The notes under the pieces are model-generated. The model saw only the letters and a list, made by a program, of their open reading frames with translations. It ran no database searches and had not been told where the DNA came from. Source: an uncultured Clostridium sp. (GTDB lineage: Bacteria; Bacillota; Clostridia; TANB77; CAG-508). Taken from it: a stretch of DNA of 64,000 nt. The translations under genes were made by a program, and so were the position numbers. How positions within the stretch are numbered: the first letter of the stretch is position 1; every line of letters starts with the position of its first letter. Positions 1 to 64,000 of this stretch are shown one piece after another. The stretch spans positions 11,902-75,901 of the forward strand of contig CANOWW010000006.1 of NCBI GenBank assembly GCA_947571115.1. Reading direction: 5' to 3'.

Positions 1-81
1 AAAATGATACAGCAAATAAATGAATACTGCAACACTCAAGGTTGTCCCAACTAGCAACACTCCTATCAAAAATTTTTTCAT
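1..81 (-). CDS. Partial small membrane protein (N-terminus only; C-terminus lies before the window start)
   Basis: The reverse complement of 1..81 translates to MKKFLIGVLLVGTTLSVAVFIYLLYHF. A GGAGGG ribosome-binding site sits 6-8 nt upstream of the ATG at 79-81. The ORF runs off the window edge. Confidence 0.3.
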   Translation of the reverse strand, partial: MKKFLIGVLLVGTTLSVAVFIYLLYHF

Positions 82-148
82 TTTTGCCCTCCTGCCTAAA
101 GTTTCTTCTTTAACTATATATGCAGGATTTTCTAACTTTATGACTTTT

Positions 149-810
149 TTACTGAAATAAATTTTCTGGAATATCTTCAAATTCCATTTTTTCTTTTGTG
201 ATTGGATGCGTAAAACTCAAATAATACGCCCACAACCTCAACGGTTTGCCTCTTCCTCTGGTACCATATTTTTGGTCTCCATACAAGCTATGATTTCTTG
301 CAGCAAACTGCACCCTAATTTGATGATGCCTTCCTGTGTGCAAATCGACTTTCACAAGGGACAAATTCGTTTTTTCATTGTACGAAACGACCTCATAATC
401 TAAAATAGCTTCTTTGGCATTTTTCGCATTGTCTGCTACTACTTTGCTCGTATTGGTCCTCTCGTTTTTCTGCAAAAAATCGTGGAAACTATCTTTTTCT
501 GTTTCCATTTTTCCATCACACATTGCCAGATATTTTTTGTGAAATTCTTTCTTGCGCACTTGCTCACTTAGTCTTGAAGCAGCTTTAGAAGTTCTAGCAA
601 AAACCATGACACCGCCCGCGTTGGTCGGTCTAGCCTGTGTACTAAGCCAAGATAGACTTCGCCCGTTTTTTGATATTTTTCTTTGATATATTTTTTTACG
701 ATTGTTAGCATGTCCTCGTCACCTGTTTTGTCTCCCTGTGACGGAACATTTCGTGGCTTTTCCACAACAATAACGTGATTATCTTCATATAAAACTTTTA
801 AATTTTGCAT
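149..810 (-). CDS. RluA-family pseudouridine synthase, frameshifted (listed ORFs 568..810 and 149..607)
   Basis: The N-terminal ORF ends at the RluA catalytic motif HRLDRPT. The C-terminal ORF continues with the GVMVFARTSKAA motif in another frame. The shift falls at about 610-625 inside CACC-G-CCC-G-CG. Removing the two Gs that follow CC restores HRLDRPTGGVMVFAR. Confidence 0.75.
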
Positions 811-821
811 TGGCTACTCCA

Positions 822-3158
822 TTATTTACATACTCTGTTTTCAGCCCTACCATATTGCATATAGTGAATATAATATAAGTGATGATTAGCACCAAAAGCA
901 CGATACAAATCGTCATTTTTTAGGCGATAGGCAACAACATCAAAGTCGCTGCTGGCACGTCTTCCTTCCACTTTTCCCATAGTGATAAAATGATACAAGA
1001 TTTTCAAATCGTTTGTGCCAAATGCCGCTTTTATATCTCCGTTATTTTGCGCATAATATTGGATTGAAAATAGCGGGCTGGCTTGTCTTCGCTCTGCAAA
1101 TCCGTTATTCACATAATGTTGATATAAAGCTGTATCATTATTTCCAAATGCCTTTTTTATATCTGCATTTTTCTCGGCATAATATTTTGCGTCAAATACT
1201 AAGCTAGCAATTCTGCCTTCTGCAATTCCATGTCTCAACCAATGGTCTTTCAAAAGCGCCTCATTCATTCCAAAGGCTGCCATCAAATCTGGGTTGACGC
1301 AAGCATACACAGAAGCGTCAAATAAACCATTTACAATGTCAAAACTTTGATTGGCTTGCCTCGTTTCTGCTTTTCCGTAAAATACATAATGTCTAAGAAG
1401 TTCTATGGATGTCATTTTTTGCAAATCTCCATTTAACTTTTTATAATAGTTGCCATCATATTCCAAGGAACTTTTTCTCATTTCTTTACAACCATTTGTG
1501 AGAAAATGTTGATAGGCAGCCACATAATTGTTTCCAAACGCCTGTTGCAAATCTTGATTATTTTCTACATAATATTTTCCATTGTAGATACAAGATGACG
1601 CCCTTCCTTCTGCCTTTCCACAGGTTTCCCAATGATTTTTTAAAGCACTCTCATTGTAGCCAAATGCTTGATATAAGTCCAAATTATGTTCTGCATAATA
1701 GCGAGCGTTGAAAGCGTAACCACCTACTTCTGCTGAATAGTCTGGTTCTATTGTTTCAGTAAACGCTTTAATACAAGAACTTGCAGCTCGCCCTTTTAAT
1801 TCACTAGCTGTTTTTAAATCGCGCCAATTGGTGCCATTTTGCGAAATATAGCTTTCTCCATAATTGGAAGAAACGGTGTACCACCAAGAACTTTTGTCAG
1901 TAGATGCCAATTCTACTCCCATATAGCCATTATACTTGACAGCGACTGTGAATTTATCTTGATTTAAAGTCACTACTTTTGGTAATTTTATGGTGTGGTA
2001 ACCTTTGGATTTCGTGCCTGTGGAAAAAACATAAGTGGCATTTTTGATATTTTTATCGTCTCCGTTGGCATTGATATAAATAGTAAGATTTTGTGCAGTT
2101 GGGAAATAAATGCCAAGTTCATTTAATGTTTCTGGCTGCATTGTTTTTCGCTCAAATACATTGGCTGTGTACGTTCCGCCATTGATAAGGCTCCATCCCA
2201 TGGTCGCTGTTTGTCCATATTCGTCATATTGATAAAGGTTGTCATAATTGATATTTTCTGTTTTGGTCACAGCATAAAAACTATTATTTTTCATGAACGT
2301 ATCACTGTAAAAAATATAATATAAACCTTTATTTCCAAATTCTGTTCCATACGAATTGAGTGCAACATAGGCCCCTTTTTGCCCCGGAAAAGCTACATTC
2401 GTGTAATTATCATCCCACCCAACAATCGTAATCGCATGATTGGCTGGTTGGTTTACATCAGAACAGTAGTAAGCTAAATTTTCATTATTCCATACAGCGC
2501 CTGAAAAATAACGTGAAGCCATATAAGTATAGGCTGATAAAACGCCTTGTTGATACAAATATTTTTTAATATCTGTAGTATTTGATACGATTTCATAATC
2601 ACTTACTTTTGCAATTGGCTTTGCCTTTTTAAAATTAGCGCTTGTGATATTGGCATCTTCCACAATTCCCATTCCATTGGTTGCATATGCAATCGCAATA
2701 TTGACATTACCTCCTACGTTGTAATTTCGATTAAAACCGTCTTGATTATAAGTTTTAGAGGTTCTGTAATCCATATGTACATCTGAAAATCGCTTTTTTC
2801 GATAATTCGTTAAGCTATAATTCACTTCAAACATAGTCGTTGCGGCACATGCCCAACATAAATTACCATCTTGTTTTCTCACTTCATCATAATCAGAACG
2901 TGTAAACTTAGCTGGCAAATTAATTCCCACCATATTCGATTCTGCTGAAAACGGTTGGATTTGACTTTCATCTTCTGGCTCTTCATACATCTGGGGTTCT
3001 ATAAATTCCTTTTTTTCCTCTTCTGACATCGCTTGCCATTCTTGATATTCCTGTGTATATTCTGGAACAAAAAATTCACTATCTGCCCTTGAAACAATCG
3101 GCACCCCAAACACAAGCAAAAAACTCACTAAAATTTTGAAATATAAACTTTTTTTCAT
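822..3158 (-). CDS. Secreted papain-like (C1 family) cysteine peptidase with seven C-terminal ~36-aa tandem repeats
   Basis: Signal peptide MKKSLYFKILVSFLLVFGVPIVSRA. The catalytic Cys context is GNLCWACAATTMFE, the His is HAITIVGWDDN and the Asn region is ALNSYGTEFGNKGLYYI, matching the papain CGSCWAF / HAV..VGY / NSWG..WGE..GY pattern. Seven repeats follow, with consensus YYxxNxDLxxAFGxNxxALxxHYxxxGxxEGRxAS. Confidence 0.7.
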   Translation of the reverse strand: MKKSLYFKILVSFLLVFGVPIVSRADSEFFVPEYTQEYQEWQAMSEEEKKEFIEPQMYEEPEDESQIQPFSAESNMVGINLPAKFTRSDYDEVRKQDGNLCWACAATTMFEVNYSLTNYRKKRFSDVHMDYRTSKTYNQDGFNRNYNVGGNVNIAIAYATNGMGIVEDANITSANFKKAKPIAKVSDYEIVSNTTDIKKYLYQQGVLSAYTYMASRYFSGAVWNNENLAYYCSDVNQPANHAITIVGWDDNYTNVAFPGQKGAYVALNSYGTEFGNKGLYYIFYSDTFMKNNSFYAVTKTENINYDNLYQYDEYGQTATMGWSLINGGTYTANVFERKTMQPETLNELGIYFPTAQNLTIYINANGDDKNIKNATYVFSTGTKSKGYHTIKLPKVVTLNQDKFTVAVKYNGYMGVELASTDKSSWWYTVSSNYGESYISQNGTNWRDLKTASELKGRAASSCIKAFTETIEPDYSAEVGGYAFNARYYAEHNLDLYQAFGYNESALKNHWETCGKAEGRASSCIYNGKYYVENNQDLQQAFGNNYVAAYQHFLTNGCKEMRKSSLEYDGNYYKKLNGDLQKMTSIELLRHYVFYGKAETRQANQSFDIVNGLFDASVYACVNPDLMAAFGMNEALLKDHWLRHGIAEGRIASLVFDAKYYAEKNADIKKAFGNNDTALYQHYVNNGFAERRQASPLFSIQYYAQNNGDIKAAFGTNDLKILYHFITMGKVEGRRASSDFDVVAYRLKNDDLYRAFGANHHLYYIHYMQYGRAENRVCK

Positions 3159-3249
3159 TCACTCACTCCTATTTTTCAATTCTCCTTTATTTTACCATAT
3201 CTTCTTGTCTCAAACAAGTATTTTTGACTTTTTTCTATTTTTTTCAAAA

Positions 3250-3921
3250 TCATAAAATTACACTTATGGAATATAGAATTAGCATATGAGCTGGATAGAA
3301 AATATAATAGATATATTTTGTTTTGGGTCCTAATTTTCCGTTATATGCCAAAATCAACACTGCTGGCAATGTGGCGCATAGATATGAAATCACATTAGAA
3401 AATGAATAATACGTTGTCAATCTTGGGTAATAGTAGACAAAATTTAAAAGGGCAAAAATTATAATTCGCAAGAATTTTTGATGACGGCATACATATAATG
3501 TAAAAACAGCTGCCACGCCATAATAGCCATAATCGACGCAAAAAAGTTTACCCATATAAATGATGAATGCTACAAGTGGAAGTGAAAAATAATATTTTTT
3601 TCCGAATTTGTCAAATACGGTAATTGCTATTAAACCAAGCAACAACGTAAACATAATATTTAACATAAGCCAGTTTCCGAGCAAACTGCGAAATAACATA
3701 AATGGAACTTGTGAAATCAATGCAAAAACAATCAATCTTTGATAGTATTTTTTTAAATCACTGGTATGACAATAGCCCTCCACCGCTAAAAAGGCAAATA
3801 GCGGGAAGGCAATTCTTCCTAAATATTTTGTAGCAAAACAAGTCGTCTCTGGAATGGCATATTTGACATGGTCCAAAACCATGCTGACACAAGCGATTAT
3901 TTTTATCATAAAAATTGACAT
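3250..3921 (-). CDS. TraX family membrane protein
   Basis: N-terminus IKIIACVSMVLDHVKY... matches the TraX family LK.IA...M.IDH motif. The protein is a 223-aa polytopic membrane protein. Confidence 0.6.
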   Translation of the reverse strand: MSIFMIKIIACVSMVLDHVKYAIPETTCFATKYLGRIAFPLFAFLAVEGYCHTSDLKKYYQRLIVFALISQVPFMLFRSLLGNWLMLNIMFTLLLGLIAITVFDKFGKKYYFSLPLVAFIIYMGKLFCVDYGYYGVAAVFTLYVCRHQKFLRIIIFALLNFVYYYPRLTTYYSFSNVISYLCATLPAVLILAYNGKLGPKTKYIYYIFYPAHMLILYSISVIL

Positions 3922-3996
3922 CTTTTTAGGCTCCTTTTACAAATAAATTCGATAATGTTTTTATTATATCACATTATTTTATTTTGTAAAAGTGTT

Positions 3997-4488
3997 TTAA
4001 AAAGATGTCAATTCCAAATAACTTACGACCGATACTTCCACAATGTTATCCAGCAATTCTTTGTATTCTCTTGCACGAAAATTCATAAATCCTTCTAAAA
4101 TCATTGCCTTATTTTCCATGATGTACCTTTTAATGAGTTCCTTTAGTAACCTGTTTTTGTAGCCAATTTTGTTATCTGGCAAATTCATAATTTGATGACT
4201 TATTTTTAAAACATATTCTTGTTCTGCCTCATTCAAATAAAAATAATTTTCCTTGATACATTTTTTGATTAAATCGCTTTCAAAAAATCTTTCAATAGCG
4301 CTTTTCAAAACAATACTAATGACATCATAAAATTCCTTTTCATCTCTTTGAATATCATGAACAATGACATTATCGTATTTCTTAAATCTATAATTCGAGA
4401 TACACAGATTCATTGGCAATTTTTCAAAAGTGCTAATTAAATATTCAATAATGTCTTGGTTGTTTGTTTTTATGCAGATTGATTTCAC
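3997..4488 (-). CDS. Hypothetical cytoplasmic protein (163 aa) downstream of gpr
   Basis: An intact ORF with no recognisable motif. It is read in the same direction as gpr. Confidence 0.4.
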   Translation of the reverse strand: MKSICIKTNNQDIIEYLISTFEKLPMNLCISNYRFKKYDNVIVHDIQRDEKEFYDVISIVLKSAIERFFESDLIKKCIKENYFYLNEAEQEYVLKISHQIMNLPDNKIGYKNRLLKELIKRYIMENKAMILEGFMNFRAREYKELLDNIVEVSVVSYLELTSF

Positions 4489-4553
4489 TTGGCGCTCTCC
4501 TTTAATTCAAATATATACTATCATATTCATTACTTACAAATTGGGTGTAAGTC

Positions 4554-5483
4554 CTATAATGCTTCATTTATGCCCCTTGAAATAATATCTTTCATGCTAT
4601 CAATCAACTCATCAATCTCTTTTGGTGTCACAATAAAATTGTAATCATTCGGAATTAATGCATTTTTAATTCGTTCATAATTATCTTCGTCTTTTAGCTT
4701 ATTTAGTACATCATTTGACTCAGCCTTTTTCTGCAAATCCTCGATAAATAAATCCAAGCAATCATTTGTAATCGAAGCCATCTCAACAACTGTAGGCACT
4801 CCCAGCGCCACCACAGGAATGCCCAATGTTTTCTCTGAAAGCTCGTCTCGCGCATTTCCAACGCCACCGCCTGGCACAATTCCTGTATCTGAAATCTGAA
4901 TCGACTTATTAATTCTACTCACACTTTTTGAGCACAAACTATCAATCGCAATAATCATTTTGGGTTTGACTTTATCCACAATTCCGCGAATAATTTCCGC
5001 ACTTTCAATTCCTGTCGTTCCCAAAACCCCCGGAGAAATAGCAGAAATGGCACGCGTATTTTCATCAATATATTGGGGCAAATAAAGTTTAATGTGACGT
5101 GTAATTTCAACCTCATTCACCACTCTAGAGCCTAGACTGTCTGGCGTAGAATACAAATTGCCAAGCCCCACAATCATAATTTCCTCGTTTTTTTGAATGT
5201 GCTGGTCCACCACTTTGGCAAGCTCTTTTGCAATTACTTCAACAATTTTGTCCTCTTTTTCTGTTTCAATATTATTGATTTTTTTAACATCAATTGTAAC
5301 ATAATTTCCGATTGGCTTTTGAAGCGCTGTCTGTCCCGTCTCATTCGTAACACTTACTCTTGTAATTTTGATGTCTTCTATCTCTTCTTCCTCACATTCG
5401 ATTCCATCAATTTCATCTTCCATATTGTTGGCTTTTCGATACAAGTCACGTCTCTCAACCGCCATATCTGTTCTAAAATCCAT
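4554..5483 (-). CDS. gpr: Germination protease GPR (spore endopeptidase)
   Basis: N-terminus MDFRTDMAVERRDLY matches the GPR RTDLAVE signature. The length of 309 aa fits, and the fold is collinear with the HybD/GPR family. Confidence 0.8.
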   Translation of the reverse strand: MDFRTDMAVERRDLYRKANNMEDEIDGIECEEEEIEDIKITRVSVTNETGQTALQKPIGNYVTIDVKKINNIETEKEDKIVEVIAKELAKVVDQHIQKNEEIMIVGLGNLYSTPDSLGSRVVNEVEITRHIKLYLPQYIDENTRAISAISPGVLGTTGIESAEIIRGIVDKVKPKMIIAIDSLCSKSVSRINKSIQISDTGIVPGGGVGNARDELSEKTLGIPVVALGVPTVVEMASITNDCLDLFIEDLQKKAESNDVLNKLKDEDNYERIKNALIPNDYNFIVTPKEIDELIDSMKDIISRGINEAL

Positions 5484-5585
5484 TTATTAATCACCTCAAA
5501 AACTATTGTGGCAAATTTTAGAAAATTTATACAAAAAATTGAACTATGCTATTTAAACATAGTTCAACTTTTATTTACCTAAAGA

Positions 5586-7853
5586 TTACCAAGTAAATGT
5601 TTTTGTTCCTTCAAAATAAGAAATCATTTGATCCACCCATTCTTTCGAAGGGACATTATTTCCAAACCCTTGTGTTAAATCAATAATCATATATTCATCT
5701 TGATATAAAGTTCCACCCGATGGCGTCACTTGAAATGATCTGATAATCCAAGAACCATCTTTTGGCGTACCTGTTCTTATAACACCACTGACTCTCGTCC
5801 AATTTGGATAATTTCCATTATTCCATGAAAACACATAATTCATATCTGCGCCATCTCCTATAAACATCTCAAATCGACAATCGTTAGCAGAAACATTTCC
5901 TCCTACTGTTTTCATCATCCTTGAACCATAATACGTATGATTTGCTGTTGGTTTATTAATTGTTTGTGACAACATAGCTGTATGGTTTCCTGTATTAAAC
6001 TGAATTCCATAAGAACCAGAAACTTTTTGTGCCGTCTGTCTTGTTATATTATTCATCGTCCACTTTGTACTTCCTTGCTCAAAACCTGAATCTGTAACAA
6101 TATTCGTTAAACTTACTCCTGAAGTTGGTTTCGTTTTAAAAATTTGACTTACTGCCCTACTATTCTGAGCTTCATCTTTCAATTGATAAGTAACTGTATA
6201 AATGTCATAACCATTCAATGTTGCTCCTACAGCATTATTTGATGAATTTTTCACTTGCAAATTTGTTACCGAAACATTTCCTAAATTATCTGAAATTTTA
6301 TTAACACTCTTCAAATAACTTTCATTAATGGTAGTGCCAACATTCACTTTTAATTCCGAAGAAGCCGTAATAGTTGGCGGCGTTTTATCAATCCAAATAT
6401 TAGTAGAACTTACTTCAGACACATTACCTACCTTATCAAAACATCTTATATAAACTGGTTGATTTCTCTCTGCAGAAAATGGTGTTGTAACAAATGAATT
6501 TGAAGCTGAATTTTGATAAGTTACCCAATTCACTTGATCATAACTATACTCATAATATGCTATTCCACTTTCTGAATCTGTTGAAGTTATTGTTAAAGAA
6601 AAATTCTGAGAAGTTGCATTTCCATTCGTTGGATTATTTATACTTGGTTTTACTGGTGGCGTTTTATCAATATTTTGCACTGTTACAGACGCTGCTGCAC
6701 TTCCTTGCTGACCTACCTCGTCTCTTAAAATGACAAATAATGTTCCATTATTAGAAAACTCATAACTATTTCCATCTCGCCAATTTAAACCATCTGTACT
6801 AACTTGCATGGTATATCCTTGTATATCAACATTAGCAATAACATTGACGATAACATTTTGATTTGTCCAGCCTTCCTCTGAATATTCAAAACGCAAATCA
6901 GAATTGGTAATATCTTTTACCTCTCCTAAAGTTATTACTTGGCATTCACTTACATTGCCTACCTTATCTTTTACCCATACATAATAAGTTTGTCCCTGCT
7001 TTTTTCCTGTTAGTGTTGTATCAAAAATTAGAGTTTCATTACAAGACTCAAAAATATTTGGTTTTTCTGAACTTTCTGTCACTGCAAAACCTACAATGCC
7101 TGATTCTTTATCTATTGCCTTTATTTTAATTTGATTCGTAGTTGCCGTTACTTCTGTTATCTGAGGTTTAGTTTTATCAATATTTTGAATGTTACTTGTT
7201 GCCATTGCTCTTATTTGTCCTGTCATTTTATGTTTTACTCTAGCATATATTGTTTCATTTTCTATGGATTGAATTGGACTTGAATAAACTGACCAATTTT
7301 TTCCATCTTTACTATATTGTAACACAAAATTAGTCAAATCTATTCCCTGTGTAATAGAAATCACTGTTTCAACATTCTCATTTGTCCACTCTGTTTCTGT
7401 TTGTATAAACTTTATATCTGCTCCTACTATTTCTACTTCATTTTCATTCTCTGTATAAATCCCTATATATTCTATTTTTCCTGTTTTGATATTACAATAA
7501 TAGATATTATTTGTATCATCAAATGTAACAATATAATTGCCTAGTTCCTCTTCATCCTGCACAACTCCAGCTTTCTTTCCACCACTACTTAATTTTTGAG
7601 CAATTACTTCTGACACATCTTCTATTTCATCTAACTCCAAGTCTCTCTCTACCAACAATTCAACTTGCACTAATTCTAACATCTCTTTTTCTGCAGCTTG
7701 CACATATTTATCCGTTGCCTTTACTGCTCTACTCATAATTCCATTACTTCCCGTAACCAAGCTCAAACTAACACCCGCCAAAATAAGCAAAACAATTATG
7801 GTAACAACTAATGAAACTAATGTAATACCTTTATCCTTAAAAATCTTCCTCAT
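5586..7853 (-). CDS. Large secreted protein with a prepilin-like N-terminus (KGITL + hydrophobic helix) and multiple Ig-like repeats
   Basis: N-terminus MRKIFKDKGITLVSLVVTIIVLLILAGVSLSLVTGSNG resembles a class III/prepilin signal, but without Glu at +5. The repeated domain boundaries NIDKTKPQI / NIDKTPPVKPS / IDKTPPTI are typical of bacterial Ig-like domains. It is a paralogue of 22203..23456 and 28108..29960. Confidence 0.6.
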   Translation of the reverse strand: MRKIFKDKGITLVSLVVTIIVLLILAGVSLSLVTGSNGIMSRAVKATDKYVQAAEKEMLELVQVELLVERDLELDEIEDVSEVIAQKLSSGGKKAGVVQDEEELGNYIVTFDDTNNIYYCNIKTGKIEYIGIYTENENEVEIVGADIKFIQTETEWTNENVETVISITQGIDLTNFVLQYSKDGKNWSVYSSPIQSIENETIYARVKHKMTGQIRAMATSNIQNIDKTKPQITEVTATTNQIKIKAIDKESGIVGFAVTESSEKPNIFESCNETLIFDTTLTGKKQGQTYYVWVKDKVGNVSECQVITLGEVKDITNSDLRFEYSEEGWTNQNVIVNVIANVDIQGYTMQVSTDGLNWRDGNSYEFSNNGTLFVILRDEVGQQGSAAASVTVQNIDKTPPVKPSINNPTNGNATSQNFSLTITSTDSESGIAYYEYSYDQVNWVTYQNSASNSFVTTPFSAERNQPVYIRCFDKVGNVSEVSSTNIWIDKTPPTITASSELKVNVGTTINESYLKSVNKISDNLGNVSVTNLQVKNSSNNAVGATLNGYDIYTVTYQLKDEAQNSRAVSQIFKTKPTSGVSLTNIVTDSGFEQGSTKWTMNNITRQTAQKVSGSYGIQFNTGNHTAMLSQTINKPTANHTYYGSRMMKTVGGNVSANDCRFEMFIGDGADMNYVFSWNNGNYPNWTRVSGVIRTGTPKDGSWIIRSFQVTPSGGTLYQDEYMIIDLTQGFGNNVPSKEWVDQMISYFEGTKTFTW

Positions 7854-8033
7854 TTGATTTCTCCTTTTAGTTTTATAATTCTATTTTAACATTTATTAAA
7901 ATAATAAGTCAACAAATTAGTTGTATGTTACACAAAATTTATACATTTGTTACACTTCTGTAATAAAACCAAATAGGCTGTAAAAAACTACTAATTTCTC
8001 AAAAAATCCCTAGGTAAAACCTGATGGTTACCT

Positions 8034-8088
8034 TAAAATAAAAAAAAAGCGAGCGAAATTTGGGGATGTTGCCCCAAATTTCTCACGC
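8034..8088 (-). terminator. Rho-independent terminator downstream of the Asn-rich membrane protein gene
   Basis: An 11-bp stem GAAATTTGGGG / CCCCAAATTTC with an ATGTT loop. It is followed on the minus strand by a U9 run (A-run at 8041-8048 on the plus strand). Confidence 0.7.
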
Positions 8089-8115
8089 AATATATTACAG
8101 CCCTTTCCATAATTT

Positions 8116-8595
8116 TTAACTTCTCCAGCTTCTCCAACATGTGCCATTATCATTATTATTGTTTCCATTATTATTACCAGTGTTATTATTGCCGGAATTA
8201 TTGTTGCCTGTGTTATTGTTACCACTATTATTATTGCCAGTATTGTTATTTCCAGAATTATTATTTCCTGTATTATTATTTCCTGAATTGTTATTACCGT
8301 TATTATTATTACCACCATTATTATTTCCATTATTGTTGTTATTGCCACCACAATTGCAAGAACAATTCCATCTCAAACATCTACAAATTAAATAAGCAAC
8401 AATAAATGCCAATACTGTAAAAATCCACGCAAATGCTATATAAAGTATCGTTCCGCCTAAAGCCAATGCTGCAATGATTAAAAGAACAAATACAATTCCT
8501 GCTACTTTAAACGGGCAATGTAAAATCGTTTGTAAAACAGCAGCAACAATCACAACCAATACGGGAATTACAAAAGCAATTAATAAATCAGTCAT
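8116..8595 (-). CDS. Small polytopic membrane protein with a Cys-rich segment and an Asn-rich GNNN(S/T) tandem-repeat tail
   Basis: N-terminal transmembrane helices, then CRCLRWNCSCNCGG, then about ten copies of GNNNSGNNNT. These are encoded by a 24-nt tandem DNA repeat at about 8150-8330. The plus-strand ORFs 8139..8405 are artefacts of this low-complexity repeat. Confidence 0.5.
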   Translation of the reverse strand: MTDLLIAFVIPVLVVIVAAVLQTILHCPFKVAGIVFVLLIIAALALGGTILYIAFAWIFTVLAFIVAYLICRCLRWNCSCNCGGNNNNNGNNNGGNNNNGNNNSGNNNTGNNNSGNNNTGNNNSGNNNTGNNNSGNNNTGNNNGNNNNDNGTCWRSWRS

Positions 8596-8665
8596 ATGTT
8601 TTTCCTCCTCAATTTATTATCCTTTTGTAATATAATATGATTTTTAATCCATTTTGTGATTTCTT

Positions 8666-9400
8666 TTAATAGTTTACTTCCACCAAATACAACCCCACTG
8701 CTGGAAGCGTTTTCCCTGCTCGTTTTCGGTCTTTACTTTTGATAATATCCGGAATTTCTTCTGGATCTATTTTCCCCATTCCTACATCCAATAAAGTTCC
8801 TGCAATAATTCTAACCATATTATACAAAAATCCACTTCCTGTCAGTTCAATCCAAATTCTCTCCTCTTTTTCTAATACTTCTGCTTCAAAAATCTTTCTG
8901 ATACTATTCTTGCTACTCGTTCCGCTCGCCTTAAACGCTGCAAAATCATGTTCTCCTTCAAAATATTTTGCCGCTTTCCTCATCTTTTCCACATCTAACT
9001 TCATCGGAAATTGATATTCTAATTCACGAAAAATTGCTGTCCCAGTACTCGAACAATTCATCACATAACGATATTTTTTAAAATGCGCACAATAACGACT
9101 ATGAAAACGTTCTTCCACTTCTTCCGCTTTTTTGATTCGGATACTTTTTTTCAACTTTGAATTAATAGCCATCGCAAATTTGTCAATCGGAATATGACAA
9201 TTGGTTCTAAAATTAGCCACTTGCCCCAAAGCATGCACTCCTGCATCTGTTCTGCCAGAACCAATTAGTTCAATTGTTTCTCCTGTAATACTTCCAATTG
9301 CTCTTTCAATTTCTCCTTGAATGTTCAACTTATTGGGCTGTTTCTGCCAACCATTAAAGTCTTTCCCGTGATATTCGATGGTTAATTTAATATTTCGCAT
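8666..9400 (-). CDS. truA: tRNA pseudouridine(38-40) synthase TruA
   Basis: MRNIKLTIEYHGKDFNGWQKQPN ... RTDAGVHALGQVANF. The catalytic Asp motif, domain order and 244-aa length fit TruA. Confidence 0.85.
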   Translation of the reverse strand: MRNIKLTIEYHGKDFNGWQKQPNKLNIQGEIERAIGSITGETIELIGSGRTDAGVHALGQVANFRTNCHIPIDKFAMAINSKLKKSIRIKKAEEVEERFHSRYCAHFKKYRYVMNCSSTGTAIFRELEYQFPMKLDVEKMRKAAKYFEGEHDFAAFKASGTSSKNSIRKIFEAEVLEKEERIWIELTGSGFLYNMVRIIAGTLLDVGMGKIDPEEIPDIIKSKDRKRAGKTLPAVGLYLVEVNY

Positions 9401-9408
9401 TGTTCCTC

Positions 9409-11031
9409 CTATGCAATTTTTTGAGATATATTTCGCATTTCACGCGCATTTTTCAACGATGTCTCTGTTATTTCTCCATTGGAAATACGCGCTATTTCAC
9501 GAATTGTCTGCTCCTCTGTTAACTGATTTACATGTGTTTTAGTAAAGTTCCCTTCATTGCTTTTGTAAATATAATAATTGAAATCACCTTTTGCCGCAAT
9601 TGTCGCCAAATGCGTAATGCAAATTACTTGATGATTTTGGGCAATTCTTTTCATTTTTTCACCAGTCGAATTTGCCGCAATTCCACTAATTCCAGTATCA
9701 ATTTCATCAAATACTAAAATCGGCGTTTGGTCAATATCAGCCAAAACTGTCTTTATCGCTAACATCACTCTTGACATTTCCCCACCAGATGCAATTTTTA
9801 TCAAAGATTTCTTCTCATCGCCTTTATTGGTAGAAATCAAAAATTCCACTTTATCCAAGCCATTGTTATTGAATTTATTTTCCTCTATTAATTTGACAGC
9901 CACCTCAAATTCCGCATTTTGCATTTCTAACTCTTTTAACTCTCTCGTAATTTCCCTCGATAATTCTTGCGCATATTTTAGACGAACTTCATGTAACTTT
10001 TTCGCCAAAATCAATAATTGACTCTCCAATCCAATTGCTTTTTCTTTTAATTCCGCAACATAACTTTCCAAGTTCGTAATCTCAAAAATTTCCTTTTCCA
10101 CTTGTGTTTTATATTGCAAAATTTGCTGAATGGAATTCCCATATTTTCTTTTCAAACTTTGAATGAAATCAAGCCTTTGTTCCACTCTATTTTGTTCCTC
10201 TTCATCAAAAGAAACTTCCTCTACAGACAAGTCCCTTGCTACTTCCTGAATTTCATAATAACTACTTTTTAACCTTGTTACAATATCTGCATAAACGCTA
10301 TTATATTGCTCAATTTTCTCTAAAGCCCTAATCGCATTATTTAAACCATCAATCGAATGATTATCAATTTCATTTTGTGCTTCTTGCAAATTACTTGCAA
10401 TTTTTTCAGCAGCCAGCATCATTTTTCTCTTTTCTTCTAATTCCTCTTCCTCATTTTCCTTCAAATCCGCTTCTTCAATTTCATGCAGTTGATAATTGAG
10501 CAAATCCAACTTTCGTTGTTTTTCCATATCATCCCCATAATTCAAACTAAGTTCTTTTTGAGTCGCGACATATTCATGATATAATTTTTCATACTCTTTT
10601 TTGATATCTCTTATTTCTAAATCCGCATATCCATCTAATAAATCAATGTGTTGGTTCAAATCTAAAATCGACTGATTGTCATTTTGCCCATGAATGTCAA
10701 TTACTTTTTTCATAAATTCTTTTAATTCATTCACAGTGACTAATCTACCATTTAATTTGCATACATTTTTCCCACTGCTATTGATTTCTCTTGAAACAAT
10801 AACATGGTCCTCAAAATCAGGCAAGTCCAAAGATAATTCGACAAAAGAATTTTTGGCTCCTGTTCGCATCATTTCTTTTGAAAAACGACCACCTGATAAT
10901 ATTTTTAATGCTCCAATAATCAGCGTTTTTCCAGCTCCTGTCTCACCAGTCAAAACATTAAAACCTTCTCCTAAATGAATATTTAAATCATCAATTATCC
11001 CTATATTTTTTATATGCAATAAAGTTATCAT
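9409..11031 (-). CDS. recN: DNA repair protein RecN
   Basis: N-terminal Walker A GETGAGKT. There is a long coiled-coil middle region. The C-terminal SMC signature and Walker B are present (LVFDEIDTGISG). Length is 540 aa. Confidence 0.85.
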   Translation of the reverse strand: MITLLHIKNIGIIDDLNIHLGEGFNVLTGETGAGKTLIIGALKILSGGRFSKEMMRTGAKNSFVELSLDLPDFEDHVIVSREINSSGKNVCKLNGRLVTVNELKEFMKKVIDIHGQNDNQSILDLNQHIDLLDGYADLEIRDIKKEYEKLYHEYVATQKELSLNYGDDMEKQRKLDLLNYQLHEIEEADLKENEEEELEEKRKMMLAAEKIASNLQEAQNEIDNHSIDGLNNAIRALEKIEQYNSVYADIVTRLKSSYYEIQEVARDLSVEEVSFDEEEQNRVEQRLDFIQSLKRKYGNSIQQILQYKTQVEKEIFEITNLESYVAELKEKAIGLESQLLILAKKLHEVRLKYAQELSREITRELKELEMQNAEFEVAVKLIEENKFNNNGLDKVEFLISTNKGDEKKSLIKIASGGEMSRVMLAIKTVLADIDQTPILVFDEIDTGISGIAANSTGEKMKRIAQNHQVICITHLATIAAKGDFNYYIYKSNEGNFTKTHVNQLTEEQTIREIARISNGEITETSLKNAREMRNISQKIA

Positions 11032-11124
11032 ACGCGCCTCCTATCCAAAAATATGTTCGATAATTGTATTATATCAGAATTTTCTTTTTTGTCAATACAT
11101 TTGTTCGTATTTTTATGAAATTTT

Positions 11125-12057
11125 TTAAAAAATCTCATAAAAATTTTTAAACGTATATCCTTGTTCTCTCAAATAGGCAATTACACTTGGAAGCGCTTCT
11201 GCTGTGTATGACTTATCACTCGCATCATGCATCAGCACAATAATGGCTCCATCTCCTTCCATGGTTTGAATTAAGCACTCCATTTGCGAATCCGTAGTTG
11301 TTCGCCCTTCTGCGTCTCCTGTCAAACAATTCCAATTGGTATAATTAATTCCATAATCACGCAGCAAACCTTTTGCCTCGCCTTTCACTCCATCGTACCT
11401 ACCGCCACTCGAACCACCCGGAAAACGAAACAAATGCGTATTATAATTTGGATTTTCCAAAGCCACACGAATCGCTTCTTCTGTTTTGGCATATTCCTCA
11501 AAAACCGTATCTTTAGAAGTATAAATTTGAGAATAATTATGAGAATAACCGTGATTGGCAATATAATGCCCTTCGTCATATTCTCTTTTTAGCAAATCTG
11601 GATTTAGGTCAACACGACTACCCAACACAAAAAAAGTGGCTGGCACATTTTCTTGTTTCAAAATATCCAATACTCGTGGTGTTATATTTTTAGAAGGTCC
11701 GTCGTCAAACGTCAAATACGCCACTTTTTCATCTGAATAATAAATATTTGTAATTTCTTCCTGCGCATTTGGATTTTCCTTCGGCACAAACTTTGATTTA
11801 ATTTGTTCCATATCATGCTGCGCAATTTGAATATGTTTGATTTCTTGAGGTTTTGTGGCAGCTACTGAACTCCCTTGCTTCGGATGATTATCATTCTTTT
11901 TTTTCATTTTTACTGAAACAACAATACTAATAATAATCACAACCACGCAACACAAAATAATCATTCCACAAATGATTGCTTTTTTTCGCAAATGAGCTCT
12001 TTTATTTAATTCATCTATGACTTCCATGTTTTCATTTTCGTTTTCATCATACAACAT
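11125..12057 (-). CDS. Polysaccharide deacetylase family protein (NodB domain) with an N-terminal membrane anchor
   Basis: NodB motifs YLTFDDGP and HGYSH. A single N-terminal transmembrane helix. Confidence 0.75.
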   Translation of the reverse strand: MLYDENENENMEVIDELNKRAHLRKKAIICGMIILCCVVVIIISIVVSVKMKKKNDNHPKQGSSVAATKPQEIKHIQIAQHDMEQIKSKFVPKENPNAQEEITNIYYSDEKVAYLTFDDGPSKNITPRVLDILKQENVPATFFVLGSRVDLNPDLLKREYDEGHYIANHGYSHNYSQIYTSKDTVFEEYAKTEEAIRVALENPNYNTHLFRFPGGSSGGRYDGVKGEAKGLLRDYGINYTNWNCLTGDAEGRTTTDSQMECLIQTMEGDGAIIVLMHDASDKSYTAEALPSVIAYLREQGYTFKNFYEIF

Positions 12058-12190
12058 TTTACTTCCCTCTATTCTACTAAAAACTCTATTTTAATATATC
12101 ATAAAAAGAAATGATTTTCAACCATTATTCTTTCGTTCTTTTTTCATATTTCCGAAAAAGCAACATATTCTTAAAAAAAGGAGGTCAGAA

Positions 12191-12976
12191 ATGAAAGATC
12201 GAATTATCAGATATGGTTTCATTTGCTTGATACTAATTGTCAGCATTATTCAGTTTTCCATTGCATCACAAGCCAATCAAGAACTGAGCAATCAAACTTT
12301 AGCTTGGGGATTTAGGCGCGGCGAAAATCATGCACAAGCCACTTTGGATATAGAAAGTCTAAAAGTGTTAGAAAAATTCGACGGAATTGCTATGGGAAAT
12401 CCTGATAAAAATTACATTTATCTTACTTTTGACGCTGGCTATGAAGCTGGTTATACAGAAGAAATTCTGAAAATTCTAAAAGAAAATAACATTACTGCAA
12501 CTTTTTTCATCACCGCACATTACGTCAACACTGCAACTGATTTGGTAAAGCAAATGATCCAAAATGGAAATACCGTTGGAAATCACACTGTAAATCATGC
12601 TTGTTTGCCCAATTTAAAAGATGACGAAATCAAAGAAGAAATTATGAAATTACACAACAGCATTTATGAAATTACAGGCTATGAAATGACATACTTTAGA
12701 CCACCCAAAGGTGAATTTAGTGAACGCACTGCCAGCCTTGTTCAGTCACTTGGCTATACCAGTGTTCTATGGTCAAATGCTTATGACGATTGGGATAACT
12801 CAAAGCAAGGTAGAAGTGACTATGGAAAAAAGAAAGTTTTAGATAATTTGCACAATGGTGCTGTCATCCTTTTGCATAGCACATCCAAAGACAATGTCGC
12901 TATGCTTGATAGCATGATAAAAGAAGCCAAAACTATGGGCTATGAATTTAAAAGTCTAGATGACTTTGAAAAATAA
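12191..12976 (+). CDS. pdaA: Polysaccharide deacetylase, PdaA-like (spore cortex delta-lactam de-N-acetylase family)
   Basis: NodB motifs YLTFDAGYEAG and HTVNH. Signal peptide present. Length 261 aa, similar to B. subtilis PdaA. The gene symbol is tentative. Confidence 0.6.
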   Translation: MKDRIIRYGFICLILIVSIIQFSIASQANQELSNQTLAWGFRRGENHAQATLDIESLKVLEKFDGIAMGNPDKNYIYLTFDAGYEAGYTEEILKILKENNITATFFITAHYVNTATDLVKQMIQNGNTVGNHTVNHACLPNLKDDEIKEEIMKLHNSIYEITGYEMTYFRPPKGEFSERTASLVQSLGYTSVLWSNAYDDWDNSKQGRSDYGKKKVLDNLHNGAVILLHSTSKDNVAMLDSMIKEAKTMGYEFKSLDDFEK

Positions 12977-13005
12977 TTCTTCCAATTAAGGTGGCATAAG
13001 CTGCC

Positions 13006-13167
13006 TTATTTCTTATTTATTTTTTCCATGGCAGCTTTTTCATTATAATATTTCGCAATTAATTCATCTAATTCTACACTGATTTTATAAACAATACTAT
13101 AATCTTCCCCAGCTTCAATACTTTTGTTTAGTTTCTCTCTTAATTTACAAATTTCATCATTTATCAT
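13006..13167 (-). CDS. Spo0E-family aspartyl-phosphate phosphatase-like small protein (53 aa; below the 60-aa cutoff so absent from the supplied ORF track)
   Basis: The reverse complement translates to MINDEICKLREKLNKSIEAGEDYSIVYKISVELDELIAKYYNEKAAMEKINKK. The Spo0E signature S.ELD.LI..Y is present. A ribosome-binding site AGGGGGA sits 8 nt upstream of the ATG. Confidence 0.55.
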   Translation of the reverse strand: MINDEICKLREKLNKSIEAGEDYSIVYKISVELDELIAKYYNEKAAMEKINKK

Positions 13168-13305
13168 AAAATTGTCCCCCTATGACATTTTTTTGACATT
13201 TTTTGTCCCCTTTGTTTCTTCTCTTCCAAAATACCACATTTATTTGTCAATGTCAATAAAAAATCAACATTTAAAATAGTTTTTGATAGACATTTTTCTC
13301 CTTTT

Positions 13306-14100
13306 TCATGCACCTATTTTCTCATTTCTATATTTTCCGTATTTTTTCAACAGGATTCTACCAAAAACTACAAAAATTGCAATCGACAAAATTTGGGAAA
13401 TTTTGAAATTACCTAACATTAAACTATCGACTCTCAATTGTTCTATGAACATACGAATGCCAGCATACAAAAACAAATACAAATATGTAATTTGCCCTTG
13501 AAATTTTCTCTTTTTTTGCATTTTTCTTAAAATTAAGAAAATAAAAAATGTCAAAACAGATTCATACAAAAAAGTAGGATGCACTTCCAAATACCCCCCG
13601 GGGGTATCTATTCCCATTCTCAAAAAATGGTCGGTAGGCGTCCCATATGCCTCTTGATTACAAAAGTTTCCCCATCTACCAATCGCTTGCCCAAGCGCAA
13701 CAAATGGCGCAATGCGATCCAAAAAATCAAGCACCGAATACTGCCTTTTTCGGCACTGATAAAAAACGACAAAGACCCCCATAAAAATTCCACCATAAAT
13801 CGCCAATCCACCATTTCTGATTTGAAAAATAGCCCCCGGATTTGACCAATAATAGTTCAAATGAAATAAAACATAATAAAGTCTGGCGCCAACTATGCCA
13901 AAAACAATAGCATATAATAACGTGTCAAATAAAAAATGGTCATCTATTTCAAATTTAGGTGGCAAGCAATAACAAAGCATAAAAGAAACTAAAATGGCTA
14001 ATATGATACAAATCGCATACCAATAAATCGGGATGCCAAATATCGTAAATGCCACTGGATTCACAAAAAATTGCAACTGCAAGCCGAGAAATTGTATCAT
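13306..14100 (-). CDS. lgt: Prolipoprotein diacylglyceryl transferase
   Basis: 264 aa, polytopic. The conserved Lgt G-rich signature region (GGLAIYGGIFMG) and Y/H motifs are present. Confidence 0.8.
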   Translation of the reverse strand: MIQFLGLQLQFFVNPVAFTIFGIPIYWYAICIILAILVSFMLCYCLPPKFEIDDHFLFDTLLYAIVFGIVGARLYYVLFHLNYYWSNPGAIFQIRNGGLAIYGGIFMGVFVVFYQCRKRQYSVLDFLDRIAPFVALGQAIGRWGNFCNQEAYGTPTDHFLRMGIDTPGGYLEVHPTFLYESVLTFFIFLILRKMQKKRKFQGQITYLYLFLYAGIRMFIEQLRVDSLMLGNFKISQILSIAIFVVFGRILLKKYGKYRNEKIGA

Positions 14101-14138
14101 GGTTCCTCCTTATTTTAAGGGCAGGTCTAACCTGTACC

Positions 14139-15404
14139 CTACTTTGATTTTATGATAGAAATCACTTGCTTTTGTTTTTCCATTACTTCTGTTAAAACTT
14201 GCAACGTGTATTCTTTTGTGATACCACCAAATTCTTCAAAATAATCCAATGGATGGATGCCTCTAAAATAATTTTGCAAAAAGCTAGTCGCAATACTTTC
14301 CACATCATTATAACTTTTCACATATTCCCCATACAGCTTTTTCTTCATTCTCTCAAACTCTGCTTCCTCAATTCCCTTTTGTTTTAAATCCTCAATTGCC
14401 TCTTCTATTTTGCTAATCACTTCATCGTATTTTTCACTTTGCCCTTGAATAAGCAAATGAGAATACGTATCCGTATTTTCATAAATCATACTTGGCTGTG
14501 ATTGCAACAAACCTTGTTCATACAAATCTTGATACAATTTTGAACTATCACCAATTAATATATTAAAACCGATTTCCAAAGCCAACTCTTTTTTAATTTG
14601 ATTTTCTGCCTTTACCGTATCCTTATAACCAATGATAAAAAGCGGTCTCGTAATATTCATTTCGTCTTCTATTTTTGGTTTTACAATTTCTTCTGGCTCT
14701 TCTGGATACAACCTTTTTACCTTTTGGTCCAAATTTTCAAGTGTCATTCTAGCTTCGATTTCTTGCATGATCTGCTCTGGCTCAAAATCTCCACAAACCA
14801 CAATTGCCATATTTTCTGGGCGATAAAAACAATGATACGCATCGTATAATTTCTCTTTTGTGATTTCTGCAATGGTCTCTTTTGTTCCTGCCACATCAAT
14901 GTTAATCGGATTTTGATGATACATCGCACGCATCGCATTCATATAAATTTTCCAATCTGGATAGTCATCATACATCATAATTTCCTGCTCAATAATGCCA
15001 CGTTCTTTTTCCACATTTTCATCTGTAAAATACGGATTTTGAATGTAATTCATAAACTCATCCAAAGCCTCAAAAAATTTATCATTAGAGGCTTCAAAAA
15101 GATACGCCGTGTGGTTATTGGTCGTGTACGCATTGGCATTGACACCCAAACTTGTCAAAACATCCAAACTATTCGTTCCGTTTTCTTGCTCAAATAATTT
15201 ATGCTCCATATAATGAGCCATGCCATCTGGAATTGTAATTTCCTTCTCGCCTAGCTGAAAATGATTGTCAATGGAACCATATTTCGTTCCCCAAATAATA
15301 TATTTCTTTTCTGTTTTTTTCGGAATGAGCATAATGCTCAAACCATTGGGCATTTTTTTCGTATATACTTTTTCTTGGATTTTATTATTTTCTATAATTT
15401 TCAT
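14139..15404 (-). CDS. M16 family zinc peptidase (active subunit, HxxEH motif)
   Basis: The inverted zincin motif GMAHYMEHKLFEQENG is present. 421 aa. It is translationally coupled to the upstream M16 gene through an ATGA overlap. Confidence 0.8.
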   Translation of the reverse strand: MKIIENNKIQEKVYTKKMPNGLSIMLIPKKTEKKYIIWGTKYGSIDNHFQLGEKEITIPDGMAHYMEHKLFEQENGTNSLDVLTSLGVNANAYTTNNHTAYLFEASNDKFFEALDEFMNYIQNPYFTDENVEKERGIIEQEIMMYDDYPDWKIYMNAMRAMYHQNPINIDVAGTKETIAEITKEKLYDAYHCFYRPENMAIVVCGDFEPEQIMQEIEARMTLENLDQKVKRLYPEEPEEIVKPKIEDEMNITRPLFIIGYKDTVKAENQIKKELALEIGFNILIGDSSKLYQDLYEQGLLQSQPSMIYENTDTYSHLLIQGQSEKYDEVISKIEEAIEDLKQKGIEEAEFERMKKKLYGEYVKSYNDVESIATSFLQNYFRGIHPLDYFEEFGGITKEYTLQVLTEVMEKQKQVISIIKSK

Positions 15405-16739
15405 TGCCCTGCCTCCTTATCTTCGTTTTTTAAAAAATAAATGGTATTCATTTCTACGCCATTTGCAATTTCTACAATATCTTGTTTCGTAACTTCTTCA
15501 ACATTTTTCAAATACTCCTCAAGGCTTGTACTTGTTTTTGAAATTTCTTGCCCAATGTAATAAACAATTCCCGTGTCTTGCTCTGTCTCAATCGCCTTAA
15601 TTCCGCGCTTTCACATATTCTTTGGCAGCCTGCAAATCCTCATCCGAAAATTCGCCCTTTTTCATAATTTCCAACTGTTCTTTAATCAAACCAACTGCCT
15701 TTTCAAATTTTGGAATTTCAATTCCTGCACGAATAAAAATATTGGCTTTTTGTTTCACATACAAACTTTTAATCGAATATGCCAAACTTGCCTTTTCGCG
15801 CACATTTTGGAACAACAAAGAATTGGCACTGCTCCCCAAAATAATATTATACAGCATCGCCTTAAACTGAACCTTATCACATTTTGAGGTAACATCCATT
15901 CCAATAACCAATTTTCCTTGCACTACATCGGTTTCCTCTTGCACTTCTTTTACTTGCTCTATTTTTTCTTTTTCTTCTGTTAATTCATTATTTAAAATAT
16001 AATTCTCCACACGTGGCTTTAATGCTTTGATATGCTCGTTTTCGCAAACTATTTTCTCCACATTTTTTTCATCAAAATCTCCTGAAACAAACAAATCAAT
16101 TTTTGAATTCTGAATTAAATGCTGATAATGCTCTGTTAAATTTTCAGCACTAATCGTCTTTAAGTCCTCCAAATAACCATATTTATACAAACCAAAACCT
16201 TGGTCGCCATACATATTAGAAATGCAGGCTTCATACGCATACAAATCTTTATCATCAATTTTGCTTTTAATCATTTTTGCCAAATTTTCTTTTTCGACAT
16301 CCAAATATTCCTGCTTAAATTTGCCATTTTCCATAAGTGGATTACACACAATATCCAGCAAAATCTCCAATGCATTTTTCAAAATTTCTTCGCCCTCTTC
16401 TAGGGAAAATTGATCATTAATCGAATCAATATAAAAACGCAAAAGTTGGTTATCGCCATATTTATCAATTCCGCATTCAAATGCTGCGCCATACAAATTT
16501 TCTAATTTCTTGCTAATTTCAATTTGCGATTTTAAGTTGTTAGTGCCACGTCTTAGCATACTCACAATAAGCGCATTTTTCGTTACATTTTCGCGCGTTA
16601 GCGGAACCGTAATAATCGCAGACAACATATCTGTCTTAAATAAATCAGTTTTTATCAAATGCAATTTCATGCCTTGTTTTATTTCAATCTCTTTTTTATC
16701 CATAAAATTCTCTCCTTCGTCACTTTTATTATTTTTCAT
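15401..16739 (-). CDS. M16 family peptidase (partner subunit), frameshifted near 15605
   Basis: The listed ORF 15597..16739 ends ...KEYVKAR-N-stop. The true C-terminus (GIKAIETEQDTGIVYYIGQEISK...NEDKEAGQ) continues in the +1 frame down to a TGA that overlaps the next ATG. Removing one G from plus-strand AATTCC-G-CGC restores a single frame. Confidence 0.7.
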
Positions 16740-16764
16740 TTCTCAAATATTATACTTTATTATT

Positions 16765-17046
16765 TTACACATTTTTCTCGACAATTTCAACAATTTCTGC
16801 AATAAATTCTCCAATCACAGGAAGATTTAACGTCACAATTTTTTGCAAAATCATCACTAAAACAGCTGTAATCAGCGTTACTCCAATTCCAATCCCAACA
16901 CCTCGGCTCAGTCCTGCCCAGAAATTTCTTTTTGCAATTTCTTTTCGGCTCCCTAAAATATAAATCAATTCTTCAATGTTTTTTTCTTCTAGAAAATGAT
17001 TTAATCTGTCTAGATTTTTATTCAATCTTCCAAACATAAACACCAT
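16765..17046 (-). CDS. Small membrane protein (93 aa), hypothetical
   Basis: An intact ORF with one or two predicted transmembrane helices. Confidence 0.4.
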   Translation of the reverse strand: MVFMFGRLNKNLDRLNHFLEEKNIEELIYILGSRKEIAKRNFWAGLSRGVGIGIGVTLITAVLVMILQKIVTLNLPVIGEFIAEIVEIVEKNV

Positions 17047-17076
17047 CCCTTTATTTTTAGGATGGTATTTTTTATT

Positions 17077-18222
17077 TTATTTATACAAAATCATTCGGAA
17101 ACCCCAATACGCTTCTGACGTATTCTCCTTATAACCCGCATGACTACTTGCTGGGCGATCCAAATTCGCACTTCCTCCTCGAATGACTCGATACGTAACC
17201 GTCTCTGAAACCGGTACTTCATTGACCGCATTTTTGTTTTTATTTTTGGAAGTATTGGTTACCGGTGTCGTTTCCTTAAAAATTTCTGTAGTCCATTCTC
17301 TCACATTACCCGCCAAATCGCAAATATTATTTTTGATGTCATCTTCTGTTTCTCCTGTATTTCTCAACTCCCCTGAATAATTTCCTTGACTAATATCGGT
17401 TGAATAATTTTCTTCTGTTTCATCAATCCAAGCCAAAACTGTGTCCCACGCAGCGCTGTTCATAAGCGCTGTTTGGCATTCTTGATAATCAAAAGCAGAC
17501 CCCATATCACTCGCCATTTGCGCTGCATCTGAATACGAAATATTCGTCCATGGCATTTTTCCTTTCATACTAGCTGCCATTCTTGCTCCATTTCGGTCAA
17601 AACTCGAAGCCTCATATCGCGCCATATAAAACCCATAATTTTGTGCGACACTATTTCCCAAAGTAGAAATATTATCTTCATATTTCGTATTAGATAACGT
17701 ATTTCTCGTCAATTTTCCACTTGGCACTGGCACCCATACAAATTGATTTCCAAACTTGTCTTCAATGACATAACCAGTTTCCGCTTCCCCTTCGATATGT
17801 GAAAAACCTTCTGGAATATATGGCTCCGAACTAGACGCTTCTCGAATATTTTTCACTTCAATAGCAAGTGAAGTCGAAACTCCATTATTGCCCTTTGCTT
17901 CAAACGTATATTTTCCATTTTTTGTTACCTCATATTCTGCATAATCCCCACGCTTTTGCGAACCGTCTGGCAATACAATCGATTGAATTCCCTCTACATC
18001 TTCTGTGGTTGCATTTGCTGTAATCGTCACTTTACTTTGCCCCTCTTTTTCGGAACTCAGTTCCAATTGCAATTGTGGTTCAATATCTGTGGAAGCCACC
18101 ACATTATCATTATTGTTTGCTTTTCTACTTCCCTTCACAGCTAGCACAACACCAACACTAGCCACAAATACAACCATCACAATCAGCACAATAATTATCA
18201 CTGGCGAAACTTTATAATACAT
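17077..18222 (-). CDS. Formylglycine-generating enzyme (SUMF1/FGE) domain protein with an N-terminal membrane anchor and an Ig-like linker
   Basis: The C-terminal FGE-sulfatase signature is present (RVIRGGSANLDRPASSHAGYKENTSEAYWGFRMIL). An N-terminal transmembrane helix is present. Confidence 0.6.
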   Translation of the reverse strand: MYYKVSPVIIIVLIVMVVFVASVGVVLAVKGSRKANNNDNVVASTDIEPQLQLELSSEKEGQSKVTITANATTEDVEGIQSIVLPDGSQKRGDYAEYEVTKNGKYTFEAKGNNGVSTSLAIEVKNIREASSSEPYIPEGFSHIEGEAETGYVIEDKFGNQFVWVPVPSGKLTRNTLSNTKYEDNISTLGNSVAQNYGFYMARYEASSFDRNGARMAASMKGKMPWTNISYSDAAQMASDMGSAFDYQECQTALMNSAAWDTVLAWIDETEENYSTDISQGNYSGELRNTGETEDDIKNNICDLAGNVREWTTEIFKETTPVTNTSKNKNKNAVNEVPVSETVTYRVIRGGSANLDRPASSHAGYKENTSEAYWGFRMILYK

Positions 18223-18307
18223 ACTTTTCGTCTCCTTTTTTCTTTTTTGTTATTATATACATAAATACAAATTTTTTCAAATGTTTTTGTACAATTTTAT
18301 AAAATTT

Positions 18308-21300
18308 CTATAACGCAATCAATTTATCCAAAGTTGTCGAATAGATATAAACCTCATCAACGCTTCTTCCTAAGGCACTTTCCAAAGCCTCTTGATAGAT
18401 TTTTAATTGCACCCAATACCTTGTTTTTAATTCATTTTCCTCTTGCACAAAATCCGTTTTATAATCCAGCAAAACCAATCGATTATTCTCATCCACAAAA
18501 TACACATCAATCATTCCCTGCACGCTAATTTCCGCCTCCGGAAACTCCTCAGAAGCTCGATTCAAGCAAAACGTCTTTTCTTTGTAAATTTCTTTGGCAT
18601 GCTTCATTCTTTGGCAAATATCGGATTGCAAAAATTTCATAATGATTTGCAAATCAATCTTTTGGGCCTCCAACTCTGTCAAAATATGCTTTTGCACTAA
18701 CCTTTGAAGCAAATCCTGCAAATCCTGCTTTTGATAATTCTTCGTAAAATCCAACTTTTGCAAAATCAAATGAACCAAACTTCCCTTTCTTGCAAACGTA
18801 ATTTTTTCCTCTTTTTCAAGCACTTTCAGATGCAATTCTTCCAAACCAATTTCACTTTGAAATTCTTTATTTTGTCCTTCTTTCATTTGAGAAACGGTCA
18901 TTTTCTGCGGCAAATTCACTTTTTGCCAATCGGCATACTGCCAATGAAGCAACTTATCCACAGCTTCCAAATCCACTTCTTGGCTAAAATCAAACTCTCG
19001 TATTTCCTCTTCTTCCTGTTCTTTTCTTTCCAAATCTTCTTTACTATGCACCTGAAGCACCAAATTTTCCTGCAATTTTCCCGTCAAATACACCAAATAA
19101 ATCCAGTCCAAATAGGACACATATTTCTTTAGCAAAATCGGGTTCAACTTGTCCTCCAAAGCACCATACATATTCAATATTTCTATCTTATTATTTTCCT
19201 CTTTCTGAATATTATGACAAGTTCCAACAAGAATTAATTTTTCTTTCGCACGCGTCAGTGCTACATACAAAATTCTCATTTCCTCTGAAATGGCCTCTGT
19301 TTTTGCCATCATCTTAAGGGCTTGTTTCGCCGCTGTTGGGTACTCAATTTTCCTTTCATAATCCACATACTGTGGACCAAACCCTAAATCTTTATCTAGC
19401 AAAATATCCGAATTCAAATCTTGCAAATTTATTTTCTTACTCGCACAGCACAAAAACACCACTGGAAATTCCAAACCTTTGCTTTTGTGAATACTCATAA
19501 TTCTAACCACATTCTCATTTTCCCCAATCACTTTCGCAGCCGCCATATCCGAACTTCCATTTTTCAACTTTTCAGTAAATCGAATAAAATTGAAAAGTCC
19601 GCTAAAGCTCGTTTTCTCATATTCCTTGGCTCTTTCAAACAACATCCTCAAATTCGCTTGTCTCAATGCGCCATTGGGAAGCCAGCCCACATAATCCAAA
19701 AATCCAGTATCGATATATATTTTCCAAATTAATTCTGCTAAACTCAAAACTTCGCTCTCCTGCCTCCACTTTTCGAGCTTTTCCACAAATGACTGCACTT
19801 TCTCGTTTTGCTTAAAATTTAGCAAATTTTCATACACCTTTATGTCACGATTTTCCAAACGAATTTCCACAATTTCATTATCCGTAAAACCGCCAATTGG
19901 CGACCTCATCACAGCCACCATTTTGATGTCATCTAATGGATTGTCCAGAATTTTAAGCAAATTCAGCATCGTCTGAACCTCCATCGTATCCAAATATTCA
20001 TTGCTACTATCCGAAAAAACAGGAACATTGTTTTTCACTAATTCTCGCTCAAAAATCGGAGCTGCCATTTTCGTAGAACGCAGCAAAATCACAATATCTC
20101 GATATTCGATTTTGCGATAACTGCCATCTTTACACTTTACCAATGCCCCACTTTTGACCAATTCCTGAATGCGCTGCACGGTAAAAATCGCTTCCAATTC
20201 CACTTTGCTCAAATTTTTTGTGCTTTCTTCTGTCTCTAATTCTTGATTTTCCTCGTCTTCTTCCGTTTCTTCTGGTTCCTCTTTTTTCAAATCAATCAAA
20301 TGCATTTCACTCTTTCCAAGCCCATTTTCAACCTCTGGATAATCTGCCCCCAAATTCAAAAATTCCTCTTTCGTATAATTAATATCGCCCAACTCTTCGC
20401 TCATAATATTTTCAAAAATCGTATTGGTAATATTCAAAATATTTTGATTGCTTCTGAAATTCTTAAACAACTGAATTTTCTGTCCCTCTTCATTGCCCTC
20501 CAAACTATACGCCTGATATTTCTTCAAAAACAATTCTGGGCACGCCTGCCTAAACTTATAAATACTCTGTTTTACGTCACCCACCATAAAAATATTATTC
20601 CCGCGGGACACACTTCTCAAAATAAATTCCTGCACTTCGTTACTATCCTGATACTCATCAATCGCAATCTCCTCAAACTTTTGCTGGTATTTTTTCGCCA
20701 CTTCTGTTGGCACAATTTCGCCATTTTCATTTTCCTGCACCAAAATTTGCAAAGCATAATGCTCAATATCGTTAAAATCAATCATGTTTTTGCTTCTCTT
20801 TTTCGCTTTAAAATTTTCCTCAAAACGAAGAACCAAATTTTGCAAAGTGCACAAATTATCATACATCAAATAAATATTTTGAAAAGCTTCCTTGGAATCA
20901 CAAATTAGCGTTCTTTCGGTCAATTTTTTGAGCGAATCCTTCAAACGATTTCTCGTATCTTTTGCCTCATCTTTTAATTCCAAAGTCACTTTTTTATCTT
21001 GCGCCCACCTTGCAAAGCTCATATTTTGTGCATAAACAAAAGCACCATCCCAAGTTTCACAGCTCTGATAAAGCCCCTCCACCAGTTGAATATCGCCTTC
21101 AATAATGTCAGCATACTTTTTTAAATCATCATATTGATCCAATTTATTTTTCAAAATTTTAAAATGATTGATACAATCAATGATTTCTTCTTTTAAATTT
21201 TGAAGCAAAATTGCCCCCCAATCACTCCCAGAAAAATCGAAGCCTTGGTCATTTTTTTGATTAAATTTCTCCACCATTTCCGACAGCCACTTTTTTGGAA

Positions 21301-21849
21301 ACGGCATACTTTGCACCATTTGATAAACCTGCAAAACCATTGCCTGCACATTTTCGTCTCCTCGATAACCAGAATAACTTTCAATCAATTTGGCAAAATC
21401 CCTATCTTCGCTTTCATACAATTCCTCAAAAACTTCCTCCAATGTCTCCTGCTTCAACAGCTCAATCTCCTCCGTAGACGCAATTCTAAAATTGGCAGAC
21501 AAATCAATCTCAAAAAAATTATTCTTAATCACGTCCAAACAGAACGAATGAATGGTACAAATATTAGACTTTGAAAGTAGCACAATTTGTTTTTGCAAAT
21601 TATCGTCTTCTGGGCTTTCGTCCAATTTTTTATAAATTGCATCCAGAACCCTTTCACGCATTTCCGCCGCCGCCGCATTGGTAAACGTTACCACCAATAA
21701 TTTATCAATATCAATTTTATCTTTCAAAATTTTTTGTATCATTCTTTCCACTAGAACCGCGGTTTTTCCGACTTCCGCGCCGCTGCTGCCACTAAAATAT
21801 CATTTCCTTTTTCATAAATTGCTTTTTCTTGTTCTTTCGTCCACTTCAT
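18308..21849 (-). CDS. addA: ATP-dependent helicase/nuclease subunit A (AddA, RecB-like), N-terminus frameshifted
   Basis: The 1147-aa ORF carries UvrD/AddA helicase motifs and a C-terminal PD-(D/E)XK nuclease. The real start, MKWTKEQEKAIYEKGNDILVAAAA, lies at 21849 but the Walker A region is out of frame. Removing two Gs (plus-strand TTTTCC-G-ACTTCC-G-CGCC) restores AAAAGSGKTAVLVERMIQKIL. Confidence 0.8.
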
Positions 21850-21966
21850 TTTTCTACCTCAATTTTTTCTTCTATTATATCGCATTCTTTTCACATATTC
21901 AATCATTTTTTCAATCAATAAATTAAAGAGCAACTTAAAATTCACACAATTTTCACAATTCTACCA

Positions 21967-21996
21967 CAAAAGAGACACAAACTTGTGTCTCTTTTA
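21967..21996. terminator. Bidirectional hairpin terminator between addA and the upstream GC-rich segment
   Basis: A perfect 8-bp stem AGAGACAC / GTGTCTCT with an AAACTT loop. It is flanked by AAAA on one side and TTTT on the other. Confidence 0.6.
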
Positions 21997-21997
21997 T

Positions 21998-22200
21998 CCC
22001 CCACCAGCGAGGCTCTGTGGGGAGCCACTTATCCCCTGAAGCAGAGATAGCTGGAAAGTCACGAAAACCGGCTGATGGTTTTCGTGCGAGGAAGGGTTTT
22101 TAAGGGAAGGACACGCAGTCCTTCCCTTAGCTCTTCATAAATCTAATTTAATAAATCATTTGCCTTCTCTCAAGCGGGTCAGTCAAAACCGCCCCCTAAA
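21998..22200 (-). other. GC-rich, hairpin-dense non-coding segment (candidate structured RNA / 3' UTR element)
   Basis: It is locally GC-rich against an AT-rich background. There are two 10-bp hairpins (AAGGGAAGGA / TCCTTCCCTT and CACGAAAACC / GGTTTTCGTG). A further paired region CCAGC..CTCTG..GGGG / CCCC..CAGAG..GCTGG is present. It contains no ORF. Confidence 0.35.
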
Positions 22201-22202
22201 TC

Positions 22203-23456
22203 TTAATTACTCAACTCCCAAGCCGTTCCATTCCAGTTCATTTTCGCATTGGCAGGCAGACAAACAAGAGGACGGATACCGTTAAACACTTGATTAGCCC
22301 CAGCATAACCCACACATCCAGCAAAATTTATTGCCCTCACTGCATTAGAATTAACTGTATACTCAGATGATAACCAATATGCTCCTGCATTAGTTGTATT
22401 TGTTATAATATAAGGCATTTCTGTATTGTTAACAAAATAGCTTTCTGAACTTAAATCAGCCGAATGTAACGTTCCATATTTTGAATTATAACTTTCTACA
22501 AACTGTTGAAGAGTGGGCCCTCCTATAGCTGTTGCTTCACTAAATCCTTCTGCATATTTACTCCAATTCGATGTATTTCTCAACCAATTTACTAATGTAT
22601 TTTGACTATCTCCCTGTACTTTATATATTTCATTTGTACTAATTCCACTTATCGTTGTCATTCCACTAATTGGTACATAATCACTTGAAATAATATATAC
22701 GTTCTCTCCGTCATTCAGAAATATTTGCCAATCATTTACTCCATTTGCAGAATAATTTACTACATCTCCATAATTAGTTACTGAAATTGTTGCTACTGCC
22801 AAGTTTTCCCAAACAGCATACAATGTCACACTTTGGCTCCCCATTGTAAAACTTCCTGAACTTGTATATTCTGGCGTTGTTGCAGTGCTACTTGTTGCCC
22901 AGCCTAAGAAATTTGCTCCTTTTTTCGTTGGTTTTGTCGTAAAATCAATGCTCACGCTTTCTCCTGCTGCATATTTTTTCGTAGCTGGCACGCCTGTTCC
23001 GCCGTTTGCATCATACGAAACTGTGTATTTTGTCACAATTTGACTGCCACTTAACTCGCCATCAATTGTCACACTTCCGTCTGGATTTAAAGTTCCAATC
23101 TCTAAGCCTTCATAATTTAATTTTCCACTGCTGTCACATGAAACTTCTGCCCCGTTTGAAAGTTCTACACCTTTTTCCAATTCTGCTTTGACGTACTCAT
23201 TCGCACTTGCAAAATTGTTGTCTTTCATGTAGTAATCCATTTGCAATTCTGCAATTTTTAATTCAATTTCTTCTTTGATTTTCGCCATATTGTTCACATC
23301 CACTGCCTTTTGGGCTCGTCCTAAAATCCCGTTACTGCCTGCTGCTAGACTAAGGCTCACACCTGCTAAAATTAATAGTACGATAATTGTAATAACTAAC
23401 GCAATTAATGTAATACCTTTGTTGCTTTTTTTGTAAATAACATTTTCTTTCAACAT
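22203..23456 (-). CDS. Prepilin-like N-terminus (KGITL + hydrophobic) surface protein with a Flg_new (Listeria-Bacteroides) repeat
   Basis: N-terminus MLKENVIYKKSNKGITLIALVITIIVLLILAGVSLSLAAGSNGILGRAQKAVD. The region KKGANFLGWATSS...SVTLYAVWE fits the GW...LYA.W pattern of the Flg_new repeat. Confidence 0.6.
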   Translation of the reverse strand: MLKENVIYKKSNKGITLIALVITIIVLLILAGVSLSLAAGSNGILGRAQKAVDVNNMAKIKEEIELKIAELQMDYYMKDNNFASANEYVKAELEKGVELSNGAEVSCDSSGKLNYEGLEIGTLNPDGSVTIDGELSGSQIVTKYTVSYDANGGTGVPATKKYAAGESVSIDFTTKPTKKGANFLGWATSSTATTPEYTSSGSFTMGSQSVTLYAVWENLAVATISVTNYGDVVNYSANGVNDWQIFLNDGENVYIISSDYVPISGMTTISGISTNEIYKVQGDSQNTLVNWLRNTSNWSKYAEGFSEATAIGGPTLQQFVESYNSKYGTLHSADLSSESYFVNNTEMPYIITNTTNAGAYWLSSEYTVNSNAVRAINFAGCVGYAGANQVFNGIRPLVCLPANAKMNWNGTAWELSN

Positions 23457-23544
23457 CTTTTGTTTCCCCTCTTTCTTTTTTTATATAAGCTTAGTTTACA
23501 TCAAAAAAGAAAAAAATATAAGGTGTCAAATAAAATGATGTCAT

Positions 23545-23580
23545 AATAAAATTTAGGAAGGATAAAATGTCCTTCCTTAT
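23545..23580 (-). terminator. Terminator downstream of spoIVA
   Basis: An 8-bp stem AGGAAGGA / TCCTTCCT. The minus-strand RNA follows with a U-rich AAAUUUUAUU tract. Confidence 0.5.
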
Positions 23581-23587
23581 CTCGTTT

Positions 23588-25066
23588 TTACAATATAATG
23601 CAAATCAATCCACCACTGCCTTCATTGACAATTCTTTGTAGCGTTTCTTGCAATTTTCCCTGCGCATCTTCTGGCATTTTGTTTAGCTTGTTTTGCAAAC
23701 CTTCATTGACTAATTCATGCAAGCTTTTGCCAAAAATGTTAGATTCCCAAATTTTCTTTGGGTCATTTTCAAACTCTGAAAGCAAATATTTGACCAAATC
23801 TTCGGACTGTTTCTCACTTCCGACAATCGGCGAAACTTCCGTTTCTGTATCGATTTTTATCATGTGAATCGATGGTGCTTTCGCTTTCAATTTCACTCCA
23901 TATTTTTGCCCCTGTTTTACAATTTCAGGCTCCTCCAAAATCAAATCATCAATTCCCGGAGTTACAATTCCGTAGCCTTTTTCATTAACTTCATGCAAAG
24001 CATACGCCAATTTGTTGTATTCCCTCTGAGCACTTGCCAGTTCTGTCATACATGAAAATAGCTCGCCTTCGTTTTTGATTTCAACCCCTGTAATTTCAGT
24101 CAGCGTATTGTAGAATAAACTATCCTGCAACTCCACGCCAATGGTTACAACACCATTTCCAAGATTGATTTCGTCCACATTGACCTTTTTAATTTCTTCG
24201 CATTCCTCCAATTTGGCATAACGGTCATTGACATCTTTTAGACGTTTCGTGTTTTCAAAGGTTTCTTGCACTTTTTCAAACAAGTTCGCTTTTAGCGTGT
24301 TTCCAGCGCCTAGACCGTTAATCCATCTTGGAAAACGAATATTGATTTTGTCAATCATGAATTCATATAACAATTTTGAAAAAATCTCGTTGATATCTTC
24401 TAAACTAAGATTTTCGCAATTGATTGGCATGACTGGAGTTTGATATTTTTCTGCCATACGATTTGCCATTTCCAAACTATAATTATCCATTGGATTTTGG
24501 CAATTCATCAAAATAATAAAAGGCTTATTCAATTCCTTCAATTCATTAATAACCCTGCTTTCAGGTTCTTCGTAATCTTCACGAGGAATATCTGTGATAC
24601 TTCCATCAGTCGTAATCACAATCCCAACTGTGGAATGCTCCACAATTACTTTTCTTGTGCCAAGTTCAGCTGCTGTTTCAAAGGGCATCTCTTGCTCTGC
24701 CCAAGGCGTTTTTACCATACGAGGCGTGTCATCTTCCAAATAACCAAGTGCATTATTAACCAAGTACCCCACACAATCCACTAATCTGGTTCTCATTTTC
24801 ATGTTGTCAGCTAAACTAATTTCAATTGCTTCATTTGGAATGAATTTGGGCTCGGTTGTCATAATCGTTCTGCCGCCAGCGCTTTGTGGAAGCTCGTCGA
24901 TGGCGCGCTCTCTTTTGTAGTCATTGTCAATATTGGGCAAAACCAATAGTTCCATAAATCGTTTGATAAAAGTCGATTTTCCAGTTCTTACTGGACCCAC
25001 CACACCAATATAAATATCCCCATCAGTTCTGTTTTTGATGTCCTCGTATATTTCAAAATTTTCCAT
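23588..25066 (-). CDS. spoIVA: Stage IV sporulation protein A (spore coat morphogenetic ATPase)
   Basis: MENFEIYEDIKNRTDGDIYIGVVGPVRTGKSTFIKRFME is the diagnostic SpoIVA N-terminus and Walker A. Length 492 aa. Confidence 0.9.
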   Translation of the reverse strand: MENFEIYEDIKNRTDGDIYIGVVGPVRTGKSTFIKRFMELLVLPNIDNDYKRERAIDELPQSAGGRTIMTTEPKFIPNEAIEISLADNMKMRTRLVDCVGYLVNNALGYLEDDTPRMVKTPWAEQEMPFETAAELGTRKVIVEHSTVGIVITTDGSITDIPREDYEEPESRVINELKELNKPFIILMNCQNPMDNYSLEMANRMAEKYQTPVMPINCENLSLEDINEIFSKLLYEFMIDKINIRFPRWINGLGAGNTLKANLFEKVQETFENTKRLKDVNDRYAKLEECEEIKKVNVDEINLGNGVVTIGVELQDSLFYNTLTEITGVEIKNEGELFSCMTELASAQREYNKLAYALHEVNEKGYGIVTPGIDDLILEEPEIVKQGQKYGVKLKAKAPSIHMIKIDTETEVSPIVGSEKQSEDLVKYLLSEFENDPKKIWESNIFGKSLHELVNEGLQNKLNKMPEDAQGKLQETLQRIVNEGSGGLICIIL

Positions 25067-25259
25067 AAAAATACCTCCGCTATCGATTTGTACATCTTTA
25101 TATTTACAATACTATTCGGACGATACCGTTTTATGACAAAATCTTTTTAAACGTTCTAACTTTCTTATCTTGACATTTTATGTAAAATATGATAAAAGTT
25201 TGGGGTGGGTATTTTTGTTACTCTACTCATAGCTATAAAATTCCTGGACTTTGGGTTAC

Positions 25260-25298
25260 TAAAAAAAACAACAGCACCTTATATGATGCTGTTGTTTA
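25260..25298 (-). terminator. Terminator downstream of the HD-domain gene
   Basis: Stem CAACAGCA / GCTGTTG. On the plus strand an A8 run precedes it and a T-rich tract follows. Confidence 0.5.
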
Positions 25299-25301
25299 TC
25301 G

Positions 25302-26990
25302 TTATATAACATTTTCTAATTCCTGCGTGGCCAAACTCTGTTCCACTGAAATTTTGTCCCATTGACCATGCGTCATATATTCCCTTGGCAAATCAATTTC
25401 TTTATATTTTCGTGTCAAACTCTTAAACTGTTTCTGGTTTACTTTTCCTGTCGCTTTTAATAAATCCATAAACTCCGTATCACTCAAACTCGCCAAATAT
25501 TTTGCCCCAAATTCCAAACTCATACTTTCTTCCTTATTTTGATATAGTTTTGGTACAGAATGAACTTTCTGAAATTCTTTCATTTTACCAAAATCTTCTT
25601 CGTCACATACATAATTTTTTTCTTTCAAAGGTTTCATTTGCTCTTCATAAATTTTAGCATAAGAACGAATTCTACGAGCCCTTTTTTCTTGCCCTTTCAC
25701 AAAACTAACGGTTTGATTGCCCTTTGCGACCTCTAAACCTTCTGCCAACTCGTCTTCTACCGCTTGTTTTTGTGCCTGCTCAATCATATTTTTCGTCCAT
25801 TCAAAATCCTCATGATTGGTCCTAGCAATATATTTCACAAAATTCAAATACGGCGTATCTTTATATTTTTCCACCAATTCTTCACTTAATCTCATATCCT
25901 TATTGGCACCATTCAATCGTTCTAATATTTTCTCTTTTAAAATAATCTGGCTACACTCTTCCATAAGTTCTTCTAACGCCTTTGGATATACCTCATGGTC
26001 CTCCTGCATTAAAACATAATTTACAATTTTTTTATTATTAATATCTCTTAATTTGTGCATTCTTTCTGACATCTTCTCAGACATCGCAATTTTTTCTTGA
26101 CTACTGTTACGAGCTACATCTTTCATAAAAATGACTTGTAACTTATGGGCCAATTCATGATATTTTTGCTTTGTCACACAAGAATTAATATACAAAATCG
26201 CTTCATCTGGCGTCATTTTTCCATCACTCATGAAAATAGGAACTAACACATCCATATATTCCTCATCTAAACGGTCAATCATACCTTCACGCAGACCATC
26301 TACCATATCATAAGGGATATACGATATTTTATCACAAATTCTCATCAGGCAACCTTCTGTCGTACCCGGAATCAACTTTCTGTCATACCCTTCTTTCACA
26401 TGGCACATCATTAACTCTTGTTTAAAATCTGATTTTGTTTTCCCTTTATCCGGCACATACATTGACTCTGAAAGCTCACCATTATGCGAATTAATCCCAT
26501 CAAAAATAATCCATAAATCTTCACAAACTCTCTCAATATCGTCTTCCGTTTTTTCCGTATTATCTGCATACACATCATAAAGTGCTTTCTTGATTGCGTC
26601 TGCGACTTGATTTGTATAAAGCAAATCCCTAACCCCTAAACTATTATGTACATAATAACCTAACCCTAAATTTTTCTTGATTTCAGACAGCCACCATTCG
26701 CCACTATGTCCCAAAAAAGTATGGCCAATGTCATGGTGCTTTGCCATTAATTTTACAACTGGAACATTCAAACCAATCTGCTCTGCCAAAAATCCAGCAA
26801 TTGCTTCCAAATTTTCGCTATGTGTTTTACGATTTGTTGACTCAATATCAGACTTTCTAAAACTTTTTATCATCATGGTTTCGTCTGTACTTTTTCGATT
26901 ATAGTCTGTTAGCACAAAATTAATAACACTTGCATATTTATTCAATCGTTTCATTGAATTTTGCTTTTGTTCTTGTATTTCTTGCTCCAT
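25302..26990 (-). CDS. HD-domain (metal-dependent phosphohydrolase) protein, 562 aa
   Basis: HD motif ...KHHDIGHTFLGHSGEW... and later ...ICDKISYIPYD. A large alpha-helical C-terminal extension follows. Confidence 0.6.
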   Translation of the reverse strand: MEQEIQEQKQNSMKRLNKYASVINFVLTDYNRKSTDETMMIKSFRKSDIESTNRKTHSENLEAIAGFLAEQIGLNVPVVKLMAKHHDIGHTFLGHSGEWWLSEIKKNLGLGYYVHNSLGVRDLLYTNQVADAIKKALYDVYADNTEKTEDDIERVCEDLWIIFDGINSHNGELSESMYVPDKGKTKSDFKQELMMCHVKEGYDRKLIPGTTEGCLMRICDKISYIPYDMVDGLREGMIDRLDEEYMDVLVPIFMSDGKMTPDEAILYINSCVTKQKYHELAHKLQVIFMKDVARNSSQEKIAMSEKMSERMHKLRDINNKKIVNYVLMQEDHEVYPKALEELMEECSQIILKEKILERLNGANKDMRLSEELVEKYKDTPYLNFVKYIARTNHEDFEWTKNMIEQAQKQAVEDELAEGLEVAKGNQTVSFVKGQEKRARRIRSYAKIYEEQMKPLKEKNYVCDEEDFGKMKEFQKVHSVPKLYQNKEESMSLEFGAKYLASLSDTEFMDLLKATGKVNQKQFKSLTRKYKEIDLPREYMTHGQWDKISVEQSLATQELENVI

Positions 26991-27138
26991 TTTTTCATTT
27001 TCCTTTCCAAAATTATCAAATCACTTATATTATACCATAATTTCCCATAAAAGTAAAGTTTTAGTTTTATGTTGATTTAAAAGCTTGCAAAAAATGATAA
27101 AATGCGCTATAATTTTACTATAAAAGGAGGATTTTGAC

Positions 27139-28047
27139 ATGGCAACAGAAAAAATATTTATTTCTCACGGAGACCTTATTTTGGATAATATTTATAATGA
27201 TAACCTAGAACTAATCAAACAAGATGGTGGTGGCTGTAATTGGAACGACCTTTACAACCTTTCACTAATGGGCGAAAAATGCTATGCTATTGGTTCCTGT
27301 GGTAACGATGCAGAAGGTAAAATTGCTATCCAATCTTTAGATAATGCTGGTATCAACACAGAGCATATTATAATTGAAGAAAAATCTACGAATATTATGA
27401 ATATCATCATTCCAAATTCCAAACTAAATGACAACTCTGTTTTACACGTTTGGTATAATCCTATCACACTAAAATACACAATGAATTTTTCGGAACATTT
27501 ACCTGTAACTTTACCCTCAGCGCTAAACGACAAAATGTTATATGTCATTTTAGATAAATTTTTACCAGTTAACTTAGCATTTATTCGCAATATCACAACT
27601 CCAAAAAAAATATGTCTTGACTTTGGGCACATTCGATTTTTTGAGCATTTTACGAAACAATACTTAACCCAATTTTTAGACTTAGCTAATTTTGTTCAGA
27701 TGAATGACTCTGTTATAGAACTTCTTTTTGAAAGATTACAAATCAAAAACGAAACCGAACTTCTAGAAAAATTTAATCTAGACTTACTTATTTTGACAAA
27801 AGGAAAAAAAGGTGCTAATTTTACTTTTAAAGAAAACAATCTTATCCAAACAATAAATTTAACGCCTTCCAAAATGATACAAGCTACTGACACTTCAGGA
27901 GCTGGCGATGCTTTCTTTTCTACTGTTTTAAGAGAGTATGCTTATACAGAAAAAATTACCTCTGCTTGGGTAAAATCCACTTTTGATTTAGCCAATCAAG
28001 CATCTCGCAAAGTGATTTCCCAACTTGGTAGTCGAATTGAAAATTAA
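27139..28047 (+). CDS. PfkB-family carbohydrate kinase (ribokinase-like)
   Basis: C-terminal DTSGAGDAFFSTVL is the PfkB anion-hole motif. Ribosome-binding site AAGGAGG 7 nt upstream of the ATG. Length 302 aa. Confidence 0.7.
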   Translation: MATEKIFISHGDLILDNIYNDNLELIKQDGGGCNWNDLYNLSLMGEKCYAIGSCGNDAEGKIAIQSLDNAGINTEHIIIEEKSTNIMNIIIPNSKLNDNSVLHVWYNPITLKYTMNFSEHLPVTLPSALNDKMLYVILDKFLPVNLAFIRNITTPKKICLDFGHIRFFEHFTKQYLTQFLDLANFVQMNDSVIELLFERLQIKNETELLEKFNLDLLILTKGKKGANFTFKENNLIQTINLTPSKMIQATDTSGAGDAFFSTVLREYAYTEKITSAWVKSTFDLANQASRKVISQLGSRIEN

Positions 28048-28107
28048 AAGAGGGGCTGTTAAAAACAATACCTTGTTAACAGCCCCCTTGTCTATCCTCT
28101 TGTATCT

Positions 28108-29960
28108 TTAATTTATTTGTTCTACTAATACTCGATAAATATCAAGATTACCTGTAGAACTAGAATTACTCACCTTAAATTCTATTGCCCCCATAAATTG
28201 CGTTAATGTCATATTAATATAGTATGAGTAATTTCCTTTATAAAAGTAAGTCGTTCCAGCATTATTATACACTTCATAGTTGCCGTAAATCTAGCCCATT
28301 GCCAAACCATCTTACTCTGTATTCTCCTGCAGGCAATCCACAATACGGACCCCAAACATTTTGTCCCGGTATTAACCTAACAAACCCTTCAGAGAAATAT
28401 TCAGAATTTGCTCCATACATCATACCGCCTTTTTGGCATAAAGCTTACTTGCACTAATAAATTAGTGATTGAAATATTATTCTTTGTTTCAATACCAGCT
28501 CCGTTTTTACAATAAACTGTATAAATGATATTACTAAAATCAGTTCCTATTCCTGCCCCTCCATCTATCACTCCAGTATACCAATCTTCTGTATTTGCAT
28601 TAAAACTCGTATCCATACTCGTCCCATTGTTTCGCATCCAATTGATATCTCGATTTCCTGGTGCATATTTTTTCACACTAATTCCAGACACATCATCTGA
28701 AATCGTAGCATTTACCGTTTTTTGATATTCTTTCGTCATTGTATTCGTTTGTGCCAAATTTATCGTTGGCGCACTTGCATCCTTTTTCACTGTCAGTACT
28801 TTATTATCAGAGCGATTGCCCACATTATCTAAACTATATACCGTTATCGTCGTTTGTCCTTGATTAGAGACCATCAGAGTTTCACCATTTGCAATCTCTG
28901 TTTCCGATTTCGTTGTTGCTCCTGTCAACGCATACATTGTTTTTTGTACACCACTTTCACTATCCACACCTTCCGTAACTTTTATCGTAATATCACTCGT
29001 GTACCACGAATTTTCTCCTACTGTTCCCGCCGTAATTGCCAGCTCTGGACTACTTGGTTTCGTCTTATCAATATTACTAACTGTCGCGCTAGCTGCTGAA
29101 CCTCCCTGTTGTCCTGTACTGTCTCGCAAACAAACAAATAACGTTCCATTATTTTCAAATGTATACGAATTTCCATCTTCCCAATTCATCTTATCTGTAC
29201 TAATTTGCATTGTGTAGCCTGACATATTAATTTTTGGTTTTGCTGTCACTGTTACGTTTTGACTTGTCCAATCTTTAGTTGAATATTCAAATTCAATATT
29301 GGTCTCTGTCAGTTCTTGTACGAGTGTTGTTTTCACTTCTTTCGCGCTGCTTACATTACCATTCGCATCTTTCACCCAAATGTAATACATCGTATCATTC
29401 GTCAAATTTTCAATTGTGTATGTAAAATTTTTCTGTGCTGGACTAACTGAATTCCATGTCGTTGGCTCCACATTTGTCGCAGAATAATTCCAACCTGCCA
29501 CTCCTGCTAAAATATCTTTTGCCACAAACGTGATTGAATTTGTAGTCGAAGTTGCAGAAATACTTGGCGCCTTGTTGTCTTTTATGGTTCCGTCTGCTAA
29601 AACACCGCCTTCAATCGTCACTTCGCCATTGTCTGCAATGGCAATCACAGATGTATTTCCTTGTGAGTCAGTAAAATACAGCGTTCTGTCGTCGTCGCAC
29701 GCAAACATAACATTGCCAATTCGCCAAATTCCGTCTTCATTTTCTCCGCACTTTTTCTTAACATACTCTGATAAGGTTAGCCCGTTTTCCTTCCACATAA
29801 TAATCCATCATAATTTCTACTAATTTCAATTGCAATTCTTCCTCTGTTTGCGCCTGTTTAACGATGTCAACCGCTTTTGTCGCCTTCCCTAAAATCCCAT
29901 TGCTGCCGTGCAACCAGATTTAGGCTCACACCTGCAAAAATTAATAATACAATAATGGTC
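28108..29960 (-). pseudogene. Prepilin-like surface protein gene (third paralogue), 3' portion. Its 5' end is separated by a 14-kb element and it carries four single-G frameshifts.
   Basis: Residues FEYSTKDWTSQNVTVTAK...NWEDGNSYTFENNGTLFVCLRDSTGQQGGSAASATVSNIDKTKP parallel those of 5586..7853. Upstream remnants are TTRTIIVLLIFAGVSLNLVA, then GSNGILGKATKAVD..., then MDYYVEGK, then GLTLSEYVKKK. Frame changes occur at about 29907, 29783, 28423 and 28283, each at CC-G on the plus strand. The coding frames continue without a break down to ...VLVEQIN-stop at 28108. Confidence 0.7.
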
Positions 29961-30115
29961 CTAGTTGTCTATTAATTACAATTTTTAAACAACTTTTTTA
30001 TTTTCCAAATTATCCACACTTTTTATATTTAATTCTCTAAATTTATAATAAATCGTTATTTCTTTATCTTGAGAAATCTCAATTCGGTCAACTAATTGAA
30101 CTAATGCTGTTCTAT

Positions 30116-31641
30116 CTATATTTTCATCTTTACAAATTCTTTAACTATTTTTTTTAAGTCAACTTGTTTTTCTTCTGTATTACTATTTTTCAACTGTTCA
30201 ATCTGTTTTTCCATATTTTCTCTCATCTCAAGATTTTTCTTATAAATTCTTTCAAAATCAATTTCTGTTATTTTTCCTGAAATTTTGTCTTCATAAATTC
30301 TGTCTATTTTTTCATTTAAGCCCTTGACCTTTCTTTCCAATATTTTAATCTCATTTTGAATTGAATTTCTTCTTTTTTCAAATTGATTTTTTGTTTTTTT
30401 TGCTAAACTTTCAAACTTTTCTTCTTTTAAATATTCTCTGCATCTTGCTTTCACAGTTTCAAGTACAATTTCTGTTACTTTTTCCAAATTGTTCGAATGT
30501 GGCGTACACAATTTCAAACTTGGTACAGAAGCATAAGTGTTGCAACGCAAATAAGCAATTTCTTTGTTTTCTTTCTTATGAACTGCAATGCTCATTTGTT
30601 TCCCACATTCTTGGCAATAAATCAAGCCATGCAACAACCACTCATACTTTCTGCGTCTTGTTCTAGTCCTACTTTTAATTAATTGTTGCACAATTTCAAA
30701 TGTTCTTCGTCAATGATTGGCTCATGCATTCCTTTTCTAACAATCCAATCGTCTACTGGTATCATCAGAATCTTTTTACTTTTATAGCTTACTTTCTTGA
30801 GAGTTCCATTTTTTACCGAACCTAAATATGTAACATTTTGCAAAATTCTTTTGACTGTGTTTCTATTCCAACCTCGCTTAATTTCTGACTTATTCCTTGT
30901 ATGTGTATTTCCCACTACATCACTTGGCAACCTTGCTTTGTCTTCAGTCATAATTTTTGCAATTTCTGTTGGTGTTTTTCCTGATTTTGCTAGGTTAAAA
31001 ATCTTTTTTACGACTGGTGCAATTTCTTCATCAATTACATAATGATTTTTGTCGAGTGGGTCTTTTTTGTAGCCATAAGTCGCATAAGTTACCATTACTT
31101 TCCCCTCATTTGCCCTAGTTTTCTTACCATTTTTGATTTTTTTCGAACAATCTCTTAAATACCATTCATTAAAGAATGCCTTAAACTGCAACATATCTTC
31201 TGATGTCTCAATTTCGCCTGTGTCGATGTCGTCTGCAATTGCTATAAATCTCACACCTTTTTCAACAAAATATTCCTCCAGATAATACTCAACTTTTGAT
31301 GAATTCCTGCCAAATCTCGACAAATCTTTGACAATTACCATATTGATTTTGCCTGCTTCGATGTCTTTTATCATTCGCTTAAAACCTGGCCTATCGAAAT
31401 TTGCTCCTGAATAGCCATCATCTGTGTATGTATCGTAAATTTTGATTTTGTTGTCCTTGCAAAATTTCTTTAAGTAACTTTTTTGTGTACTAATGCTTCC
31501 ACTTTCTCGCTCTTGTTCGCTTTCTTCGCTTACATCTGCAAAATTATGATTTTTATATTCTATTTTTTCGTTTGAAAGTCTTGGATAAATTCCTGCTATA
31601 TATTTTTCAGGATTACTTATTGTTATCATCTTACCTCCCAT
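30116..31641 (-). CDS. Large serine recombinase (resolvase/invertase catalytic domain, recombinase domain and zinc-ribbon/coiled-coil), frameshifted near 30690
   Basis: ORF 30679..31641 carries the catalytic domain (YPRLSNE..., DGYSGANFDRPGFKRMIKDIEAGKINMVIVKDLSRFGRN). ORF 30116..30691 carries the zinc ribbon (WLLHGLIYCQECGKQ...LRCNTY) and a coiled-coil. The join reads ...IIDEE(H/T)FEIVQQLIKSR and needs a 1-nt indel in a short homopolymer. Confidence 0.8.
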
Positions 31642-31953
31642 CCTAACAATAAGTTTCCTCCTATCAATAATTAAGGCTATTATATTTCATTTTTTCTTAA
31701 AAGTCTAGTAAATCTCATCAAATTTTTTCATGCAATATTGAACAAATATTTTCTCCAATATTTGCTCCAAATTTTCCGCATTTTTACTACTCTTAAAAAC
31801 TTCTTTTACTATATATTCTTTTTTCATAGGCGTTCCTTTCTTATCTATTAATAGAAAACTTATTATTAGCTTTTTTCCTTGTTGCTATTTTAAGTCTCTA
31901 TTTTAAATAAGAAAAGAAAGCAAAATGAAAGGCAAAATTTTTAAAGTTATTTT

Positions 31954-33366
31954 TTAAAATCCAATTTTTCGCTTATTTTCAGCTTGATATTTACTTAAAT
32001 TTCTCTGCTTTAACATTTCTATATCCTCCAAAACAATCTCATTTGTATTTTTCAAATCATTATTTTTTGTTACTCGACTTGCTTGTATTATTTTCAGTTG
32101 CTCTGCAATATTTCTAATTTCTCTTGCATTTCCAAAATTTTTAACTTTTCTAATATCCAAAAAGTATTGAGTTAAGACCTGTTTACATTTTTCATTCACA
32201 AACAAATTATCTTCTTCTAAATACTTTTCAAATATTGCAAAAAGTTCATCATTTGTATAATTTTCAAAATCTATCACAAAATTTACTCTACTTTTCAAAC
32301 CTGAATTCATTTCAATAAATTCCTTCATCTCATTTGTATAACCTGCGAAAATGACGCAAAGTTTATCTTTTCGATTTTCCATTTCACGAATTAAAATATC
32401 AATCACATTATGTCCGTAATCTCTTGAATATTTATCTGAATAAAGTGAATATGCTTCGTCAATAAACAAGATTCCACCTGTTGCTTTTTCAATTATCTGC
32501 ATCGTCTTTTCTTCGGTTTCTCCAATATGTCTGCCAACCAAATCTGCTCTTGTCACTTCCACAAAAATTTTTTCATTACTTAATATTTTCATTTCAGATA
32601 ATATTTCTCCAAACAACCTTGCAACTGTCGTTTTTCCTGTTCCTGGATTGCCAAGAAAAAACATATGCAACATTGGAATCTTATTTTTAAATTTTTGCAA
32701 TTTCAAATAAGCAATAATCTCATTTAACGTTGTTTTTACTTTTGATAAACCAACTAATTTTTGCAATTCTTCCATTGCATTTTTTGTTTTCTCTTCTTTT
32801 AAAAATTCTGCAAAATAACTGTCTTTCACAATGTGGCTTTTCAATTTATTGGCTTCGCTACATGCTATTAAAACTGCTTTTTTAGCCTCTTGTATGTTTT
32901 GCTTAGAGAAAAACTCTAAAATATCTGAATTTTTCTCTAACTCAAAACCGTTTTCATAAATCATATTAAAAAGTATTGCCTTGTTCATTTCTTCCAAAGT
33001 TCCATTGTTTAAATCTATTATCCAATAAAAATCACTGTATCTCTTGTCTATTGGTAAAAATTTTTCTTTCGCAGTTTTGACAATATAGACATCTTCTCTA
33101 AAAGTCGTTGTAAATCTCTCGTCATTTTTAATTTCTATATAAATATCACTCAATTTACTTTTCAAAATATCTTCAATTAAACTTGCAACTTTCTCTAAAT
33201 AAATTTGCGTATAATCATTGATTACCACATGATAATTCTTGATTGAAAAATCCTTTTCAACCGTTAAATCAACATATTTTAAATAATGATATAATTCTCT
33301 TTTGGCTTTTTCATGAATTGCTAAAGCACGAATTTTCTTTTTGATTGCTCTATTTGGGTTCATCAT
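31954..33366 (-). CDS. SpoVK/CbbX-type AAA+ ATPase
   Basis: Walker A GNPGTGKTTVARLFGEIL, Walker B ILFIDEAYSL and arginine finger region. N-terminal helical domain. Length 470 aa. Confidence 0.7.
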   Translation of the reverse strand: MMNPNRAIKKKIRALAIHEKAKRELYHYLKYVDLTVEKDFSIKNYHVVINDYTQIYLEKVASLIEDILKSKLSDIYIEIKNDERFTTTFREDVYIVKTAKEKFLPIDKRYSDFYWIIDLNNGTLEEMNKAILFNMIYENGFELEKNSDILEFFSKQNIQEAKKAVLIACSEANKLKSHIVKDSYFAEFLKEEKTKNAMEELQKLVGLSKVKTTLNEIIAYLKLQKFKNKIPMLHMFFLGNPGTGKTTVARLFGEILSEMKILSNEKIFVEVTRADLVGRHIGETEEKTMQIIEKATGGILFIDEAYSLYSDKYSRDYGHNVIDILIREMENRKDKLCVIFAGYTNEMKEFIEMNSGLKSRVNFVIDFENYTNDELFAIFEKYLEEDNLFVNEKCKQVLTQYFLDIRKVKNFGNAREIRNIAEQLKIIQASRVTKNNDLKNTNEIVLEDIEMLKQRNLSKYQAENKRKIGF

Positions 33367-33653
33367 TAATCTTTATCCAACATTCTTAATATTCTAAAAC
33401 AATTTTTATAGCCTTGTTTGTATAAAAACATACTTTCTATATACATTAATTCATAAAAGCAATCAAAAAACTCGTCTTCCAATTTATCTTTATCCTTCTT
33501 ATCTTTTATCAAATCATTTAGAAATTTATGTAATTTTTCTAGTAAATCTCTATATTTCTCATTTTTCTTTTGTACTATTCTACTATATTCATTTTTGCTT
33601 TCCTGTAGAAAATAATCAATATTTTCCTGAAATTCATCTCTTAATTTTGTCAT
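33366..33653 (-). CDS. Small hypothetical protein (95 aa), translationally coupled to the AAA+ ATPase
   Basis: Its stop overlaps the downstream AAA+ start at 33366. Alpha-helical and charged. Confidence 0.4.
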   Translation of the reverse strand: MTKLRDEFQENIDYFLQESKNEYSRIVQKKNEKYRDLLEKLHKFLNDLIKDKKDKDKLEDEFFDCFYELMYIESMFLYKQGYKNCFRILRMLDKD

Positions 33654-33801
33654 AAAAATCCTCTCCTTTTTAAAAAATTTTCAAATTTTAGTTGAAAGTA
33701 GAGGACTACATATGCTATAATATTTATGTAGTTCTACTTTCAGTAGGACTGCCTTTGGAAGCGGTGTCGGAAAGGTTTGGCTACCAAGACACCTCTTCTT
33801 T

Positions 33802-34026
33802 TTATTTGTCCAATTTTCTAATTCCTCTACGAATACCTTCCATTTTTGAAATATTTTCCTTTTTGCAATAATTTTCCAATATCTCAAAAGTATCTTTATC
33901 CATTCTTACTGCAAGTCTAATATTCTTAGGGTTATCTGTTGGACGTCCTAACTTTTTGTTAGCCATTTTTCCTCCCTTCTTTTTGGCTGCCATAAATATA
34001 TTAACATTTTGGTCACCAAAAGTCAA
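33802..34026 (-). CDS. Ribbon-helix-helix (CopG-like) DNA-binding protein
   Basis: The likely real start is MANKKLGRPTDNPKNIRLAVRMDKDTFEILENYCKKENISKMEGIRRGIRKL, at about 33946. It shows the typical RHH beta-strand plus two helices. Confidence 0.45.
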   Translation of the reverse strand: MTFGDQNVNIFMAAKKKGGKMANKKLGRPTDNPKNIRLAVRMDKDTFEILENYCKKENISKMEGIRRGIRKLDK

Positions 34027-34126
34027 GGATTTTTTTAATTTTTTCTAAAAGTAGGATAAATTTCAAATCACTGGGTGATTTCTTACCATTTTTACTCCTA
34101 TTTTTAAATTTGTAAACATAAGCAAA

Positions 34127-34630
34127 TTAGCTTAAATTTAATAATTCTTTTAATGTATTCTCTGTAATTTTATGGTTTTCCTGTCGATAAAAATTTTTAA
34201 TCTTTTTAGATTGCATTTCTGAAATTTTAATATTTTCATTAACTATTAATTGATAAACTATGTTTTGTTCTTTTTTTCCTAAAAATGAAAGATGTTGTGC
34301 AACTTTTAAAGAAATTTTATGACTATCTAATATGTTTTGCAATTCCTGAATTAAATAATTAAATCTTAAATGTCTTTGAATGTTTCCCATTGAGGTATGT
34401 TGTTCCTTTACCATTTTATCCATAATTTCTTTATACTTTAACCCCATTTTCTTTAAAGCCAGCATTTTTAATTTATATGCTCTTGCTCTTTCTGTTGGTT
34501 TAATCTCTTTTCTTCTAAAACTATCTAAATATTGTTGCATTTTCTCATCATTTCGTATTCTTTCAAATTCTTCCATAGTCCTATTGCGAACTTCCTGACA
34601 GATTTTTTCTTCATTTTTTAAATTGTTCAT
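34127..34630 (-). CDS. ParB-like HTH DNA-binding protein (KorB/ParB C-terminal-type, no N-terminal ParB/Srx domain)
   Basis: The region MGNIQRHLRFNYLIQELQNILDSHKISLKVAQHLSFL matches the ParB helix-turn-helix and its following region. Confidence 0.45.
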   Translation of the reverse strand: MNNLKNEEKICQEVRNRTMEEFERIRNDEKMQQYLDSFRRKEIKPTERARAYKLKMLALKKMGLKYKEIMDKMVKEQHTSMGNIQRHLRFNYLIQELQNILDSHKISLKVAQHLSFLGKKEQNIVYQLIVNENIKISEMQSKKIKNFYRQENHKITENTLKELLNLS

Positions 34631-34839
34631 ATTTATTTTCCTCCTAGTATAATAAATTTGAAGTAATTTACTTCATATATTTATTTTAGAACATATTTTG
34701 TTTTAAAAAAAGAAAGCAAAAAGAAAGGCAAAAAACAATAACTTGTAATAATTTGATTATAAATATACTAAAATCCTATAAATTTACCAAGTGAACTTTT
34801 AAACTCTAATCTAAGTCTTTGATTTGCAATTTAACTCTT

Positions 34840-34930
34840 TCTAAAACGCTTGCGTTTTATGTGTTTAAAGTCCAAACGTGAGTTGGACTTATCCTGCCTT
34901 TAGGGCTCACCAAAGGTAACTTGGTGAATT
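34840..34930. other. Cluster of three short hairpins in a non-coding gap between the ParB-like gene and the helicase gene (candidate parS/oriT-like or small RNA)
   Basis: The three hairpins are AAACGC / GCGTTT, AGTCCAA-ACGTGAG-TTGGACT, and TCACCAA-AGGTAAC-TTGGTGA. Confidence 0.25.
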
Positions 34931-35205
34931 TATATCAAAAATCACACATTTGATGAAATTCTACTAAGAACAAAATTTTTCTTATAAACTTCTGCCATAA
35001 TTTTATTGTGTTAGGTAGTTGAATACAAGACAAAAAGATTTGAAATACTTATAAAATACTGTTAGAAAAAATCTTGTTAACAAAAATTTGAAAAATACCA
35101 ATCCTCCAAAATAGAGTGGACCCATGAATAATTATAAGCCTTCAGTTGAAGAAATTATATTTAGAGAATTGATATATTATTAAAATAAAAGAGTAGCGAA
35201 GATAG

Positions 35206-36216
35206 CTACTCTCTATTTACTTTAGATATTGTGGAATATACATTCTTTGTTGTTCTAGTAATTGCTGTATATAAATTTTTAACATTTAGTGATTTTCCAA
35301 TAATAACTACATCTTGATTTATTGTACTCCCCTTGGATTTTTTTATGGTTTGTTTATCACCTTTCCATTTATCTAAAATTTCTTTATTTGAACCTGTATT
35401 AGAAGAATATAATAATACTCTTTTTCCGTTATCATACTGCAAAACATCTGAAAATTTAATTTCTTTATACTCGCCACTACTTGAATTTCCAAATATATCA
35501 ATATTTAAATTATTTCTTATCCATGCACAAATTTTATCTGAACATCTAAAAGTTTGATTTTTGTATTCATTAGCAGGCAAACTTTCAAACCATTGTCCTC
35601 CACCATTTATATTTTGATTATCATCTCCTAATAAAATTAATTTGATACTCGAGTTATATAATAGTTTTGCAAATTCTTCTCTATATGCTTTCAAATCCTG
35701 TGCCTCATCTATTATGATATATGAAAACCTAGCAGCAAGAAATTCAATAATCTTATCAGCATACTGTTTAATTATATAAAACGATAATTCTGCTCTCAAT
35801 TGGTTGGTTATATTTAGGCTATCCTTACCAAATATATATTTGATAAATTGACTATTAATAAAATTTTTCATTAAATGTAACTCATCATTCTTTATATTTA
35901 AATTTATAATTGTTTTCTTTTCTTTATTATATATACTACCATTTTCGTTTATCTTTATATTTGCAACTCCCTTTAAGTATGTTGGTAATATTTTGGAATC
36001 TCTATAATTAATAGTACTACCTGATGCAATCAATGGAATTGCAGATGTGAATTTAGGAATAATAAAACTAGAAAAAAGCGAGTCAATTGTTTTGCATAAA
36101 TATCCTTTATTTCTAAGTTCGTTTACAACACTATTATTAAATGCTAAATATATGCCATTTTTATGTTCATTCATATATTCTTCTGAATATGTAGTTTTTC
36201 CTGCACCAGCACACAT
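35206..36216 (-). CDS. UvrD-like (superfamily 1) helicase, GajB-like, N-terminally short
   Basis: Walker A sits at the extreme N-terminus (MCAGAGKTT). Motif II is IIIDEAQDL. The ATG directly abuts the upstream TAA. Length is 336 aa, whereas GajB is about 490 aa. Confidence 0.6.
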   Translation of the reverse strand: MCAGAGKTTYSEEYMNEHKNGIYLAFNNSVVNELRNKGYLCKTIDSLFSSFIIPKFTSAIPLIASGSTINYRDSKILPTYLKGVANIKINENGSIYNKEKKTIINLNIKNDELHLMKNFINSQFIKYIFGKDSLNITNQLRAELSFYIIKQYADKIIEFLAARFSYIIIDEAQDLKAYREEFAKLLYNSSIKLILLGDDNQNINGGGQWFESLPANEYKNQTFRCSDKICAWIRNNLNIDIFGNSSSGEYKEIKFSDVLQYDNGKRVLLYSSNTGSNKEILDKWKGDKQTIKKSKGSTINQDVVIIGKSLNVKNLYTAITRTTKNVYSTISKVNRE

Positions 36217-36582
36217 TTAATTACTTTTGAATTCATTTTTTATCTCCTCTATTGTGTGCCAATTACTTAAATCAATATCATTCTCAATTAATCTTTCGGC
36301 TATTTCAACTTTTTTCTTATGCTTTGCTACATGGAATTCAGAATATTTTTTATGTTTCTCTAACAAATCATTGCAATTATTTAAGAAACCATTTATGTAT
36401 AAATCAGTTTCTAAAGTATTTTCAATCTCAATCAATTTAATATTTTTCTCGGTACATAGCAACTTTAAATTACTAAACCTAGATGATGGTTCTTGCCTAT
36501 CTGATAATAATTTATCATTATCACTTACTACTATCACCTTTTTGTTTAATAGACTTGCTAACTGAATATACGGTTCAAACAT
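36217..36582 (-). CDS. TOPRIM-domain fragment of an OLD-family nuclease (GajA C-terminal-like)
   Basis: NVAGVMFEPYIQLASLLNKKVIVVSDNDKLL aligns with the GajA region LLEVGGTYFNHYVCTLNDLGITHIIKTDNDLK. The first TOPRIM strand with its Glu motif is missing. The frame differs from the upstream ATPase ORF. Confidence 0.5.
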   Translation of the reverse strand: MFEPYIQLASLLNKKVIVVSDNDKLLSDRQEPSSRFSNLKLLCTEKNIKLIEIENTLETDLYINGFLNNCNDLLEKHKKYSEFHVAKHKKKVEIAERLIENDIDLSNWHTIEEIKNEFKSN

Positions 36583-36626
36583 TACACCCGCAACATTTAT
36601 AATTGTCCAATTATAATTATTTTTAC

Positions 36627-37592
36627 TTAAATAATTCTTCCTGGATGTAAAAATGTATTTAATTTTTTTATATAAGTTTCATTTAGTGAATTAATACTTG
36701 TTCCTGAAATATCTATGATTTCTTCCATTTTTAATTCATTAATAACAACTGATGAATGAGTTGTTGAAATAATAATAGTGTTAGCTACATTTCTTAGTTC
36801 TCTTATTAAAGTTCTTATTAGAGCTGGATGAAGATGATTTTCAATTTCATCAATTAAGATTATATTGAAGTTTTCATCTAAAGTATTTAACATTATATTA
36901 GCTATGCTTTTATATCCTGATCCAATATGAAAATTGTGTTCTTTATTACCATCTACTATATACACTTTCTCATCTGAAATTTTGGGATCAGTCAATTCAA
37001 CATCTAAATTTTCATTAAATTTTTCACATAGTTCTTTAAATTTTTTTGTTTTGCTAGCTAACTCTTGCTTTATAGCTTTTTTAGAGTCAGCTTTTAATTC
37101 TTTATATCTTTCTTCTGAATCAATAAAAGTTGAAATACCTGTTGTTAATCCTGCTGTATAAATATCTTCTATTCTAATTAATGGTATTAAATATAAGTTT
37201 GGAATACATTCATCTTCTCTTACGATATCTACATCAATATTAGTTCCGTTTAATAATGAAAAGGTTTTAATATATCTTCCTGATTTAGTTTTCTTTATAC
37301 AAGTAATAAATCCGCATTTGTTTTGCCCATTATCATCAAAGTTAAGGCTAGATATTGAATTATATTGTAATTCAACACTTATTTTTATTACATTATTATC
37401 TTCACTATCTTTAAAATCACTATCTGATATTTTAAAATAACCATTAGTAATTGCTGAAAAAGCTAGTCTAATTCCATCCAATAGATTCGTTTTTCCCGAA
37501 TTGTTCTTTCCTATAATTACATTTAAAGTATTATTAAATTCATATTTTCCATCTAAATTTCTAAAGTTTTTAAAAGTTACACTTTTTATCAT
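36627..37592 (-). CDS. OLD-family/ABC-type ATPase domain (GajA N-terminal-like)
   Basis: Walker A IIGKNNSGKTNLLDGIRLAF, Walker B ILIDEIENHLHP and the H-loop region TTHS. Length 321 aa. Confidence 0.65.
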   Translation of the reverse strand: MIKSVTFKNFRNLDGKYEFNNTLNVIIGKNNSGKTNLLDGIRLAFSAITNGYFKISDSDFKDSEDNNVIKISVELQYNSISSLNFDDNGQNKCGFITCIKKTKSGRYIKTFSLLNGTNIDVDIVREDECIPNLYLIPLIRIEDIYTAGLTTGISTFIDSEERYKELKADSKKAIKQELASKTKKFKELCEKFNENLDVELTDPKISDEKVYIVDGNKEHNFHIGSGYKSIANIMLNTLDENFNIILIDEIENHLHPALIRTLIRELRNVANTIIISTTHSSVVINELKMEEIIDISGTSINSLNETYIKKLNTFLHPGRII

Positions 37593-37927
37593 AAATTACC
37601 TCTCACTTGCTTTTTACTAAATTTTCATACGTCTTCTCACTTTAGCTACATAATCAGATCCAGTCATTTTCTTCCAATAAAAGCCGTAAACTTCTATTAC
37701 TGGTTTATTATTTTCTTGATGTGCTTTTCGTAACTCTTTGTCATTGTTAGTTCATCATATAAATTGCTATTGAAACTTTTGAATATAAAGCTCTTCAATC
37801 TAATATTGCTCTCACATTTTTCTTTATTAAATCTAAAACAGGTATTTATTTTATTAAATAACATTAATAAATAGTTTTGAATAGTTAATTATTTATATCA
37901 CATAGATTGTTTGATGTAGTAATGCCT

Positions 37928-38977
37928 TTATTCTTCATTTTCTCTTAAAACTTTTTCAACTTCTTTTATCAATTGTTCTTTATCAGGAATACAATACGTA
38001 TATTGTGAAGCAAATATATTATTATTTAACCCTTCTAATGAATACTCTGCAACAATCTCATCTTTTTCCGCACATAATACAATTCCTATTGGCTTGTTAT
38101 CTTCTTCTGAATTTACTTCTTTTTCATAATAATTTAAATACATATTCATTTGTCCCATATTTTCTGGTTTCAAATGTCCTATTTTCAAATCAATTAATAC
38201 ATAGCATTTCAATATTTTATTATAAAATACCATATCTACATAGTAATGCGTATTTCCTAATGTTACTCTTTGTTGTGAACCAACAAACATAAATCCTTTG
38301 CCTAATTCAAGTAAAAAATCTTCAATATGCTTAATCAATTTATATTCTAAATCTTTTTCTAGTACAGGTTTATTTTCTGGTATTCCTAAAAATTCAAATA
38401 CGTATGGATCTTTTAATATATCTTGTGGTTTTTCTATTACCTGTCCTTCTTTTGCTAATTTTAAAACTTTTTCTTTATTTACTTTTCCATCAGATAATAA
38501 TAATCTTTCATAAAGTGACGATTCTATCTGCCTTTTTAATTCTCTAACAGCCCATTTTGAATTGACACATTCTTTTTCATAAAAGTCTCTTTTTTCCTTT
38601 TCTTTAATCAGCACCAATTCGCAATAATGCGACCAAGACAATTTGCCAGACGTCTGGCATTTTGGATAATATTGATAAAAAAGTCTCATATTTTGTAAAT
38701 TTGTACGAGAAAATCCTTTTCCTAATTCATTTTTTAATTTTTTAGACAAATTAAGTAATAAACCTTTTCCATATTCTGCCTTGCTATTTCCGTTTTGTTC
38801 TTCTTCTACGATTTTTCTCCCAATAGCCCAATAACATTTTAATTGTTCATGAATCATTTCGTCTTTTAACTTTTCCCTAGATTTTATCACTAATTCTGTT
38901 ATTTCCTTTGATAAATTATCTAGTATTAACTCATTATTATCCATTAGATTTCCTCCATTTTTCAAGCATTTTATCAT
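37928..38977 (-). CDS. DUF1016/YhcG-family PDDEXK nuclease-fold protein
   Basis: N-terminal region ...YWAIGRKIVEEEQNGNSKAEYGKGLLLNLSKKL..GKGFSRTNLQNMRLFYQYYP matches the DUF1016 N-domain. The C-terminal PD-(D/E)XK-like core is ...YVDMVFYNKILKCYVLIDLKIG. Confidence 0.65.
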   Translation of the reverse strand: MIKCLKNGGNLMDNNELILDNLSKEITELVIKSREKLKDEMIHEQLKCYWAIGRKIVEEEQNGNSKAEYGKGLLLNLSKKLKNELGKGFSRTNLQNMRLFYQYYPKCQTSGKLSWSHYCELVLIKEKEKRDFYEKECVNSKWAVRELKRQIESSLYERLLLSDGKVNKEKVLKLAKEGQVIEKPQDILKDPYVFEFLGIPENKPVLEKDLEYKLIKHIEDFLLELGKGFMFVGSQQRVTLGNTHYYVDMVFYNKILKCYVLIDLKIGHLKPENMGQMNMYLNYYEKEVNSEEDNKPIGIVLCAEKDEIVAEYSLEGLNNNIFASQYTYCIPDKEQLIKEVEKVLRENEE

Positions 38978-39055
38978 ATTTTTTTACTTTTGTATATATT
39001 TTCTACGAATTTACCAGACGTCTGGCAAATTGAATTTTTTATCTTTTTTTCAAAT

Positions 39056-40012
39056 CTATCTTAAACATTCTTCCAAAAACTTATAAACTACTTCCTTTTC
39101 TGTATCATTAAATTTATGTTCATCATCAAATCTAATTAATTTAAAATTAGGATTATCTTCAACTGTTTTCTCGATTTTATCAATTCCTGTCAAAGGGCAA
39201 TGTCTATCATCTTTCAAACCAGTTGTCATAATTAATTTTCTATTTTGAACAATATCATTAATAATACTATCCATATCACAATATTTTAGTAAATTAGGAA
39301 TACATAACCATGCATTGTTTTGATAACCATTCGCTAAAAAATCTTCGATACAACTTGTTCCACATGAAGATGCTACAACTTTTATTCTCTCGTCAAACCA
39401 TGAAATCCATATTGCTTCTTGACCTCCAAGAGAATGACCAATTGCACCAATTCGATTAGAATCCACAATATCAAAACTACAAAGTACATCTATCGCTCTA
39501 CTTAAATCTGTTAACGTTTTTGCTTGTAATGTAGAACCTTTATTCAGATATTTGATTGCCTGAAACCTTTCAAAAAATCTATGTGCCTCTTTATTTTCTT
39601 TGTATTGTTCTTTGTATTGTTCGTTTCCGATTCTACTTTCAAAACATAATATGTCTGGTGCAATGACAACATATCCTTGCTTTACTAAATCTAGTCCATA
39701 AGAATACATTTCATCATTTGTTAATCCAACAACTTCGGACTTTCCAATCTCCCAATTACTATGATGTTGATGTATAGCCAATATTCCTGGAACTTTTCCA
39801 ACAATATTTTTAGGAATTAGTACATAAGCTTGTACTTTTTCAATAATTTTATTATCTTGCACTCTGATTTTTTCATCACACTTTTCAACTGTATATTCAA
39901 TTAATTTTCTCTCATAATCTCCCATATTTTCGGAAGATATTTCTCTTATGTCTAAATCAACTTTTTCTGGAAAATCTCCTAAGCATTTCAGAATATCATT
40001 TCTATTAGCCAC
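39056..40012 (-). CDS. Alpha/beta hydrolase (dienelactone-hydrolase/esterase-like)
   Basis: Nucleophile elbow GHSLGG. Length 318 aa with alpha/beta-hydrolase-fold spacing. Confidence 0.6.
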   Translation of the reverse strand: MANRNDILKCLGDFPEKVDLDIREISSENMGDYERKLIEYTVEKCDEKIRVQDNKIIEKVQAYVLIPKNIVGKVPGILAIHQHHSNWEIGKSEVVGLTNDEMYSYGLDLVKQGYVVIAPDILCFESRIGNEQYKEQYKENKEAHRFFERFQAIKYLNKGSTLQAKTLTDLSRAIDVLCSFDIVDSNRIGAIGHSLGGQEAIWISWFDERIKVVASSCGTSCIEDFLANGYQNNAWLCIPNLLKYCDMDSIINDIVQNRKLIMTTGLKDDRHCPLTGIDKIEKTVEDNPNFKLIRFDDEHKFNDTEKEVVYKFLEECLR

Positions 40013-40013
40013 T

Positions 40014-40787
40014 TTATTGTCCTCCTATTATTTCTAATTTGTTATTATCAAATTTATAGTGATATATATGAACAGATTTCCCATCATTTACGCCTATTAT
40101 AGAACCTTTTTCATCCCATATTTTATATACAAATGGCTCTTGAAAGTGCTGTTTTAAGAAATTATATACCTGTACATATAATAGATTATACATATCTGTT
40201 TCATCAATATCTTCAACGTTTTGCAGTTTTTCATGATTTGTTAGTTTTTTAATAATCTTCCAACCCAAATAATTTTCTTCCATTTTATATGGTTCAAATC
40301 CCATATCCATATATACTTTTACAGCTAACCAAGTATGCGTTTGAGTATGTAATAATGTTTTTTTATGCCCTAATCTTCTCATTTGTTTTAAAGTTTCTGA
40401 TATTAAAGGCTTTGATAAATGTTTGCCTTGATATTCTCTTTTTACTGATACCCAATGAACATTACCTGTAATGTCATTTTCTGGTTTATCTAAATAAAAA
40501 GCCGTTGAAGTAGCAATTTTATCTCCATTTTGATTCTCAATAAAAATACACATTTTCTTCAATTCCTCATAATGCATTCCATAATAATGATGAAAGGCTT
40601 CCATTCCTTCCTCAAAAGATAAAAATTCTCCTGCTGACATTTCTATTTCAACCCAATCTTTTTCATCTCCATCATTAAAATATACAAATCTATAACCATC
40701 TGGTAACTTATAATCGATTATATTATCTAAATCATTATGAACTAAATATAGATTCACATATTTCAATGTTCTATTGATACTATCCAT
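40014..40787 (-). CDS. GNAT-family N-acetyltransferase
   Basis: The C-terminal region ...HWVSVKREYQGKHLSKPLISETLKQMRRLGHKKTLLHTQTHTWLAVKVYMDMGFE matches the GNAT motif A/B region. Confidence 0.55.
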   Translation of the reverse strand: MDSINRTLKYVNLYLVHNDLDNIIDYKLPDGYRFVYFNDGDEKDWVEIEMSAGEFLSFEEGMEAFHHYYGMHYEELKKMCIFIENQNGDKIATSTAFYLDKPENDITGNVHWVSVKREYQGKHLSKPLISETLKQMRRLGHKKTLLHTQTHTWLAVKVYMDMGFEPYKMEENYLGWKIIKKLTNHEKLQNVEDIDETDMYNLLYVQVYNFLKQHFQEPFVYKIWDEKGSIIGVNDGKSVHIYHYKFDNNKLEIIGGQ

Positions 40788-40802
40788 AATTCCTCCTATA
40801 TT

Positions 40803-41294
40803 TTATTTTCTTTCAAAACAATACCATACATCCATTTCGTCTTTACTTGGCTTCTCAAATTTATTTAGAACTTTTTTCTTCAACCCCTCATCAACATAAA
40901 AATCCGAACCACCATTTCCAGCCTCAACTTTTCTATTTCTTTCGTTAATATTTTCTTCCCATAAATCATCTTTAATATCAATGTAATGCCATTCAATATT
41001 AACATTTTTACTCTTAAAATATTCTGTTACTTCATTTCTTTGCTTTTTAGTCCAAAATCCCCAATCTAAAATAATATTACATCCTATTTTTACAAGTTCC
41101 ACTGACTTTTTCATTAAATATTTATTTACTTTTAAGCAAAAATCATCATAAGATTCGCCTTGTTCATTATCAATCAAATCATAAGTTACTTCATCAGTTG
41201 ATAAAATAACCGCGTTTTCTTTTTCCTTTATTGAATCAGCGTAGCATGTTTTTCCGCTACATATTTTACCACATATTGCAATTATTTTACTCAT
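40803..41294 (-). CDS. P-loop NTPase / small kinase-like protein
   Basis: The likely start is MSKIIAICGKICSGKT (Walker A), with a GGAGGA ribosome-binding site 5 nt upstream. It sits 1 nt from the stop of the SWIM-domain ORF. Confidence 0.55.
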   Translation of the reverse strand: MSKIIAICGKICSGKTCYADSIKEKENAVILSTDEVTYDLIDNEQGESYDDFCLKVNKYLMKKSVELVKIGCNIILDWGFWTKKQRNEVTEYFKSKNVNIEWHYIDIKDDLWEENINERNRKVEAGNGGSDFYVDEGLKKKVLNKFEKPSKDEMDVWYCFERK

Positions 41295-41295
41295 T

Positions 41296-41910
41296 CTATT
41301 CCTCCGCTTTTCCAAAATTATCCAATTCTTCCTCGAACATTTCTTCAATAACAACTGAAAAATCCCTTAAAACATTATTTTTAATTGCCTCATTTAGCCA
41401 ATCCAAAATCTCTTTCTTTATATTTTTATCTTTGCATTTTTGCAATATTTCTTGAATAATCTCTGCACAATCACTTGCCATAAGGAACATATTCCCATCA
41501 TAATCATCAATATCTAAATTTGGTATTTTTTCTAATATTAAAATTGCTATCCAAAAAGATACTTGATATTCTTTTTTCTCAATTAAATCTTCTGCTTCTT
41601 GTATATAAACATACATTCGTTCTAAAAATCGATTTACTTTATGAAAAGCAATAAAACCAGTTCTTCCCATTGCTCGCTCTATCGTTCTCGATATTCTTTT
41701 TTCATAAGCCTCTTTTGAATTTTCTTCAAAATCTTGTCTCTCTATTTTCTTTTTATCTTTTATATTTTCCTCTTTTTCAATATAATACAAAAATGCTGCC
41801 ATATGTTTACAATTCTCTCTTCTTCCATAAGGGCAAGTGCATTTCGCATTCACAATTTCTCCCTGCTCATCTATTTCTACTCTCACCTTATATTCTTCTG
41901 TTCCATCCAC
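41296..41910 (-). CDS. SWIM zinc-finger domain protein
   Basis: The segment AKCTCPYGRRENCKHMAAFLYYI carries the CxCxnCxH SWIM signature. Length 204 aa. Confidence 0.55.
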   Translation of the reverse strand: MDGTEEYKVRVEIDEQGEIVNAKCTCPYGRRENCKHMAAFLYYIEKEENIKDKKKIERQDFEENSKEAYEKRISRTIERAMGRTGFIAFHKVNRFLERMYVYIQEAEDLIEKKEYQVSFWIAILILEKIPNLDIDDYDGNMFLMASDCAEIIQEILQKCKDKNIKKEILDWLNEAIKNNVLRDFSVVIEEMFEEELDNFGKAEE

Positions 41911-42041
41911 TAATCCTTCATAGCAATTGCCATCTTTCGTGACATCATATATTAAATCTTGTTTATAATATTGATATCCTCTTTTTAAAATTTCCCATCA
42001 AATAAATCTTCAAACTTTAACTCCATAAATTTCCTCTTTCA

Positions 42042-52314: not shown

Positions 52315-52503
52315 CTATTTCATTCTTAATCTGATTTCTTCAATTTTTTCTGATGCTTCCTCTGCTTGATTTTCTTCTATTTCCTCGATTTTCTCTTCTA
52401 CTTCCAAAACCTCATTATTTACGCTCTCCAAGGCAAATACATAGGATTTTGCAACTAGCAAAAAAATAAAAGACATAACAATAATTCCTATTTTATTTTT
52501 CAT
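52315..52503 (-). CDS. Signal-peptide-bearing small ORF, probably the true N-terminus of the GH25 repeat protein, separated by a frameshift
   Basis: MKNKIGIIVMSFIFLLVAKSYVFA is a typical signal peptide. An acidic linker follows. The -1 frame continues as NEIERVEVEGFIETIGQSFIDSPSNQATFVKPDQSTIEIVGW into the 49811..52237 ORF with no stop. Confidence 0.4.
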   Translation of the reverse strand: MKNKIGIIVMSFIFLLVAKSYVFALESVNNEVLEVEEKIEEIEENQAEEASEKIEEIRLRMK

Positions 52504-52622
52504 TGTGGACCTCCCTATCCTCCAACAAAAACCTCAATAAAATTATTAAAAATTATATCTTTCTATAAAACCTTATAAAAAACTTCCCATAAAAACTGTG
52601 CATTGTTCATTTAAGGGAAGTT

Positions 52623-52696
52623 TGGCAGGGGTAGAAGGATTCGAACCCTCACAGGCGGTTTTGGAGACCGATGTGCTACCATTAACACTATACCCC
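52623..52696 (-). tRNA. trnW: tRNA-Trp (anticodon CCA)
   Basis: The reverse complement is GGGGTATAGTGTTAATGGTAGCACATCGGTCTCCAAAACCGCCTGTGAGGGTTCGAATCCTTCTACCCCTGCCA. It forms a cloverleaf with a GGTTCGAATCC T-arm, a CTCCAAA anticodon loop and an encoded CCA 3' end. Confidence 0.85.
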
Positions 52697-52774
52697 TATT
52701 TTTTGACTTGCTTTATTATTATACACAAAATATAAAAATAATGCAAGTCATTTTTCATAAAATATAAATTTTTT

Positions 52775-54340
52775 CTATTTTCTCTTTTTTCTATGTCTCC
52801 AAACAAAAATTCCAACTAAAATAATCACAATCGGAATTGTAAAAATAATCGCTAAAACTACCCTATTTTGATTTTCCGTTGCGGTAAATACATAAGAAGT
52901 TCCAGACATATCTTTTCGGATTGTTAATGTATTTTCCTTTTCAGATAAGTAAGCAATACTATTGATAGCAAAATCTTTATTGCTTTCTATATAAGATATT
53001 GGATAGTTTCTATCTAATTCCTCTACAATATAATCTGCAAAAAATCTACCATTTCCTGCAATGACCATTTTGGATTCAATTTTGTCTACTTTTCCTTCTG
53101 GATTGGCTTCTTCTGCCCCTTCTGTTGCCTGTTCCTCAGAACCTTCTGCAATTGTTTTTGTCATCAAAGCTGAAACTGTAAAATGACCTGTTTGTGCAGT
53201 TGAAGTTGCGTTTGCCAAATTCGTTGAAAAATCTGTAATAAACATCGCATTATCTGTTGTTCCAAGCAATTCTTCTTTCGTTACTTTCAAATTCTGCAAT
53301 TCTTCGTCTGACTTAAAATTCAGTTTTTGGCTATACGCAAGCCATATGCGGCTATCTGTCGCAATATCAGCTGTAATCTCGTTTGTGCTTGAAATTTGCG
53401 GAATAAAAACATAAGGATAATTGGCTGCCATATAATTACTATTGGTTTCAAAAATATAACCATTTTCAAAACTTACCCCATACACATCCAATATTTTTTG
53501 CAAATTAGGAAAAGTCGTACTTTGACTAACTACATCTTGTGTTACAAATAAATTTCCGCCTTTGCCAATATAATCAATCACAGCATTTGCTTCATTTTCT
53601 AAAAAATCTGTTGCTGGCGAGATAATCGCTAAAACATTACAGTCATCTGGCACACTTCCTGTTGTAATTAAATTGATATTGGAAATATCAAAAGCTTCAT
53701 TTTTCAAATATGTCGACAAAACGCCCAATTCAGCTTGCATACTCTCTTCAGTGCTAATGGCAAATTCTTCATGTCCCTGTACAAAATACACTTTAGGCTT
53801 ATTTTCCGTTCCTAAACTCAAAATTGAATTTGTTAAAGTTTGCTCTGTTGTATCAATTTGGGCATAAGTTGTATAGTCATAACTGGTAAATTCTGACCTT
53901 GCATCAATAATTTTTTTGCTGTTACCAGATTCTACTACAACAATGGGATAGCCATCTTCTAATTCAAATTCTTGCACTTTTTCTAAATTGCTTTCACTCG
54001 ACAACATCTCATAGGAAATCTTATCATTTGCCTCGCAATATTGTTTGACAAGCCCTACAACAGAATTATCCTCTTCAATTCCAAAAAGATACAACTTGAT
54101 ATCTTGGTCGATTGACTCCAATGCCTTTTTAGAAGTTTCTGAAAGTGTATAAATTTTATTAGCCGTTACGTCAATTTCGGGCAACTCCAATGTATTGATC
54201 CAAACATTTAAACCAACAAAAGCTCCTATTAGTACAAGCACTAACAATAATGTCAGCCATCTACTCGAAATAAATATTTTTCTCATTTTCAAAGAGAATT
54301 TTTCGGAAAATTTAATTTCTGTTTTTTCTTGTTCACTCAT
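52775..54340 (-). CDS. GldG-like ABC-transporter accessory protein (Gldg family)
   Basis: N- and C-terminal transmembrane anchors with a large extracytoplasmic domain. It lies in an operon with an ABC-2 permease and an ATPase. Length 521 aa. Confidence 0.55.
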   Translation of the reverse strand: MSEQEKTEIKFSEKFSLKMRKIFISSRWLTLLLVLVLIGAFVGLNVWINTLELPEIDVTANKIYTLSETSKKALESIDQDIKLYLFGIEEDNSVVGLVKQYCEANDKISYEMLSSESNLEKVQEFELEDGYPIVVVESGNSKKIIDARSEFTSYDYTTYAQIDTTEQTLTNSILSLGTENKPKVYFVQGHEEFAISTEESMQAELGVLSTYLKNEAFDISNINLITTGSVPDDCNVLAIISPATDFLENEANAVIDYIGKGGNLFVTQDVVSQSTTFPNLQKILDVYGVSFENGYIFETNSNYMAANYPYVFIPQISSTNEITADIATDSRIWLAYSQKLNFKSDEELQNLKVTKEELLGTTDNAMFITDFSTNLANATSTAQTGHFTVSALMTKTIAEGSEEQATEGAEEANPEGKVDKIESKMVIAGNGRFFADYIVEELDRNYPISYIESNKDFAINSIAYLSEKENTLTIRKDMSGTSYVFTATENQNRVVLAIIFTIPIVIILVGIFVWRHRKKRK

Positions 54341-54351
54341 TTTCTTCCCTC

Positions 54352-55032
54352 CTACTTCACACTTTTTCTTCTTTGCAATACAATGATTGTCAACAATATA
54401 AATAACACTGAGAATGACACATATGTGATAATTTCAGAAACAGAAATCAACCCTGCTGGAAATTTGTCAAACATAGCAATCAATGAAAACATTTGCAATG
54501 AACTTGCCATTTGTGGCAAAAACCACATGAGCAAAAACACACCAGTTGTCACAAAATAGGCTACAATTTGGCTTTCCGTAATCGAAGAAGCAAACATGCC
54601 AAAAGAAAGATACGCTATACTTAGCAATAAAAATCCAAATAACGTGCTAATTGCCACTTTTAAAGATGGGTCGCCGAAATATTTTAAAATTGCAAAATAA
54701 ACAAAAGTCAAAGCCTCTGTTACCACCAAAACAATTCCTGCTGCCAACAATTTGCCAAATACAACCGCTGTCAAACTTCTGGGTGCTGTTAACAATAACT
54801 GTTCTGTTCCTGACTTTCTTTCTGCTGAAAACATTCCCATTGTCAAAACTGGAGCCACAAATGTCAAAATAGTTGCCCCATTATAAAATAAATTCTCAAA
54901 ATTCAAAGACTGGTAACTAAATATTGAAATATAGAAAAACACACTAAATAACAATAAAAATATCCCAATAAATACATAGCCTGTTGGAGATAAAAGATAA
55001 CTTTTTAATTCTTTTTTCATTACTGCAAACAT
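54352..55032 (-). CDS. ABC-2 family transporter permease (GldF-like)
   Basis: 226 aa with six predicted transmembrane helices. Its start overlaps the upstream ATPase stop. Confidence 0.6.
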   Translation of the reverse strand: MFAVMKKELKSYLLSPTGYVFIGIFLLLFSVFFYISIFSYQSLNFENLFYNGATILTFVAPVLTMGMFSAERKSGTEQLLLTAPRSLTAVVFGKLLAAGIVLVVTEALTFVYFAILKYFGDPSLKVAISTLFGFLLLSIAYLSFGMFASSITESQIVAYFVTTGVFLLMWFLPQMASSLQMFSLIAMFDKFPAGLISVSEIITYVSFSVLFILLTIIVLQRRKSVK

Positions 55033-56123
55033 TACTCATTTCCTCCTTTATTTTTTTCAGCCTTTTTCGCTGCTTTTTCCTCTTTTTTCGCTTGTTTTTG
55101 TTCCTTTTTGGCTGATTTGTCTTCCCTCAATTCTTGAATTTCCTTTTCATACTGGATTTTTTTAATCTCTTTTTGACTATATTCTGGTCTATCTTCAATC
55201 AACTTCACAAATGCATCCTCTAAGGAAACTTCTTGCTGTTTCATTTCTAAAATAATAATATTGGATTTGGCACAAGTGGTCGAAATTTCTTTTCGAATGT
55301 CTTGCCCATTTTCTGCAACAATACTATATTCTTTACTTCCGTCTTCTTTTTCTTCCACAAAAGTGATGTCCTTAATGGCTTGAATTTCTTCATGAATCGA
55401 AGGCAACTGTTTTTCCTCAGTTTCTTCCACTACAACCGTAATAACTTGGTCTTTTTCCGATAATTTTTCCAAATTCTCAGGTGTATCCACTGCCACAATT
55501 TCGCCCTTATCAATAATAATCACTTTCTCGCAAATCTGGCTAATTTCAGACAAAATATGAGAACTCAAAATAACGGTATGGTCTTTTCCAAAAGACTTGA
55601 TTAATTCACGTATTTCAATAACTTGTTTTGGATCCAATCCCACAGTTGGCTCATCCAAAATCAAAATTTTTGGATCCCCAACAATCGCTCCTGCCATACT
55701 TACTCTTTGCTTATAACCTCTTGAAAGAATTTTCGTCAAGTTATTTTGTACACTCTCTAAACCTGTACTTTTAATCGCTTTTTCAACAGCAGCTTTTTTT
55801 TCCTTTCTTGGAATCATTTTCAAATCCGCCATATAATTCACAAACTCTTTGACTGTCAAATCGGAATACAACGGCGTTCCTTCTGGCATATAGCCAATTT
55901 GCTTTTTTACCTTTTTGGGCTTTTTGTCAACATCAAACCCGCCGACTAAAATTTGTCCACTTGTTGGCTCAATAAAACCTGTTATCATATTCATCGTGGT
56001 CGATTTTCCTGCTCCATTTCTTCCCAAAAAACCTACAATTTCTCCTTCTTTTATCTCGAAATTAATATTTCTTACTGCAAAAAAATCGCCATATCGTTTC
56101 GTAACATTTTTTACTTCGATCAA
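55032..56123 (-). CDS. ABC transporter ATP-binding protein with a Lys/Glu-rich C-terminal tail
   Basis: Walker A GRNGAGKST, signature LSRGYKQRVSMA, Walker B ILILDEPT. The C-terminus is KEQKQAKKEEKAAKKAEK. Confidence 0.8.
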   Translation of the reverse strand: MIEVKNVTKRYGDFFAVRNINFEIKEGEIVGFLGRNGAGKSTTMNMITGFIEPTSGQILVGGFDVDKKPKKVKKQIGYMPEGTPLYSDLTVKEFVNYMADLKMIPRKEKKAAVEKAIKSTGLESVQNNLTKILSRGYKQRVSMAGAIVGDPKILILDEPTVGLDPKQVIEIRELIKSFGKDHTVILSSHILSEISQICEKVIIIDKGEIVAVDTPENLEKLSEKDQVITVVVEETEEKQLPSIHEEIQAIKDITFVEEKEDGSKEYSIVAENGQDIRKEISTTCAKSNIIILEMKQQEVSLEDAFVKLIEDRPEYSQKEIKKIQYEKEIQELREDKSAKKEQKQAKKEEKAAKKAEKNKGGNE

Positions 56124-56198
56124 AGCCTTTTCCTCCTTTACTCACATTTCTCATTGATTGTACATTCTAAACCTTAAAATAAGCTTAAAATATCACTT

Positions 56199-56849
56199 TT
56201 ACCATTTTGCAATGAATGCCTTTATCGCAATTCCTTCTTCAGAAAACATTTTTTCATGCTCTGTTACAATATTTTCTTCAAAAATTGGAGCATTGTGCAA
56301 ATCCTTTGTCTGAACGATAATCTGAAATCCGCAGTTTTGCAAATACTCTAAACTTGCTTCAAACAATTCATCATTATCTGTTTTAAAATAAATTTCCCCA
56401 CCTTTTTGCAAGAAAATTTTATAATTTTCAAGCTGTTTCGTATGCGTCAAACGTCTTTTGTTATGTTTTCCTCGTGGCCATGGATTGCAAAAATTAATAT
56501 AAATTCTATCCACTGTATCTTTTTCGCCAAAAACTTCTAAAATCCTTTCTACATTTGCACGAATTAAAAATAAATTTTCCGGATTTTGATTTTGATAAGC
56601 TTGTTCAACATTTCTCTTTGAAAGCCCCAACATTGCTTCTATCATATCCACCGCAATGTAATTGATATCGGGATGCGTTACTGCCAAATTCGCTATAAAA
56701 TTTCCTTTGCCACATCCCAATTCCACATGAAGTGGCTGATTTTTAGGAAATTGCTCTCGCCACTTATTTTTGTAAATACTTGGATTATCTATGTAAAATG
56801 CTGCCTCTTCTAATTCCTGTTTCGCCCATTTTCTTCTACGAATTCGCAT
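56199..56849 (-). CDS. trmB: tRNA (guanine-N7)-methyltransferase
   Basis: The SAM-binding motif VELGCGKGNFIANLAVTHPDINYIAVD is present. Length 216 aa. Confidence 0.8.
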   Translation of the reverse strand: MRIRRRKWAKQELEEAAFYIDNPSIYKNKWREQFPKNQPLHVELGCGKGNFIANLAVTHPDINYIAVDMIEAMLGLSKRNVEQAYQNQNPENLFLIRANVERILEVFGEKDTVDRIYINFCNPWPRGKHNKRRLTHTKQLENYKIFLQKGGEIYFKTDNDELFEASLEYLQNCGFQIIVQTKDLHNAPIFEENIVTEHEKMFSEEGIAIKAFIAKW

Positions 56850-57029
56850 TTTTTATTCCTTTCTCTTTTTCTCTAAATGATATTTATTAATTTTGAAACG
56901 ACTTGTGGGGACCGTTCAAAAATTATCAAAATCTTTGATTTTGTCATAATTTTTAGAATGGGGAAAATGGAAAAATTAATAAATATCATTTAACAAAATA
57001 TGAAGCATGGGTAATCCCATGCCCCTAAA

Positions 57030-59459
57030 CTACTTAATTACAATATTATAAATTTTTCCATTTACATAAATTTCTTTCACAATCGTTTTTCCTTCTAGAT
57101 TTTTACGCACAATTTCATTTTCATGAACAGCCTTCTTGATATCTTCTTCCGCCAAATCCTTTGAAACCATAATCGTTGTTTTCAATTTGCCATTGACTTG
57201 AATTGGAATTTGAATTTCATCATCCACCGTCTTTGCCTCGTCATACGTTGGCCAAGGCATTTCAGCAATCGTTTTTGTTTGACCAATTTCTTCAAATAAT
57301 TCCTCTGTCATATGTGGCGCAAATGGATCTAACAATTGCAAAAAGGTTTTATATTCCCCTTTTGACAGCTTTTTGTCTTTGTAGAATTCATTTACCATTG
57401 TCATAAATGTCGCAATCGCTGTGTTAAACTTCATTTCCTCAATATCGCTACTGACTTTTTTAATCGCCTTATGCATCATTTTTTCGTGCTCTGGCAAATA
57501 ATTTTCATCCTCCACCAACATGTCTTTTAAATTCCAAACTCTGTCCAAAAACTTGCCACAGCCACGAATGCTTTCCATAGACCACGCTGCCACTTGGTCA
57601 AAAGGTCCCATAAACATCTCATAAACACGGAATGTATCTGCCCCAAATTCTTCAATAATATCATCTGGATTAATCACGTTTCCCTTTGATTTGGACATTT
57701 TTTCGCCATTGGTTCCCAAAATCATGCCATGAGAAGTACGTTTTTGATATGGTTCCTTAGTTGGCACAACACCAATATCATACAAAAATTTATGCCAAAA
57801 TCTCGAATACAATAAATGCAGTGTCGTATGTTCCATTCCGCCATTATACCAGTCAATCGGAGACCAATATTCCAACGCTTCCTTAGACGCCAATGCATCA
57901 TTATTATGAGGATCCATATAGCGCAAGAAATACCATGACGAACCAGCCCATTGAGGCATGGTATCTGTTTCACGTTTTGCCGCTTTTCCACAATGTGGGC
58001 ACTTTGTTTGTATCCAATCTAATTGTTTTGCAAGTGGAGACTCACCATTTTCACTTGGTTCATAATCTTCGATATCTGGCAACTTTAGCGGCAACTCTTC
58101 CTCAGGAATTGGCACCCAACCACAATCCTCGCAATACACCATTGGAATTGGCTCTCCCCAATATCTTTGGCGCGAAAATACCCAATCACGCAACTTATAA
58201 TTCACTTTTTTGGTTCCAATTTTATTTTCCTCAAGATATTGGGTCACTTTCGCAATCGCTTCTTTGACAGGAAGTCCATCAATAAATCCAGAGTTTACTG
58301 CAATACCATCCTCAACATCCGTAAAAGGCTCATTTTCTAAGTCAATTTTAATTGTCTCATCCTTTGCTCGAATCACTTGTTTAATCGGCAAATGAAACTT
58401 TTTTGCAAATTCAAAATCTCTGTCATCATGCGCAGGAACTGCCATAATCGCACCTGTTCCATAAGTTATTAGCACATAATCCGAAATCCAAATCGGAATT
58501 TTTTCGCCTGTTAATGGATTTATTGCTTTCAGCCCTTGAATTTCCACGCCCGTTTTCTCTTTATTCAATTCAGCACGCTCAAAATCTGACTTCAAAACCG
58601 CTTTTTGTTGATACGTTTTAATCTCATCTAAATTTGTGATTTTGTCAGCAAATTTTTCAATTAATTTATGCTCTGGTGCCACAACCATGTAAGTTGCCCC
58701 AAAAATCGTATCTGGTCTTGTTGTATAAATTAGTAAACTCTCGTCTGTGCCATCGATTTTAAACTGAACTTCTGCCCCTTCGCTTCTGCCAATCCAGTTT
58801 TTTTGCTGTGCTTTAATTTTCTCCAAAAAATCAATATCATCTAAATCCTCAATCAATCTTTGCGCATATTCTGTAATTTTCAACATCCATTGACTTTTTT
58901 CTTTTTGCACAACTGGACTGCCACATCTTTCACAAACGCCATTTACCACCTCTTCATTAGCAAGTCCAACTTTGCAACCTGTACAAAAATTAATGGGCAT
59001 CGTTGCTTTATAAGCCAAACCTTTGTTGTACAATTGAATAAAAATCCATTGCGTCCATTTATAATAATCTTCATCCGTTGAACTAACATCTCTTGACCAA
59101 TCAAAAGAAAATCCTAACGCTTTCAATTGTTCCCTAAAATGATTTATATTATTTTCTGTTGTAATTTTAGGATGAATATGATTTTTAATCGCATAATTTT
59201 CAGCAGGCAAGCCAAATGCATCAAATCCAATTGGAAATAAAACATTATAACCTTCCATTCTTCTTTTTCTAGCGATAATATCCATAGCCGTATAACTACG
59301 TGGATGTCCCACATGCAAACCCTGCCCAGAAGGATATGGCCATTCAATTAATCCATACCACTTTTTCGGATTTTTAAAATCTTGTTTCGCTTCAAACGTA
59401 CCTTCTTTGTCCCATTTTTTTTGCCACTTTTTTTCGACTTCTTTAAAATTATATGACAT
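57030..59459 (-). CDS. leuS: Leucine--tRNA ligase
   Basis: HIGH motif region (P)[20 protein letters not shown], the KMSKS motif and the CP1 editing domain. Length 809 aa. Confidence 0.9.
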
Positions 59460-59557
59460 TCTTAAAATCGCCTCCTAAATTTCTCTTTATTCCTAATAAT
59501 GATTGATTATATCGCATTTCTTTCAAAAAAACAAGATAAAATCAAAAATTTTTAAAA

Positions 59558-59586
59558 TACAAAAAAACGAACCCTATTAGTTCGTC
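59558..59586 (-). terminator. Terminator downstream of rpmF
   Basis: Stem ACGAAC / GTTCGT with a CCTATTA loop. A U7 run follows on the minus-strand RNA. Confidence 0.6.
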
Positions 59587-59595
59587 TCTTCTTTA

Positions 59596-59787
59596 TTAAT
59601 CTTCATTTGCAGCCTTTTTGGCAATAACTTCTTTTCCATCATAGTACCCACAATTAGAACATACAGTATGTGGTAATACTGGCTCATGGCAATGTGGACA
59701 TGTACCATAATTTTTATCTTTTAATTGCCAAGTTGATCTACGTAAACCTGTTCTTCTTTTTGACCATCTTCTTTTTGGTTGTGCCAT
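59596..59787 (-). CDS. rpmF: 50S ribosomal protein L32
   Basis: MAQPKRRWSKRRTGLRRSTWQLK...CPHCHEP..HTVCSNCGYYDGKEV. The L32 N-terminal signature and zinc-ribbon Cys residues are present. Confidence 0.85.
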   Translation of the reverse strand: MAQPKRRWSKRRTGLRRSTWQLKDKNYGTCPHCHEPVLPHTVCSNCGYYDGKEVIAKKAANED

Positions 59788-59922
59788 TTTCTATCCCTCC
59801 TTAACGCTTAAAATATTTATTAATCTTAAAAATTATTATTTTTCAAAATTTACTTAAATAGTATATAACGTTTTTTTCAGTTTGTCAAGCCCCAAAACCA
59901 GAAAAACAAAATATTCTAATTT

Positions 59923-61083
59923 TTATCCAAAAATTCCTCTTTTTTTCACTGGCGGTTGTTCATTCATCGTTTTGGCAAGCTCTGTCATCAATTTTCTTTG
60001 CTCTGCTGTTAGCTTTTTCGGAATTTGCACATTCACTGTAAACACAAAATCGCCTCTCCAATTTCCATTCACACTTTTAAACCCTTTATTTTTAATCATA
60101 AATCGAGTCCCTGTTTGGGTTCCCTCCGGAATTCTAAATCTTTCTTTACTGCCATCTACCATTGGAATTTCCAACTCTGTCCCCAATGTTGCCCCTGTCA
60201 CTGTGATTGGAATTTCACAAAAAACATGCTCTCCTTGCCTTGTATAAATGCTATGTTTCTTCAAATGAATGACAATGTACAAATTACCTTTTGAGCCACC
60301 ATTCACACCCGGCTCGCCTTCTCCTTGCAAAACAACTGACTGCCCTTCATCAATTCCAGCCGGAATTTTCACTTTAATTTTTACCGATTTTTTATTAATT
60401 CCTTTTCCATGGCAGGTTGTGCAAGGATTTTTAATGACTTTTCCTGTGCCGCCACAAACACTACATACTTTTTGTGTTGACATTTGCCCAAATGGTGTTG
60501 TAACCACTTGCTTGATTTTTCCTTTTCCCCCACAGACACTACACGTTTCAGGTGCGCCACCTTTTTCACTACCAGTACCATTACAAGACCTACAAGTTTC
60601 GTTTCGATTTAAAGTAATTTCTTTTTCCACTCCAGAATAAGCCTCTTCAAATGTAATATTCAAATTTACTCGCAAATCAGCTCCTTTTCTTGGACCATTT
60701 GTATTTCTAGAACGTGAAGAACTTCCTCCTCCAAAAAAAGACGAAAAAATATCTCCTAAATCGCCGAAGTCCCCAAAATCACTAAATCCTCCAAAGCCAT
60801 CAAAACCTGAACCATAAGAATAATAGCCACCACCTTGACCCGCTCCATATTGCGGACCATTAAAGCCAAATTGGTCATACATATGACGTTTTTGCTTATC
60901 AGACAAAGTTTCATAGGCTTCATTGACTTCTTTAAATTTCTTTTCCGCTTCTTCCTTATTGTTTGGGTTCGCATCTGGATGATATTGTTTTGCCAATTTT
61001 CGATAGGCTTTTTTCAATTCATCATCTGTCGCATTTTTACCGACGCCTAATACTTCATAATAATCTCTTTTATTTTCTGCCAT
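59923..61083 (-). CDS. dnaJ: Molecular chaperone DnaJ
   Basis: A J domain (YYEVLGV...HPD), a G/F-rich region and four CxxCxGxG zinc-finger repeats. Length 386 aa. Confidence 0.9.
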
Positions 61084-61108
61084 TTTAATTGACCTCCAAA
61101 AATTAAAC

Positions 61109-61582
61109 TTAATAACATATAATTTCTCGATTTTGTAAAAATTTCTTAAAATCTTGTAAAATTAATCCGTCTTCATTATCTAATTGTTCTGGTAAATTTT
61201 CTAAATCAAACCATTGTAAATCAGCTACTTCTCTATTGTCTTTTTGCAAATCTCCCTCATACTCTTCTACTAAAAAAACGCATAAAGAATCATATATTTT
61301 ATCTCCATTTGGATATTCAAAATAAAATTTTTTTCCTGTATAAATTCCCATTAACTGCGGATTGATTGGTTTCACATTAATTTCTTCTTTCAATTCTCGC
61401 TCTAATGCTTGCAAATACGTCTCTCCTAATTCAACAGCTCCACCATGAATTGACCATTTACCATTATCAGCTCGCTTCTGCAATAAAACCTTTTCATTTT
61501 GGTAAATAATCGCACCACTCCCGGGACAAAAAATGGGAGCATGCCCTATTTTCTTTCGAATATCTTTTATATAATCTGCCAT
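61109..61582 (-). CDS. NUDIX hydrolase
   Basis: The Nudix box [24 protein letters not shown] is present. Length 157 aa. Confidence 0.75.
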
Positions 61583-61721
61583 ACATTTTACCTCAATTTA
61601 TATTTTCTGCCCTTACATATATATACCATTTATGCTACATATATGTAAAAACAGTCTAATCTTTAATCATACTGTTCTTTGTTATTTTGGCATTTTTACA
61701 AAATGTACATTGCACATCTGC

Positions 61722-62540
61722 TCAAATATTATTGTTTTCTTTATTACTAATGTAATCTATCATATGATAAGAATCTGTTTCTTTGCTTATCAAAACTAAT
61801 GAGTCTTTTAACCCATTTCCATAATTCAAAACAGAATAATGCTTTCCATTATTATTAAAATCATAAGTTGTACCGAATGATGTTTCTGTTATATCAATAT
61901 CTTTTTGTATTTCAATGATACTTTTCATCGTTGCATCTATTTCTGTATCTAAAAGAAAATCTGTTTGATAACCTTCTGGTTTCTCTCTATCACTCGCATA
62001 AGTCCACACTCCAATTTCTTCTTTATCATATCTAGTATTTGGAAAATCAATTTTAAATTCTACAATTTTATCTGGATAATCGCAATCATAAAAAAAGTAA
62101 AAATTATCTCCCAGTTCGAAAAAGCCTTTATCATATTTCTTCAAAGGAGTCATTCCATAACTTTTGCCACAATACTCATTGGAATTTTTATCATAAAGAT
62201 TATAATAACTTAGAATTATTTTTCTACCTTCAAAAAGGTCACTATCATTAACTCCCTTATTTTTTATTTTTATCGTTTCATTCGTTGCTTCAATTTTAAT
62301 TTTATAAGCAGTTTCCATCCCCATTGTTTTTCTATTTCTTGCACTTCCACCATGTAGTACTTTAGAGTTAACATCCATAATTTCTGCTAGTTCACTTTTG
62401 TCGTATTTTGAATAAGTATTGATTCGTTTAAAAGTTATAAATATTTTATAAACAGACATAATTAAATAGATAATTAAAAGAATATTCAAACACCATTTTA
62501 TGATTTTGAAACTTTTATTTTCTTTCATGTATTTCTCCAC
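61722..62540 (-). CDS. Hypothetical membrane-anchored protein (272 aa)
   Basis: An N-terminal transmembrane helix. No motif was recognised. Confidence 0.35.
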   Translation of the reverse strand: MEKYMKENKSFKIIKWCLNILLIIYLIMSVYKIFITFKRINTYSKYDKSELAEIMDVNSKVLHGGSARNRKTMGMETAYKIKIEATNETIKIKNKGVNDSDLFEGRKIILSYYNLYDKNSNEYCGKSYGMTPLKKYDKGFFELGDNFYFFYDCDYPDKIVEFKIDFPNTRYDKEEIGVWTYASDREKPEGYQTDFLLDTEIDATMKSIIEIQKDIDITETSFGTTYDFNNNGKHYSVLNYGNGLKDSLVLISKETDSYHMIDYISNKENNNI

Positions 62541-62599
62541 TTTTATAAGGTATCATTATCTTTAATATTGAGCGAATGTGAGCATTCGACCCTACCTAT

Positions 62600-62632
62600 T
62601 TTTGTATAGGGCACGGTGCCCCGTGCCCCTAC
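62600..62632 (-). terminator. GC-rich hairpin terminator downstream of dnaK
   Basis: Stem GGGCACGG / CCGTGCCC with a TGCC loop. It is followed by an A/U-rich tract. Confidence 0.5.
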
Positions 62633-62652
62633 AATTTAGAAACAATTGTGCT

Positions 62653-64000: not shown

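Follow-up and report, generated by a model that had tools for sequence, protein, structure and literature searches.

Probable orphan modular type IV pilins with a Glu5-less class III signal in uncultured gut Clostridia

We propose that two intact genes (p1 and p2) and a third, interrupted one (p3) in a 64-kb stretch of DNA from an uncultured Clostridium, here called the window, probably encode, or in the case of p3 formerly encoded, orphan modular type IV pilins, members of a pilus subtype peculiar to one clade of gut Clostridia that are uncultured. We observe homology of an N-terminal pilin module, a two-way association with a pilus operon in relatives, and residue rules that define the N-terminal motif. 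The features of the two intact genes are as follows.

5586..7853, minus strand: p1, probable 755-aa orphan modular pilin (intact ORF; domain searches; orthologues)
7827..7853, minus strand: p1 leader peptide M1-G9 (MRKIFKDKG), with a predicted prepilin-peptidase site after Gly9
7758..7826, minus strand: p1 alpha1N, ITLVSLVVTIIVLLILAGVSLSL, 23 hydrophobic residues, Ile at +1, Ser at +5
7449..7853, minus strand: p1 pilin module, residues 1-135 (hmmsearch with the small-pilin profile)
7883..7912, minus strand: p1 promoter-like site, TTGACT-18-TAAAAT with TG (consensus matches only)
8055..8082: terminator-like hairpin 5' of the p1 promoter-like site
22203..23456, minus strand: p2, probable 417-aa orphan modular pilin with pilin module, Flg_new repeat and DUF6273-like C-terminal domain
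23064..23456, minus strand: p2 pilin module, residues 1-131, with leader M1-G14, alpha1N I15-L37, long helix and 4-stranded sheet
22812..23027, minus strand: p2 Listeria-Bacteroides (Flg_new) repeat, residues 144-215 (PF09479, E 2e-13, 50.7 bits)
23515..23544, minus strand: p2 promoter-like site (consensus matches only)
23555..23577: terminator-like hairpin 5' of the p2 promoter-like site, just after spoIVA

The ORF translations begin MRKIFKDKG/ITLVSLVVTIIVLLILAGVSLSL in p1 and ...KKSNKG/ITLIALVITIIVLLILAGVSLSL in p2, where +5 is Ala (the slash marks the predicted cleavage position), and p1, p2 and p3 have in common a leader followed by G/ITL(I/V)(A/S)LV(I/V)TIIVLLILAGV. All three thus carry what the earlier note had described from the letters alone, a KGITL-type leader and hydrophobic stretch with Ile at +1 and no Glu at +5. 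p1 and p2 resemble each other over their first ~90 residues only (49% identity); p1 and p3 additionally have central beta-sandwich repeats in common. The DNA coding for alpha1N is only ~69% identical among the paralogues, so the identity of the peptides stems from selection and not from recent duplication or chance. Together with the intact p1 orthologues found in other samples (96, 96 and 89% identity), this points to purifying selection.

The module extends well beyond the motif. A profile of small, pilin-sized proteins (130-190 aa), built with p2 and P0001 left out, matches p1 with 94 bits over residues 4-135 (local hmmsearch) and p2 with 141 bits over residues 8-131, and a search with p2 residues 1-133 returned 6134 matches, mostly proteins of 130-190 aa with the same N-terminus. 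The AlphaFold check that the earlier note had called for gave, for p2 residues 1-145 (AF2, pLDDT 82), a long helix (13-77), a second helix (85-95) and a sheet of four strands (104-131), but a Foldseek search of the PDB with the pilin-module model returned no significant match. Downstream of the module, p2 carries the Flg_new repeat that the earlier note had named; p1 runs from the pilin module through beta-sandwich repeats to a C-terminal jelly-roll-like module (NTTRR-F1-like). The Ig-like repeats ascribed to p1 and p3 hold in part: an OmpL47-type barrel domain lies barely above its cutoff, whereas Big, HYR and CHB_HEX_C matches stay below theirs. With a full N-terminal pilin module and extra domains (Flg_new, DUF6273-like, OmpL47-type barrel, NTTRR-F1-like), p1 and p2 are, by sequence, modular pilins. 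Neither C-terminus (...YFEGTKTFTW in p1, ...NGTAWELSN in p2) contains an LPXTG-like sorting signal. Two homologues of the p1 body bear a canonical KGFTLIEL N-terminus instead, so canonical and GITL N-termini appear to be interchangeable.

The third gene had been counted as a full paralogue alongside p1 and p2. That count stands for these two, which are intact at the coordinates above, but not for p3, which is split by a 14-kb insert and frameshifted.

43998..44069, minus strand: p3 5' fragment, 24 codons, MKKEKIGGRGNEPAG/ITLAALVIT
28401..29959, minus strand: p3 remainder, comprising what is left of alpha1N (TIIVLLIFAGVSLNL), traces of the helix in two further frames and a 465-aa ORF with OmpL47-type beta-barrel repeats
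29960..43997, no strand assigned: ~14-kb low-GC integrative element splitting p3 (GC, junctions and inverted repeat, gene content)

The first 24 codons (44069..43998) read MKKEKIGGRGNEPAGITLAALVIT, with a leader ending ...NEPAG and Ala at +5, and the reading continues from 29959 downwards with TIIVLLIFAGVSLNL...; the fragment at 43998 is isolated because the ~14-kb element was inserted in p3. The element has a GC content of 25-29%, against ~34%. Its genes include a split large serine recombinase, fragments of Gabija-like gajA/gajB and a PDC-S02 nuclease, and it is outside the pilin system. Among the loci fetched, no other KGITL gene is interrupted by an element. The p3 remainder contains at least 2 frame changes in its first ~300 nt, its longest ORF ends at 28401 and not at 28108, and p3 is a putative pseudogene or else has been altered by assembly indels. 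UvrA and other window genes are split too, and part of the window's frameshifts may for this reason be assembly errors. A broken p3 and a 64-kb stretch free of machinery are also what one would cite for a genome that has lost its pilus and whose three genes are decaying into pseudogenes. We hold such decay to be very unlikely, given that p1 and p2 are intact, that p1 has intact orthologues (at the identities above), that both genes keep promoter-like and terminator-like flanks, and that some of the frameshifts, like those of UvrA, may not be real.

The motif itself behaves as a pilin signal with one consistent departure. Across 345 HMMER-selected family members, the residue at -1 is Gly in 339 and Ala in 6, a basic residue (Lys or Arg) stands at -2 in 76%, leaders have a median length of 7 aa and +1 is Ile or Val; Glu never occurs at +5, which is taken by Ala (291), Ser (51), Val (2) or Thr (1). 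A Gly or Ala at -1, a basic -2 and a short leader fit the class III definition of PMC8179133, and the 23 hydrophobic residues after the Gly fit the alpha1N of type IV pilins, some 21 mainly hydrophobic residues within a helix of ~50. Matches from a PDB search with the family profile are weak; the top four are all type IV pilins, aligned in register. Against MshA (E 0.016), kGITLiALVITIIVLLILA aligns with QGFTLIELVVVIIILGILA, with Ile in place of Phe1 and Ala in place of Glu5, and the register also agrees with the N-termini of PilA and geopilin, which bears out the prepilin-like resemblance that the earlier note had pointed out. PDB sequence searches with p1 and with p2 gave no useful match. 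PF07963 hits both proteins at the correct position and below its cutoff of 21.2 bits (13.2 in p1, 17.0 in p2), and TIGR02532 has no match to the window proteins at E<=0.1. On these alignments the N-terminus is a genuine in-register variant of the class III (prepilin) signal, with leader cleavage predicted. No paper was retrieved when the literature was searched with the letters of the motif, and a search for Glu5-less pilins found tip pilins only. Assembly of bacterial type IV filaments is considered to require Glu5, which as a rule only tip subunits lack; the absence of Glu5 from all 345 members counts against the pilin reading.

Pilus genes are likewise missing from the window, which also counts against that reading: Pfam searches of all ORFs of at least 110 aa and tblastn with a complete pilus operon found none, in line with the earlier observation that PilB, PilC, PilD and ComG are not encoded there. 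The relatives supply the link. Two lineages share an operon of the order PilMN-PilO-x-pilin-PilD-like-2 minor pilins-PilB-PilT-PilC, and the same operon in the same order occurs in 14 of the 80 loci (66 MAGs) found through the motif, the other 66 being orphan. The association holds in reverse, since the PilD-like protein led to 64 metagenome loci, of which 59 have a GITL-class pilin just upstream (52 with a strict GITL pilin start within 1.5 kb, 7 with near variants). Only L175, the most distant PilD-like locus, combines a canonical KGFSIIEL pilin with a canonical GGGD peptidase. The operon carries 1-5 tandem genes for small major pilins; none of its pilins has Glu5, and one minor pilin has Asp5. 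PilT lies above the TIGR01420 cutoff, the assembly ATPase reaches 409 bits with the type IV-A PilB model and 206 with that of ComGA, and PilB and PilC score far better with type IVa/GspE-F models than with ComGA/ComGB or FlaI/BasE. As judged from these profiles, the machine tied to GITL pilins in relatives is type IVa-like, and neither archaeal-type nor ComG-type.

This bears directly on the suggestion that the window proteins are ComG-type competence pseudopilins or archaeal-type pilins, which had been raised along with that of adhesins bearing a class III signal and served by distal machinery. The latter survives, on the register alignment, the homology to small pilins, the operons of relatives and the Gly/Ala at -1; the archaeal-like and competence-like variants do not. 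The missing Glu5 recalls archaeal pilins, and ComEC lies a few genes away from the operon in three loci (L005-L007). An operon with PilMN, PilO and PilT, an ATPase and platform protein that fit type IVa models so much better, and a PilD-like protein with the bacterial A24_N domain make a competence or archaeal origin extremely unlikely in our estimate.

The operon's PilD-like protein matches PF06750, the N-terminal Zn-finger/methylase domain (E 3e-29), and has four invariant Cys, whereas PF01478, the peptidase domain, finds no match in it even at E<=1; the top 120 homologues all have PF06750 only. The first catalytic Asp is retained in 64 of 66 PilD-like sequences. At the second (GxGD) position, Asp occurs only in L153, L162 and L175, Glu in L049 and L015, and Gly, Ser or Asn in the core clade. 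The second Asp of prepilin peptidases has been described as 'universally conserved', and with PF01478 missing and this residue replaced in most lineages, cleavage by the PilD-like protein is uncertain. We considered the invariant Glu of an 'FTGE' motif as the positional equivalent of the GxGD Asp and rejected it, because it lies 14 residues downstream in an alignment with L153, L175 and PilD. The conclusions rest on L175 and L153, which have the same motifs as the Pseudomonas aeruginosa PilD in that alignment. Foldseek against the PDB with a model of the PilD-like protein (pLDDT 70.6, critical region 175-206 below 50) returned nothing significant, a PDB search with the peptidase profile gave no useful match, and a literature search for atypical prepilin peptidases found none, only tip pilins.

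An atypical peptidase homologue, the lack of Glu5 in every member, the 66 of 80 loci that are orphan, and cargo that includes enzymes and proteins of up to 1256 aa would all suit a pilin-derived membrane anchor, in which an uncleaved N-terminus tethers large ectodomains to the cytoplasmic membrane, the large proteins never polymerise, and filaments consist solely of the small members encoded in the operon. Such an anchor would not require ~17 residues to stay invariant under selection while the DNA is only 69% identical, nor a strict Gly or Ala at -1, nor conservation of the whole ~135-aa pilin module including its sheet, and it sits poorly with canonical GFTLIE N-termini on the same protein bodies. 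On balance we consider the anchor unlikely.

We favor orphan modular pilins, for which the following scheme can be drawn. Each protein would consist of a short basic leader ending in Gly, a nearly invariant hydrophobic alpha1N of 20-23 residues with the shared consensus, the remainder of a helix of ~65 residues, which is amphipathic, and a small sheet of four strands; these ~135 N-terminal residues would be the pilin module, onto which variable C-terminal modules are grafted. The alpha1N would insert the proteins into the membrane, the operon's PilD-like protein would remove the leader at Gly/Ile, and the type IVa-like machine (PilB, PilC, PilMN, PilO, with PilT for retraction) would extract the pilin module, which would co-polymerise with the small major pilins of the same alpha1N. 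The C-terminal modules would then be displayed on the filament, at its tip or along its shaft, as adhesins or enzymes. The common alpha1N may act as an 'address' through which a single machine serves many unlinked genes, and in the source genome a type IVa-like pilus would be encoded elsewhere. Cleavage, polymerisation, filament location and the presence of the operon in that genome are the steps that we infer.

The cargo is diverse. Sequence searches indicate that the class comprises tens of thousands of unannotated proteins of uncultured gut Clostridia (~22,800 clusters at 50% identity, E<=1e-10). Most of these proteins are large, several of them very large (up to 1256 aa), with varied C-terminal modules that include LRR_5, Flg_new, GLUG, DUF285, FGE-sulfatase-like, alkaline phosphatase, fn3 and lectin domains; proteins of this size, or enzymes, are unusual pilus cargo and count against the pilin reading. 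Up to 7 genes lie within 60 kb or less of one MAG, compared with 3 in the window. Such numbers and such modules, alkaline phosphatase among them, invite comparison with archaea, where class III-signal sugar-binding proteins are assembled by the Bas system (PMC3047682). By this precedent, the same machine could build, in place of long pili, short bindosome-like or pseudopilus-like structures that span the cell wall and serve mainly to present or release many different class III-signal proteins, a general sortase-independent route. The PilT retraction ATPase and the 1-5 tandem small major-pilin genes are typical of true type IVa pili, and we judge this route, too, improbable.

Modular type IV pilins have been described in Streptococcus sanguinis (PilB with vWA, PilC with lectin) and ETEC (CofB) (Raynaud et al. 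2021, PMC8179133). The proteins reported here resemble them in fusing a class III signal, alpha1 and a small sheet to bulky adhesive modules, and in the diversity of architectures served by one pilus machine. They differ in having Ile at +1 and Ala or Ser at +5 instead of Phe and Glu, in falling below the IPR012902/PF07963 signature on which the published census relied, in being mostly unlinked to the machine, and in forming a far larger family per genome. Canonical type IVa pili of Clostridia and other monoderms (pilA-pilD-pilB-pilC-pilMNO-pilT; G/FTLIE) share short leaders ending in Gly and the same PilB, PilT, PilC, PilM/N, PilO and PilD-like protein with a Zn-finger N-domain. Here, in contrast, the operon's pilins lack Glu5 (one minor pilin has Asp5), alpha1N hardly varies over paralogues and species, and the C-terminal domain of the PilD-like protein escapes PF01478, its GxGD Asp being replaced in most lineages. 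Tip pilins (GspK/PilK, S. sanguinis PilA) also lack Glu5 but are single apical subunits, whereas here the lack extends to the presumed major pilins and to every modular member. Archaeal class III-signal proteins (the Sulfolobus bindosome, archaeal pilins) likewise include many that are not pilus-like, among them enzymes or binding proteins, and have no Glu5; the host here is bacterial, with a bacterial PilD N-domain, a PilMNO/PilT machine and a cleavage-site context, K-G/I-T-L, of bacterial pattern. ComG pseudopilins are small monoderm pilin-like proteins as well, with a signal of the G/F-T-L-x-E type, but here the machine is not of ComGA/GB type, PilT and PilMNO are present, and Glu5 is missing.

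Because PF07963/IPR012902 and TIGR02532 overlook the class at curated cutoffs, ~20,000-30,000 gut Clostridia clusters are left 'hypothetical', likely a major share of surface adhesins and enzymes that pilus and modular-pilin censuses lack. Here is a bacterial system in which every examined pilin of the class, presumed major pilins included, has no Glu5 and the peptidase homologue has no canonical second Asp; it gives a direct comparative handle on two questions that published work poses: what Glu5 and the N-terminal charge do in assembly, and by what mechanism prepilin peptidases catalyse their reaction. Microbiome studies may find candidate binders of the host or of glycans among the variable C-terminal modules. 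More tentatively, and with less than even confidence, we suggest that in a gut Clostridia clade a type IVa pilus machine has been converted to surface display in general. One almost invariant, Glu5-less alpha1N 'address' would be common to dozens of unlinked genes in each genome (adhesins, LRR proteins, phosphatases, sulfatase-maturase-like domains), and the PilD-like protein would have given up the universal two-Asp active site, its carboxylate having moved to the invariant Glu 14 residues downstream or its proteolysis having been lost. If so, the system would parallel the archaeal bindosome on the bacterial side and would serve as a natural experiment on why other systems cannot dispense with Glu5 and the GxGD Asp.

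Within the window, three ORFs upstream of p1 (9409..11031, 8666..9400 and 8116..8595) had by their size been candidates for PilMN, PilO and x; Pfam identifies them as an SMC-like ATPase, TruA and an Asn-rich membrane protein. The terminator-like hairpin at 8055..8082, which precedes the p1 promoter-like site, suggests that p1 forms a separate transcription unit.

We propose that the two intact genes in the window whose products carry a G|ITL N-terminus, p1 and p2, encode orphan modular pilins, and that the type IV pilus to which these belong is a Glu5-less subtype that had gone unannotated. A six-frame motif scan of the window recovered exactly three such N-termini, all on the minus strand; p1 and p2 are in the ORF list and the third belongs to a disrupted copy, p3:

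5586..7853, minus strand: p1, 755 aa
22203..23456, minus strand: p2, 417 aa
44069..43998, minus strand: 5' fragment of p3, 24 codons, reading ...NEPAG|ITLAALVIT

The p1 protein begins KG|ITLVSLVVTIIVLLILAGVSLSL and p2 begins KG|ITLIALVITIIVLLILAGVSLSL. The earlier note counted three full paralogues, which holds for p1 and p2, whose ORFs are intact, and fails for p3, whose continuation (TIIVLLIFAGVSLNL) runs from 29959 downwards, leaving halves 14 kb apart with at least two frame changes within ~300 nt past the junction and a long ORF that stops at 28401. Identity between p1 and p2 (49%) is confined to the first ~90 residues, and central beta-sandwich repeats are also common to p1 and p3. The DNA encoding alpha1N, the hydrophobic helix segment after the predicted cleavage site, is ~69% identical among the paralogues, indicating that the peptide is kept by selection rather than by recent duplication or gene conversion. 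Both p1 and p2 have a promoter-like site behind a terminator-like hairpin (consensus matches only), from which they are predicted to be standalone transcription units. Directly upstream of p1, 8116..8595 (minus strand) encodes a multi-pass membrane protein whose long tail is Asn-rich, (NNNSGNNNTG)n; it matches no family and is not homologous to the small membrane protein that the pilus operons described below encode.

The prepilin-like reading of these N-termini proved essentially right, given their register with pilins, the residue at -1 and an operon link in relatives. PF07963 (N_methyl) aligns at the correct residues of p1 and p2, below its cutoff (13.2 and 17.0 bits vs 21.2), and TIGR02532 matches neither protein. 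Searched against all PDB sequences, the family profile gives weak matches of which the best four are all type IV pilins, in register; in the MshA alignment, kGITLiALVITIIVLLILA lies against QGFTLIELVVVIIILGILA. This alignment identifies the motif as a class III signal in which Phe1 is replaced by Ile and Glu5 by Ala or Ser. Among 345 HMMER-selected members, position -1 is Gly (339) or Ala (6), a strict rule that matches the class III signal as defined in PMC8179133; position -2 is Lys or Arg in 76%, position +1 is Ile (340) or Val (5), position +5 is occupied by Ala, Ser, Val or Thr, with Glu in none (0/345), and the median leader length is 7 residues. With p2 residues 1-133 as query we retrieved 6134 proteins, mostly of 130-190 aa, with 17 invariant N-terminal columns, and hmmsearch, run exhaustively over 1.84 billion cluster representatives, gave 32,750 matches at E<=1e-3, of which 22,768 reach E<=1e-10. 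That alpha1N hardly varies among paralogues and between species fits a role as a shared element for recognition and packing.

The window itself holds no pilus machinery detectable by tblastn with the full pilus operon or by Pfam scans of all sizeable ORFs, in line with the earlier note's statement that PilB, PilC, PilD and ComG are missing from it. Those scans revealed housekeeping and sporulation genes (GPR, SpoIVA, TruA, Lgt, AddA-like helicase, UvrA, LeuRS, DnaJ, DnaK), a sortase locus and the genes of an integrative element. The sortase gene (48398..49039) lies within 47550..49733 (minus strand), and the genes on either side encode unannotated membrane or secreted proteins of 278 and 234 aa; the organism is thus equipped for conventional surface anchoring as well. 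Orphan pilin genes, located away from biosynthetic operons, are well documented (PMC3244431).

Relatives supply the link to a pilus. Two of the small members could be placed on long contigs, and both lie in an operon of the same make-up, ordered PilM-PilN fusion, PilO-like protein, small membrane protein, GITL pilin, PilD-like protein (a prepilin-peptidase homologue, PF06750), two small proteins with N-termini KG|YTGID and KG|VTLISL, PilB, PilT and PilC. A motif scan with one genome per species kept 80 loci from 66 MAGs of uncultured gut Clostridia (human, rabbit, mouse, ruminant), among them Clostridium sp. CAG:440 and a circular chromosome of 1.8 Mb; the operon recurs in the same order in 14 of the 80, with 1-5 tandem small pilin genes. 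Five such genes stand in tandem in one operon at L036 (9995..12582) and three each at L063 and L073, an arrangement that resembles major-pilin multiplicity or antigenic variation. In the reverse test, metagenome contigs were scanned with a PilD-like profile; a strict GITL pilin starts <=1.5 kb upstream in 52 of the 64 loci with enough upstream sequence, and close variants (NGVTLIALAV..., KGVSLIALII...) do so in 7 more. A canonical pilin (KGFSIIEL) occurs only in the most distant locus, L175, where the peptidase has a canonical GGGD. The operon's PilT scores above the TIGR01420 cutoff, and its PilB and PilC score far better with type IVa/GspE-F models than with ComGA/ComGB; this machine composition disfavours the ComG-type or archaeal-type identity that had been suggested.

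The pilin module, the first ~135 residues of p1 and p2, is recognized by a small-pilin profile built without p2 and its closest homologue, which covers p1 residues 4-135 (94 bits) and p2 residues 8-131 (141 bits). In an AlphaFold2 model of p2 1-145 (53 homologues, pLDDT 82), residues 13-77 form a helix, residues 85-95 a second, short one, and residues 104-131 contain four strands, the predicted order being that expected of a minimal pilin. A Foldseek search with this model gave no significant match in the PDB, and it is therefore sequence homology that supports the fold assignment. The 116 GITL genes of the 80 genome loci are bimodal in length, with 26 of 131-173 aa, 22 of which come from 10 operon-bearing loci, and 78 of 251-1256 aa. 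Large members carry BspA-type LRR, Flg_new, GLUG, DUF285, FGE-sulfatase-like, alkaline phosphatase, fn3, Big_2 and lectin domains, and many have no Pfam domain whatever. At L012-L091 (alignment A4), an alkaline phosphatase domain is present in full in two large proteins (E 8e-57) and an FGE-sulfatase-like domain in nine, indicating that enzymes as well as adhesins are fused to the module. An FGE-sulfatase-like domain occurs in the window ORF 17077..18222 too, there with an ordinary TM anchor. A GIT[LI] N-terminus without Glu5 is found in 91 of 119 homologues of the p1 body, and two others, P0348 and P0374, join the beta-sandwich body to a canonical KGFTLIEL N-terminus with PF07963; the same cargo can thus ride on either. 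These proteins agree with modular pilins as described in the literature (S. sanguinis PilB and PilC, for example), and they fall below threshold of the Pfam/NCBIfam equivalents of IPR012902, the signature used in the modular-pilin census of PMC8179133.

Two features depart from the textbook. Glu5 is called essential for assembly and is normally missing from the apical subunit only (PMC10191384, PMC10628169). Here the pattern is inverted: every examined member of the GITL class lacks it, presumed major pilins included, whereas one operon minor pilin has an acidic residue, Asp, at +5 (KG|YTGID, L001 11314..11754; KG|YVITD, L007 11372..11854). Prepilin peptidases reportedly have two universally conserved Asp residues. 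The PilD-like family has ~4500 homologues, the top 120 with PF06750 only, and PF01478 has no match in it. Our motif survey (L001 10486..11301, L007 10545..11351 and 66 distinct sequences from L015-L175) shows that the Zn-finger domain is retained and the first Asp (GID[KR]E) is present in 64/66, with Glu replacing it at L133. At the GxGD position, Asp is limited to L153 (GEGD), L162 and the outgroup L175; L049 and L015 have Glu, and the core clade has Gly, Ser or Asn. Two other acidic residues are invariant in the core clade, a Glu (FTGE) 14 residues downstream and, upstream, an Asp (LILDT). The core-clade AF2 model is poor in exactly this region. At L153 a canonical-type peptidase adjoins a Glu5-less pilin, making cleavage of the Glu5-less signal plausible in that lineage.

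We propose that p1 and p2 would insert in the membrane via alpha1N, that the operon's PilD-like protein would remove the leader at Gly|Ile, and that a retractile type IVa-like machine would extract the proteins and co-polymerise them with small major pilins, their C-terminal modules ending up displayed on the filament. The present data do not separate this model from one of its variants, a bindosome-like display system. The main alternative, an uncleaved pilin-derived membrane anchor, draws support from the odd peptidase and is countered by the invariant alpha1N, the Gly/Ala rule at -1 and conservation of the full pilin module.

The p3 halves flank a segment whose low GC (25-29% vs ~34% elsewhere), imperfect terminal inverted repeat (GTAGTTGTCTA / TAGACAACTAG) and gene content identify it as an integrative element inserted in the alpha1N-coding part. 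Its features, and a split gene beyond it, are:

29960..43997: integrative element, ~14 kb
30679..31641 + 30116..30691: large serine recombinase, split in two ORFs
35206..36216: short GajB-like gene
36627..37592 + 36217..36582: GajA, split (Gabija-like)
37928..38977: PDC-S02/YhcG nuclease
44590..45735 + 45581..47473: uvrA, split into two overlapping ORFs

The element, which also encodes an AAA ATPase, a ParB-HTH protein, a hydrolase and a GNAT protein, among others, looks like a small, partly decayed defence island. Splitting of uvrA, the recombinase, gajA and p3 suggests indel errors of a low-coverage assembly or genuine gene decay; since the first three are split too, some frameshifts may be assembly errors. 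That the pilin genes are decaying relics is disfavoured, as p1 orthologues are intact and conserved.

What the first reader, a model, noticed from the sequence alone, without database searches (positions are those of the whole stretch)
35206..37592. Gabija-like defence cassette with a split GajA homologue and a shortened GajB-like helicase
The gene order is OLD-family/ABC ATPase (36627..37592), then TOPRIM fragment (36217..36582), then UvrD-like helicase (35206..36216). This matches gajA-gajB. The ATPase and TOPRIM domains lie in different frames. The first TOPRIM strand with its conserved Glu is absent. The helicase begins directly at its Walker A (MCAGAGKTT) immediately after the TOPRIM stop. 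The cassette is therefore either a decayed Gabija or a distinct three-ORF variant. The single nearby CCG does not explain the split.
Basis: partly seen in the sequence, partly recalled or inferred. Interest (0 to 1): 0.6.

Follow-up and report, generated by a model that had tools for sequence, protein, structure and literature searches.

The report
Dead remnant of compact Gabija cassette
The three ORFs are a recently broken copy of a small two-gene Gabija-type anti-phage system (OLD-family nuclease plus UvrD-like helicase): a 67-base deletion removed the nuclease's catalytic strand and a 1-base deletion broke the helicase start, so this is an ordinary defence-gene relic and not a new three-gene variant.

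Summary
On the minus strand lie an ABC/OLD-type ATPase ORF (36627-37592), a TOPRIM fragment (36217-36582) and a UvrD-like ORF (35206-36216).

Relatives 97-98% identical in protein encode one 480-aa ATPase-TOPRIM protein and a 343-aa helicase that overlaps it by 20 nt. Against them the window carries two lesions:
- A 67-nt deletion (junction 36636|36635) removes TOPRIM strand beta1 and the invariant Glu332, and shifts the frame.
- A 1-nt deletion (36211|36210) falls in codon 9 of the helicase. The native start at 36236 keeps its Shine-Dalgarno but now yields a 21-aa peptide.

Both lesions recur in independent metagenome assemblies, so they are real. dN/dS of 0.12-0.15 indicates recent inactivation.

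The helicase is not truncated by decay, because the whole family is 340-349 aa.

The intact cassette is cargo of a 10.3-kb Tn4451-type mobilisable transposon. The window keeps only the transposon's right-hand third, inside a 16.5-kb strain-specific island whose recombinase is also frameshifted.

Interest is low. The most notable side observation is a species-wide split uvrA next to the island.

The parts
36627..37592 (-). gajA pseudogene, 5' part. It holds codons 1-319 of the ancestral 480-codon gene (ABC/OLD-type ATPase, Walker A GKNNSGKT), followed by two out-of-frame codons and a stop (...HPGRII*).
   Evidence: ORF. Pfam AAA_15/AAA_21 and PADLOC GajA hits. 97% identical to residues 1-319 of intact 480-aa proteins.
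36635..36636 (.). Junction of the 67-nt deletion, corresponding to L001 positions 8958-9024. The lost sequence encodes NELMLADNIILVEGYTEEVLLKH, that is TOPRIM strand beta1, the invariant Glu332 and half of the next helix. The deletion also shifts the frame.
   Evidence: Global DNA alignment. Junction coordinates. Glu332 is invariant in 35 relatives. beta1 spans 327-331 and the helix 334-347 in the AF2 model.
36217..36639 (-). gajA pseudogene, 3' part. It holds ancestral codons about 341-480, including the DxD motif (VVSDNDK), and now lies in another frame. The listed ORF2 (36217-36582) is the stretch from the first in-frame ATG. That ATG has no proper Shine-Dalgarno.
   Evidence: tblastn of GajA 341-480 against 36639-36220 gives 94% identity. 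PADLOC GajA C-terminal hit. Upstream sequence.
36171..36236 (-). Native gajB start. The ATG at 36236 is preceded by GAGGAG and overlaps the gajA 3' end by 20 nt. Because of the frameshift it now encodes a dead-end 21-aa peptide, MNSKVIKCVLVQEKLHIQKNI*.
   Evidence: Relatives start M(N/D)S.VIK.VAG.GKTT.
36210..36211 (.). Site of the 1-nt deletion (an A, TGTGTAGCT becomes TGTGTGCT) in codon 9 of gajB, just before the Walker A.
   Evidence: The same lesion is present in independent assemblies L007 and L008.
35206..36216 (-). gajB pseudogene body. The 336-aa ORF runs from a fortuitous internal ATG with no Shine-Dalgarno. It is 94% identical to residues 10-343 of intact 343-aa UvrD-like partners and lacks strand beta1 (residues 3-8) of the RecA-like 1A domain.
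37593..37714 (-). Upstream non-coding region of gajA shared with the transposon copies, including the Shine-Dalgarno GAGAGG. This is the left limit of homology to the Tn4451-type element.
35061..35177 (+). tnpV remnant holding only the last 39 codons, at 59% identity. About 276 bp of the gene are deleted.
34957..35018 (.). Remnant of the sequence next to the transposon's right terminus. Homology ends 10 bp or less from the terminus (...CTCTCCCAA|).
28066..44595 (.). Strain-specific low-GC island of about 16.5 kb between uvrA and pfkB. It contains the Gabija relic. Sister strains have about 100 bp at this position.
   Evidence: Composition. Empty site in L077-L079 and alignment breakpoints.

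Best explanation
The locus is a recently inactivated copy of a compact Gabija-type defence module. I infer that it is now non-functional.

**Ancestral form.** This is shown in close relatives. It consists of two translationally overlapping genes. The first is a 480-aa OLD-family protein with an ABC ATPase and a TOPRIM nuclease domain that has the invariant Glu332 and the D380-x-D382 motif. The second is a 343-aa minimal SF1 UvrD-like protein. The pair is carried as cargo on a 10.3-kb Tn4451-family mobilisable transposon.

**Presumed working mechanism of intact copies.** By analogy with B. cereus Gabija, which is an inference, the intact pair would assemble into a GajA-GajB complex. Its TOPRIM nuclease would cut phage DNA under nucleotide control.

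**State in the window lineage.**
- A 67-nt deletion excised TOPRIM strand beta1 and the catalytic Glu and shifted the frame.
- A separate 1-nt deletion at codon 9 of the helicase gene uncoupled its body from its ribosome-binding site and removed strand beta1 of the P-loop domain.
- The transposon's left two thirds (tnpX, tnpW, mob and other cargo) are gone and tnpV is mostly deleted.
- The recombinase of the surrounding island is frameshifted twice.

The three ORFs are therefore gene fragments produced by decay, not a designed three-gene system.
For: 1. **Intact form.** Proteins 97-98% identical to ORF1 are 480 aa and carry PF20469 OLD-like TOPRIM. P0009 alone is on 311 contigs. In L001-L006 it is followed by a 343-aa UvrD-like gene with a 20-nt overlap.
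2. **Lesions.** The DNA alignment shows exactly two lesions in otherwise colinear coding sequence at 92-95% identity: a 67-nt deletion and a 1-nt deletion.
3. **What was lost.** The deleted segment contains invariant V331-E332-G333 and strand beta1 in a confident AF2 model (pLDDT 82). The equivalent Glu379 of B. cereus GajA is an invariant active-site residue, and GajA[E379A] is described there as catalytically dead (PMC10781630).
4. **Translation signals.** The native gajB ATG keeps GAGGAG but now gives a 21-aa product. The ORF2 and ORF3 ATGs have no Shine-Dalgarno.
5. **Not an artefact.** The same allele is found in three independent assemblies at 99.6-100% identity and in an NCBI contig.
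6. **Gene structure in relatives.** 16 of 18 species-level relatives have one gajA ORF of 480-490 aa and a helicase ORF of 340-349 aa.
7. **Timing.** dN/dS is 0.12-0.15 in all three pieces with no further stops, which indicates recent inactivation.
8. **Surrounding decay.** There is a tnpV remnant, the rest of the transposon is missing, and the island recombinase needs three frames.
9. **Family assignment.** PADLOC GajA scores 8e-33 and GajB 4e-11 on the intact proteins. The PDB profile search hits TsOLD (9e-13) and GajA (6e-9). Fold search hits TsOLD and GajA (E 1e-14 to 1e-17) and UvrD/PcrA/GajB.
Against: - No expression or phenotype data exist, so loss of function is inferred from sequence.
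- ORF1 keeps its promoter-proximal region, its Shine-Dalgarno and a complete ATPase domain, so a 321-aa ATPase is probably still made.
- ORF3 starts directly at the ORF2 stop (TAA-ATG), so some re-initiation cannot be excluded.
- The low dN/dS cannot by itself distinguish a very recent pseudogene from a still-selected fragment.
- The intact family is itself atypical for Gabija. GajA is 480 aa against 578 aa, and its closest solved structure is the class 1 OLD nuclease. GajB is 343 aa against 494 aa. No member has been tested for defence.
Confidence: 0.9

Rival explanations
1. This is a functional three-gene variant in which the ATPase and the TOPRIM nuclease act as separate subunits, as in PARIS (AriA/AriB), together with a minimal helicase.
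For: ORF1 scores about as well on PADLOC AriA (1.7e-22) and PtuA models as on GajA. The three ORFs are uninterrupted and abut one another. The allele is present in several samples.
Against: - ORF2 lacks strand beta1 and the invariant catalytic Glu, and it lacks a Shine-Dalgarno.
- ORF2 matches only GajA C-termini and no AriB or other stand-alone TOPRIM model.
- The arrangement differs from the one-gene form by a single 67-nt deletion at 95% nucleotide identity.
- The allele is seen in one host lineage only, on 3-5 contigs, against hundreds of contigs for intact alleles.
- The helicase carries its own frameshift.
Confidence: 0.03
2. There is a partial residual function. The stand-alone 321-aa ATPase, and possibly a re-initiated helicase, is retained for some other role, for example as a dominant-negative or regulatory partner of another OLD or ABC-type system.
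For: ORF1 retains its upstream region, its Shine-Dalgarno and the full ATPase. dN/dS is low. Other nuclease-null alleles that keep the ATPase exist in the transposon population, such as the E332 GAA-to-TAA allele on at least 9 contigs and a frameshift near residue 402 on 8 contigs.
Against: - Truncated forms are a small minority, about 3-4 of 120 cluster representatives. That is what ordinary mutational decay would give.
- Both genes and the neighbouring mobile-element genes are broken in the window.
- No second OLD-type partner is evident nearby.
Confidence: 0.06
3. The split is a sequencing or assembly artefact, and the real genome has intact genes.
For: Several frameshifted genes lie within 17 kb (uvrA, the recombinase, gajA and gajB), which could suggest error-prone sequence.
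Against: - The identical lesions occur in three independent short-read metagenome assemblies from different samples.
- A 67-nt deletion is not a typical read error.
- The 1-nt deletion is not in a homopolymer.
- The uvrA frameshift is shared by many strains.
Confidence: 0.01

Closest known systems
Gabija (GajA/GajB; class 2 OLD nuclease plus UvrD-like partner), e.g. Bacillus cereus VD045
   Same: The gene order is an OLD-family ABC-ATPase/TOPRIM gene immediately followed by an SF1 UvrD/PcrA/Rep-like gene. The intact relatives have Walker A, the invariant TOPRIM Glu and DxD. PADLOC GajA and GajB models are the best hits. Profile and fold matches reach the solved GajA and GajB structures.
   Different: The family is much smaller: 480 aa against 578 aa for GajA, and 343 aa against 494 aa for GajB. 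Only about 15-18% identity is seen in structural alignments. The nuclease is at least as close to class 1 TsOLD as to GajA, and is too short to hold the roughly 50-aa class-2 TOPRIM insert described in PMC10568477. The helicase is a bare 1A/2A-type core. The window copy is broken in both genes.
Class 1 OLD nucleases (Thermus scotoductus OLD, PDB 6P74; P2 Old)
   Same: This is the best solved-structure match by profile (8.7e-13) and by fold (E 5.5e-17, TM 0.58). The size is similar, 480 aa against 528 aa.
   Different: Class 1 is defined as stand-alone. Here a UvrD-like gene is always fused by a 20-nt overlap, which is the class 2 (Gabija) criterion.
PARIS (AriA ABC ATPase + AriB TOPRIM as separate proteins)
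   Same: There is a superficial resemblance in the window: an ATPase ORF followed by a separate TOPRIM ORF. ORF1 scores on AriA models.
   Different: The separation here is a deletion scar. ORF2 lacks the catalytic Glu and strand beta1 and has no AriB-type hit.
Tn4451/Tn4453 family of integrative mobilisable elements (TnpX, TnpV, TnpW, TnpZ)
   Same: The intact cassette sits in a 10,265-bp element. That element has a 555-aa large serine recombinase (Resolvase+Recombinase+Zn_ribbon+DUF4368), TnpW, a Mob_Pre (MobV) relaxase and TnpV. It is 98.3-99.99% identical across several insertion contexts. The family's properties are described in PMC5704250.
   Different: The cargo is a defence cassette plus Bro-N, GATase and nitroreductase genes instead of catP/catD. 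In the window only the right-hand third survives, and it cannot move.

Membership tests
Gabija / class 2 OLD (GajA) | N-terminal ABC-type ATPase domain with Walker A | tested here: met
   ORF1 matches AAA_15 (7e-20), AAA_21 (1e-17) and PADLOC GajA (7e-23). The GKNNSGKT motif is present.
Gabija / class 2 OLD (GajA) | C-terminal TOPRIM domain with the invariant Glu plus DxD in the same polypeptide | tested here: not met
   In the window the Glu and strand beta1 are deleted and the rest lies in another frame. DxD survives in ORF2. In intact relatives the feature is met: PF20469 is present and E332, D380 and D382 are invariant.
Gabija / class 2 OLD (GajA) | [quoted passage not shown] | tested here: met
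   ORF3 matches UvrD-helicase (6e-9) and PADLOC GajB (4e-10). The adjacency is conserved in 18 of 18 related loci. The window copy is frameshifted at codon 9.
Gabija / class 2 OLD (GajA) | Class-2-specific helical insert in TOPRIM, making the protein larger than class 1 (PMC10568477) | tested here: inconclusive
   The family is 480-490 aa, shorter than class 1 TsOLD (528 aa) and GajA (578 aa). The best structural and profile hit is class 1 TsOLD. No residue-level structural alignment of the insert region was made.
Gabija (GajB) | SF1 UvrD-like fold with 1A/1B/2A/2B domains (about 494 aa in B. cereus) | tested here: inconclusive
   The AF2 model has pLDDT 92.5. Foldseek hits UvrD, PcrA and Rep (E about 1e-8), and GajB chains 8tk1_F, 8sm3_B and 8iud. 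At 343 aa it can hold only a reduced set of domains. PADLOC's short GajB model (369 aa) is the best match but covers only profile positions 2-189.
Gabija | Anti-phage protection; GajA:GajB 4:4 complex; nucleotide-gated nicking | not testable with these tools
   No experimental data exist for any member of this compact family.
PARIS (AriA/AriB) | Stand-alone TOPRIM (AriB) protein with a complete active site next to the AriA ATPase | tested here: not met
   ORF2 hits only GajA C-termini in PADLOC and has no Pfam or NCBIfam hit. The catalytic Glu is absent.
Tn4451/3-family mobilisable transposon | TnpX large serine recombinase, TnpZ (MobV) relaxase, TnpV and TnpW between defined ends | tested here: not met
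   The window holds only a 39-codon tnpV remnant and the right-end-proximal sequence. It has no tnpX, tnpW or mob of this element. The feature is met in L001-L006, L066 and L069.

The most novel reading that the evidence does not exclude
The intact relatives may define a minimal Gabija: a class-1-sized OLD nuclease coupled to a roughly 340-aa bare SF1 core, spread by an active Tn4451-type transposon through gut Clostridia, Bacilli and Saccharibacteria. Its nuclease may be costly enough to be knocked out repeatedly at the TOPRIM active site. Examples are the 67-nt deletion here, E332 GAA-to-TAA on at least 9 contigs, and other frameshifts. On this reading the window allele is one of several selected nuclease-null states rather than neutral decay.
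Probability: 0.1. Interest if true: 0.45.

Novelty: new member of a known kind. Interest (0 to 1): 0.2.

Why it matters
In itself it matters little. It is one more inactivated defence locus, of the kind that PADLOC's authors note are common among annotated pseudogenes (PMC9252829).

It is useful as a caution. Abutting ATPase, TOPRIM and helicase ORFs can look like a new split architecture, or like PARIS, when they are only deletion scars. An automated defence finder might still score ORF1 and ORF3 as Gabija.

The comparison also brought out three things:
- A compact 480 + 343 aa OLD/UvrD-like family that could serve as a minimal model for Gabija-type systems.
- That family's carriage on an apparently active Tn4451-type element.
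- An unrelated, species-wide split of uvrA, which may deserve its own look.

Tried and rejected
- **Single-sequence PDB search.** The intact GajA-like protein reached only PtuA and Rad50 ABC regions, and the helicase found nothing. A profile and fold searches were needed.
- **ORF2 in Pfam and NCBIfam.** Neither gave any hit. Only PADLOC did.
- **Genome scan.** The genome-contig scan did not return the window's own genome, so the organism is named only as an uncultured Clostridia bacterium. That rests on the names of UvrA relatives at 85% identity and on the presence of SpoIVA.
- **Exact look-ups.** These gave no organism names.
- **Literature.** A search for Tn4451+TnpX+TnpV+TnpZ found nothing, so a looser search was used. 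One paper reading failed on a term that was too short.
- **Programmed frameshift or phase variation as the cause of the gajA split.** I rejected this, because a 67-nt deletion with only 1-2 nt of microhomology is neither reversible nor slippery.
- **Helicase as an accessory of the Mob_Pre relaxase.** I rejected this, because the pair occurs without any transposon genes in 17 genomes.
- **Assembly error.** I rejected this on the evidence of the independent assemblies.
Full report
**1. The observation**

On the minus strand the window has three abutting ORFs: 36627-37592 (321 aa), 36217-36582 (121 aa) and 35206-36216 (336 aa).

- ORF1 is an ABC/OLD-type ATPase. It matches Pfam AAA_15 at 7e-20 and AAA_21 at 1e-17. 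Its best PADLOC model is GajA at 7e-23, with AriA and PtuA close behind.
- ORF2 has no Pfam or NCBIfam hit. It matches only the C-terminal part of two PADLOC GajA models (PDLC00102 positions 417-522 of 532, 8e-7).
- ORF3 is UvrD-like. It matches PF00580 at 6e-9 and PADLOC GajB at 4e-10, best against a 369-aa short GajB model.
- ORF1 and ORF2 are in different frames. ORF3 starts MCAGAGKTT immediately after the ORF2 stop.

**2. What the intact form looks like**

A homology search with ORF1 returned 269 proteins. The closest are 97-98% identical, 480 aa long, and additionally carry PF20469 (OLD-like TOPRIM). One of them, P0009, is on 311 contigs.

In six loci that encode P0009 the gene is followed by a 343-aa UvrD-like gene overlapping it by 20 nt.

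A search with ORF3 returned 252 proteins. The 120 listed are almost all 339-349 aa long, down to 52% identity. The small size of the helicase is therefore the family norm and not truncation.

In 18 species-representative genomes (Clostridia, uncultured Bacilli, Acholeplasmatales, Christensenella, Saccharibacteria and one Bacteroidota MAG):
- 16 have one gajA-like ORF of 480-490 aa (one further locus, L019, lists a 522-aa ORF over the match, presumably from an upstream start) and a helicase ORF of 340-349 aa (355 aa in L025) beginning M.S.VIK.VAG.GKTT.
- L026 is independently split.
- L027 gave no ORFs under code 11.

The two genes stay together in 17 of these loci without any transposon genes nearby, and their identities to the reference fall in parallel. 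They form an autonomous two-gene module.

**3. The lesions**

I made a global DNA alignment of the window's minus strand with intact locus L001. The coding sequence is colinear at 92-95% identity, with exactly two lesions.

*Lesion (i), in gajA.* A 67-nt deletion corresponds to L001 8958-9024, with its junction at window 36636|36635 and 1-2 nt of microhomology. It removes the codons for NELMLADNIILVEGYTEEVLLKH and shifts the frame.
- In an alignment of 35 relatives, V331, E332, G333, E336 and E337 are invariant.
- In a confident AlphaFold model of P0009 (pLDDT 82.4, pTM 0.78), residues 327-331 are the first TOPRIM strand and 334-347 the following helix.
- The corresponding Glu379 of B. cereus GajA is described as an invariant active-site residue. 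GajA[E379A] is used there as the catalytically dead control (PMC10781630).

*Lesion (ii), in gajB.* A 1-nt deletion (an A, TGTGTAGCT becomes TGTGTGCT) lies between window 36211 and 36210, in codon 9 of the helicase.
- The native ATG at 36236 still has its GAGGAG Shine-Dalgarno but now gives MNSKVIKCVLVQEKLHIQKNI*.
- The 336-aa ORF uses a fortuitous ATG with no Shine-Dalgarno.
- It lacks residues 1-7, that is most of strand beta1 (residues 3-8) ahead of the P-loop in a pLDDT-92.5 model of the intact protein.
- The ORF2 ATG also lacks a usable Shine-Dalgarno.

**4. The lesions are real and recent**

The exact 321-aa, 121-aa and 336-aa products are on record from NCBI, ENA and Logan assemblies.

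Three independent metagenome contigs carry the same arrangement and neighbours. They match the window at 99.94% over 15.4 kb, at 99.6%, and at 100%. Both lesions are present wherever the contig covers them. This excludes an assembly artefact.

Nei-Gojobori dN/dS between the window copy and L001 is 0.119 for gajA codons 1-319, 0.123 for the gajA 3' part and 0.146 for gajB. No other stops or indels are present. The cassette was therefore under purifying selection for most of the 5-8% divergence, and it was broken recently.

**5. Context**

*The carrier transposon.* In L001-L006, L066 and L069 the intact cassette lies in one element. The gene order is:
- a TnpX-like 555-aa large serine recombinase
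- TnpW
- a Mob_Pre relaxase
- a Bro-N protein in some copies
- a GATase
- a nitroreductase
- a 297-aa ORF
- gajA and gajB
- TnpV

This element has the following properties:
- It spans L001 711-10975 (10,265 bp).
- It is 98.3-99.99% identical between contigs.
- It has defined ends and sits in at least three different flanking sequences.
- It fits the Tn4451/3 family of serine-recombinase, MobV-type integrative mobilisable elements with low target specificity (PMC5704250).

*What the window retains.* The window keeps only L001 7878-10630 and 10907 to about 10966:
- That is the gajA upstream region, the two genes, the last 39 codons of tnpV (window + strand 35061-35177), and sequence reaching to within 10 bp of the right terminus.
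- About 276 bp of tnpV and everything to the left of gajA are gone.

*The surrounding island.* The relic lies in a low-GC island:
- Sister strains at about 91% nucleotide identity have uvrA followed directly by pfkB. This delimits the island as window 28066-44595, or 16.5 kb.
- The island's own large serine recombinase (29988-31641) is only 33-38% identical to the transposon's TnpX. It needs three reading frames to match a 548-aa relative, which means two frameshifts.
- The relic therefore sits in an immobilised, decaying island.

**6. Family assignment of the intact form**

- PADLOC GajA models give 8e-33 for P0009, and GajB models give 4e-11 for the partner.
- A profile of 35 relatives hits T. 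scotoductus class 1 OLD (6p74, 8.7e-13). It also hits B. cereus GajA (6e-9) over profile positions 4-390 against GajA residues 5-441.
- Foldseek on the model gives 6p74 at E 5.5e-17 (TM 0.58) and GajA chains at E about 1e-14 (TM 0.58-0.60), followed by retron Eco8 and PtuA.
- The partner model matches UvrD, PcrA and Rep (E about 1e-8). GajB chains are among the hits, with 8tk1_F at rank 4 and the highest identity.
- By the published criterion, an OLD nuclease with an adjacent UvrD-like gene is class 2, which is synonymous with GajA (PMC10568477). The module is therefore Gabija-type.
- In size and closest structure, however, the nuclease resembles class 1, and the helicase is a reduced SF1 core. 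No member has been tested experimentally.

**7. Rivals**

- *A functional split architecture like PARIS* is very unlikely. ORF2 lacks the catalytic Glu, strand beta1 and a ribosome-binding site, and it hits no stand-alone TOPRIM model. The arrangement is one deletion away from the one-gene form. The helicase is separately broken. The allele is confined to one host lineage.
- *A residual role for the stand-alone ATPase* cannot be excluded. Other nuclease-null alleles exist in the transposon population: E332 GAA-to-TAA on at least 9 contigs, a frameshift near residue 402 on 8 contigs, an in-frame loss of the ABC core, and the L026 split. Truncated forms, however, are only about 3-4 of the 120 listed cluster representatives, which is compatible with ordinary decay.
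- *An assembly artefact* is excluded.

**8. Verdict**

The 'shortened' helicase is a family trait plus a 7-residue loss caused by a frameshift.

This is a new, dead member of a known kind, and interest is low. The most interesting by-products are the compact 480 + 343 aa Gabija-type family on an apparently active Tn4451-type element, and a species-wide split of uvrA next to the island.

Noticed in passing
window 44590-47473 (- strand); frameshift near 45690: uvrA is split by a +1 insertion after ...GGNVVAQ, at UvrA model position about 576 of 943, which lies between its two ABC modules. The N piece is 45581-47473 and the C piece 44590-45735. All relatives at 95% identity or more, on many contigs from NCBI, ENA and Logan, share the same shift point. 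Intact UvrA of about 940 aa appears only at 90% identity or less. The split is therefore ancestral to a species-level clade. It could be a functional two-piece UvrA, recoding, or a species deficient in nucleotide excision repair.
   Followed up: partly
window 28066-44595: A strain-specific low-GC island of 16.5 kb lies between uvrA and pfkB. Sister strains (L077-L079) have about 100 bp there instead. Its genes are:
- an OmpL47-like beta-barrel protein
- a broken serine recombinase
- a SpoVK/CbbX-like AAA ATPase
- a ParB-HTH protein
- the Gabija relic
- a YhcG/DUF1016 PDDEXK nuclease
- a DLH hydrolase
- a GNAT protein
- an AAA_33 kinase
- a SWIM protein
   Followed up: partly
window 29988-31641 (- strand): The island's large serine recombinase is a pseudogene. 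Three reading frames are needed to cover a 548-aa relative (P0296), which means two frameshifts. One of them is an AAA-to-AA change in ...IIDEE(T)F.... It is only 33-38% identical to the TnpX of the Gabija-carrying transposon.
   Followed up: partly
L001 711-10975 (also L002-L006, L066, L069): A 10,265-bp Tn4451-family mobilisable transposon carries the intact compact Gabija cassette plus Bro-N, GATase and nitroreductase genes. It is 98.3-99.99% identical in several insertion contexts, which suggests recent activity. Its ends are ...a|AGGAGCACTACC and CTCTCCCAA|.
   Followed up: partly
L066 6001-7443; proteins P0246, P0243, P0258; L026 6001-7451: Independent gajA-null alleles occur in relatives:
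- a nonsense mutation exactly at the TOPRIM Glu codon (GAA to TAA, ...NIILV*) on at least 9 contigs
- a frameshift near residue 402 on 8 contigs
- an in-frame deletion of the ABC core
- another split (303+182 aa) in an Anaeroplasmataceae MAG
   Followed up: partly
L027 (CP091726.1, Bacilli bacterium MAG, 1.46 Mb): The gajA/gajB-like region gives no ORF of 100 aa or more under genetic code 11, although tblastn matches it. This may reflect a TGA=Trp (code 4) host, or heavy decay.
   Followed up: no
window 31954-33653 and 33802-34630 (- strand): A 470-aa SpoVK/CbbX/EccA-like AAA+ ATPase has a long N-terminal extension of unknown type and a 95-aa ORF that overlaps it by one base (both include position 33366). 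Beyond these lie a small 74-aa ORF and a ParB-HTH protein. Their function in the island is unknown.
   Followed up: no
window 37928-38977 (- strand): A YhcG/DUF1016 PDDEXK nuclease gene lies directly upstream of the Gabija relic, beyond the left limit of homology to the transposon. Its 90%-identity cluster has 233 members on contigs up to 1.5 Mb.
   Followed up: no
window 50977-52240: Internal repeats of about 65-76% identity lie within the 808-aa ORF 49811-52237. They showed up as multiple off-diagonal blastn matches to the homologous Big_7/Glyco_hydro_25 gene of L077.
   Followed up: no
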